From the NCBI GenBank assembly GCA_964016885.1, contig CAXHJY010000151.1:186001-250000 (forward strand): a stretch of 64,000 nt of DNA, in the 5' to 3' direction. Within the stretch, counting starts at the first letter, position 1. Every line of letters starts with the position of its first letter. Source of the stretch: Eledone cirrhosa. Lineage: Eukaryota. The notes under the pieces were generated by a model. That model had not been told where the DNA came from and ran no database searches. It worked only from the letters and a program-made list of their open reading frames with translations. The position numbers were made by a program, and so were the translations under genes. This document shows, in pieces, positions 1 to 64,000 of this stretch.

Positions 1-34
1 AACTCCCACACTCCCACTTCTGTACACACCACCT

Positions 35-795
35 TTAGACTGTAAAGTGGTAGTGTACAAGTCACAACAAAAGCACCCAGTCCACTCTGTAAAGTTGATG
101 TGTTGGTGTCATAACAAAAGGCACTCAGTCCACTCTGTAAAGAGGTTGTGTAAGTGTCACAACAAAGACATCTAGTCCACACTGTAAAGTGGTCATGTAG
201 GTGTCACAACAAAAAGTACCAGTCATTATTGTAAAGTGGTTGTATAGGTGTCATAACAAAAAGCACCCAGTCGACACTGTAAAGTGGTTGTGTAGGTGTC
301 AGAACCAAAAGCACCCAGTCCACACTGTAAAGTGGTTGTGTAGGTGTCATGACAAAAAGCACTCAGTCTACATTGTAATGAGGTTGTGTAGGTGTCATGA
401 CAAAAAGCACCTAGTCCACACTGTAAAGTGGTCATGCAGGTGTCATGACAAAAAGCACCCAGTCCTCACTGTAAAGTGGTCATGTAGGTGTCATGTCAAA
501 AAGCACCCAGTCCACCCTGTAAAGTGGTTGTGTAGGTGTCATGATAAAAAGCACCCAGTCCACACAGTAAAGTGGTCATGTAGGTGTCACTAAAAAAGCA
601 CCCAGTCTACTCTGTAAAGTGGTCATGTAGGTGTCATGACAAATAGCACCCAGTCCACCCTGTAAAGTGTTCATGTAGGTGTCATGATGGAGAGTAACCA
701 GTCCACAATGTAAAGTAGCCATGTAGCTGTCACAACAAAGCACCCAGTCCACACTGTAAAGTGGTCATGTAGGTGTCATTTCAAAAAGCACCCAG
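35..795. repeat. 48-bp minisatellite (~16 units; aaaagcacccagtccacactgtaaagtggttgtgtaggtgtcatgac)
   Basis: 16-codon periodicity in ORF 201..593. Copies at 6500-7260 and 60370-61082 (one unit fewer). Confidence 0.95.
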
Positions 796-844
796 GTCCA
801 TGGCTTGGCCTGCTAACCGACGCTATACCCAAGTCGGTCGCCAT

Positions 845-985
845 GCTTTCCAGCATAGAGTTACGTCTCTTTATGGTCTGAGTTCAAATCACGCCGAGGT
901 TAACTTTGCCTTTCATCCTTACGGGGTCGATAAAATAAAGCACCAGTAATGTACTGGGGTCGATTTAATCGACTTTCCCCTCCTC
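845..985 (+). mobile_element. tRNA-derived SINE with Meta-like central domain
   Basis: B-box-like gagttcaaatc followed by ttgcctttcatccttacggggtcgataaaataaagcaccag. Copies at ~7310, ~15897, ~61132; diverged copies at ~27500-27620, ~30900-31050, 38051-38108 and on the minus strand at 37763-37825 and 46330-46410. Confidence 0.75.
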
Positions 986-1019
986 TGCCAAATGACACAC
1001 ACATGCATGGTTCGGGGGA

Positions 1020-1025
1020 ACCTAC

Positions 1026-1095
<70 letters not shown>

Positions 1096-1101
1096 GTAGG
1101 T
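1020..1101. repeat. Perfect palindrome acctacg-(TA)n-cgtaggt
   Basis: Seen directly. About 34 TA here, 15 at 16072-16115, 30 at 61307-61380. Confidence 0.9.
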
Positions 1102-1974
1102 CACTGGTTGAGTCGGTATTAACCACAGTAACTAAGGTACTCAATACATATTAGATATAGGTGTCTTTCTAATTGCTGGCCTTGTTCATAAGGTATACAC
1201 AAGTATGATGTGTGTCTGTTTAACTGTACGTGTGAAAACATCGCGAAATTGCGCCTTTTAATATTTGAATATAAACAGTTAAAAAATAATTATTTTAGTA
1301 ATTTTTAAATATCGATAATGTGTATATAAATATTAGAAATCAATTTAATTAGTTCAGTAACATTACTCGGAGTTAAGATAAACCTTCATTTGAAGAAATT
1401 CGAGATTTGACCAAATAAATAGATTATGTGATCAATAAAAAAAATATGTATACGCGCTTGAACGACGGGTTGCAGACAGTCAGGCATACAGACACATATT
1501 TTAAAGCGTGCGACGTTAAAAGTCTTACTCTCTCTCTTTTTAGATAGATAGACTTAATTAAAGCAGTTTCACTCTCTCTATATTTCATCAGCTCTCTCTC
1601 TCTTAAATTGAAAGATTCATTAAGGCTGAAATAATCTAAACAGTAACATCATTTTTCGCCAGCTCTAGCTTGCGTCCAGAGATATACACACACATATATA
1701 TATATTTTTTTTGTTATCGAGTTGAGCTTTGCCAAGCATAGAATTCCAAATTTGACCATCTCCACTGAAAATGTTCGTGAAATAGTCTTTAAGAAGCAAT
1801 TTAATTTTTTCCAACTGAAACTGTAAGTATTTTAAAATTTATTTCAACATGGTCTTAAAAGATTGTTGGCTTTTTTTAAATTCATAACTATTTACTATGA
1901 AATATAAATTATTAAATCCAATTTATTTGATAACCATGATTTGATTTTATAATTACCTGAATCACGTTAACATG

Positions 1975-2017
<43 letters not shown>

Positions 2018-2270
2018 GTGTGTGTATATATATATATATATAATAATTGTTTCTACGTTACGCAGTGTATTACTGGTACTGTATTTTACGATATTAAATA
2101 TTAAATATTAACTATTAGATATTAAATATTAAATATTAGATATTAGATATTAAATATTAAATATGATATCCCTGAAATATATATAATGAAATAAATATGG
2201 TTTTATAAATGTAATTTCCATTTGTTTAATATCAAATATATATATATATATATATATGTATTTATGTATA

Positions 2271-2272
<2 letters not shown>

Positions 2273-2358
<86 letters not shown>
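2273..2358. repeat. (CA)n microsatellite
   Basis: Seen directly. Length-variable copies at ~8735, ~17284, ~62551. Confidence 0.97.
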
Positions 2359-2362
<4 letters not shown>

Positions 2363-2588
2363 GCAGACACAGACACAGAATATCGTATATATCACACACA
2401 CACAATTAAGACTTGACGTGTTGCAGACAGCCAGACATACAGAGAGATATTTTAAAGCGTGCGACCTTAAATGCCTTACTCTTTCTCTTATCAAAAGAGA
2501 AAGAGTAATGCTAACACTTACGTCTACTTCACGCTCTCTTGAACCGTTACAGAAATTGCATCACATCTAATTATAACTTTGTACGTTT

Positions 2589-2952
<364 letters not shown>

Positions 2953-3055
2953 AATAATAATAATGAAATGATTGTGTACAGTGCTCAGGTGCACTACAAC
3001 TCATCAAAGGTGCATGTATAGTACATAGAATAATGTACAAATGTCAGGAAAATAA
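2953..3055 (-). mobile_element. CR1 LINE 3' tail fragment (~100 bp) at the tandem-unit junction
   Basis: Matches the CR1 3' end at 18258-18361 including the (TAA)n tail. Repeated at 9486-9588. Confidence 0.9.
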
Positions 3056-3549
3056 TACTCTCACATCTTTCTGTTCAAACCAGCCATAACTGGCCACTCA
3101 TACTGACGTTAAGGTATTGTTCTCAATATAAATAATATCAAAATCTCATAGATTCGATATTATATGAGATAATTATGTAAGATAAAGCCTTTACCACAAA
3201 AATACAATAGTATATATAGAGTAATAAAAATGCTAAAGGGTAAAAGTAGCTTATTATTTTGTGAGCTCTTGCTACTTATTGCTCTTGTGCATCAAGAACA
3301 TACACAGCTTACATTTTGTTGCTAATCTCACTGAGATCCAACTACATCTCTTGTTTATCCATAGTTTGGAATTTCTACCTACTCCTTTCCTTTAGAATGA
3401 TCAAGGCCATTTTCTTGTGGGGATCTAGGCCCTGTTTTCCTTTCTATTTTGCCAAGTTATCTTACATCACTTTCATTCTAGACCATGCTTCCAGGTTTGG
3501 AATTTCTCCTCTAATTTTACCACAGATTAAGTGACAAGGGTTCAATCAT

Positions 3550-5060
3550 GTGCATACAGGAGTTCCCATGGACAGCCAGTAATATGTAATAGCCTGCAGG
3601 ATGATAATAAACAGAAGAGGGTTAATTACAGAGCCCTGATAGAGGGTTAATAACAGAGCCCTGATAGACTTGTTCACTCAACTCCTCACTATAGCCATCA
3701 TTACTTTTAACCTTACTGACTGCTCCTCCATACATGGCTTTTACTGCTCTCACAAGCCACTCATATACCCCTAGTTTTCTAAGTTATACACCAGATTAGG
3801 GAAGGGGGAAGTCTCACAGAAGCTCTCTCTGGGTCAACAAATGCCAAGTAGAGGGGCTTATTTTAGCTAGGTACTACTCTTGCAGTTGCCACACAAGGAA
3901 GAGGACATCAGTGGTACTTTTACCTGGCACAAATCCAAACTTCATCTCATCTAGGTTAACTTGGTCCCTAATCAGCTGTGTTATAAATCTAACACCTTCA
4001 TGAAGTGGTCCATCTAATATCTCTATAGTTTTCTAGCTCTAGTACATCTCCTTTGCCCTTGTAGCAGTTGATGATGATGATACTACACCATTTATTTGGT
4101 ATGACACCATTTTGTATTACATGCTGTACGATACCAGTGGTTAAGATGTGACCCACCATCCCAGATACTTTCAGTATCTCAGCAACTATCACCAATGGAC
4201 AAGATACTTTCTCTGTCTTCATATCCTTAATTACCTTACTTCATATCCTTAATTACCTTACTGCTTACTTGTATGGCTGGACCCTCTGTTGGGCCCACTT
4301 TCCGTAGACTATCTTCCTCCCATGCATTCTCCTCATTCAGTAATCTTTCATAAAGGCATTTCCATGTTACAAAGGTTGGCTGAAAAGTTCATAGACTATC
4401 AATGATAGCATGATGCTAGAGCTGTGAAATCTTGCCTGCATTAATTTCAACTCTTCTTATTAATAACTGCATTGTTTCCTTCCAGGGACTATGTTGAAAA
4501 ATAAACCTCATTTGGTCATTCCATGAGTGTATCTTGGTCTGCCTATGAACTTTTCAGCTGACCCTATTCACCATCAGTGAGCCCAAATGCCCCATTATCA
4601 TCCTGGACACACTTTACCCCAACATCACAATTTGCCCTCACACACTGCCTCACAATCCTGAACATCTCATGTATTTCATCCTCACATCATAAAACCAACT
4701 GAAATTATATATTCTCTGCTTCCCTCCTTGCAAAGAATACTTCTTGCCTAGCTTCCTGTAGTGTACCCTCCAGCTGCCTCCATTCTGCCATTATTCCATG
4801 CCTGTCTCTTGGCCTTAACTGTCTCATCTACCCTAGTGTTTCACCACCAAGATACTCTCCTCTCTGAAGCCCTGCTCCAGCCACAGATCTAGTTTGACAC
4901 CTTCAGCAAAGGTTCTTTAAGGAACTCCCACTGTTCCCCTATATTGTATGTTTCTATTTGTTCTTCCTTACTGTTGTAAAGATCAAACAAAATATCTCTA
5001 AATTTGGAACTGGCTGAGGGGTCCTTTAACTTCCATATCCTTCTCCTCCAAGTTGCCCTC
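3550..5060 (-). pseudogene. Decayed RTE-clade LINE ORF remnant
   Basis: IPNKWCSIIIINCYKGKGDVLELENYRDI resembles the RTE IP..W......YKGKGD...NYRGI motif; many stops. Copies at ~10083, ~14151, ~47026, ~57420. Confidence 0.8.
4368..4566. mobile_element. Tc1/mariner-like MITE (~200 bp) inserted in the RTE remnant
   Basis: TIRs aggttggctgaaaagttcatagac / gcctatgaacttttcagctgaccct with TA near both ends. Present in all five segment copies. Confidence 0.75.
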
Positions 5061-5279
5061 AGTCTTCAAGTTCATCTAAGTCTATGAAATCACTAACTAC
5101 TGGGTTATGTTGGGAGGTGCATTCTTCCCCAGGGGGTGGGGATTGTGTGTTTACAAATGTCAATATCTCATCTTCTGGTGAGGATAAAAATCTGACTGGC
5201 ATGCTCCTCTGACCAATAGGTGTTGAAGTGGTTGTCGGGTAAACGTTAAGACCCTCTGATATACATATATATATATATA

Positions 5280-5345
5280 CTAGCAGTGGTACCCGGCGTT
5301 GCACGGGATAACGTATTTCGGAACGCGGGCCGCCATCTTCCACTT
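5280..5345 (-). mobile_element. Helitron 3' terminus (hairpin + CTAG) in a (TA)n site
   Basis: Minus strand reads cccgtgcaacgccggg-taccactg-CTAG|T. Copies at 11813, 48756, 59150; truncated at 15881. Confidence 0.75.
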
Positions 5346-5599
5346 CAGCCGGTCGCCCTAAAGTGTTGGCTATTCAGTCTACTTGAGGCCAGTTGGTGAG
5401 GGGGGGTAAAGCTTTCAGTGTGCTACTACCCTCACGGTCAAATAGAAAGGGAGAGGAAGAAAAGTCAGCGTTAATATCGTGCTACACGTTTGAAAGGTTG
5501 GATGACCTTAGAGTTCACCAGGGTGGGGGGTTCTAAAAGTATCTATCTTGGTATTTTATCTTAGAAGTAATCATTACAGAGTGTACTGGGTGTATTTTA

Positions 5600-6400
5600 G
5601 TGGGCAGTAATTCCATAAAGAACACAGTATAATCTGTGGACACAAGCCTTGCAGTGTGATTACAGGCAGGTTAATGGGAAAGATAGATTATATATGTGAC
5701 ATGATGTACATGAGAAGTGAGGACACAGACCACACATGAAATAGATTCCTACAACTGTCAGGGAGGCTCCCTAGAATTACAGATGACATATTTCAATATC
5801 TCGGTGATCAAGTTAGCAGTGGAGGAAGAATCTCTAAAAGTGTAATACCCAGGATAAGGACAGGCTGGAAGAAGTTTAGAGTACTGTTCCATCTGTTGAC
5901 AACAAAGGGCTTCTCTCTCAGAATGGAGGCTAGACTGCTTGATACTTATGTGTGGTCTGCAATCTACACCCCAGCCATGCCCCTTCCACTACCACTCCTT
6001 AGCTATTTCTCTCCATTAATACTCCTCACATTTCAAGCAGTTTTCTCATCTCAATGAAAGAAAAATATTGGGCTCAAGAGAAGTCTTCAGTTATGCCATG
6101 GTGTGGCAACCTCCCTAGGGTTGGGCAGAGTGTAAATGAGAGTGAAATTAGGTATGAGAGGGATCAGATGCAGTATACAAGAGAGTAGATTACATTGGTA
6201 TGGTCATGTGATGGGTATAAAGGATGACAGCTGTATAAAAATGTGCTGGGCAATCAAAGTTGATGGAAGTTATGAAGGCGGAAGACCCAGGATGACCTGG
6301 GATGAGGTGATAAAAGATGACTTTGCACAATTGCAACTCTCAAAGACAATGACACAGGATAGAGATCTTGAGATGTATGCAGCAATACAGAAGGCCTGCT
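5600..6400 (+). pseudogene. Decayed RTE-clade RT C-terminal remnant
   Basis: RLHWYGHVM...GRPRMTWDEVIKDD is the typical RTE C-terminal motif. Copies at ~12130-12892 and ~59470-60270. Confidence 0.8.
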
Positions 6401-7490
6401 TTCCAATGTGCACGGACTCAAACATACATCTAGTAGGCCCCTCCTAACCACTATACTCCTTTCCAAACTCCCACACTCCCACTTCTGTACACACCACCTT
6501 TAGACTGTAAAGTGGTAGTGTACAAGTCACAACAAAAGCACCCAGTCCACTCTGTAAAGTTGATGTGTTGGTGTCATAACAAAAGGCACTCAGTCCACTC
6601 TGTAAAGAGGTTGTGTAAGTGTCACAACAAAGACATCTAGTCCACACTGTAAAGTGGTCATGTAGGTGTCACAACAAAAAGTACCAGTCATTATTGTAAA
6701 GTGGTTGTATAGGTGTCATAACAAAAAGCACCCAGTCGACACTGTAAAGTGGTTGTGTAGGTGTCAGAACCAAAAGCACCCAGTCCACACTGTAAAGTGG
6801 TTGTGTAGGTGTCATGACAAAAAGCACTCAGTCTACATTGTAATGAGGTTGTGTAGGTGTCATGACAAAAAGCACCTAGTCCACACTGTAAAGTGGTCAT
6901 GCAGGTGTCATGACAAAAAGCACCCAGTCCTCACTGTAAAGTGGTCATGTAGGTGTCATGTCAAAAAGCACCCAGTCCACCCTGTAAAGTGGTTGTGTAG
7001 GTGTCATGATAAAAAGCACCCAGTCCACACAGTAAAGTGGTCATGTAGGTGTCACTAAAAAAGCACCCAGTCTACTCTGTAAAGTGGTCATGTAGGTGTC
7101 ATGACAAATAGCACCCAGTCCACCCTGTAAAGTGTTCATGTAGGTGTCATGATGGAGAGTAACCAGTCCACAATGTAAAGTAGCCATGTAGCTGTCACAA
7201 CAAAGCACCCAGTCCACACTGTAAAGTGGTCATGTAGGTGTCATTTCAAAAAGCACCCAGGTCCATGGCTTGGCCTGCTAACCGACGCTATACCCAAGTC
7301 GGTCGCCATGCTTTCCAGCATAGAGTTACGTCTCTTTATGGTCTGAGTTCAAATCACGCCGAGGTTAACTTTGCCTTTCATCCTTACGGGGTCGATAAAA
7401 TAAAGCACCAGTAATGTACTGGGGTCGATTTAATCGACTTTCCCCTCCTCTGCCAAATGACACACACATGCATGGTTCGGGGGAACCTAC

Positions 7491-7560
<70 letters not shown>

Positions 7561-8439
7561 GTAGGTCACTGGTTGAGTCGGTATTAACCACAGTAACTAA
7601 GGTACTCAATACATATTAGATATAGGTGTCTTTCTAATTGCTGGCCTTGTTCATAAGGTATACACAAGTATGATGTGTGTCTGTTTAACTGTACGTGTGA
7701 AAACATCGCGAAATTGCGCCTTTTAATATTTGAATATAAACAGTTAAAAAATAATTATTTTAGTAATTTTTAAATATCGATAATGTGTATATAAATATTA
7801 GAAATCAATTTAATTAGTTCAGTAACATTACTCGGAGTTAAGATAAACCTTCATTTGAAGAAATTCGAGATTTGACCAAATAAATAGATTATGTGATCAA
7901 TAAAAAAAATATGTATACGCGCTTGAACGACGGGTTGCAGACAGTCAGGCATACAGACACATATTTTAAAGCGTGCGACGTTAAAAGTCTTACTCTCTCT
8001 CTTTTTAGATAGATAGACTTAATTAAAGCAGTTTCACTCTCTCTATATTTCATCAGCTCTCTCTCTCTTAAATTGAAAGATTCATTAAGGCTGAAATAAT
8101 CTAAACAGTAACATCATTTTTCGCCAGCTCTAGCTTGCGTCCAGAGATATACACACACATATATATATATTTTTTTTGTTATCGAGTTGAGCTTTGCCAA
8201 GCATAGAATTCCAAATTTGACCATCTCCACTGAAAATGTTCGTGAAATAGTCTTTAAGAAGCAATTTAATTTTTTCCAACTGAAACTGTAAGTATTTTAA
8301 AATTTATTTCAACATGGTCTTAAAAGATTGTTGGCTTTTTTTAAATTCATAACTATTTACTATGAAATATAAATTATTAAATCCAATTTATTTGATAACC
8401 ATGATTTGATTTTATAATTACCTGAATCACGTTAACATG

Positions 8440-8480
<41 letters not shown>

Positions 8481-8733
8481 GTGTGTGTATATATATATAT
8501 ATATAATAATTGTTTCTACGTTACGCAGTGTATTACTGGTACTGTATTTTACGATATTAAATATTAAATATTAACTATTAGATATTAAATATTAAATATT
8601 AGATATTAGATATTAAATATTAAATATGATATCCCTGAAATATATATAATGAAATAAATATGGTTTTATAAATGTAATTTCCATTTGTTTAATATCAAAT
8701 ATATATATATATATATATATGTATTTATGTATA

Positions 8734-8847
<114 letters not shown>

Positions 8848-9074
8848 GCAGACACAGACACAGAATATCGTATATATCACACACACACAATTAAGACTTG
8901 ACGTGTTGCAGACAGCCAGACATACAGAGAGATATTTTAAAGCGTGCGACCTTAAATTTCTTACTCTTTCTCTTATCAAAAGAGAAAGAGTAATGCTAAC
9001 ACTTACGTCTACTTCACGCTCTCTTGAACCGTTACAGAAATTGCATCACATCTAATTATAACTTTGTACGTTTG

Positions 9075-9255
<181 letters not shown>

Positions 9256-9317
9256 GTGTGTGTGTGTATATATATACACACACACGTGTATATATATATA
9301 TATATATACACACACAC

Positions 9318-9348
<31 letters not shown>

Positions 9349-12300
9349 AATACACACACACGTGTGTGTGTATATATATATATATATACACACACACACG
9401 TGTGTGTGTATATATTTATATATATATATATACACACGTGTGTGTGTATTTATATATATATACACACACACGTGTGTGTGTATATAATAATAATAATGAA
9501 ATGATTGTGTACAGTGCTCAGGTGCACTACAACTCATCAAAGGTGCATGTATAGTACATAGAATAATGTACAAATGTCAGGAAAATAATACTCTCACATC
9601 TTTCTGTTCAAACCAGCCATAACTGGCCACTCATACTGACGTTAAGGTATTGTTCTCAATATAAATAATATCAAAATCTCATAGATTCGATATTATATGA
9701 GATAATTATGTAAGATAAAGCCTTTACCACAAAAATACAATAGTATATATAGAGTAATAAAAATGCTAAAGGGTAAAAGTAGCTTATTATTTTGTGAGCT
9801 CTTGCTACTTATTGCTCTTGTGCATCAAGAACATACACAGCTTACATTTTGTTGCTAATCTCACTGAGATCCAACTACATCTCTTGTTTATCCATAGTTT
9901 GGAATTTCTACCTACTCCTTTCCTTTAGAATGATCAAGGCCATTTTCTTGTGGGGATCTAGGCCCTGTTTTCCTTTCTATTTTGCCAAGTTATCTTACAT
10001 CACTTTCATTCTAGACCATGCTTCCAGGTTTGGAAGTTCTCCTCTAATTTTACCACAGATTAAGTGACAAGGGTTCAATCATGTGCATACAGGAGTTCCC
10101 ATGGACAGCCAGTAATATGTAATAGCCTGCAGGATGATAATAAACAGAAGAGGGTTAATTACAGAGCCCTGATAGAGGGTTAATAACAGAGCCCTGATAG
10201 ACTTGTTCACTCAACTCCTCACTATAGCCATCATTACTTTTAACCTTACTGACTGCTCCTCCATACATGGCTTTTACTGCTCTCACAAGCCACTCATATA
10301 CCCCTAGTTTTCTAAGTTATACACCAGATTAGGGAAGGGGGAAGTCTCACAGAAGCTCTCTCTGGGTCAACAAATGCCAAGTAGAGGGGCTTATTTTAGC
10401 TAGGTACTACTCTTGCAGTTGCCACACAAGGAAGAGGACATCAGTGGTACTTTTACCTGGCACAAATCCAAACTTCATCTCATCTAGGTTAACTTGGTCC
10501 CTAATCAGCTGTGTTATAAATCTAACACCTTCATGAAGTGGTCCATCTAATATCTCTATAGTTTTCTAGCTCTAGTACATCTCCTTTGCCCTTGTAGCAG
10601 TTGATGATGATGATACTACACCATTTATTTGGTATGACACCATTTTGTATTACATGCTGTACGATACCAGTGGTTAAGATGTGACCCACCATCCCAGATA
10701 CTTTCAGTATCTCAGCAACTATCACCAATGGACAAGATACTTTCTCTGTCTTCATATCCTTAATTACCTTACTTCATATCCTTAATTACCTTACTGCTTA
10801 CTTGTATGGCTGGACCCTCTGTTGGGCCCACTTTCCGTAGACTATCTTCCTCCCATGCATTCTCCTCATTCAGTAATCTTTCATAAAGGCATTTCCATGT
10901 TACAAAGGTTGGCTGAAAAGTTCATAGACTATCAATGATAGCATGATGCTAGAGCTGTGAAATCTTGCCTGCATTAATTTCAACTCTTCTTATTAATAAC
11001 TGCATTGTTTCCTTCCAGGGACTATGTTGAAAAATAAACCTCATTTGGTCATTCCATGAGTGTATCTTGGTCTGCCTATGAACTTTTCAGCTGACCCTAT
11101 TCACCATCAGTGAGCCCAAATGCCCCATTATCATCCTGGACACACTTTACCCCAACATCACAATTTGCCCTCACACACTGCCTCACAATCCTGAACATCT
11201 CATGTATTTCATCCTCACATCATAAAACCAACTGAAATTATATATTCTCTGCTTCCCTCCTTGCAAAGAATACTTCTTGCCTAGCTTCCTGTAGTGTACC
11301 CTCCAGCTGCCTCCATTCTGCCATTATTCCATGCCTGTCTCTTGGCCTTAACTGTCTCATCTACCCTAGTGTTTCACCACCAAGATACTCTCCTCTCTGA
11401 AGCCCTGCTCCAGCCACAGATCTAGTTTGACACCTTCAGCAAAGGTTCTTTAAGGAACTCCCACTGTTCCCCTATATTGTATGTTTCTATTTGTTCTTCC
11501 TTACTGTTGTAAAGATCAAACAAAATATCTCTAAATTTGGAACTGGCTGAGGGGTCCTTTAACTTCCATATCCTTCTCCTCCAAGTTGCCCTCAGTCTTC
11601 AAGTTCATCTAAGTCTATGAAATCACTAACTACTGGGTTATGTTGGGAGGTGCATTCTTCCCCAGGGGGTGGGGATTGTGTGTTTACAAATGTCAATATC
11701 TCATCTTCTGGTGAGGATAAAAATCTGACTGGCATGCTCCTCTGACCAATAGGTGTTGAAGTGGTTGTCGGGTAAACGTTAAGACCCTCTGATATACATA
11801 TATATATATATACTAGCAGTGGTACCCGGCGTTGCACGGGATAACGTATTTCGGAACGCGGGCCGCCATCTTCCACTTCAGCCGGTCGCCCTAAAGTGTT
11901 GGCTATTCAGTCTACTTGAGGCCAGTTGGTGAGGGGGGGTAAAGCTTTCAGTGTGCTACTACCCTCACGGTCAAATAGAAAGGGAGAGGAAGAAAAGTCA
12001 GCGTTAATATCGTGCTACACGTTTGAAAGGTTGGATGACCTTAGAGTTCACCAGGGTGGGGGGTTCTAAAAGTATCTATCTTGGTATTTTATCTTAGAAG
12101 TAATCATTACAGAGTGTACTGGGTGTATTTTAGTGGGCAGTAATTCCATAAAGAACACAGTATAATCTGTGGACACAAGCCTTGCAGTGTGATTACAGGC
12201 AGGTTAATGGGAAAGATAGATTATATATGTGACATGATGTACATGAGAAGTGAGGACACAGACCACACATGAAATAGATTCCTACAACTGTCAGGGAGGC

Positions 12301-13299
12301 TCCCTAGAATTACAGATGACATATTTCAATATCTCGGTGATCAAGTTAGCAGTGGAGGAAGAATCTCTAAAAGTGTAATACCCAGGATAAGGACAGGCTG
12401 GAAGAAGTTTAGAGTACTGTTCCATCTGTTGACAACAAAGGGCTTCTCTCTCAGAATGGAGGCTAGACTGCTTGATACTTATGTGTGGTCTGCAATCTAC
12501 ACCCCAGCCATGCCCCTTCCACTACCACTCCTTAGCTATTTCTCTCCATTAATACTCCTCACATTTCAAGCAGTTTTCTCATCTCAATGAAAGAAAAATA
12601 TTGGGCTCAAGAGAAGTCTTCAGTTATGCCATGGTGTGGCAACCTCCCTAGGGTTGGGCAGAGTGTAAATGAGAGTGAAATTAGGTATGAGAGGGATCAG
12701 ATGCAGTATACAAGAGAGTAGATTACATTGGTATGGTCATGTGATGGGTATAAAGGATGACAGCTGTATAAAAATGTGCTGGGCAATCAAAGTTGATGGA
12801 AGTTATGAAGGCGGAAGACCTAGGATGAGGTGATAAAAGATGACTTTGCACAATTGCAACTCTCAAAGACAATGACACAGGATAGAGATCTTATTTATGT
12901 TTATTTACGTTTAGCGTAATCGATTTGTTTTCGATTTGTTTCCATATCACCACGCGTTTTATTTCATAGTCATAGTTATCAAGTTAGAAAACAAATGAAG
13001 TTCAGGGGGCCGACACTACCGACTTTCTTAAAGAAAAACAATTTAACGCGGGTAACTACAAGATAACCTTGATTTGTAATACTGGCAGACATTGAAATAT
13101 TTAAAATTCTCTATAATTTCCTTTTTATCAGGTCCCAAGCAGTAACACTTCGAATATTTCAATAAATATTAACCAGTTACTCCCGTTTTCGTTCTTTCTT
13201 TAATGTGCACTCTTTCTTTCTTTAATGTGCATTCTTTCTTTCCTCTACACTGCATCTGACCTCTCTTATACCTAGTTTCTCTCTCAGTTTATTAATGCT

Positions 13300-13553
13300 T
13301 GTTGTTCATGCACACTATTACACATCTATCAGATCCTGTAAACTTCATTTCTTTCCAGTCTTTATAGGTCCTCTGAATATATTGCCCTGGTCTCACTTCA
13401 ATGTAACATTGCTGTTTGTACACAGACTTCATACAATCTGCCTTTCACTTTCAGGGGAAATCATTTTGTAGGCATCAGTAGTAGTAGCTCCCTAAACTGT
13501 TTCCATCCCATTCTCACTCAGGCTACTGTACCTTCAGAACACCCACCTCCACT
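13300..13553 (-). pseudogene. RTE remnant
   Basis: Minus strand translates to about SGGGCSEG...RMGWKQFRELLLL...FPLKVKGRLYEVCVQTAML. Confidence 0.65.
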
Positions 13554-13554
13554 G

Positions 13555-18361
<4,807 letters not shown>

Positions 18362-18531
18362 ACAGTGTATGAGTCATGATATAATAACAATAACAATAAT
18401 GAAATATTGTGCACAGTGCCCAGGTGCACCACAACCCATCAAAAAAGTGCATGTACAGTACATAGGGCAATGCACAAACATCAGTAAAATGAACAGTGCA
18501 CACATGTGTGCATGTGTATGGAAGGGGCACA

Positions 18532-21297
18532 TCAGGTGTAGTTTTGGCGTATTTCGGGAAGCATGAGTGTCTTAAAGGATGCAGTGTCTCGGCAGCTAAC
18601 AATTGACGCAGGCAGTTTGTTCCATGTTTCAGCAACTCTGAGCGTGAAAAAATGTCTGCGAAAGTCATGGGAGCTGTGCTGTTTTCTTATCTTGTAGGCA
18701 TGTCCACGTGTGTTAGACACATGGAGATCAAAGAGGCGCTCAGGGTTGCAGTTGGCGAGATGGTTAAAAACTTTGTGGGTATTCACCAAGTCCACTGCCA
18801 GATGTCGGAGCTTCAATGAATCCATGCCCAGGGAAGCAAGGCGTTCAGAGTATGGTAGGTGTCTGATGGAGGGTATGCGCTTGGTTGCACGTCTCTGAAC
18901 AGCTTCCAGGAGGTCAATGTTCCGAGCAAGATAGGGGTTCCAGACTGATGATGCGAATTCCAAGTGTGGTCGCACCATAGCTGTATACAGTTTTAAATAG
19001 ATGGCTGGAGAGCGGCTAACAAAGGTCTTGCTGAGTGATGCCAAGACACCCTCGGCCTTCTTGACAATCTTAGAGACATGCTTTGTCCAACGCAAATCGT
19101 TGCCGACAGTAATGCCCAGGTCACGTTCACAAGAGGACTTTTTGATGTCAGTGTTGTGGAGGGAGTATGTGGACGCTGGATTTTTCCTTCCAAAATGCAT
19201 GGTGGTACACTTGTCCACAGCCAGCTTCAGTTGCCAGTCTGTGATCCATTGCTGCATTGTGTCCAGGTCTGATTTTAGGAAAGAGTTGTAAATTTCAGGA
19301 TCAGTCCTTTTGATTTCAAGGTACAGCTTGATGTCATCTGCATATTTTAGTACCGTGGCATTCTGTAAGTTGGCATCTATGTCATTAATATATGCCACAA
19401 ACAAAAGAGGACCAAGAACAGATCCCTGTGGTACACCAGATGACATCTCATATGGTGAAGAATGCTGTCCTAGAACCGTGACTACTTTCCTTCGGCTGAG
19501 AATGAAGGATTTCAGCCAGTCGAAAAGATCATCCCTCACACCCATTGCAGAGAGTTTTGCCATAAGTCTTTTGTGTGGCACAGAATTAAAAGCCTTAGCA
19601 AAGTCAAGGTAAACAACATCCACCCATGAGCCGCTGTCAGTGATCCGGGTGATGTCCTCAAGGAACTCGATAAGCTGATCACAGCAGCTGGAGTTAGGGA
19701 TAAATCCAAACTGTGAGGGCCGGATGAGGCTGTGAGAGCTCCAGAAGTTCCAAAGTGTTTCTCTGACACAGGATTCCATCAGTTTGGCCATACAGCTAGT
19801 AAGACTGACTGGACGATAGTTGACAGGTGACATGCGGTTGCCCTTTTTGAACAGGGGAATGACACTGGCAGTTTTCCACTGCTCCGGAGTAGCACCATTG
19901 CTGAGACAGTATTGAAAGAAAAAAGAAAGCTGGCGCAAAAGGAAATCCCCGCCACGTTTGAGAAGCAGGTATGTCACACCATCAAGACCAGGGGAGGCAT
20001 AGTTGCGCTTATTCTTAAGGTGACGTCGCAACATTGCAGGTGTAAATTCCATAGTTGTTATGGAATTTGATGTTAGAGATGGTGGAGATGGTACATTCTG
20101 GTTTTCAACAGTAAAAATACTTGCATAGCACTCAGCAATGAGTTCTGCGCATTCCTTGGGATCGTCAGTGATCTGGCTTGTGTGGGGATTGCGAAGAGGA
20201 CCAACTGGAGAGTGAGGTCTCTGCTTTGAATGAACATATTTCCAGAACACCTTACTGTCAGGATTGGTTGCGATGCACTGTTCAAATTCAAGCACTGCCT
20301 TCTTTGTCACTTGCTTGAGATGGTTAGAAGATTTATTCCGCTTTTTTCTGTTGGCATCTGATCTATGCAGTTTATATTCCCGTTCAGCGTTCCGACGTTC
20401 TTTCCTGGCAAGTCGGACTGCTGAAGTTTCCCAGATTGCACTTTTGGGGTGGTTATTTTTCCGCTTCCGTGGCACTGATGCTGCACACGCTATCCATATT
20501 GAGTCCAGGATGCTCTGGAGTATAGAGTTCACATCTCCAGAGTTATACATCTCATGCCAGTTTGGGCGCTGTAGCTCAGTGCAGTACAAGTTCCAATCCG
20601 CCCTCTTCCAATCAAAGCAAGCAGATTGGAGATGGCTCTGGTTTTTGTTGCTGCCCTCAAGTGCCAGATTGGCAATGATCATAGCATGATCAGAGTCGCC
20701 TAGAGGTTCCTCAGTAGTACAACTGATAACCACTTCAGGAGTAGTGGTGAAGATCAGGTCCAAAGTGTTGTCACCTCTTGTTGGAGAGGTGACTACTTGT
20801 GACCAGTTTGAGTCCAGCACTAGTTCAAGGAAATCGTTTGCACCCTGTGGCCAACGAAAGGTTTCCCAATCGATCTCAGGATGATTGAAGTCACCTGCAA
20901 TAAACACATAAGTGGCTGTTTTCTTGGCAGCAACTCTGAGGATATCGCAAAGCTGTGTGTCCTGATGGTAGTTTGGGGGGCGATAAACAACACCAAGCAG
21001 AAGTGTTGACATGGTCATACGTATGTCACAGAAAAAAACTTCTTCCTGTGATTCGTTCAAATCAACGCAAGGAATTACCGAAAAGTTTGAACGAACGTAG
21101 ACCATCACACCACCACCACGGCGGTTAATGCGGTCCTTGCGGAAAAGGTTGTACCCAGTAATGGTGAAAACCCCATCACAGAGTAAGGAATGTGCCCATG
21201 TTTCCGTGACTGTGATGAAGTCAGGGTCGATGCTTCTGACGTAGGATTCGAACAGATGTATCTTGTTGCATAAACTGCGAGCATTTAAGGACAACAA
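18532..21297 (-). CDS. LINE ORF2: APE-type endonuclease + reverse transcriptase (CR1 clade), 921 aa; true start uncertain
   Basis: Endonuclease motifs LNARSL.NK, VTETW, RKDR..RRGGGV, YRPP, GDFN, TLDLIF, SDH. RT motifs NYRPVSLTS, QFGF, YLDFAKAF, GVPQGSVLGPLLF, YADD. CR1-type C-terminus TRGH..K...FFTLRV..WNKLP. Confidence 0.95.
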   Translation of the reverse strand: MLSLNARSLCNKIHLFESYVRSIDPDFITVTETWAHSLLCDGVFTITGYNLFRKDRINRRGGGVMVYVRSNFSVIPCVDLNESQEEVFFCDIRMTMSTLLLGVVYRPPNYHQDTQLCDILRVAAKKTATYVFIAGDFNHPEIDWETFRWPQGANDFLELVLDSNWSQVVTSPTRGDNTLDLIFTTTPEVVISCTTEEPLGDSDHAMIIANLALEGSNKNQSHLQSACFDWKRADWNLYCTELQRPNWHEMYNSGDVNSILQSILDSIWIACAASVPRKRKNNHPKSAIWETSAVRLARKERRNAEREYKLHRSDANRKKRNKSSNHLKQVTKKAVLEFEQCIATNPDSKVFWKYVHSKQRPHSPVGPLRNPHTSQITDDPKECAELIAECYASIFTVENQNVPSPPSLTSNSITTMEFTPAMLRRHLKNKRNYASPGLDGVTYLLLKRGGDFLLRQLSFFFQYCLSNGATPEQWKTASVIPLFKKGNRMSPVNYRPVSLTSCMAKLMESCVRETLWNFWSSHSLIRPSQFGFIPNSSCCDQLIEFLEDITRITDSGSWVDVVYLDFAKAFNSVPHKRLMAKLSAMGVRDDLFDWLKSFILSRRKVVTVLGQHSSPYEMSSGVPQGSVLGPLLFVAYINDIDANLQNATVLKYADDIKLYLEIKRTDPEIYNSFLKSDLDTMQQWITDWQLKLAVDKCTTMHFGRKNPASTYSLHNTDIKKSSCERDLGITVGNDLRWTKHVSKIVKKAEGVLASLSKTFVSRSPAIYLKLYTAMVRPHLEFASSVWNPYLARNIDLLEAVQRRATKRIPSIRHLPYSERLASLGMDSLKLRHLAVDLVNTHKVFNHLANCNPERLFDLHVSNTRGHAYKIRKQHSSHDFRRHFFTLRVAETWNKLPASIVSCRDTASFKTLMLPEIRQNYT

Positions 21298-21353
21298 TTT
21301 GTACCCTGCTCGCAGTCTATGATGGTGTGTAGAGGGTGGCAGGTTGTTCTGGT

Positions 21354-21508
21354 TTAGTTTCCCAGAGTTGTAGCAGTTTTTACATTGCCAGTTATTGTGG
21401 GTAGATCACACTCAGACCAGCTGGTATCTCTCTTCCACGTTTCACCCGCCTTGACAAACCTCCAGATCTGCCCATCATCACGCAGACTGAAACTTTCATC
21501 TTGTGCTG
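21354..21508 (-). pseudogene. Probable CR1 ORF1 C-terminal fragment (AQDESF...TTLGN*)
   Basis: Open, non-repetitive frame immediately upstream of ORF2, cut off by the microsatellite. Assigned by position only. Confidence 0.6.
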
Positions 21509-21571
21509 TATATATATATATATACACACGTGTGTGTGTATTTATGTATATATATATATATACACACACAC

Positions 21572-21613
<42 letters not shown>

Positions 21614-21764
21614 GTGTGTGTGTGTATATATATTTAAATATATATACACACACGTGTGTGTATATATATATATATATATACACGTGTGTGTGTATTTATA
21701 TATATATATATATACACACACACGTGTGTGTATATATATATATCTGTCTCTCTCCCTGTCTCTC

Positions 21765-22099
21765 ACTCTCCCTCTATCCCCCCTCTCTCTCTCTGTCTCT
21801 CTCTCCCCCCCCCCTCTCTCTCTCTAGTAGTAGAGAGAGACAAAGAGAGAGAGATATAAACGTATAACCCTAACCAAACCCTAACCCCAACCCTAACCCT
21901 AACCTAACCCTAACCCATCTCTCTCTCTCTCTCACCCCCTCTCTCTCTCTCTAGTAGTAGAGAGAGAGACAAAGAGAGAGAGAGATATAAACGTATAACC
22001 CTAACCCAACCCTAACCTCTCTCTCTCTTCTCTCTCTCTCTCTCCCCTCTCTCTCTCTATTCCCCCCTCTCTATTTCCCCCCCCTCTCTCTCTAGTAGT

Positions 22100-22130
<31 letters not shown>

Positions 22131-22184
22131 TATAAACGTATAACCCTAACCCAACCCTAACCCTAACCCAACCCCAACCCTAAC

Positions 22185-22216
<32 letters not shown>
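21765..22216. repeat. Three ~150-bp units of (CT)n-tagtagtag-(GA)n-tataaacgta-(TAACCC)n-like telomeric tracts
   Basis: Degenerate CCCTAA runs at ~21864-21916, ~21995-22017, ~22141-22186. Confidence 0.8.
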
Positions 22217-22219
<3 letters not shown>

Positions 22220-22344
22220 TTTTTAACATTGTTTTGTTTTTCTTTTCTTTTCTTATTCAGATGACAAACGGCAGAGGATACAACAGAAGAAAAGAACAAA
22301 GATAATTATTATTATTATTACTATTATTATTTGTTTTATTATAA

Positions 22345-23400
22345 TCAAAATATGCTGTTAGTTAGATCTGCATTGCGTACATTTTATATAATTTATGCCA
22401 GTTCCTTTTCTGCATATCGAACATGGCCATTTCCCTGACGGAATAGAGTTTTGTCCTCTTTCGTGACACAAAGTACAGCCAGCGGCATCATTGCGGACAG
22501 ACTTAATCCCGAATTGCACTGACACACTGCCTCGCAATACGGAACACCGCACGTCTTTGATCTTCTTCCCGTCGATCAGCCTCCTTGCCATGCTAAGTAC
22601 ACCTGACGTCTAGCTTCTCTCTTAGCGGCGGCTTTATATTCTTCTCTACTCCCACTAATTTTCCAAGCATTCCATGCTAGCCTTTAGTCTCCAATGGCCC
22701 GATCTACCGTGCTGTCCCACCACCATGTCACTCTCTGTCTGGTTGGAACTCTGATCCAGCCACAAGTTTAATCAGTAGCCTGCAATAAGTTGTCACATAA
22801 GAAAATCGAGTTCTCATGTATGTCATACGACTGTGAATCGTCTTCTTTTTCGTCATACACATATTGAAGGGCTTTCCTAAATTTCTATTTTAGTGAAATC
22901 TCTTTTAGCTTCCAGACCTTTCTTTTTTCCACATCTTCCTGTATGTCTCAATCATACCTGGAGCTGTCCAACATGACCATTGAAATCCCCTGCTAGCATA
23001 ACGATGTCTCCGTCCTGTCATTGTGGCTGTTTGTAAAAATTGCTTGTAAATGAAGTCTTTCTTTTCTTTACCTAGCAGAAGCAATTAACACTAACCCAAC
23101 TGTAACACTAACCCTAACACTAACTTATGCAGGCCTAGGTAAAGACAAGAAAGATAAAACAAGGAGTGATGCTTCTTGAATTTTGTGATGCAAGTGTTTT
23201 AACCATTTGCAAAACCAACTTCCACAAACCTGCCTCACTGCCGCCTAATAACCTACAAATCAGGCAAGCACAGAAGCCGGATTTCTCGGTAGTTAGGCAG
23301 CGAGACAGACAGATGGGGTGTGAAGTACCAGGGTGTGCCCCGGGGAGGAATGTTTCCCACAGCGTGGGTTGGTTGTTGGTGATGTCTCGGTTATCTTGAG
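22345..23400. pseudogene. Rearranged RTE remnants in both orientations
   Basis: SGKWPCSICRKG (minus), TWWWD-like segment (minus), LLEFCDA..LTICKTNFHKP (plus, endonuclease region). Partly duplicated at 24270-24800. Confidence 0.7.
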
Positions 23401-23763
23401 ACGGAGTGAGACGTGCAGGAATACTCTCACGGAATCGCCAAATGAGGTTTATTTTTCAACATAGTCCCTGGAATGAAACAATGTGGTTATTAAGAAGAAT
23501 TGAAATTAATGTAAGATTTCACAGATCTATGATCAATCCTTCACAGTCAGCTTACAAAGTTTTCAGCCAAACCTTGTGTATTTCCAACATTTCAAACCCT
23601 ATCTAGGACTACATTATCTAATGTACAGTACAGTAGTTAGTATTAGTGGCTATCAGACATAGTGTATCTAAATGCAACATTTTTAACATTGTTTTTTCTT
23701 TTCTTTTCTTTTCTTATTCAGATGACAGACGGCAGAGGATACAATAGAAGAAAAGAACAATGA

Positions 23764-24186
23764 TAATTATTATTATTATTATTGTTGTTATTCCTTGAAT
23801 CTCAGTCATTGATGTTGGTTAACTGGAAAGTCCGTTGGAATGAATATCAAGCCACTACCTGCAGCCTCAGATATTCAGGACGTATCGGAGGGTTCTTGCT
23901 GTTCCAAGCAAGCATGCCTTTTGAAGCGTTCCAAAAAGCGTGAAGGGGCCGATTTTCTTTAACCATCCCTGGAAACTTTTGGAGATGGACAAAAAACTGG
24001 AACACAATAGACCTGACCTGGTGGTTGTGGACAAAGAAAAAAGATCGTGTCTGATTGTGGATGTGGCCTGCCCGTTCAACACGAGAGTGCAAGAGAAGGA
24101 GAGGGAGAAAATTAACCGATACCAGGACCTAAAGTGGGAGGTGAAAAGGATTTGGAACTGCCATGAAGTCAAAGTGATCCCGATTG

Positions 24187-24187
<1 letters not shown>
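23764..24187 (-). mobile_element. R4/Dong-like (REL endonuclease) non-LTR 3' fragment with 5' inversion, inserted in (TTA)n
   Basis: Plus strand 23985-24185: HNRPDLVVVDK...LIVDVACP...KEREKINRYQDLKWEVKRIW (PD-D/ExK fold). Minus strand 23985-23867: WLKKIG...LQKACLLGTARTLRYVL*, then UTR and (TAA)n. Confidence 0.8.
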
Positions 24188-24239
<52 letters not shown>

Positions 24240-24834
24240 TATTATTTGTTTTATTATAATCAAAATATGCTGTTAGTTAGATCTGCATTGTGTACATTTT
24301 ATATAATTTATGCCAGTTCCTTTTCTACATATCGAACATGGCCATTTCCCTGACGGAATAGAGTTTTGTCCTCTTTTCTACTCATCAACACTCATTCGTG
24401 ACACAAAGTACAGCCAGCGGCATCATTGCGGACAGACTTAATCCTGATTTGCACTGACACACTGCCTCGCAATACGGAACACCGCACGTCTTTGATCTTC
24501 TTCCCGTCGATCAGCCTCCTTGCCATGCAAAGTACACCTGACGTCTAGCTTCTCTCTTAGCGGCGGCGGCTGTATATTCTTCTCTACTCCCACTAATTTT
24601 CCAAGCATTCCATGCTAGTCTTTAGTCTCCAATGGCCCGATCTACAGTTTCTGTCTCAACTCGTCTATGCTTGGTCGTTCCCGCACATTGACATTGCACA
24701 TCCAACGGAGCATGCTTGCTTCATTTCTCTCCAGCCGTCGCATGTCCTCTGCAGTTGCTGCCCGTGTCTCACTACCATGCAGCATCGCGCATCTAAACCT
24801 GGCCCTTACCCTAACCCCAACCTCTTTGGTTTTC

Positions 24835-25672
24835 GTTTTCTCGACGGCTAGCCGCATTTCGTGATCCGCCTTTCGATTGCGCTTCCGTCGCGGCAAAAGA
24901 ATTGCCTTTCCAGACCGCCGTCGCCCGACCGGACCCATGATAGAAGACGTTCGTTACCGTTGGAGCAACGCAAATTACTCCTCGGTTGACGCCAAAAACG
25001 AACGCCTTCCCGCCTCGCGCCGCCTTCTCCTCGCCGACCCTCGGCCTCGACGATTAGCCACTTTCCGTCACAGCAGTAGATACGCGTCCGTCGTAATAGC
25101 CGTCATTTTAACGCAGGAGAAACGCCTAATTGCCCTGCACCGCGTTTGACGGCGATCTACGACGGCGACGATGCGCGCACTCTTCCTTGCTGCGACGAAG
25201 GTTTCGGCTTTTCGTCGTGGACCCGGTCAGGTCATGCCGCTGACCTCGCGTTACGGCGACGCGAGAAGACGTTCGTTACCGCTGGAGCAACGCAAATTAC
25301 TCCTCGGTTGACGCCAAAAACGAACGCCTCGCGCCGCCGCTTCCTCCTCGGCCTCGACGATTAGCCGCTTTCCGTCACAGCAGTAGATACGCGTCCATCG
25401 TAATAGCCGTCATTTTAACGCAGGAGAAACGCCTTGACGACGATATACGACGGGTCGACGACGCGCGCACTCTTTCTGCTGCGACGAAGGTTTTGGCTTT
25501 TCGTTGTGGACCCGGTCGGGTCATGCCTCTGACCTCGCGTTGCGTCGCCACCGCCGCGGCGGGCTTGGGTTTAGCCGTAGCTACCCTCGTTTTGCCAACG
25601 GCGACGCGAGAAGACGTTCGTTACCGCTGGAGCAACGCAAATTACTCCTCGGATGAGGCCAAAAACGAACGC
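24835..25672 (+). repeat. Orphan rearranged copy of the rDNA 5'ETS/IGS-like sequence
   Basis: Shares gaagacgttcgttaccgctggagcaacgcaaattactcctcgg and neighbouring blocks with 31795-32860. Confidence 0.75.
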
Positions 25673-25751
25673 TGAAGAGATATTGTCCATGGATATCGGG
25701 AATTTTACCCGCCCTAGATAGATAGATAGATAGGGATGTATGTATGTATGT

Positions 25752-25791
<40 letters not shown>

Positions 25792-26170
25792 GTATGTATC
25801 TTTCTCATTCTCTCTGTATGTATGTATGTATGTATATATATATAATTATATATTTATAGACATCCTGAAAGCTTTTTAAATGTCTGAGAGATTGGCTAAA
25901 TATGTTTTGCAGGTATGACCAGTAAGAGAGAGGTAAGTTATTTCAAAACAATTCTTTGACCATTATTTTAAGGTACTATCTCAGTGTATTTTTAAATTGA
26001 CCTCTTGATAGGATGAAATGACCTGTATAATTTTTTTCATATTTAGATGGAATAGAAGAAAAACAAGAAAAATGAAATGAATTCAAACAGAAAATATACA
26101 CCAATGCCAATGGAGGTATGATTTCAGTTTAATCTTAACCTAATGACCACTTTACAGAGTGTACTGGATA

Positions 26171-26241
<71 letters not shown>

Positions 26242-26689
26242 AGGAAGCTCCAACCGTTAAGGTTGTCTTTCCATTTATTAATATATTGTGTATTTACTCC
26301 ACTAAACTGTTGAGTGCTTTATATCAGTTATAAAAAAATTTCAGCTTGTTGAATCCCAAAATAGTTGTTGAAACAGCCACAGCTCAGCCGTCGGGGTCCT
26401 GAATATTTATCATATATATATACGTATGAGTGTGTGTGTTTTGAGAATTAATAATTATATAAACAAGTTTGTAATGAACAATTTATTTCTTATCAAAACT
26501 GTATAAACATGATATTATTTACAGTAAGAATAACAATAATAATGATGGTTTCTAGTAAAGGTGGAAGGCCAGTAATTTGGGGGAGGGGAAAGTTGATTAA
26601 ATCGAAGAGAGAAAGAAAGAAAAAACAGAACGGGAAGGAGAGGGGATGGCAAGAGGTCCGGTGTCGCAGGAGAGAGGGGAGGGTGGTTG

Positions 26690-27185
26690 AGCTTTGAGTC
26701 TAGGGCAAGAGGGCAGAAATGCTGCGCCCCACGGATAAGACGGCAAAAATATTCTCGCGGACGATGGCCAGAGATACCCAATGCAACAACCACCCAACCT
26801 CGCGGTGTTCCCTCCTCAGATGGGCTGCTGACTCTCCGATCTTTTGGAGGAGCTCGGCAGTACAAGGTCCAAGTACTCCTGGGGTCTCGACGTTGACTGG
26901 TGCAGAGAGGAAGTGGCCGGACAATCCTCGGTATTTGTTTATTTTACGTTCTTCTGCGAGGTGGGCTGCGATGCCGGGGTTTGTGACCGAAACGACTTGG
27001 AAACGAAGTTGTAGGCGGAGATTGTGTCGTAGCTGGTGGTGTCCCAGATGAGGGACCTACGTCCTTCGAATGGGAAGAGAGTGATTCCGTCGGGGCGCTT
27101 GCCATCTCCGGGACCTGTTGGCCCCAGTTGTGATGGGAAGCCAGCTGCGTCCAGGCTTCTTCTCAATATGTCGTTGACAACGACG
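26690..27185 (-). pseudogene. CRE-clade-like non-LTR REL endonuclease remnant
   Basis: DGKRPDGITLFPF.G.RSLIWDTT..DT and VETPGVLG...VSLAIVREN..VL in two frames (frameshifted). Confidence 0.7.
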
Positions 27186-27733
27186 TGTATCTATTCAATA
27201 ATTATTTGAATATTGAAATTTTAGGTTTAACTACCTTTTAAACCAAATACATTAAGAAAGGCATGACCAACACCACATCATTTTTATTTCTATTTTGAAA
27301 GTAGGTTTATAAGTATTAAATTTCAGTAGATTCTTATATCCTTCATGGTGGTCTGGTGGGAGATACGAGAGATGGTGGAGGTTCTGGTCTGGGGTTCAAT
27401 CCTGCTCAGGAGATACTCTAAGGGGGTTCATACTAAACTTCTTCAGTGTTTCTTATCTCTAGAGACAAATATATATACATAAGGTAATCTGGTAAAGTTG
27501 TTAGAACATCACATAGAATTCTTTGTAGTATTTTTTCCAGTTCTTCAATCTGAGTTCAACTTTACTTTTCTTCCATTCGGGGTTGATAATAACGTACCAG
27601 TCAAATACTAGGGGTTAATTCTTCCTCTATATCTCTTTCTCACTCTCTGTCTGTTTTATTAAGACCTGGAGAGGTGATGTACTCTACCAGGTTTTATAAT
27701 GAGTGATGGGGTCATACCTGCCTGCTACACCTC

Positions 27734-28055
27734 TGTGTACTAAGTGTAGCATATTATATCCTTGTTCAGGGCCTTCCTGACATTACTGTGTACTAAGGGT
27801 AGCATTTTATATCCTTGTTCAGGGCCATCTTAACATTGCTGTGTACTAAGTGTAGCATATTATATCCTTGTTCGGGGCCTTCCTGACATTAGTGTGTACT
27901 GAGTGTAGATTTTAACATCCTTGTTCTGGGCCTTCCTAACATTACTGTGTACTGAGTGTAGATTTTAACATCTTTGTTCAGAGCCTTCCTTACATTACTG
28001 TGTACTAAGTGTAGCATTTCATATACTTGTTCTGGGCCTTCCTAACGTTACTGTG
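27734..28055. repeat. 53-bp minisatellite, 6 copies
   Basis: tgtgtactaagtgtagcatattatatccttgttcagggccttcctgacattac at 53-bp spacing. Confidence 0.9.
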
Positions 28056-28840
28056 GAAATAGTAGTTTATATCCAATATGTAATATAGATATGGATTCTA
28101 CAGGACTAAAACTCATTAATATGAGGGGTATTAGTAGATTATATGCCATATTTAATAGAGAAATGGCTTCTACAAGACTAAAACTCATTAATATGAGGGG
28201 TATTACAGTTTATATGCCATATTTAATACAGAAATGGCTTCTAAAGGACTAGAACTCTTTAAATTGAATAAAATAGTAGTATATATCCTATGTTTAATAC
28301 AGAAATGCCTTCTAAAGGACTCATTAATATGAGGGTATTAGTAGATTATATAACATATTTAATACAGAAATGGCTTTTAAATTCAGGGACTCGTTAATTT
28401 GATGGAAATAGTAGTGTCTATGCAATATTTAATACAGAAATAGCTTCTACAGGACTAAAACTAATTAATATGAGGGGTATTAGTAGTATATGTGCCATAT
28501 TTAATACAGAGATGGCTTCTAAATGGAGGTATCTCATTAATTCGATTGAAATGGTAGTGTATATGCAATATTTAATACAGAAATAGCTTCTACAAGAATA
28601 AAACTCATTAATATGAAGGTTATTATTACATTATATGCCATATTTAATACAGAAATCGGTTCTAAAGGACTAGAACTCTTTAATTCAAATCAAATAGTAG
28701 TATAAAGCAATATTTACTACAGAAATGGCTTCTACAAGACTAAAAATCCTTAATATGAGGGGTATTGTTAGATTATATACCATATTTAATACAGAAATGG
28801 CTTCTAAATGAAGAAATCTCTTTAATTCGATAGTAATAGT
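28056..28840. repeat. ~71-bp AT-rich minisatellite, ~11 diverged copies
   Basis: Recurrent atatttaatacagaaatggcttcta...ctcattaatatgagggg. Confidence 0.85.
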
Positions 28841-29487
28841 AATAATAATAATAGTAATAGTAATAATACAGCCAATTTTCCACGCAATACTTTTAGTTAG
28901 CACCCCGAACGCATAATTGGGAATATAATCACTTATTTCCTAATGTTTGTTGAGTGAGTTGGGAAAAAAAACTTGGGAAATATATTTTCAGGGTCTCAAA
29001 ATCTTAAAGAGAAAAAAAAGTCCTGTGGAAGGTAGCAAAACAATTAGGAAGAAAATGGTTTGAAGTTGGTTGGTGAGTATAAGATTACAGTATCTTGTTG
29101 ATTTCTATAAAGTTTACTTTTAACTGAATTGGTAAAAATGGATAAATTAGAAGACACAATATAATAACTAATATTGTCTTCTAAAACAGGGAATAAAAAT
29201 ATGTTGGTGTATTGGGGGGGGGGGGGGGTAAACATGTGAGTTAATGGGAATGTTTTTGTTTGTTTTTATTGAAACATATTCAATCTACAGATAGGTTGTT
29301 ATAGTTATTTAGTCTCGGGTCTGCCATTATCTGCAGATTTATAATTGAGGGGTGTTCCAGGTGTGACCACCCTACATTATTCCTAGAGATTGTTACTCCT
29401 TCATTCTTCAGTCATCTTGGTCTTCTTATGAGATGGTGGTGTAGTCTTATTTATTGTTAAGGTTATGGTCTTCCTTTGTCCACACTC

Positions 29488-29525
<38 letters not shown>

Positions 29526-29779
29526 AAAGGCTTCCTTCTCTGGAAAAAGATGATTTAATATTCACAACCATCTGTCTAATTGTTTTCTGATGAGAATAAA
29601 GTTAATCTTGCTTGTATGTCTACCTGATCAAATGACTGGCTGATATCTTGAAGTCATTTACACCACAGAACTGTAGGAGTCTTGATCCCTCAAGCCATAC
29701 CTCTAGCCATCATGTACTCCAAAAGAGTCTCACCTTGGTGCTACTCAACATGTCCATTAAATTTAGCAGCAAGGATGCC

Positions 29780-30550
29780 CTCTTCTTAGTGAGAGACAAC
29801 TACAAGAGAGGTTCTTAGAGAAGAATAAGCCACTATAGTTAACTTTTGTTGACATAGAGAACCCCGATCTGTCATCTGGTGGTCCTTAAGGAAACTAGGT
29901 GTAGGGGAATGGCTTGTGAGGACAGTGCAAGCTATGTACAAGGGTGCTGTCAGTAAAGTGAGAGGAGGAATTCCAGAAACAAAGTAGGTGTACATCAGGG
30001 TTCGGTCCTCAGTCCGCTCTTGTTCATTATAGTCCTCCCTCCCTCCCTCCCTCCCTCCCTCCAAGCCATAACAGAGGAGGAGTAGTTTAAGACTGGATGC
30101 CCATGGGAACTTCTCTATGCTGACGATCTGGTTCTTATAGCAGAATCAGTAGAGGAGCTAGCTAGAGAATAAATTCTGGCTATGGAAACAGCAGTAGTTG
30201 GAATCAAGAAGACTGAGAGTGAACCTAGCTAAGACAAAAGTGTTTATAAGTAGAAGAGAGGACAAAACTCTGATTCTGTCAGGGAAATGGCCATGTTCGA
30301 TATGTAGGAAAGGAGTTGGCATAAATTCTATGAAATGTAGTACGCAATGCAGATCTTGGCTACACAAGAGATGTAGTGGGATAGCAGGAAAACTGACTGA
30401 CAGGTAGGGAGAAATACGTATGCAGTAGATGTACAGGGAAATTTGACAGAGATTGCAGTGATAGACACATTTTTCAAATGCAGGTGGGATCTATAGAGGG
30501 AGTTGATAGCTTCTGATACCTAGGTGATCAGATTAGTAAGGGAGGAGGGT
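29780..30550 (+). pseudogene. Decayed RTE RT core with PHD-like Cys/His insertion
   Basis: GVHQGSVLSPLLF and PWELLYADDLVL in the DNA translation, followed by LRVNLAKTK...WPCSICRKG...C..QC..WLHKRCSG. Confidence 0.8.
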
Positions 30551-31080
30551 GATATAAAATATATTGTTATCATGACTGTCTTTATTATTTAAATTACCTC
30601 TGTCTATTTACAGATTTTACAGAGTGTACTGGGTGCTTTTATGATGGGAGCAGCAACTCTATACGATTTTACAGAGTGTACTTGGTGCTTTTATCATGGC
30701 ACATGGCAGCAGCAGCAGCAGCAACTACGATTTTACAGAGTGTACTTGGTGCTTTTTACTCTGACATCAGCACTGAGGAAGTTGTCATATTTTCAGCTAA
30801 ATTAATGAGTAGAAAAACCAAGTTTCTGCTACAAAAAATTCTCAGATTCAAGGGAGACATTCAGTTTAAGTATGGTATACTGTCACTAAGGCAGCAAATT
30901 GGCAGAGTCGCTAGAATATCAGATAGCATTCTTTACATTATTTGTTTCAGCTCTCTGTTCTCTCAATTCAAATCCTGCTCAGGTCAACTTTGCCTTTCAT
31001 CCATACAAAATAGATTAATAAAAGTACCAGTGTATTACTGGGGTCAATTCTTCTTCTAACTCTTCTGCACTTCCATTCTC

Positions 31081-31159
<79 letters not shown>

Positions 31160-31379
31160 GCTTCTTTAGAACACATCTGCTGTATTCAGACCTGGAGCGG
31201 AGATGGGCTCCACCAAGTTTTAAAAATTGCCCTTTAAGCGCTGTATGTCAATATGGTGCCCCTATGATTCCCTCCCTCAGGAGTTATGGGACCATAGATA
31301 CTGTCAATTGTAAAGAATAACAGAGATATTCAGTGCTAGTGTGGTGTTCTGTCAGTTGTGGAGATTGATGAATCTAAAC

Positions 31380-31582
31380 AGAAATATCAACAGCACTTTT
31401 CATTTCTGAGTAACACATTTGTTACCAAGTGCTGCATGGCTGGAATGAAAATCAGTGCTGTGAAAACCAAGACATTCATCCTCTCAAGGAAGCTTGTGCA
31501 GTGCACTCTACATGTAAATGGAGTCCCACTGAAGCAGGTAGAAAAGTTCATGTATCTCGAAGCTGTGTTCACGAGTGATGAC
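31380..31582 (+). pseudogene. RTE/BovB-type RT fragment
   Basis: AGMKISAVKTK...VNGVPLKQVEKFMYL. Confidence 0.65.
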
Positions 31583-31707
31583 AGAGACGGCAAAGGCACA
31601 ACACACAACAGAAGAAAAGAACAATGACAATTATTATTATTATTTGTTTTATTAGTTTTATTATAATAAAAATTGTGCTGTTAGTTTGCTTGCTATACCA
31701 TCATGTA

Positions 31708-31794
31708 CCCTAACCCTAAACCTAACCCCAACTCCAACTCTGACCCTAAACCTAACCCCAACCCCAACCCTAACCCTAACCCTAACCCTAACCC
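31708..31794 (-). repeat. Interstitial telomeric tract (CCCTAA)n
   Basis: Four perfect CCCTAA at 31768-31791 preceded by degenerate hexamers. Confidence 0.85.
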
Positions 31795-32545
31795 ACGATA
31801 GAAGACGTTCGTTACCGCTGGAGCAACGCAAATTACTCCTCGGTTGACGCCAAAAACGAACGCCTTCTCGACGGCTAGCCGCATTTCGTGATCCGCCTTT
31901 CGATTGCGCTTCCGTCGCGGAAAAAGAATTGCCTTTATAGGCCGCCGCCGCCCGACCGGACCCACGATAGAAGACGTTCGTTACCGCTGGAGCAACGCAA
32001 ATTACTCCTCGGTTGACGCCAAAAACGAACGCCTTCTCGACGGCTAGCCGCATTTCGTGATCCGCCTTTCGATTGCGCTTCCGTCGCGGAAAAAGAATTG
32101 CCTTTATAGGCCGCCGCCGCCCGACCGGACCCACGATAGAAGACGTTCGTTACCGCTGGAGCAACGCAAATTACTCCTCGGTTGACGCCAAAAACGAACG
32201 CCTTCTCGACGGCTAGCCGCATTTCGTGATCCGCCTTTCGATTGCGCTTCCGTCGCGGAAAAAGAATTGCCTTTATAGGCCGCCGCCGCCCGACCGGACC
32301 CACGATAGAAGACGTTCGTTACCGCTGGAGCAACGCAAATTACTCCTCGGTTGACGCCAAAAACGAACGCCTTCTCGACGGCTAGCCGCATTTCGTGATC
32401 CGCCTTTCGATTGCGCTTCCGTCGCGGAAAAAGAATTGCCTTTATAGGCCGCCGCCGCCGCCCGACCGGACCCACGATAGAAGACGTTCGTTACCGCTGG
32501 AGCAACGCAAATTACTCCTCGGTTGACGCCAAAAACGAACGCCTT
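31792..32545 (+). repeat. 169-bp GC-rich tandem repeat (~4.4 copies), probable rDNA IGS/5'ETS origin
   Basis: Period 169/169/172 from repeated ORF ends. Ends ~360 bp upstream of the 18S start. Confidence 0.85.
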
Positions 32546-32903
32546 CCGGTTCGGGCGACGTAAAAGTCTGTAGCCTTTTCGCCGATCCTCGACGATTATC
32601 CGCCTTCCGAACAACCGCCTTTCCGCCGTCACAGCAGTAGGTACTCGTCCGTCGTAATAGCCGTCATTTTAATGCAGGAGAAACGCCTAAATGCACTGCG
32701 ATTGACGACGATCTACGACGCGCTTACTCTTCCTTGCTGCGACGAAGGTTTCGTTCGGCTTTTCGTCGTGGACCCGGTCAGGTCGTGCCGCTGATCTCGC
32801 GTTGCGTCGTTACCGCTGGAGCAACGCAAATTACTCCTCGTTTAACGCCAACATCGAACGCGCTTCGGTTCTCGGTCGTCGTTGTTTTGTTTCGTGCGGA
32901 AGA

Positions 32904-33088
32904 TACCTGGGTGATCCTGCCAGTAGTCATATGCTTGTCTCAAAGCTTAAGCCATGCAAGTGGAAGTTCATGCCGTAAACGAAAATGGTGAAACCGCGAA
33001 TGGCTCAGAAACCGGATCTAATCCTCGGGACCGTATTCCTCACCGCGAGGAGAGGATAACTGTGGCAATTCTAGAGCTAATACATGCA
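32904..33088 (+). rRNA. 18S rRNA 5' fragment (pseudogenic, first ~185 nt)
   Basis: tacctgggtgatcctgccagtagtcatatgcttgtctcaaag...gtgaaaccgcgaatggctca...ggataactgtggcaattctagagctaatacatgc matches the conserved eukaryotic SSU 5' end. Confidence 0.92.
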
Positions 33089-33096
33089 ATTGAGAT

Positions 33097-36000
33097 CGGA
33101 GAGGGAGCGATCCGTCTGCTTGATTCCGATAACGAACGAGACATTCGTATCCGAAAGAACGTTTGTCTGGAAACTGGTGCAGTCAGTGAGTCGAAAAAAA
33201 AATATCTCGGTGGTAGTAGCAAATATTCGAACGAGACATTCGTATGCGAAAGAACGTTTGTCGGTGGTAGTAGCAAATATTCGAACGAGACATTCGTATG
33301 CGAAAGAACGTTTGTCTGGAAGTGGCGATCCATGCCCGGTGGATAGTTGGTTCCGGGTTTTACTATGATTGTTGCAAAACAGAAACTTAAAGGGATTGAC
33401 AGAATTTGCGATTCCGGAGAGAGGGCGATCCGTCTGCTTGATTCCGATAACGAACGAGACATTCGTATCCGAAAGAACGTTTGTCTGGAAACTGGTGAGT
33501 CAGTGAGTCGAAAAAAAAATATCTCGGTGGTAGTAGCAAATATTCGTATGCGAAAGAAAAGATCTCGGTGGTAGTAGCAAATATTCGAACGAGACATTCG
33601 TAGGCGAAAGAAAAATATCTCGGTGGTAGTAGCAAATATTCGAACGAGACATTCGTATGCGAAAGAACGTTTGTCGGTGGTAGTAGCAAATATTCGAACG
33701 AGACATTCGTATGCGAAAGAACGTTTGTCTGGAAGTGGCGATCCATGCCCGGTGGATAGTTGGTTCCGGGTTTTACTATGATTGTTGCAAAACAGAAACT
33801 TAAAGGGATTGACAGAATTTGCGATTACGGAGAGGGGGCGATCCGTCTGCTTGATTCCGATAACGAACGAGACATTCGTATCCGAAAGAACGTTTGTCTG
33901 GAAACTGGTGAGTCAGTGAGTCGAAAAAAAAATATCTCGGTGGTAGTAGCAAATATTCGAACGAGACATTCGTATGCGAAAGAACGTTTGTCGGTGGTAG
34001 TAGCAAATATTCGAACGAGACATTCGTATGCGAAAGAACGTTTGTCTGGAAGTGGCGATCCATGCCCGGTGGATAGTTGGTTCCGGGTTTTACTATGATT
34101 GTTGCAAAACAGAAACTTAAAGGGATTGACAGAATTTGCGATTACGGAGAGGGGGCGATCCGTCTGCTTGATTCCGATAACGAACGAGACATTCGTATCC
34201 GAAAGAACGTTTGTCTGGAAACTGGTGAGTCAGTGAGTCGAAAAAAAAAATATCTCGGTGGTAGTAGCAAATATTCGAACGAGACATTCGTATGCGAAAG
34301 AACGTTTGTCGGTGGTAGTAGCAAATATTCGAACGAGACATTCGTATGCGAAAGAACGTTTGTCGGTGGTAGTAGCAAATATTCGAACGAGACATTCGTA
34401 TGCGAAAGAACGTTTGTCTGGAAGTGGCGATCCATGCTCGGTGGATAGTTGGTTCCGGGTTTTACTATGATTGTTGCAAAACAGAAACTTAAAGGGATTG
34501 ACAGAATTTGCGATTCCGGAGAGGGGGCGATCCGTCTGCTTGATTCCGATAACGAACGAGACATTCGTATCCGAAAGAACGTTTGTCTGGAAACTGGTGA
34601 GTCAGTGAGTCGAAAAAAAAATATCTCGGTGGTAGTAGCAAATATTCGAACGAGACATTCGTATGCGAAAGAACGTTTGTCGGTGGTAGTAGCAAATATT
34701 CGAACGAGACATTCGTATGCGAAAGAACGTTTGTCGGTGGTAGTAGCAAATATTCGAACGAGACATTCGTATGCGAAAGAACGTTTGTCTGGAAGTGGCG
34801 ATCCATGCTCGGTGGATAGTTGGTTCCGGGTTTTACTATGATTGTTGCAAAACAGAAACTTAAAGGGATTGACAGAATTTGCGATTCCGGAGAGGGGGCG
34901 ATCCGTCTGCTTGATTCCGATAACGAACGAGACATTCGTATCCGAAAGAACGTTTGTCTGGAAACTGGTGAGTCAGTGAGTCGAAAAAAAAATATCTCGG
35001 TGGTAGTAGCAAATATTCGAACGAGACATTCGTATGCGAAAGAAAAATATCTCGGTGGTAGTAGCAAATATTCGAACGAGACATTCGTATGCGAAAGAAC
35101 GTTTGTCTGGAAGTGGCGATCCATGCCCGGTGGATAGTTGGTTCCGGGTTTTACTATGATTGTTGCAAAACAGAAACTTAAAGGGATTGACAGAATTTGC
35201 GATTCCGGAGAGGGGGCGATCCGTCTGCTTGATTCCGATAACGAACGAGACATTCGTATCCGAAAGAACGTTTGTCTGGAAACTGGTGAGTCAGTGAGTC
35301 GAAAAAAAAATATCTCGGTGGTAGTAGCAAATATTCGAACGAGACATTCGTATGCGAAAGAAAAATATCTCGGTGGTAGTAGCAAATATTCGAACGAGAC
35401 ATTCGTATGCGAAAGAACGTTTGTCTGGAAGTGGCGATCCATGCCCGGTGGATAGTTGGTTCCGGGTTTTACTATGATTGTTGCAAAACAGAAACTTAAA
35501 GGGATTGACAGGATTTGCGATTCCGGAGAGGGGGCGATCCGTCTGCTTGATTCCGATAACGAACGAGACATTCGTATCCGAAAGAACGTTTGTCTGGAAA
35601 CTGGTGAGTCAGTGAGTCGAAAAAAAAAATATCTCGGTGGTAGTAGCAAATATTCGAACGAGACATTCGTATGCGAAAGAACGTTTGTCGGTGGTAGTAG
35701 CAAATATTCGAACGAGACATTCGTATGCGAAAGAACGTTTGTCGGTGGTAGTAGCAAATATTCGAACGAGACATTCGTATGCGAAAGAACGTTTGTCTGG
35801 AAGTGGCGATCCATGCCCGGTGGATAGTTGGTTCCGGGTTTTACTATGATTGTTGCAAAACAGAAACTTAAAGGGATTGACAGAATTTGCGATTCCAGAG
35901 AGAGGGCGATCCGTCTGCTTGATTCCGATAACGAACGAGACATTCGTATCCGAAAGAACGTTTGTCTGGAAACTGGTGAGTCAGTGAGTCGAAAAAAAAA

Positions 36001-36510
36001 TATCTCGGTGGTAGTAGCAAATATTCGAACGAGACATTCGTATGCGAAAGAACGTTTGTCTGGAAGTGGCGATCCATGCTCGGTGGATAGTTGGTTCCGG
36101 GTTTTACTATGATTGTTGCAAAACAGAAACTTAAAGGGATTGACAGAATTTGCGATTCCGGAGAGGGGGCGATCCGTCTGCTTGATTCCGATAACGAACG
36201 AGACATTCGTATCCGAAAGAACGTTTGTCTGGAAACTGGTGAGTCAGTGAGTCGAAAAAAAAATATCTCGGTGGTAGTAGCAAATATTCGTATGCGAAAG
36301 AAAAGATCTCGGTGGTAGTAGCAAATATTCGAACGAGACATTCGTATGCGAAAGAAAAATATCTCGGTGGTAGTAGCAAATATTCGAACGAGACATTCGT
36401 ATTCGAAAGAACGTTTGTCTGGAAGTTGCGATCCATGCCCGGTGGATAGTTGGTTCCGGGCTTTACTATGATTGTTGCAAAACAGAAACTTAAAGGAATT
36501 GACAGAATTT
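33097..36510 (+). repeat. Chimeric 18S/28S-derived satellite: ~10 units, mostly 263 bp plus 0-2 extra ~54-bp subrepeats
   Basis: Unit markers at 33347, 33760, 34077, 34449, 34820, 35138, 35456, 35828, 36091, 36450 (periods 413, 317, 372, 371, 318, 318, 372, 263, 359). Units contain recognisable SSU and LSU conserved motifs. Confidence 0.9.
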
Positions 36511-36526
36511 TCGAATCGACATCAAC

Positions 36527-36885
36527 TCGGCTACGGCTATCCCGTCGAGTACGAGAGTATCGCGGGATCAGAGCAACGGTTTGCTAGGCTGCCTCTGAGC
36601 GATAACGGCTGAACGCCTCCTCTAAGCCGGAACCCTAGCCGGACCCGAGTTGTTTTTCGACAAGCGTCTCGACCTTCTTAAGGCCCATGCCTTAGTTTGG
36701 CGATTGCCGTCCGTTCGCCGACGGCGGCAGCGTCAGCGGAAATGCCATTCTGTGACGACTACGACGATTCGTCGTCGTCGTCGTCCATTCGATTTCCTGA
36801 AAGAGATAGAGACTAAAGTGATCAAATTGTTCGGAGTTACGTGCTTAGTAGAGCAGCTACCACACTGCAATCTATTGAGAGTTTT
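36527..36885 (+). rRNA. 28S rRNA 3'-end fragments (pseudogenic)
   Basis: Sarcin-ricin-loop-like agtacgagag (36548), ggctgaacgcctc..taag, and agtagagcagct...ctgcaatctattga as in the LSU 3' terminus. Confidence 0.75.
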
Positions 36886-37629
36886 CTGACGAACGATACA
36901 ATCCGCCCACGTGGCGCCAGAAAGGGAGAAGAAAAGAAAAGTTAGACGCCGCCGATCGATCGGTTCGTTGTTTTACGTGTACACAGCTTGTGTGTGTGTC
37001 TGTATGTGATACAAGCCGCCTATCCGTCTTCCAAGTAAGTTTTGTGTGTAGACTGCGGAAAGAAATCCAATCCGCCGTCTAGGCGGTTCTGCCGCCGACC
37101 CATACTTTTGCGAGTCGCTCCCGGGAAAGACAGGCGGCAAGACGGCGTGTATACACGACGCCTTCCGTCTTCCGCCTCGAACCCGGGCAAACGTTCCTTT
37201 ATTCGTCCACGCCTTCCCGCTTCGATCGCGAGAAAGTAATCAATCTGTTTTGTGTGTGTGTCTGTGTGTGATACAAATTTGTTTTCTTAATTTGATAACC
37301 ATGAATTGTTTCAACACCGGCCCTTTTAAGGGCCACTTATATTTTCAATAATCAGTTTAAATGGGTTGCACCGTAGCCACTTGGTAATACACTGCAAATC
37401 TCCCGTCAATCTATGAAGGTTTTGTAGTAGATTAGATCAAAACACAATCAGCAAGACAGTAATGGAATGAATAATATAAACATTTGTTTATAATTAAAGC
37501 CTTAAGATGTCCCTCCCTCCCTCCCTTCCTTCCTTCCTTCCTTCCTTCCTTCCTTCCTTCCTTACGATATACACTTTAATAACATTGAAACTTATTTAAT
37601 AAGTTTAAATTTTAAACACTTTTTATTCA

Positions 37630-37762
37630 GACGTACCGCGATAAGTAACTAGATATGTTCTAACGAATAATCCGCGATGTGGCGAGGATTACCGCGATAG
37701 GAAATTAGATACGTTCCAAAGAAATATCCGCGAAAAGTGAACCGCGATATAGCGGGTTCACC
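37630..37762. mobile_element. Possible pogo/Tigger-like MITE end with ccgcgat subterminal repeats
   Basis: Five ccgcga motifs ending in accgcgatatagcgggttcac. The partner TIR was not found. Confidence 0.4.
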
Positions 37763-37925
37763 AGCCAGTGTATTACTGGTACTTTATTTTATCGACCCCC
37801 ATAAGGATGAAAGGCAAAGTTAACTGTGCAATAACAAAGGGAGATAACCTCGTCTTTTTTTTTTTACGGAGTTATTTCCCTTTAAATTTTATCTATTACT
37901 TATGATGATACAATTTAATCAGTTC

Positions 37926-38051
37926 TTAGCTGTCGAGACACTGCATCCTTTAAAACCTCCATGGAACAAGCTACCTGCAACAGTTGTTAGCTGTCGAGAC
38001 ACTGCATCTTTTAAAACCTCCATGGAACAAACTACCTGCATCAGTTGTTAG
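37926..38051 (+). repeat. 61-bp tandem duplicate of the CR1 ORF2 3' end
   Basis: Encodes WNKLPA.VVSCRDTASFKT, homologous to the reverse complement of ~18563-18627. Confidence 0.85.
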
Positions 38052-38318
38052 GGTCTGAGTTCAAATCACGCCGAGGAGGTTAACTTTGCCTTTCATCCTT
38101 ACGGGGTCGGTCGGAAAACGAACCATTCCCGGTTCGCTTTCGAAGCGGGTTTCCGAAAACAGCGCTTCTCTCGACCGGGCCCGTCGTCCGCTCGGCGGTG
38201 GTTTTCATCGTCCCAGGCACGGCTAACAGGCGGAGACGGGACAAACGCGCGTGTTCCTTTTTTTATCAGCCGCAGCGCCGTTCGTATATATGCTTAGGTT
38301 GTTTTTTTTTTAAATATC

Positions 38319-38534
38319 CTAAGTTAAGTTGGGGCTAAGTTAAGTTGGGGCTAAGTTAAGTTGAGGTTAAGTTGAGTTGGGGTTAAGTTAAGTGGGGGTT
38401 AAGTTAAGCTGGGGTTAAGTTAAGTTGAGGTTAAGTTAAGTTGGGGTTAAGTCAAGTTGGGGTTAAGTTAAGTTGGGGTTAAGTTAGGTTGGGGTTAAGT
38501 TAAGTTGGGGTTAAGTTAGGTTGCGGTTAAGTTA
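38319..38534 (+). repeat. 16-bp telomere-variant array (TTAAGTTAAGTTGGGG), ~13 copies
   Basis: Seen directly; G-rich strand is +. Confidence 0.85.
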
Positions 38535-41500
38535 CATTCGCCGCCGGACTTCAGCTTCCTCATTTAGCATGGGCAGTTTTTCTTGAAAATCACACCACAC
38601 ACAGCAAATGTGTGTCCGCACATGTACCAGTAATTACAGATCGATTCCGGTGAAAATTCACTGAAAACGGGCCATCCGGCCCTGTGCGTCGATCGTGGGC
38701 CGGCCGGATGTTGACGGATCGATGTGTAATTAGAAGTACATGTGCGGACACTCATTGGCTGTGCGTGGTATGCATTTCAGCAAGATATCTCCGTAACATC
38801 AAGAGTTATGGCTGTGGAGGCACACCTAGTCAAACGTAAACAAGGTCTGGAGCGTTTACGCTTCGCGATTTTGTTTACGTTTGACTAGGTGTGCCTCCAC
38901 AGCCACAACTCTTGATGTTACGGAGATATCTTGCTGAAATGCATACCGCGCACAGGCAATGAGTGTCCGCACATGTACTTCTAATTACACATCGATCCGT
39001 CAACATCCGGCCGGCCCACGATCGACGCACAAGGCCGGATGGCCCGTTTTCAGTGAATTTTCACCGGAATCGATCTGTAATTACTGGTACATGTGCGGAG
39101 ACACATTTGCTGTGTGTGGTGTGATTTTCAAGAAAAACTGCCCATGCTAAATGAGGAAGCTGAAGTCCGCCGGCGAATGGTGTGCTTCGAAGAAAACTAA
39201 TTCGAAAATGACCGTTTGCAGGCGGAGTAACCTTTTCGATCGTGGGCCAGCCGCCCGTGGTGGGATCCATCTGTAATTACTGGTACATGTGCGGACATAC
39301 ATTTGCTGTGTGTGGTGTGATTTTCAAGAAGAACTGCCCATGCTAAATGAGGAAGCTGAAGTCCGCCGGCGAATGGTGTGCTTCGAAGAAAACTAATTCG
39401 AAAATGACCGTTTGCAGGCGGGGTAACCTTTTCGATCGTGGGCCAGCCGCCCGTGGTGGGATCCATCTGTAATTACTGGTACATGTGCGGACACACATTT
39501 GCTGTGTGTGGTGTGATTTTCGAGAAAGACTGCCCATGCTAAATGAGGAAGCTGAAGTCCGCCGGCGAATGGTGTGCTTCGAAGAAAACTAATTCGAAAA
39601 TGACTATTTGCCGGCGGAATCACCTTTTCGGTCCTGGTCCGGCCGGATGTTGCCGGATCGATCGGAAATTTGTGGACCATGTTCGGAAGGCCATTGTGCA
39701 TGTGTGGTGAAAAAAATTTGTGTCGAAATCTTCTCGGAAAATAACGGATCGCCGGCGGAGATTGCCATTTCGATCGTGGGCCGGCCGGATCTTGTCGGAT
39801 CGATTCGGACATATGTGCATCGTGTTCGCAAGGCCCTTGTCTATGTGTGGTGTGATTTTCATAAAGAAATTCCGAAAAACCCAGTTTTAAATCTGATTTC
39901 GCCAAAGAATTTTGGCTATCAGATCGGGTTGAAAGGTATGGTTTCAGGTCGATCTGAAAGTCTAAAATGGAATTCACTCGGTTAGCTAACTATTGATATA
40001 TCGGAGATATCTTTCTGAAAATCACACCACACACTCCCAATGAGTGTCTGCACATGTACCAGTAATTACAGATGGATCCCACCACGGGCGGCCGGCCCAC
40101 GATCGAAAAGGTTACTCCGAAGCACACCATTCGCCGGCGGAATTCATTTAGCATGGGCAGTTTTTCTCGAAAATCACACCACACACAGCCAATGAGTGTC
40201 CGCACATGTACCAGTAATTACAGATGGATCCCACCACGGGCGGCTGGCCCACGATCGAAAAGGTTACTCCGCCTGCAAACGGTCATTTTCGAATTCGTTT
40301 TCTTCGAAGCACACGATTCGCCGGCGGACTTCAGCTGCCTCATTTAGCATGGGCAGTTTTTCTCGAAAATCACACCACACACAGCAAATGTGTGTCCGCA
40401 CATGTACCAGTAATTACAGATCGATTCCGGTGAAAATTCACTGAAAACGGGCCATTCGGCCCTGTGCGTCGATCGTGGGCCGGCCGGATGTTGACGGATC
40501 GATGTGTAATTAGAAGTACATGTGCGGACACTCATTGGCTGTGCGTGGTATGCATTTCAGCAAGATATCTCCGTAACATCAAGAGTTATGGCTGTGGAGG
40601 CACACCTAGTCAAACGTAAACAAGCTCTGGAGCGTATACGCTTCGCGATTTTGTTTACGTTTGACTAGGTGTGCCTCCACAGCCACAACTCTTGATGTTA
40701 CGGAGATATCTTGCTGAAATGCATACCACGCACAGCCAATGAGTGTCCGCACATGTACTTCTAATTACACATCGATCCGTCAACATCCGGCCGGCCCACG
40801 ATCGACGCACAGGGCCGGATGGCCCGTTTGCAGTGAATTTTCACCGGAATCGATCTGTAATTACTGGTACATGTGCGGACACACATTTGCTGTGTGTGGT
40901 GTGATTTTCGAGAAAGACTGCCCATGCTAAATGAGGAAGCTGAAGTCCGCCGGCGAATGGTGTGCTTCGAAGAAAACTAATTCGAAAATGACCGTTTGCA
41001 GGCGGGGTAACCTTTTCGATCGTGGGCCAGCCGCCCGTGGTGGGATCCATCTGTAATTACTGGTACATGTGCGGACACACATTTGCTGTGTGTGGTGTGA
41101 TTTTCGAGAAAGACTGCCCATGCTAAATGAGGAAGCTGAAGTCCGCCGGCGAATGGTGTGCTTCGAAGAAAACTAATTCGAAAATGACTATTTGCCGGCG
41201 GAATCACCTTTTCGGTCCTGGTCCGGCCGGATCTTGCCGGATCGATCGGAAATTTGTGGACCATGTTCGGAAGGCCATTGTGCATGTGTGGTGAAAAAAA
41301 TTTGTGTCGAAATCTTCTCGGAAAATAACGGATCGCCGGCGGAGATTGCCATTTCGATCGTGGGCCGGCCGGATCTTGTCGGATCGATTCGGACATATGT
41401 GCATCGTGTTCGCAAGGCCCTTGTCTATGTGTGGTGTGATTTTCATAAAGAAATTCCGAAAAACCCAGTTTTAAATCTGATTTCGCCAAAGAATTTTGGC

Positions 41501-44500
41501 TATCAGATCGGGTTGAAAGGTATGGTTTCAGGTCGATCTGAAAGTCTAAAATGGAATTCACTCGGTTAGCTAACTATTGATATATCGGAGATATCTTTCT
41601 GAAAATCACACCACACACTCCCAATGAGTGTCTGCACATGTACCAGTAATTACAGATGGATCCCACCACGGGCGGCCGGCCCACGATCGAAAAGGTTACT
41701 CCGAAGCACACCATTCGCCGGCGGAATTCATTTAGCATGGGCAGTTTTTCTCGAAAATCACACCACACACAGCCAATGAGTGTCCGCACATGTACCAGTA
41801 ATTACAGATGGATCCCACCACGGGCGGCTGGCCCACGATCGAAAAGGTTACTCCGCCTGCAAACGGTCATTTTCGAATTCGTTTTCTTCGAAGCACACGA
41901 TTCGCCGGCGGACTTCAGCTGCCTCATTTAGCATGGGCAGTTTTTCTCGAAAATCACACCACACACAGCAAATGTGTGTCCGCACATGTACCAGTAATTA
42001 CAGATCGATTCCGGTGAAAATTCACTGAAAACGGGCCATTCGGCCCTGTGCGTCGATCGTGGGCCGGCCGGATGTTGACGGATCGATGTGTAATTAGAAG
42101 TACATGTGCGGACACTCATTGGCTGTGCGTGGTATGCATTTCAGCAAGATATCTCCGTAACATCAAGAGTTATGGCTGTGGAGGCACACCTAGTCAAACG
42201 TAAACAAGCTCTGGAGCGTATACGCTTCGCGATTTTGTTTACGTTTGACTAGGTGTGCCTCCACAGCCACAACTCTTGATGTTACGGAGATATCTTGCTG
42301 AAATGCATACCACGCACAGCCAATGAGTGTCCGCACATGTACTTCTAATTACACATCGATCCGTCAACATCCGGCCGGCCCACGATCGACGCACAGGGCC
42401 GGATGGCCCGTTTTCAGTGAATTTTCACCGGAATCGATCTGTAATTACTGGTACATGTGCGGACACACATTTGCTGTGTGTGGTGTGATTTTCACGAAAA
42501 ACTGCCCATGCTAAATGAGGAAGCTGAAGTCCGCCGGCGAATGGTGTGCTTCGAAGAAAACTAATTCGAAAATGACCGTTTGCAGGCGGAGTAACCTTTT
42601 CGATCGTGGGCCAGCCGCCCGTGGTGGGATACATCTGTAATTACTGGTACATGTGCGGACACACATTTGCTGTGTGTGGTGTGATTTTCGAGAAAGACTG
42701 CCCATGCTAAATGAGGAAGCTGAAGTCCGCCGGCGAATGGTGTGCTTCGAAGAAAACTAATTCGAAAATGACTATTTGCCGGCGGAATCACCTTTTCGGT
42801 CCTGGTCCGGCCGGATCTTGCCGGATCGATCGGAAATTTGTGGACCATGTTCGGAAGGCCATTGTGCATGTGTGGTGATAAAAATTTGTGTCGAAATCTT
42901 CTCGGAAAATAACGGATCGCCGGCGGAGATTGCCATTTCGATCGTGGGCCGGCCGGATCTTGTCGGATCGATTCGGACATATGTGCATCGTGTTCGCAAG
43001 GCCCTTGTCTATGTGTGGTGTGATTTTCATAAAGAAATTCCGAAAAACCCAGTTTTAAATCTGATTTCGCCAAAGAATTTTGGCTATCAGATCGGGTTGA
43101 AAGGTATGGTTTCAGGTCGATCTGAAAGTCTAAAATGGAATTCACTCGGTTAGCTAACTATTGATATATCGGAGATATCTTTCTGAAAATCACACCACAC
43201 ACTCCCAATGAGTGTCTGCACATGTACCAGTAATTACAGATGGATCCCACCACGGGCGGCCGGCCCACGATCGAAAAGGTTACTCCGAAGCACACCATTC
43301 GCCGGCGGAATTCATTTAGCATGGGCAGTTTTTCTCGAAAATCACACCACACACAGCCAATGAGTGTCCGCACATGTACCAGTAATTACAGATGGATCCC
43401 ACCACGGGCGGCTGGCCCACGATCGAAAAGGTTACTCCGCCTGCAAACGGTCATTTTCGAATTAGTTTTCTTCGAAGCACACCATTCGCCGGCGGACTTC
43501 AGCTTCCTCATTTAGCATGGGCAGTTTTTCTTGAAAATCACACCACACACAGCAAATGTGTGTCCGCACATGTACCAGTAATTACAGATCGATTCCGGTG
43601 AAAATTCACCGAAAACGGGCCATTCGGCCCTGTGCGTCGATCGTGGGCCGGCCGGATGTTGACGGATCGATGTGTAATTAGAAGTACATGTGCGGACACT
43701 CATTGGCTGTGCGTGGTATGCATTTCAGCAAGATATCTCCGTAACATCAAGAGTTATGGCTGTGGAGGCACACCTAGTCAAACGTAAACAAGCTCTGGAG
43801 CGTATACGCTTCGCGATTTTGTTTACGTTTGACTAGGTGTGCCTCCACAGCCACAACTCTTGATGTTACGGAGATATCTTGCTGAAATGCATACCACGCA
43901 CAGCCAATGAGTGTCCGCACATGTACTTCTAATTACACATCGATCCGTCAACATCCGGCCGGCCCACGATCGACGCACAGGGCCGGATGGCCCGTTTTCA
44001 GTGAATTTTCACCGGAATCGATCTGTAATTACTGGTACATGTGCGGACACACATTTGCTGTGTGTGGTGTGATTTTCACGAAAAACTGCCCATGCTAAAT
44101 GAGGAAGCTGAAGTCCGCCGGCGAATGGTGTGCTTCGAAGAAAACTAATTCGAAAATGACCGTTTGCAGGCGGAGTAACCTTTTCGATCGTGGGCCAGCC
44201 GCCCGTGGTGGGATACATCTGTAATTACTGGTACATGTGCGGACACACATTTGCTGTGTGTGGTGTGATTTTCGAGAAAGACTGCCCATGCTAAATGAGG
44301 AAGCTGAAGTCCGCCGGCGAATGGTGTGCTTCGAAGAAAACTAATTCGAAAATGACTATTTGCCGGCGGAATCACCTTTTCGGTCCTGGTCCGGCCGGAT
44401 CTTGCCGGATCGATCGGAAATTTGTGGACCATGTTCGGAAGGCCATTGTGCATGTGTGGTGATAAAAATTTGTGTCGAAATCTTCTCGGAAAATAACGGA

Positions 44501-45535
44501 TCGCCGGCGGAGATTGCCATTTCGATCGTGGGCCGGCCGGATCTTGTCGGATCGATTCGGACATATGTGCATCGTGTTCGCAAGGCCCTTGTCTATGTGT
44601 GGTGTGATTTTCATAAAGAAATTCCGAAAAACCCAGTTTTAAATCTGATTTCGCCAAAGAATTTTGGCTATCAGATCGGGTTGAAAGGTATGGTTTCAGG
44701 TCGATCTGAAAGTCTAAAATGGAATTCACTCGGTTAGCTAACTATTGATATATCGGAGATATCTTTCTGAAAATCACACCACACACTCCCAATGAGTGTC
44801 TGCACATGTACCAGTAATTACAGATGGATCCCACCACGGGCGGCCGGCCCACGATCGAAAAGGTTACTCCGAAGCACACCATTCGCCGGCGGAATTCATT
44901 TAGCATGGGCAGTTTTTCTCGAAAATCACACCACACACAGCCAATGAGTGTCCGCACATGTACCAGTAATTACAGATGGATCCCACCACGGGCGGCTGGC
45001 CCACGATCGAAAAGGTTACTCCGCCTGCAAACGGTCATTTTCGAATTAGTTTTCTTCGAAGCACACCATTCGCCGGCGGACTTCAGCTTCCTCATTTAGC
45101 ATGGGCAGTTTTTCTTGAAAATCACACCACACACAGCAAATGTGTGTCCGCACATGTACCAGTAATTACAGATCGATTCCGGTGAAAATTCACCGAAAAC
45201 GGGCCATTCGGCCCTGTGCGTCGATCGTGGGCCGGCCGGATGTTGACGGATCGATGTGTAATTAGAAGTACATGTGCGGACACTCATTGGCTGTGCGTGG
45301 TATGCATTTCAGCAAGATATCTCCGTAACATCATGAGTTATGGCTGTGGAGGCACACCTAGTCAAACGTAAACAAGGTCTGGAGCGTTTACGCTTCGCGA
45401 TTTTGTTTACGTTTGACTAGGTGTGCCTCCACAGCCACAACTCTTGATGTTACGGAGATATCTTGCTGAAATTCATACCACGCACAGCCAATGAGTGTCC
45501 GCACATGTACCTGTAATTACACATCGATCCGACGA
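38535..45535. repeat. 1584-bp higher-order satellite of inverted 196/152-bp monomers, array 1
   Basis: ORF periodicity 1780 (=1584+196), 1584, 1584. Palindrome centres at ~38857, 40637, 42221, 43805, 45389. Confidence 0.95.
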
Positions 45536-45616
45536 CGGACAGAGTATTCGGTTTATTTTCTTGACATATTTCTTTACATATTGTCCAGGCATGCACTTTT
45601 TCCATGATTAGTTCTG

Positions 45617-45673
45617 TTGACGGCCCGCTTTCCAAAATACCTTATCCTGTGCAACGCCGGGTACCACTGCTAG
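45617..45673 (+). mobile_element. Helitron 3' terminus
   Basis: cctgtgcaacgccggg-taccactg-CTAG|TATAT; homologous to the reverse complement of 5280-5340. Confidence 0.75.
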
Positions 45674-45890
45674 TATATATATGTGTATGTATATATATAT
45701 ATATATTGGTAAACGGAATAGAAAATTGTGACAAATTGTTCACAGTGAAAAATAGTTTAATTAGGAATAAGTTATAATTAGTAATAGTATTGGTTAGTAT
45801 TAAGTTTTGGTTTTAAGTTTTACCGGTTGCGCATTTCTAATGCTTTTCAAAAATAATTTTGAGATAGAGCGTCCGTGATGTTTGCTCTGA

Positions 45891-45930
<40 letters not shown>

Positions 45931-46069
45931 AACAGTAGAAAGGAAAAAGATTTTTTCAGTAGAAATTGCTGAAGAGATTCTTTCAGTGTAATTTCAAAAC
46001 ATTAATTTATTTATAAAGTGGATATTTCCACATTTAATAATGGCACTGGGTTCAGCATTATATACATTG

Positions 46070-46345
46070 TCAATTGTGGATTCTACTTTTGGCACAAGGG
46101 CTGCAATTATCCAGTACATTACTGGTACTTTATTATTTATACAAATAATAATTGTTTCTACTTTTGGCACAAGGGCAGCAATTACCCAGTACATTACTGG
46201 TACTTTATTATTTATACAAATAATAATTGTTTCTACTTTAGGCACAAGGTCAGCAATTACCCAGTACATTACTGGTACTTTATTATTTATACAAATAATA
46301 ATTGTTTCTACTTTAGGCACAAGGTCAGCAATTACCCCAGTACTT
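46070..46345. repeat. 75-bp tandem repeat (~3.5 copies) derived from the SINE 3' half
   Basis: ttctacttt.ggcacaagg at 46081, 46156, 46231, 46306; runs into a minus-strand SINE. Confidence 0.85.
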
Positions 46346-46429
46346 TATTTTATCGACCCCGTAAGGATGAAAGAAAAGTTAACCTCAACGGGATTTGAAC
46401 TCAGTCTGTAAAGGGAGGTAACTGCTGGA

Positions 46430-49317
46430 TTAATTTGGTTAATTAAGTTAACAGAAATTATGAACCGGTTTCTACAGAGCCTTCTGGACATTTAACCCTT
46501 TAGCATTTAAACCAGCCATACCTAGCCAGAATACTCTCACATCTTTCTGTTCAAACCAGCCATAACTGGCCACTCATACTGACGTTAAGGTATTGTTCTC
46601 AATATAAATAATATCAAAATCTCATAGATTCGATATTATATGAGATAATTATGTAAGATAAAGCCTTTACCACAAAAATACAATAGTATATATAGAGTAA
46701 TAAAAATGCTAAAGGGTAAAAGTAGCTTATTATTTTGTGAGCTCTTGCTACTTATTGCTCTTGTGCATCAAGAACATACACAGCTTACATTTTGTTGCTA
46801 ATCTCACTGAGATCCAACTACATCTCTTGTTTATCCATAGTTTGGAATTTCTACCTACTCCTTTCCTTTAGAATGATCAAGGCCATTTTCTTGTGGGGAT
46901 CTAGGCCCTGTTTTCCTTTCTATTTTGCCAAGTTATCTTACATCACTTTCATTCTAGACCATGCTTCCAGGTTTGGAATTTCTCCTCTAATTTTACCACA
47001 GATTAAGTGACAAGGGTTCAATCATGTGCATACAGGAGTTCCCATGGACAGCCAGTAATATGTAATAGCCTGCAGGATGATAATAAACAGAAGAGGGTTA
47101 ATTACAGAGCCCTGATAGAGGGTTAATAACAGAGCCCTGATAGACTTGTTCACTCAACTCCTCACTATAGCCATCATTACTTTTAACCTTACTGACTGCT
47201 CCTCCATACATGGCTTTTACTGCTCTCACAAGCCACTCATATACCCCTAGTTTTCTAAGTTATACACCAGATTAGGGAAGGGGGAAGTCTCACAGAAGCT
47301 CTCTCTGGGTCAACAAATGCCAAGTAGAGGGGCTTATTTTAGCTAGGTACTACTCTTGCAGTTGCCACACAAGGAAGAGGACATCAGTGGTACTTTTACC
47401 TGGCACAAATCCAAACTTCATCTCATCTAGGTTAACTTGGTCCCTAATCAGCTGTGTTATAAATCTAACACCTTCATGAAGTGGTCCATCTAATATCTCT
47501 ATAGTTTTCTAGCTCTAGTACATCTCCTTTGCCCTTGTAGCAGTTGATGATGATGATACTACACCATTTATTTGGTATGACACCATTTTGTATTACATGC
47601 TGTACGATACCAGTGGTTAAGATGTGACCCACCATCCCAGATACTTTCAGTATCTCAGCAACTATCACCAATGGACAAGATACTTTCTCTGTCTTCATAT
47701 CCTTAATTACCTTACTTCATATCCTTAATTACCTTACTGCTTACTTGTATGGCTGGACCCTCTGTTGGGCCCACTTTCCGTAGACTATCTTCCTCCCATG
47801 CATTCTCCTCATTCAGTAATCTTTCATAAAGGCATTTCCATGTTACAAAGGTTGGCTGAAAAGTTCATAGACTATCAATGATAGCATGATGCTAGAGCTG
47901 TGAAATCTTGCCTGCATTAATTTCAACTCTTCTTATTAATAACTGCATTGTTTCCTTCCAGGGACTATGTTGAAAAATAAACCTCATTTGGTCATTCCAT
48001 GAGTGTATCTTGGTCTGCCTATGAACTTTTCAGCTGACCCTATTCAGCATCAGTGAGCCCAAATGCCCCATTATCATCCTGGACACACTTTACCCCAACA
48101 TCACAATTTGCCCTCACACACTGCCTCACAATCCTGAACATCTCATGTATTTCATCCTCACATCATAAAACCAACTGAAATTATATATTCTCTGCTTCCC
48201 TCCTTGCAAAGAATACTTCTTGCCTAGCTTCCTGTAGTGTACCCTCCAGCTGCCTCCATTCTGCCATTATTCCATGCCTGTCTCTTGGCCTTAACTGTCT
48301 CATCTACCCTAGTGTTTCACCACCAAGATACTCTCCTCTCTGAAGCCCTGCTCCAGCCACAGATCTAGTTTGACACCTTCAGCAAAGGTTCTTTAAGGAA
48401 CTCCCACTGTTCCCCTATATTGTATGTTTCTATTTGTTCTTCCTTACTGTTGTAAAGATCAAACAAAATATCTCTAAATTTGGAACTGGCTGAGGGGTCC
48501 TTTAACTTCCATATCCTTCTCCTCCAAGTTGCCCTCAGTCTTCAAGTTCATCTAAGTCTATGAAATCACTAACTACTGGGTTATGTTGGGAGGTGCATTC
48601 TTCCCCAGGGGGTGGGGATTGTGTGTTTACAAATGTCAATATCTCATCTTCTGGTGAGGATAAAAATCTGACTGGCATGCTCCTCTGACCAATAGGTGTT
48701 GAAGTGGTTGTCGGGTAAACGTTAAGACCCTCTGATATACATATATATATATATACTAGCAGTGGTACCCGGCGTTGCACGGGATAACGTATTTCGGAAC
48801 GCGGGCCGCCATCTTCCACTTCAGCCGGTCGCCCTAAAGTGTTGGCTATTCAGTCTACTTGAGGCCAGTTGGTGAGGGGGGGTAAAGCTTTCAGTGTGCT
48901 ACTACCCTCACGGTCAAATAGAAAGGGAGAGGAAGAAAAGTCAGCGTTAATATCGTGCTACACGTTTGAAAGGTTGGATGACCTTAGAGTTCACCAGGGT
49001 GGGGGGTTCTAAAAGTATCTATCTTGGTATTTTATCTTAGAAGTAATCATTACAGAGTGTACTGGGTGTATTTTAGTGGGCAGTAATTCCATAAAGAACA
49101 CAGTATAATCTGTGGACACAAGCCTTGCAGTGTGATTACAGGCAGGTTAATGGGAAAGATAGATTATATATGTGACATGATGTACATGAGAAGTGAGGAC
49201 ACAGACCACACATGAAATAGATTCCTACAACTGTCAGGGAGGCTCCCTAGAATTACAGATGACATATTTCAATATCTCGGTGATCAAGTTAGCAGTGGAG
49301 GAAGAATCTCTAAAAGT
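46430..49317 (+). repeat. Fourth (partial) copy of the composite segment
   Basis: Matches 13555 onward, then the equivalent of 5280-5841; cut by satellite array 2. Confidence 0.95.
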
Positions 49318-52300
49318 CACACCACACACAGCCAATGAGTGTCCGCACATGTACCAGTAATTACAGATGGATCCCACCACGGGCGGCTGGCCCACGATCG
49401 AAAAGGTTACTCCGCCTGCAAACGGTCATTTTCGAATTCGTTTTCTTCGAAGCACACGATTCGCCGGCGGACTTCAGCTGCCTCATTTAGCATGGGCAGT
49501 TTTTCTCGAAAATCACACCACACACAGCAAATGTGTGTCCGCACATGTACCAGTAATTACAGATCGATTCCGGTGAAAATTCACTGAAAACGGGCCATTC
49601 GGCCCTGTGCGTCGATCGTGGGCCGGCCGGATGTTGACGGATCGATGTGTAATTAGAAGTACATGTGCGGACACTCATTGGCTGTGCGTGGTATGCATTT
49701 CAGCAAGATATCTCCGTAACATCAAGAGTTATGGCTGTGGAGGCACACCTAGTCAAACGTAAACAAGCTCTGGAGCGTATACGCTTCGCGATTTTGTTTA
49801 CGTTTGACTAGGTGTGCCTCCACAGCCACAACTCTTGATGTTACGGAGATATCTTGCTGAAATGCATACCACGCACAGCCAATGAGTGTCCGCACATGTA
49901 CTTCTAATTACACATCGATCCGTCAACATCCGGCCGGCCCACGATCGGCGCACAGGGCCGGATGGCCCGTTTTCAGTGAATTTTCACCGGAATCGATCTG
50001 TAATTACTGGTACATGTGCGGACACACATTTGCTGTGTGTGGTGTGATTTTCAAGAAGAACTGCCCATGCTAAATGAGGAAGCTGAAGTCCGCCGGCGAA
50101 TGGTGTGCTTCGAAGAAAACTAATTCGAAAATGACCGTTTGCAGGCGGGGTAACCTTTTCGATCGTGGGCCAGCCGCCCGTGGTGGGATCCATCTGTAAT
50201 TACTGGTACATGTGCGGACACACATTTGCTGTGTGTGGTGTGATTTTCGAGAAAGACTGCCCATGCTAAATGAGGAAGCTGAAGTCCGCCGGCGAATGGT
50301 GTGCTTCGAAGAAAACTAATTCGAAAATGACTATTTGCCGGCGGAATCACCTTTTCGGTCCTGGTCCGGCCGGATCTTGCCGGATCGATCGGAAATTTGT
50401 GGACCATGTTCGGAAGGCCATTGTGCATGTGTGGTGAAAAAAATTTGTGTCGAAATCTTCTCGGAAAATAACGGATCGCCGGCGGAGATTGCCATTTCGA
50501 TCGTGGGCCGGCCGGATCTTGTCGGATCGATTCGGACATATGTGCATCGTGTTCGCAAGGCCCTTGTCTATGTGTGGTGTGATTTTCATAAAGAAATTCC
50601 GAAAAACCCAGTTTTAAATCTGATTTCGCCAAAGAATTTTGGCTATCAGATCGGGTTGAAAGGTATGGTTTCAGGTCGATCTGAAAGTCTAAAATGGAAT
50701 TCACTCGGTTAGCTAACTATTGATATATCGGAGCTATCTTTCTGAAAATCACACCACACACTCCCAATGAGTGTCTGCACATGTACCAGTAATTACAGAT
50801 GGATCCCACCACGGGCGGCCGGCCCACGATCGAAAAGGTTACTCCGAAGCACACCATTCGCCGGCGGAATTCATTTAGCATGGGCAGTTTTTCTCGAAAA
50901 TCACACCACACACAGCCAATGAGTGTCCGCACATGTACCAGTAATTACAGATGGATCCCACCACGGGCGGCTGGCCCACGATCGAAAAGGTTACTCCGCC
51001 TGCAAACGGTCATTTTCGAATTCGTTTTCTTCGAAGCACACGATTCGCCGGCGGACTTCAGCTGCCTCATTTAGCATGGGCAGTTTTTCTCGAAAATCAC
51101 ACCACACACAGCAAATGTGTGTCCGCACATGTACCAGTAATTACAGATCGATTCCGGTGAAAATTCACTGAAAACGGGCCATTCGGCCCTGTGCGTCGAT
51201 CGTGGGCCGGCCGGATGTTGACGGATCGATGTGTAATTAGAAGTACATGTGCGGACACTCATTGGCTGTGCGTGGTATGCATTTCAGCAAGATATCTCCG
51301 TAACATCAAGAGTTATGGCTGTGGAGGCACACCTAGTCAAACGTAAACAAGCTCTGGAGCGTATACGCTTCGCGATTTTGTTTACGTTTGACTAGGTGTG
51401 CCTCCACAGCCACAACTCTTGATGTTACGGAGATATCTTGCTGAAATGCATACCACGCACAGCCAATGAGTGTCCGCACATGTACTTCTAATTACACATC
51501 GATCCGTCAACATCCGGCCGGCCCACGATCGACGCACAGGGCCGGATGGCCCGTTTTCAGTGAATTTTCACCGGAATCGATCTGTAATTACTGGTACATG
51601 TGCGGACACACATTTGCTGTGTGTGGTGTGATTTTCACGAAAAACTGCCCATGCTAAATGAGGAAGCTGAAGTCCGCCGGCGAATGGTGTGCTTCGAAGA
51701 AAACTAATTCGAAAATGACCGTTTGCAGGCGGAGTAACCTTTTCGATCGTGGGCCAGCCGCCCGTATTGGGATACATCTGTAATTACTGGTACATGTGCG
51801 GACACACATTTGCTGTGTGTGGTGTGATTTTCGAGAAAGACTGCCCATGCTAAATGAGGAAGCTGAAGTCCGCCGGCGAATGGTGTGCTTCGAAGAAAAC
51901 TAATTCGAAAATGACTATTTGCCGGCGGAATCACCTTTTCGGTCCTGGTCCGGCCGGATCTTGCCGGATCGATCGGAAATTTGTGGACCATGTTCGGAAG
52001 GCCATTGTGCATGTGTGGTGAAAAAAATTTGTGTCGAAATCTTCTCGGAAAATAACGGATCGCCGGCGGAGATTGCCATTTCGATCGTGGGCCGGCCGGA
52101 TCTTGTCGGATCGATTCGGACATATGTGCATCGTGTTCGCAAGGCCCTTGTCTATGTGTGGTGTGATTTTCATAAAGAAATTCCGAAAAACCCAGTTTTA
52201 AATCTGATTTCGCCAAAGAATTTTGGCTATCAGATCGGGTTGAAAGGTATGGTTTCAGGTCGATCTGAAAGTCTAAAATGGAATTCACTCGGTTAGCTAA

Positions 52301-54142
52301 CTTTTGATATATCGGAGATATCTTTCTGAAAATCACACCACACACTCCCAATGAGTGTCTGCACATGTACCAGTAATTACAGATGGATCCCACCACGGGC
52401 GGCCGGCCCACGATCGAAAAGGTTACTCCGAAGCACACCATTCGCCGGCGGAATTCATTTAGCATGGGCAGTTTTTCTCGAAAATCACACCACACACAGC
52501 CAATGAGTGTCCGCACATGTACCAGTAATTACAGATGGATCCCACCACGGGCGGCTGGCCCACGATCGAAAAGGTTACTCCGCCTGCAAACGGTCATTTT
52601 CGAATTCGTTTTCTTCGAAGCACACGATTCGCCGGCGGACTTCAGCTGCCTCATTTAGCATGGGCAGTTTTTCTCGAAAATCACACCACACACAGCAAAT
52701 GTGTGTCCGCACATGTACCAGTAATTACAGATCGATTCCGGTGAAAATTCACTGAAAACGGGCCATTCGGCCCTGTGCGTCGATCGTGGGCCGGCCGGAT
52801 GTTGACGGATCGATGTGTAATTAGAAGTACATGTGCGGACACTCATTGGCTGTGCCTGGTATGCATTTCAGCAAGATATCTCCGTAACATCAAGAGTTAT
52901 GGCTGTGGAGGCACACCTAGTCAAACGTAAACAAGCTCTGGAGTGTATACGCTTCGCGATTTTGTTTACGTTTGACTAGGTGTGCCTCCACAGCCACAAC
53001 TCTTGATGTTACGGAGATATCTTGCTGAAATGCATACCACGCACAGCCAATGAGTGTCCGCACATGTACTCTAATTACACATCGATCCGTCAACATCCGG
53101 CCGGCTCACGATCGACGCACAGGGCCGGATGGCCCGTTTTCAGTGAATTTTCACCGGAATCGATCTGTAATTACTGGTACATGTGCGGACACACATTTGC
53201 TGTGTGTGGTGTGATTTTCACGAAAAACTGCCCATGCTAAATGAGGAAGCTGAAGTCCGCCGGCGAATGGTGTGCTTCGAAGAAAACTAATTCGAAAATG
53301 ACCGTTTGCAGGCGGAGTAACCTTTTCGATCGTGGGCCAGCCGCCCGTGGTGGGATACATCTGTAATTACTGGTACATGTGCGGACACACATTTGCTGTG
53401 TGTGGTGTGATTTTCGAGAAAGACTGCCCATGCTAAATGAGGAAGCTGAAGTCCGCCGGCGAATGGTGTGCTTCGAAGAAAACTAATTCGAAAATGACTA
53501 TTTGCCGGCGGAATCACCTTTTCGGTCCTGGTCCGGCCGGATCTTGTCGGATCGATTCGGACATATGTGCATCGTGTTCGCAAGGCCCTTGTCTATGTGT
53601 GGTGTGATTTTCATAAAGAAATTCTGAAAAACCCAGTTTTAAATCTGATTTCGCCAAAGAATTTTGGGTATCAGATCGGGTTGAAAGGTATGGTTTCAGG
53701 TCGATCTGAAAGTTTAAAATGGAATTCACTCGGTTAGTTAACTTTTGATATATCGGAGATATCTTTCTGAAAATCACACCACACACTCCCAATGAGTGTC
53801 TGCACATGTCCCAGTAATTACAGATGGATCCCACCACGGGCGGCCGGCCCACGATCGAAAAGGTTACTCCGAAGCACACCATTCGCCGGCGGACTTCATT
53901 TAGCATGGGCAGTTTTTCTTGAAGATCACACCACACACAGCCAATCAGTGTCCGCACATGTACCAGTAATTACAGATGGATCCCACTACGGGCGGCTGGC
54001 CCACGATCGAAAAGGTTACTCCGCCTGCAAACGGTCATTTTCGAATTCGTTTTCTTCGAAGCACACGATTCGCCGGCGGACTTCAGCTGCCTCATTTAGC
54101 ATGGGCAGCTTTTCTCGAAAATCACACCACACACAGCAAATG
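49318..54142. repeat. 1584-bp inverted higher-order satellite, array 2 (~3 units)
   Basis: Palindrome centres at ~49780, 51364, 52948. The last unit is internally deleted and more diverged. Confidence 0.95.
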
Positions 54143-54189
54143 AGTTTAAAATACTCACCGTTTGATTTGGAAAAACTTAAAATGCTCAC

Positions 54190-54216
54190 ATATATATGTG
54201 TATGTATTTATCTATG

Positions 54217-54264
<48 letters not shown>

Positions 54265-54349
54265 TGTATTTATCTATGTATTTATCTATATGCATGGATA
54301 TATATATATATATATATATATTTATCTATGTATTTATCTATATGCATGG

Positions 54350-54381
<32 letters not shown>

Positions 54382-54702
54382 TTATCTATGCATGTATGAA
54401 TATATAAAATATATATATATATATATGTGTGTATGTATTTATCTATGCATGTATGAATATATAAAATATATATATATATATATATGTATGTATTTATCTA
54501 TGCATGTATATATATATAAAATATATACATAAATATATATATATATGTATTTATCTATGCATGTGTGCATACATATATATATATATATGTATTTATCTAT
54601 ACATGTATGTATATATATATATACATATATATGTATTTATCTATACATGTATGTATATATATATATATATATATGTATATAAGTATTTATCTATACATGT
54701 AT

Positions 54703-54735
<33 letters not shown>

Positions 54736-54770
54736 AGTATTTATCTATACATGTATGTATATATAAAATA
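54190..54770. repeat. AT-rich compound microsatellite (gtatttatctatgcatg + (TA)n)
   Basis: Seen directly. Confidence 0.9.
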
Positions 54771-54854
54771 TTGTCATGTTTACAAAAATATTTTTCTAAT
54801 ATCGTGTTTAATATTTTATATTGTCGTCTGCTTCTCTTCTCACGTGGTTACTTA

Positions 54855-55280
54855 CTCTCTCACCCTCTCTCTCTTTCCCCTCTCATACAACCCCTTCTTT
54901 CTCTTTCTTTCCCCTCTCACACAACCTCTTCTTTCTCTCTCTTTTTGCCAGTCCCTTCTCTCACTCTCTCTCCCTCTTCCTTTTTTATCTCTTTCTTTCT
55001 GTCTCTGTTTCCCTCCTATAGACATTCTCTCTCTCTCTTTCTGCTCTCACTCAGCCTTCTCTCTCTCTCTCTCTCTTTCCCCTCTCACACAGTCTTCTCT
55101 CTCTCTCTTTCCCCTCTCACACAGCATTCTCTCTCTCTCTCTCTCTCTCTTTCCCCTCTCACACAGCATTCTCTCTCTCTCTCTCTCTCTTTCCCCTCTC
55201 ACACAGCATTCTCTCTCTCTCTCTCTCTTTATTTCCCCTCTCACACAGCCTTCTCTCTCTATCTATCTATCTCTCTCTCT
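54855..55280. repeat. Polypyrimidine minisatellite (ttcccctctcacacagca + (CT)n)
   Basis: Seen directly. Confidence 0.85.
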
Positions 55281-55559
55281 GGAGATTTTTTAACACAAAG
55301 TCACACAAGGATTAGAAAAATGGCGATAATCACTTTGAAAGTAACAATTATGCAATAAATAGTTGTTATTGCCACGTCTCGTATCCTCCTTTGGCAATGT
55401 GTAAAATGTTAGCGAGATCGAGTGAACAATACACAAGTTATAATACTTTACAGACGGGACTTATACAGTAGATGTAGCAAAATGCGTAGATTACGATTCT
55501 TGAGACGAGATTAAAATATACGATTATGGGATACTTTAAGAAGACGAGTAGATGTTTGA

Positions 55560-55922
55560 GTAGATTTAGCTGCTTTTTCTAGCATTTTTAGTTATACTTT
55601 GAAGCACATTTTTTTTGTTACTATTATATTAAAAGTTATCTGGTTACGTTATTTGACTGGTATTTCTAGCATTTTACAAGGACCACGTGTGTGTTTTATT
55701 TAAGGAAGATCTAGTTGTTATTTCTGATATTTTCTTCATCAAGTTAGTTGCTATTTCCTGCATCCTCTTGAAGACAAGAAATAATAATGAATTAGCTGCT
55801 GTTTCTAGTAGGTTCTATGGTAGTGATGAGCGTGGGAGGGAGGTTTGACTGCTATTTTTAGCAGGTTCTAAGGCATTGAGGTTTATGTTTTACGAGAGAT
55901 TTGGCTGTTATTTCTAACATGT
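55560..55922. repeat. Old minisatellite with ttagctgctatttctagca core (~7 copies)
   Basis: Degenerate motif recurring every ~35-90 bp. Confidence 0.55.
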
Positions 55923-56279
55923 TATAATGGAGAGAGAGAGAGAGTATAAGATATACAGAGAGAGGGAGTATAAGATATAGAGAGAGGGGAAACGGCCGAT
56001 GTTTACGTTGAGAAAACCTAATAAAATGTTATAAATGGGTTTATAAAGAATAGAATGAGATAAACAAGACAAAGTTAGATAAAATAAATCAGCTGTAAGG
56101 ATATTATACGATATATTTATAATATTTTAATATATTTTTCCTGGTCGTCTGCTGCCATTGATAGAGAGAGGAGTGGTGGGAGGTAGCCATAACAACCGTG
56201 GTAGCAGCACTGAGGTTTGTTTTTAAAGAAGTGAATACAAGAAAAACAAGCAACTAAGAATATTAATCTCTTAAACCCT

Positions 56280-56881
56280 TCAAGATGTGTATGACAAGAA
56301 AGAAGACGTTTTAGAGTCGTATGACATAGATGATAACTGGAAATTCTTACGTGACAACTTACTGCAGGCTACTGAAGAAACTTGTGGCTGGAGCAGAGCT
56401 CCGACCAGACAGAGAGTGACCTGGTGGTGGGACAACACGGTAGATAAGGCCATTAGAGACAAAAGACTAGCATGGAACACTTGAAAAAATGGTGGGAGTA
56501 GAGACCGATACACAGCTGCTAAGAGAGAAGCTAGACGTCAGATGTACTTAGCACGCACGGAGGCTGAGAGTAGGAGGTTTGCCAATGTTCTGTGATGGGA
56601 AGATCAGAGGCGTGCGGTGTTCCACATTGCAAGGCATGGTGTCAGTGTAAATCAGGATGTTGTTGGAGATAAGTGTATCCGGAATGATGCCAGTGTACTT
56701 GGTGTCACGAATGATCAAAAAAAGGAGGCCTGGAAATATCATTATGAGAGGCTGATGAATTGTGGAGAATGAATGGGAGAGAGGGAAACTATCCCCAGTA
56801 GACTCAACAGAGGGACCAGCTATTGAGATTGGGGAATATAGGGTACAAGAGGCAATTAAGGAAATGAAGAATGGCAAGGCT

Positions 56882-56882
<1 letters not shown>
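56280..56882 (+). pseudogene. RTE linker-region remnant
   Basis: NWKFLRDNLLQATEETCGW...TWWWDNTV and VQEAIKEMKNGKA; homologous to minus-strand 22600-22870. Confidence 0.75.

Positions 56883-64000
<7,118 letters not shown>

Follow-up and report, generated by a model that had tools for sequence, protein, structure and literature searches.

Ribosomal DNA (rDNA) is found as linear, telomere-capped molecules in ciliates and slime moulds. In such a minichromosome, the same outward-facing repeat stands at both ends and adjoins the rDNA, and the rRNA genes are intact.

Other described systems concern rDNA that has been broken or displaced. Papers are cited here from excerpts. Degraded rDNA units occur outside arrays and at array edges, according to the excerpt of PMC5381670. 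Repair chains, as excerpted from PMC13065848, have inserts of 21-245 bp and microhomology at about half of their joints. They are often of mixed orientation, and rDNA and telomere-near DNA are named donors of templated insertions in yeast (excerpts of PMC13065848 and PMC11724301).

The locus described here is an rDNA-derived cassette on the + strand, at 31708-38534 of a 64-kb stretch of Eledone cirrhosa DNA ("the window", the whole stretch that was analysed). With moderate confidence, it is interpreted as a 45S copy that is broken and likely dead; template switching guided by microhomology would have rebuilt its middle, and the new monomer was amplified to ten copies. The tracts at its ends are not a telomere pair. 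The cassette is probably genomic debris and not a mini-chromosome that re-integrated.

Surviving ends and mosaic interior

The rDNA-derived parts and the element just beyond them are as follows.

31791..32546, + strand: 169-bp tandem repeat, 4.5 copies, 99%, derived from 5' ETS-like subrepeats
32547..32903, + strand: 5' ETS-like DNA up to the 18S start, assigned to the ETS from position and homology
32904..33100, + strand: 18S rRNA nt 1 to ~186, diverged (profile positions 1-177, E 2e-38)
33097..36520, + strand: ten tandem mosaic units of 263-413 bp each (18S profile, Rfam, shuffle controls)
36521..36903, + strand: 28S rRNA 3' end (Rfam LSU 3005-3399, 61.6 bits; last ~400 model positions)
36904..37278, + strand: 3' ETS/spacer-like DNA, so named from position and composition (GC 0.53, CpG o/e 1.43)
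37314..37358, + strand: orphan histone 3' UTR stem-loop, overlooked in the first-pass annotation

The locus had been described as a collapsed, defective rDNA unit that keeps both ends, and this holds: ETS-like DNA and 18S 1-186 lie on the left, and the 28S 3' end lies on the right. The 5.8S gene, for which no Rfam match was found, and most of 18S and 28S are missing from the cassette, in which ~840 unique rRNA bases are left. The order and strand given for the parts also stand, but the 18S 5' end, earlier called exact, is not so. Its nt 8 is G, while all 24 references covering that site have T, and its best identity to the references is 75% over 201 nt. The 28S 3' end contains a short insertion, and two bases of its sarcin-ricin loop differ from all four references. 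The lost interior and the changes at these reference-invariant sites (18S nt 8 and the sarcin-ricin loop) are disabling features of an rDNA pseudogene. Some of the apparent decay of the rRNA parts may be native divergence, the references being distant eukaryotes. Many helices still pair in the Rfam alignments of these parts. Throughout the 64 kb, homology to rRNA genes is limited to fragments, with no intact tandem unit; the window contains no tRNA.

The ETS-like label is upheld because the 169-bp unit has a 66-nt core that recurs at 32807-32866, just 5' of where 18S begins; the match scores 97, and the highest score among 300 shuffles was 38. A CCCTAA tract truncates the first ETS-like unit on the left. 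At the other end, the 3' spacer-like DNA has a direct repeat of 27 nt, with copies at 36988 and 37250. No histone reading frame was seen upstream of the stem-loop in the three + frames of 37001-37330.

Between these ends, each mosaic unit reads, in order, 18S 1299-1337, another stretch, 28S (Rfam 1442-1484), another stretch, 18S 1106-1157 and 18S 380-397. The monomer does not come from one contiguous rDNA stretch: its four firm donors are non-contiguous and follow each other in scrambled order, with two backward jumps and all in sense orientation. In sense orientation, the three 18S pieces and reference 28S 1577-1610 each score above 500 of 500 shuffles; in antisense, they stay at background. 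A short first copy of the 18S 380-397 piece exceeds 499 of 500 shuffles. An 18S profile search of the array gave + strand matches only. Rfam places the 28S piece at its model positions with an E value of 1e-4; there are one to four copies per unit, 25 in total.

Joint overlaps, like the donor coordinates, refer to distant eukaryotic references rather than native rDNA and are approximate: 5 nt where 18S ~397 meets ~1299, 6 nt where 18S 1153 meets a 9-nt match at 1235 (a value that depends on that match), and 1-3 nt at the weakly mapped joints. Two stretches of the monomer, 36225-36262 and 36415-36451, have no donor match above shuffles. An 18S 885-947 piece read by eye did not rise above shuffles either (its joints overlap by 1 nt). 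Finer assignments (18S 885-893 and 940-947, and a 5.8S-like word) consist of exact 8-10-mers only, not above shuffles.

The tails of the ten units have a mean identity of 99.0%, and the joints are identical in all ten. Unit-specific variants are shared by units 2+3, 4+5+9, 6+7 and 2+10. The number of 54-bp subrepeats varies freely among units, and A-runs differ by one base. The outermost units retain older bases: the 386-397 piece has its reference form in unit 1, and the 1135-1153 core has the reference base in unit 10. Both the ten units and the 169-bp array consist of head-to-tail monomers with homology to rDNA, as an rDNA-derived satellite does. On the best reading, the ten-unit array is a young amplification, a satellite seeded by an rDNA pseudogene.

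End tracts and neighbouring repeats

The features to the left and right of the rDNA-derived parts are as follows.

24799..25675, + strand: sibling, a ~24-nt CCCTAA-like tract followed by diverged ETS-like repeats, without 18S (76-100% identical in pieces)
31707..31794, + strand: degenerate CCCTAA tract (period 6, 14.7 copies, 85% matches)
37634..37760, no strand assigned: piece with a computed 44-nt direct repeat, which presumably resembles a DNA-transposon end
37765..37824, - strand: dispersed-repeat fragment with several copies elsewhere in the window, taken to be SINE-like
37919..38051, + strand: 61-bp tandem duplication of the end of a LINE reverse-transcriptase ORF (LINE at 18532-21405)
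38048..38109, + strand: second fragment taken to be SINE-like, truncated at the start of a GC-rich piece
38110..38300, no strand assigned: GC- and CpG-rich piece of spacer-like composition (GC 0.58, CpG o/e 1.63)
38320..38534, + strand: G-rich 16-bp minisatellite (period 16, 13.4 copies, 91%), the sole copy in the window
38535..45531, no strand assigned: 1584-bp palindromic satellite with 196-bp subrepeats (second block at 49307-54145)

The left tract contains 14 in-register hexamers, seven of them perfect, including all four nearest the rDNA, and it shares a 4-nt in-register overlap with the ETS-like repeat at their joint. The window has 17 CCCTAA-type matches against a shuffle mean of 0.26. 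Ten of the 17 lie outside the cassette, at 21879-24820, so that the tracts do not serve as borders of rDNA, as had been supposed. Five further degenerate CCCTAA tracts occur within 10 kb to the left of the cassette, and tracts of similar style lie inside an unrelated repeat at 21865, 21995 and 22141.

The sibling, 7 kb upstream and overlooked earlier, joins CCCTAA to ETS-like DNA; the 64-kb window has no second whole cassette. No common descent of the two tracts could be shown: the sibling aligns to pure CCCTAA (score 40) as well as to the main tract (38).

The right tract had been called only telomere-like, with about 1 kb of debris before it, and this is accurate. Its 16-bp unit gives no TTAGGG, and it lies ~1040 bp from rDNA-like DNA. 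The reverse complement of the right tract is weakly like the left tract (score 67 against 46 +/- 7; 2 of 300 shuffles as high). The 1584-bp satellite, also overlooked, begins at the next base. Its comparison as a candidate rDNA spacer showed no homology, 4-31 of 100 shuffles scoring as high. The GC-rich piece, at 38105-38315, had been taken by eye for ETS-like 3' or 5' DNA; its scores of 22-26 were equalled by 68-266 of 300 shuffles, and its folding z of -0.87 did not support a structured-RNA role. No RNA family reached a useful score in 37900-41400. The LINE has an open 957-aa ORF with 419 matches, of which the named ones are 32-37% identical and come from scattered animals. Two short ORFs of the window gave no homologue. 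The window is also rich in multi-kb duplications that are 94-100% identical.

The first-pass annotation had proposed a telomere-capped linear molecule, later re-integrated. The left tract does adjoin the rDNA, but the right tract lies past the histone stem-loop and the SINE-like and LINE scraps, and adjoins a satellite. No word longer than 4 nt is common to the flanks at the tract ends, as a target-site duplication would be. Since the tracts are of different types, the right one is distant, no target-site duplication is found and CCCTAA recurs leftward, the minichromosome reading is unsupported. The placement of the C-rich tract on the left and the G-rich on the right, their weak inverted similarity and the order of the rDNA ends all accord with it. 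A linear mini-rDNA is nevertheless very unlikely: the 64 kb hold a single whole cassette, and its rRNA genes are destroyed. An unlikely alternative, though less remote, is healing at one side. Here telomerase would have added the left tract at a break in ETS-like DNA (or at an old array end), which later fused internally, and the interior would have arisen by template switching and amplification. The C-rich strand points away from the rDNA, and the four perfect hexamers and in-register overlap at the joint fit telomerase addition. The tract, at an internal site, falls within the size range of short interstitial telomeric sequences (2-25 hexamers), which the excerpt of PMC6410037 ascribes to break repair involving telomerase. 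Telomeres cap rDNA spacers in several organisms (excerpt of PMC1635262). However, half of the hexamers are variant, yet neighbouring arrays are 99% identical, and similar tracts lie in the unrelated repeat. The second CCCTAA and ETS-like joint at 24799 needs another event or a native link, and the 4-nt overlap is equally compatible with ordinary end joining.

A proposed origin and its alternatives

The process would start with a 45S copy of which the 5' end (ETS-like DNA and 18S 1-186) and the 3' end (28S and spacer-like DNA) survived in order, as they are now observed. The gap would then be filled by pieces of at least four distant rRNA positions, the sense orientation and two backward jumps being those seen in the monomer. 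A polymerase or an end-joining step may have made the joints via short overlaps. This would be simplest in or beside a tandem rDNA array, because jumping backward there amounts to jumping forward into the following unit, and the strand of every piece is kept. Slippage and unequal exchange could next have produced the 54-bp subrepeat and the ten units that are present today. Finally, the unit, presumably functionless, would lie among repeat scraps and young duplications or have been captured by a zone of them.

A point against template switching is that all four firm pieces are sense (1 in 16 by chance), whereas described repair chains are often of mixed orientation; copying from RNA explains the shared sense equally. 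A reverse transcriptase or repair polymerase would then have jumped between several templates: pre-rRNA (the ends of nascent 45S), fragments of 18S and 28S, and the 3' end of a histone mRNA. Insertion of the chimeric cDNA and its amplification would have followed. That the cassette is the fossil of one such event, whose chimeric rRNA monomer went on to seed a new satellite of shuffled ribosome core motifs, is unlikely. In its favour, the histone stem-loop is sense like the firm pieces, and the pieces are 18-56 nt long. Chimeras of 28S and LINE-1 are known, 83% of them same-sense (excerpt of bioRxiv 10.1101/2025.02.02.635956), and the LINE of the window, with its open 957-aa ORF, has an ORF-end scrap downstream in the same sense. 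However, that scrap, at 37919, follows only after ~640 bp and a SINE-like scrap in antisense, no LINE 3' end or tail is joined to rRNA, and the tract ends show no target-site duplication longer than 4 nt. To account for the spacer-like DNA, ~1.1 kb on the 5' side and ~370 nt on the 3' side, nascent 45S would be needed, and a DNA deletion explains more simply why both ends stand in native order. There is very little chance that the cassette is a functional Pol I mini-unit that yields, from conserved rRNA motifs, a decoy or a precursor of small RNAs. Both transcription-unit ends and the ETS-like repeats are retained, and CpG is undepleted (o/e 1.4-1.8; left flank, 0.16), but no promoter is shown, the monomer is unstructured (folding z -0.38, no better than shuffles), subrepeat number is free to vary and the window has one cassette. 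An assembly artefact of collapsed rDNA reads is hardly credible. Although rDNA and satellites are difficult to assemble and the A-runs vary by one base, variants are shared among units as unequal exchange leaves them, the joints are the same in all ten units and a diverged sibling lies 7 kb away.

Comparison with known systems

On the likeliest reading, a broken 45S copy rebuilt and amplified, the cassette is junk, yet unusually legible: a satellite caught at birth that documents how rDNA was rearranged by several jumps. Because conserved motifs are multiplied in arrays of this kind, one 28S motif here having 25 copies, rDNA assays by copy number, FISH or primers would be misled by them. If the RNA-template reading were true, the locus would exemplify, in the germline, serial jumps from one rRNA fragment to another.

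Like the dispersed and array-edge rDNA pseudogenes in the excerpt of PMC5381670, the cassette is degraded 45S and spacer DNA outside an intact array, in repeat-rich DNA. Those pseudogenes, as excerpted, are near full-length degraded units or small scattered strings; here an amplified, scrambled monomer lies between in-order ends. A tandem repeat derived from rDNA is also known from tomato (excerpt of PMC2679016), and the 169-bp array is of that kind. The tomato repeat comes from subrepeats of the intergenic spacer, whereas the ten-unit array, with ten copies seen, combines non-contiguous 18S and 28S coding pieces.

Several short pieces, apparently joined by few-base overlaps, recall the chains of MM-BIR and chromoanasynthesis (excerpts of PMC13065848 and PMC11724301). 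Experimental MM-BIR chains, as described there, draw on donors from many loci and are frequently inverted; the firm donors here belong to a single gene family, all sense, and the result is fixed in the genome and amplified. The 28S/LINE-1 chimeras (bioRxiv 10.1101/2025.02.02.635956) and SINE28 (PMC10946416) likewise place rRNA fragments at new sites, mostly sense. In the excerpts, a single piece of rRNA is joined to the 3' end of a LINE and a target-site duplication is present, in contrast to the many pieces and spacer DNA without a duplication seen here.

In Magnaporthe (excerpt of PMC1635262), rDNA abuts telomeres, and the cassette resembles it in the CCCTAA-type tract adjoining spacer-like rDNA at one end. 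It differs in that the tract is short, degenerate and internal, the other end is non-telomeric and the genes are broken. The tandem rDNA-histone units of Potamopyrgus snails and weevils (excerpt of PMC8382920) similarly have a histone-gene element just 3' of 28S, but the cassette has the stem-loop only, with no histone frame seen. The stem-loop raises the question of histone genes linked to 45S units in this lineage, as in that one snail genus and some weevils.

No description of a satellite monomer made of non-contiguous 18S and 28S pieces was found in the literature covered (titles and abstract openings, with most subscription journals outside the scope). On the best reading, the cassette is a variant of known rDNA debris, and its unusual part is the scrambled monomer.

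The ten-unit interior array

The interior of the cassette, a broken 45S rDNA copy, consists of ten units of 263-413 bp each (33097-36520), which together carry 25 copies of one 28S motif. The first-pass annotation called this interior scrambled, and the units are indeed mosaics of 18S and 28S with their donors out of order. Four pieces of the monomer map firmly, in this order:

18S 1299-1337
mid-28S piece, Rfam positions 1442-1484
18S 1106-1157
18S 380-397, after which the 1299 piece returns

This order contains two backward jumps, so the interior is not a plain deletion. On the sense strand, each piece scored above all 500 shuffles, and the antisense strand gave background. In the same test, the rRNA matches at 36339-36360, 36225-36262 and 36415-36451 were no better than shuffles. 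All donor positions are coordinates on distant references or Rfam models, not on native rDNA. On these non-native references, the two better joints overlap by 5 nt (18S ~397 to ~1299) and by 6 nt (18S 1153 to 1235, the latter resting on a 9-nt match); weakly mapped joints overlap by 1-3 nt. With repeated copies counted once, rRNA-derived DNA amounts to about 840 bases. Rfam found no 5.8S in the window, and folding against shuffles found no structure in the monomer.

The ten unit tails have a mean identity of 99.0%. Variants are common to units 2 and 3, to units 4, 5 and 9, to units 6 and 7, and to units 2 and 10, while the outer units retain reference-like bases absent from the inner ones. Such a pattern suggests a young array that grew by slippage and unequal exchange.

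The two ends of the rDNA copy

Both rDNA ends are kept in order, as had been proposed:

32904-33100: 18S 5' part, nt 1 to ~186 (profile positions 1-177, E 2e-38)
36521-36903: 28S 3' end (Rfam positions 3005-3399)

Rulers were found by scanning genome contigs with a 33-nt piece of the window's 18S start. At least 54 loci matched, which are eukaryotic rDNA contaminating prokaryotic assemblies; 26 of them were taken as rulers, 13 of these built the 18S profile, and locus L024 was the 28S ruler. A locus on a Rubritalea MAG contig (L030:4637-5388) holds a eukaryotic 18S that is itself collapsed. Its 752 nt cover the whole Rfam model with a jump from nt ~42 to ~1095, and it is a pseudogene or a misassembly.

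Both ends are decayed relative to the references. The 18S part reaches at best 75% identity over 201 nt, and its start is not exact as was once thought, since nt 8 is G where all 24 references covering it have T. The 28S sarcin-ricin loop differs from four of four references at two positions and is followed by a short insertion. Many rRNA helices still pair in Rfam alignments, so part of this divergence, including that of the 28S 3' end, may be native.

Directly upstream of the 18S lie 357 bp of CpG-rich DNA, preceded by 4.5 copies of a 169-bp repeat (99% identity), the leftmost truncated by the left tract. The proposed label "ETS-like" is supported because a 66-nt core of the repeat recurs at 32807-32866, just ahead of the 18S (score 97; best of 300 shuffles, 38). 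Spacer-like DNA of ~370 bp comes after the 28S 3' end.

At curated thresholds, Rfam gave two matches in the whole 64 kb, namely the 28S 3' end and a histone 3' stem-loop (36.6 bits, 37314-37358). The latter is on the same strand as the rDNA, ~410 bp after the 28S end. It is also the only window match to the stem-loop consensus (0 of 100 shuffles), and a look at the three plus-strand frames upstream (37001-37330) showed no histone reading frame. The stem-loop may be a further scrap that was captured here, or it may be left over from units that linked rDNA and histone genes. Linked units are described in Potamopyrgus and two weevils, according to the available part of PMC8382920.

The flanking tracts and their setting

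The window consists of animal-type DNA rich in repeats, with microsatellites and multi-kb duplications of 94-100% identity, and holds no intact rDNA unit. Its other features are:

1-18800 and 56900-64000: near-identical ~6.5-kb duplications, tandem and dispersed, with a 48-bp minisatellite
18532-21405, minus strand: LINE with an uninterrupted 957-aa endonuclease/reverse-transcriptase ORF (closest database relatives 53-83% identical)
23093 and 24799: further CCCTAA-type tracts, the second ahead of a sibling ETS-like copy
31707-31794: left tract, CCCTAA-type
38320-38534: right tract, G-rich
38535-45531 and 49307-54145: 1584-bp CpG-rich satellite, its ~99% identical units each a long palindrome made up of 196-bp subrepeats

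The left tract, correctly recognized at first pass, is far above chance. Seven of its 14 in-register hexamers are perfect, including the four adjoining the rDNA. It joins the ETS-like repeat via a 4-nt overlap. Of the 17 CCCTAA-type matches in the window, ten are found away from the cassette, at 21879-24820. The window's six tracts, all on the plus strand, fall within 10 kb (21865-31794), and three of them (21865, 21995, 22141) sit inside one short, unrelated repeated element. The sibling (24799-25675) lacks 18S and combines a CCCTAA-like tract with ETS-like repeats that have diverged and have subrepeats of ~320-350 bp. An AT-rich repeat scrap occurs upstream of both ETS-like copies (24223-24278 and 31630-31686, 86%) and also at 22259 and 23721. 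A short frame at 23925-24257, followed by an (ATT)n run, resembles the terminal part of an R4-type retrotransposon, with its restriction-like endonuclease; Pfam gave no match to it.

On the right, the tract is made of a 16-bp minisatellite unit repeated 13.4 times, with no TTAGGG and eight TTGGGG. When inverted, it bears a weak likeness to the left tract (2 of 300 shuffles as high). As first described, it is only telomere-like and lies beyond debris: ~1040 bp separate it from the spacer-like DNA, and they hold the histone stem-loop, two SINE-like scraps in opposite orientation, a LINE scrap that has been duplicated, and a GC-rich piece. This last piece, directly before the tract (38110-38300), is also CpG-rich and spacer-like in composition. 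The satellite, in which Rfam matched no family, begins at the base after the tract, and a 2.8-kb piece with a duplicate elsewhere in the window interrupts its blocks. The sequence around the tract pair shows no target-site duplication of more than 4 nt.

Models for the origin of the cassette

The best model, and a fairly probable one, is that a broken rDNA unit was rebuilt by microhomology. Repair of the break would have switched repeatedly between rDNA positions on one strand; the simplest setting for this would be a tandem array, in which a backward jump is a jump into the next unit. The monomer was then amplified, and the whole cassette would now be dead among repeat scraps. The sequence itself shows the anatomy, the scrambling, the sense bias, the decay relative to references and the amplification, whereas the enzymes involved, where the cassette arose and its loss of function are inferred. 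Repair chains seen in experiments resemble the cassette in the size of their pieces and overlaps, often with mixed orientations (available parts of PMC13065848 and PMC11724301). Because of those mixed orientations, some weight, though little, goes to an RNA-templated origin. The accessible text of bioRxiv 10.1101/2025.02.02.635956 describes 28S/LINE chimeras as mostly same-sense, but no target-site duplication longer than 4 nt and no LINE tail were found at the cassette.

A rather unlikely variant, compatible with the same interior history, is that the left end alone was healed as a telomere (compare the available parts of PMC6410037 and PMC1635262); the left joint could equally come from telomerase addition or from ordinary end joining. 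The telomere-capped linear molecule of the first-pass annotation fares worse. Given the differing right tract, its distance, the other CCCTAA tracts and the missing duplication, the two tracts do not, on present evidence, appear to be ends of one molecule, and a paired-telomere minichromosome is very improbable with no TTAGGG on the right. A functional mini-unit is equally hard to credit, as the monomer is unstructured. Least credible is an assembly artefact, since the variants shared between units fit unequal exchange.

Among the titles and abstract openings in the literature searched, none describes a satellite monomer built from non-contiguous parts of 18S and 28S. As far as the available parts of the sources go, the cassette can be placed with the rDNA pseudogenes of PMC5381670, and it carries rDNA-derived tandem repeats like those in PMC2679016 and PMC10946416. 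Unlike the systems described there, its monomer joins non-contiguous 18S and 28S pieces between ends that stand in native order.

Follow-up and report, generated by a model that had tools for sequence, protein, structure and literature searches.

Introduction

Satellite DNAs that arose from ribosomal DNA (rDNA) have been described in tomato, from the intergenic spacer (IGS; PMC2679016), in fish, where As51 also stems from the IGS (PMC13170303), and in frogs, where PcP190 stems from 5S (PMC11675491). The locus described here lies in a window of 64,000 nt, the whole stretch of Eledone cirrhosa DNA that was analysed, and holds an array that belongs to the same broad class of rDNA-derived satellites. 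As in the available accounts of the three known cases, a tandem repeat was born of rDNA and amplified outside functional genes. Judged by their descriptions, each of those satellites has a single source region (a spacer sub-repeat or the 5S gene), whereas the monomer of the present array is a permuted chain of at least seven tiny pieces of 18S, ITS1 and 28S.

Amplified mosaics that include a fragment of an rRNA gene have also been reported, namely Germ1 of lamprey and EEEb3 of hagfish (PMC9734144). In the accessible text these combine one rRNA fragment with a retroelement (R2-derived or SINE2), whereas the array monomer contains many rRNA-gene pieces and no retroelement. The lead they offered towards eliminated DNA was dropped after the host 18S was measured at 2,876 nt, and they are kept as analogues only.

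Template-switching repair is known to leave chains of short templated insertions (PMC7347108, PMC13065848). The TST jumps and MM-BIR chromoanasynthesis of those reports, together with complex insertions in yeast (PMC11724301), share with the array a chain of short pieces at a rearrangement join, partial microhomology and some bases of unclear origin. In the parts of these sources available, the chains come from somatic or experimental cells and are made of often inverted pieces of about 150−200 bp (median 183 bp for TST-jump insertions; PMC7347108), whereas the pieces of the array are far shorter (15−39 nt) and without exception sense, and their chain has been inherited and amplified about 960-fold. 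Several short copied pieces do stand at a rearrangement join here, with microhomology at three solid and two tentative joins out of about ten. Since its pieces of 15−39 nt lie outside the TST-jump range of about 150−200 bp, the array chain works like a TST jump but is not classed as one.

Degraded rDNA pseudogenes have been described in human (PMC5381670), decayed rDNA pseudogenes have been reviewed (PMC10946416), and rDNA rearrangements at chromosome ends that have eroded are known from Chlamydomonas (PMC10620057). The present locus likewise is a displaced, collapsed rDNA unit with spacer and adjacent telomere-like tracts. As far as these sources were available, however, their rDNA decays or moves as large blocks, and they describe no satellite of scrambled micro-fragments. 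Template-switch retrocopies made by LINE and R2 elements (PMC2104539, PMC3414825) resemble the array in fusing copies of different RNA segments, all in sense orientation. As portrayed in the available text, those chimeras have 2−3 parts, terminate 3' in retroelement sequence and bear target-site hallmarks, whereas the array has no such end and its chain sits in place within rDNA.

In apicomplexan mitochondria, fragmented rRNA genes jointly rebuild the rRNA core and replace the intact genes. In the present host, 18S, 5.8S and 28S are all intact (Rfam), the array pieces total less than 200 nt, and shuffles of the monomer fold just as well as the monomer itself (z −0.81), so the array does not qualify as a set of functional fragmented rRNA genes; it is most likely non-functional. 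Searches of the open-access literature turned up no satellite with a monomer built as a permuted chain of 18S, ITS1 and 28S micro-fragments, and PMC10461843 contained nothing pertinent. For specialists in repeats and rDNA, the case is surprising and unusually traceable.

Units of the array

The array occupies positions 33095..36518 (all features located below are on the forward strand, except the macro-repeat, which is given without strand). Ten units of 263−413 bp were parsed, spanning 33095 to about 36518, with spacings of 413, 317, 372, 371, 318, 318, 372, 263 and 359; TRF reported periods of 54/55, 263 and 317−371 bp. The differences in unit length were accounted for by a 28S+ITS1 sub-repeat present in 1−4 copies per unit. 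The internal unit cores (n=9) were mutually 0−3 letters apart across 190 aligned bases. About ten homogeneous units had been claimed from the letters of the DNA, and the parse agrees with this. The monomers are thus homogenised, arranged head to tail and present in high copy number, as in a satellite. The array is a stretch of host rDNA scraps, larger in extent than first described. Long stop-free frames run across it and are regarded as a by-product of repetition.

Anatomy of the 263-bp monomer

The reference for assigning the monomer was the host's own rDNA (loci L017 and L018), located via 5.8S matches; Rfam annotation covered two of the ten rDNA stretches retrieved. A natural copy of the minimal monomer is found at 36002..36264. 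It opens with 28S 2083−2121 (36002..36040; 34 nt exact), which together with the following ITS1 289−307 (36037..36055; 18 of 19 bases) makes up the 54/55-bp sub-repeat, the two sharing a 4-nt word at their join. Eleven bases without an assigned source separate this first ITS1 copy from 28S 1396−1413 (36067..36084), which matches at 16 of 18 bases here and 17 of 18 in the first unit. The segment 36087..36147 carries 18S 1843−1857 and 1867−1896, then probably 18S 1976−1986 entered via a 6-nt shared word (tentative), with 13 unassigned bases within. At 36153..36167, 18S 575−589 (15 nt exact) marks the unit-to-unit join, where a 7-nt word is probably shared with 18S 2001−2007 (tentative). It is followed by 18S 2045−2080 (36169..36204; 35 of 36 bases), entered at a 5-nt shared word and exited through a 10-nt word that it has in common with 28S 2107−2116, and by a second, exact copy of ITS1 289−307 (36206..36224; 19 of 19). 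The final 40 bp (36225..36264) have no significant source in the rDNA unit; a weak likeness to 5.8S had a shuffle P of 0.04 in a targeted test chosen afterwards. The order is 28S, ITS1, 28S, 18S, 18S, 18S (probable), 18S, 18S, ITS1 and the 40-bp segment.

In total, 190 of the 263 bases were assigned to host rDNA as pieces of 15−39 nt from 18S, ITS1 and 28S, leaving 73 without a source. Every assigned piece is in sense orientation, out of order and 0−2 letters from the host rDNA. A jumping alignment of the monomer to the sense strand of the 22.5-kb rDNA unit scored 178.7 bits, compared to 11.7 for the antisense strand, 1.0 and 10.7 for the spacer (11,954 nt) and 2.0−13.3 for 30 shuffles. A laxer parse (jump cost 13), in which shuffles reached 60−87, was set aside for this stricter shuffle-controlled run. 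Exact matches between monomer and host rDNA measured 34, 23, 23, 19 and 15 nt, against an expectation of 0.005 matches of at least 15 nt per shuffled monomer. With 190 of 263 bases and 178.7 bits versus at most 13.3 in shuffles, the monomer derives from the host's own rDNA. Inverted ITS1 pieces of 9−11 nt were considered within it and rejected as not significant. For the 40-bp segment, a search across the rDNA unit gave nothing beyond shuffle level, and a genome pattern search gave 928 matches; among the 100 matches listed, all were exact and inside arrays.

The sequence-only reading had recognised scrambled SSU and LSU fragments, and 18S 575−592, 2042−2080 and 1843−1900 and 28S 2083−2121 were recovered against the host rDNA. 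Its view that the unit is not colinear with any one rRNA region survives this comparison. The words it had placed in the SSU central domain are really ITS1 289−307 (19 of 19 exact), for which the host 18S offers only a gapped match of 12 of 16. The motif was in ITS1 in all ten rDNA loci in which it was found (12 loci examined). Two further words had been put down as possible 5.8S; one overlaps the 28S 1396−1413 piece, which had been overlooked, the other has no significant source, and the 5.8S attribution is unsupported for both.

The array as a patch in a collapsed rDNA unit

The sequences flanking the array show the chimera to be a patch within an rDNA unit, not a free-standing repeat. The layout follows the native order: spacer, 18S 1−191, array, 28S 3' end and spacer. 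Upstream, spacer remnants at 31791..32903 include a 169-bp sub-repeat in 4.5 copies (31791−32546) and lead into the 18S 5' end (1−191) at 32904..33094, the left arm. The right arm at 36519..36939 consists of the 28S 3' end and downstream bases (Rfam LSU, 61.6 bits) and bears internal deletions of 26, 33 and 15 nt; a further spacer remnant follows at 36969..37276. The array therefore stands in place of 9,886 bp of rDNA from 18S:191 to 28S:~4641, a count that includes a 1,240-bp insert in the host 28S. Every assigned monomer piece originates within this replaced interval, as expected for a deletion with templated insertion. Within the window, Rfam gave neither 5.8S nor a full SSU or LSU; the intact genes are on other contigs, and the array thus lies outside functional rRNA genes. 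An origin from foreign (parasite) rDNA was rejected, as both the flanks and the pieces agree with rDNA arrays of the genome itself.

Other rDNA-derived blocks lie nearby. A separate 28S piece (~691−895) at 38114..38320 is followed by a degenerate TTAGGG-like 16-mer tract (38320−38534), and a second spacer block at 24822..25672 is preceded by a short telomere-like tract. At 31707..31794, a (CCCTAA)n telomere-like tract, with perfect repeats proximally and degenerate ones distally, is fused to the upstream spacer via a shared ACCC. Telomere-like tracts thus adjoin three rDNA-derived blocks of the macro-repeat unit described below, one of them via the shared ACCC, which suggests a history of DNA breaks and healing. 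The cleanest blocks relative to host rDNA were the 18S arm (7 substitutions in 232 aligned bases) and the separate 28S piece (3/195). The 28S 3' arm (34/414) and the spacers (28/439 and 27/273) were more diverged, and the flanks carry deletions of 5−74 nt.

Joins and microhomology

Three joins between pieces were solid, in that both flanking pieces were significant. The join 18S:592 to 18S:2047 has a 5-nt shared word (random-join P 0.0075), 18S:2080 to 28S:2117 a 10-nt word (P 0.00006), and 28S:2121 to ITS1:293 a 4-nt word with one substitution just upstream (P 0.022); the P values are from 200,000 draws in this rDNA. The first of these had been noticed as GGAGC joining two distant SSU sites and is borne out at 5 nt. 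The word AACGAGA (7 nt) had been proposed between LSU and SSU; a shared word is indeed there, and its length is 10 nt. Two further joins are tentative, each involving a short piece picked partly for its shared word: a 6-nt join from 18S:1896 to 1984, and a 7-nt join at unit closure (18S 2001−2007 with 574−580). The end of the last unit, read by eye, agrees with an unduplicated state at the 7-nt word; the same word at both patch ends would explain the first tandem duplication. About half of the approximately ten joins have no clear shared word or adjoin unassigned bases.

Amplification and copy number

Four nested levels of amplification were found: the 54/55-bp sub-repeat, the 263-bp monomer (4−24 units per array), the duplication of multi-unit blocks, and a macro-unit of about 30−50 kb present 59 times. 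Only the periods of 54 bp and 263 bp had been seen before, and the count of two levels falls short. Six arrays were parsed and held 4, 8, 10, 10, 17 and 24 units; in an array farther upstream on the same contig, a block of seven units is duplicated. One macro-repeat period carrying the array extends approximately over 17715..63580, with 59 copies in the assembly.

The join of the first unit occurs 59 times in the genome, all exact: 43 on contig C28 (124.72−126.45 Mb), seven on C178, five on C1185 and one each on C18, C398, C760 and C1204. An internal join has 959 exact copies on seven contigs, or about 16 per macro-unit. From these counts, the satellite amounts to about 0.3 Mb within a macro-array of about 2 Mb. 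Both edge stretches on C28 contain an N gap, so the true copy number may be larger. A search for an unamplified precursor with three junction patterns carrying host-type letters gave 0 matches. That the macro-unit might be a defunct version of the rDNA repeat of 40 kb found on contig C4 was rejected, because the alignment was limited to the rDNA pieces and some interspersed repeats present in both.

That the arrays are an artefact of assembly or library preparation, built from chimeric reads, was considered extremely improbable. The C28 array ends near N gaps on both sides, and the 59 first-unit joins are all identical, which could point that way. Against it, 959 exact copies of one join lie on seven contigs in arrays that differ in unit number and order (4−24 units in six arrays). 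In all four public short-read runs examined, a contig crossed the unit-to-unit join, and in one run (X1, which may be the assembled sample) a 135-nt contig spanned the array-to-28S join with no mismatch. The joins are thus present in short-read contigs, so the array is not an assembly artefact, and the objection raised in advance, that they might be absent from raw reads, does not apply. In run X8 (run kind unrecorded), which carries the organism code of X1 but stems from a second sample, the flank bins specific to the pseudogene had no cover, a coverage hole that carries no weight.

Of the 24 runs listed, from 17 studies, 20 contained words of the unit, whereas four sister runs contained none. 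No RNA run was listed among those containing the words, which carries no weight for or against expression. Two runs from other organisms contained the unit at a depth of about 17−19 and showed no array letters of their own. Homology in other species was rejected on account of these missing letters and the empty sister runs, and the matches were read as carry-over of a high-copy repeat.

Origin of the chimera

We lean, with slightly better than even confidence, towards microhomology-driven serial template switching during repair of a break in rDNA, followed by tandem amplification. One germline break-repair event would have left a patch filling the deleted interval: a low-processivity DNA polymerase would have copied 15−40 bases and changed template at short shared words, repeatedly, perhaps all in one burst of switching of the MMBIR/Pol-theta type, with same-strand rDNA as the template. 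The first tandem duplication would have been seeded by the 7-nt word at both patch ends, later growth of the array would have come from slippage and unequal exchange, and the end product would be inert heterochromatic repeat DNA. Serial template switching or MMEJ with subsequent amplification had been proposed by the sequence-only reading; the chimera, its amplification and partial microhomology stand, and about half of the joins show no clear word. In favour of template switching at a DNA break are the native order around the patch, the source of every assigned piece within the replaced interval, the shared words at the solid joins, the near-identity of the cleanest blocks and of the pieces to host rDNA, and the adjoining telomere-like tracts. 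The join evidence has weak points: the 4-nt join works only with one additional substitution, and shared words helped in selecting the 6- and 7-nt joins. The shortness of the pieces relative to TST-jump insertions, the 73 bases lacking a source, the failure to find an unamplified precursor and the greater divergence of the 28S 3' arm and the spacers also count against this account.

The template itself bears on the choice. Jumping of a reverse transcriptase (RT) on rRNA had also been suggested; the ITS1 piece in the monomer implies rDNA or unprocessed pre-rRNA, and not mature rRNA, as the template. A patch templated by pre-rRNA was therefore weighed: an RT (encoded by R2 or a LINE), or else a repair polymerase with RNA as its template, would be primed at the broken rDNA end, copy nucleolar pre-rRNA and jump from one site or molecule to another; the resulting chain of cDNA would seal the break before amplification. 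This was held to be doubtful, although several observations speak for it and some of them directly against DNA repair. The pieces are all sense and all from the transcribed region, including ITS1; the antisense score of 11.7 is within the shuffle noise (at most 13.3), and no piece comes from the 11,954 nt of spacer. Inverted pieces are common in DNA template switching and one-locus complex insertions of yeast (PMC11724301), at least in the available text, so the sense-only bias better suits an RNA template. This strict bias towards sense, transcribed sequence, exactly what an RT hopping on pre-rRNA would produce, makes the locus a natural test case for RNA-templated repair. The GC content of the monomer (44%, compared to 58−60% in 18S and 28S) and the hairpin-like character of the segments of 26, 33 and 15 nt absent from the 28S arm are in line with it. 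RTs would have been available: five of the six host rDNA stretches showing the 28S insertion position, which we take to be the R2-type site, carry an insert of about 1.2 kb there, and the macro-unit contains an ORF of 957 aa with endonuclease and RT (LINE), the sole Pfam match among seven non-array ORFs of the window scanned. Template jumping by R2 in vivo and double jumps by LINEs have been published (PMC3414825, PMC2104539), but the in vivo chimeras in the available text have 2−3 parts, not seven or more.

Other features of the locus oppose an RNA template. The parts are all sense, but the ending is not that of a retrocopy: neither poly(A) nor a LINE or other retroelement 3' end follows the patch, and the chain passes at ~4641 into 28S and then spacer, a point some 940 nt beyond the R2-type site in the downstream direction. 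The original ends, where any target-site duplication would stand, are hidden by the macro-repeat. Words of 5−10 nt shared at the joins suit annealing-driven DNA repair. The rDNA spacer blocks of the macro-unit are likewise all on the same strand, so the orientation bias is not peculiar to RNA. The strongest form of the RNA account, judged a shade more doubtful still, would make the locus a germline fossil in which an RT hopped at least seven times over nascent pre-rRNA and sealed a broken rDNA unit, the scar becoming a satellite of about 960 copies with perfect 18S/28S matches as long as 34 nt, whose transcription, if it occurs, could give small RNAs directed at rRNA. With matches of this length to live rRNA, the small-RNA idea is possible, though unsupported.

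Same-strand orientation would also result without RNA if a tandem block of at least three rDNA units had collapsed stepwise through serial microhomology-mediated deletions and duplications, since rDNA units lie head to tail and the 'backward' joins would be deletions over unit borders. Pieces in the opening half of the first unit run almost colinearly (18S, 18S, 18S, ITS1, 28S), ordinary deletions of 5−74 nt do occur in the flanks, and the 10-nt join may have arisen later, when two parts of the patch underwent exchange. We nevertheless regard such a collapse as improbable. It requires about seven islands of 15−39 nt to remain between independent multi-kilobase deletions, with none in the spacer, which is half of the unit, and it has to accommodate arms of 200−400 bp that survive with substitutions near 2−3%. 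With the cleanest blocks at 7/232 and 3/195 and pieces 0−2 letters off, the locus is too young for slow decay to have given about ten joins per 300 bp.

If the chimera began as one repair patch, as under the favoured template switching at a DNA break, the array would be a rare readable record of the birth of a satellite, a class in which the origin of the monomer is seldom traceable. Because every base of the template, host rDNA, is known, the joins and the levels of amplification can be read one by one. Complex chains of templated insertions of the type known from cancer or laboratory cells could then be inherited and seed a satellite. In this species, the hundreds of extra conserved words of rRNA primer type could disturb estimates of rDNA by qPCR, FISH and read depth.

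Composition of the macro-unit

In the ~30–50-kb macro-unit that carries the scrambled rRNA-fragment array, an open frame of 957 codons on the reverse strand (window 18532–21405) encodes endonuclease and RT domains. Its position within the macro-unit indicates that one LINE copy was amplified along with the whole. The window stretch 37314–37358 matched the Rfam histone 3′ stem-loop (36.6 bits, cut-off 34) and showed no difference across the 40 macro-units scored; no histone gene was seen beside it. A 1,584-bp repeat occupies window 38535–54142 and varies in copy number from one macro-unit to another; within it lie long inverted repeats as well as sub-repeats of 196 bp. A Pfam search of three ORFs from this repeat gave no match.

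A longer, 460-bp form (6746302–6746750) of the separate 28S piece found at window 38114–38320 was present on C18, another chromosome-scale contig of the host assembly, in a reshuffled macro-unit. Both forms end at the same telomere-like 16-mer tract, and the C18 form is probably an older state.

Host rRNA genes and the 28S insert

In the host's own rDNA, the 18S gene was 2,876 nt long (L017:3074–5949) with large GC-rich expansions, and the 28S gene was approximately 5.1 kb when its insert was left out. Taken with TTAGGG repeats and the type of SINE, these gene features may point to a coleoid cephalopod. The 28S insert of ~1.2 kb (L018:969–2208, on contig C12) lies at what we take to be the R2-type target site of 28S, and it has counterparts on C4, C6 and C25, the last of these with two arrays. 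The site was occupied in five of the six host rDNA stretches where it was seen; the C2 copy lacked the insert, but was locally rearranged. The longest ORFs in the insert did not exceed 137 codons. It looks like a non-autonomous, SIDE-like R2 derivative present in most assembled rDNA copies.

Representation in public sequencing runs

In run X1, contigs of the pseudogene flank and of host-type 28S (window 36150–37400) had nearly equal depths of ~4,100, which are not copy numbers. As a weak lead, these depths hint that dead rDNA units are about as numerous as live ones. In run X8, whose kind is unrecorded, the array-unit contig had a depth of 114 vs ~2,600–3,500 for host-type 28S contigs (again not copy numbers), and the ratio was the reverse of that in X1. 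X8 could be an RNA library containing array transcripts, or the unit could be there by carry-over; contig depth not being copy number, this too is a weak lead.

Among the runs listed, sister runs of those carrying words of the unit (window 36002–36264) contained none of them, and the word-carrying runs came under 17 different organism labels. The high-copy unit may be usable as a tracer of library cross-contamination.
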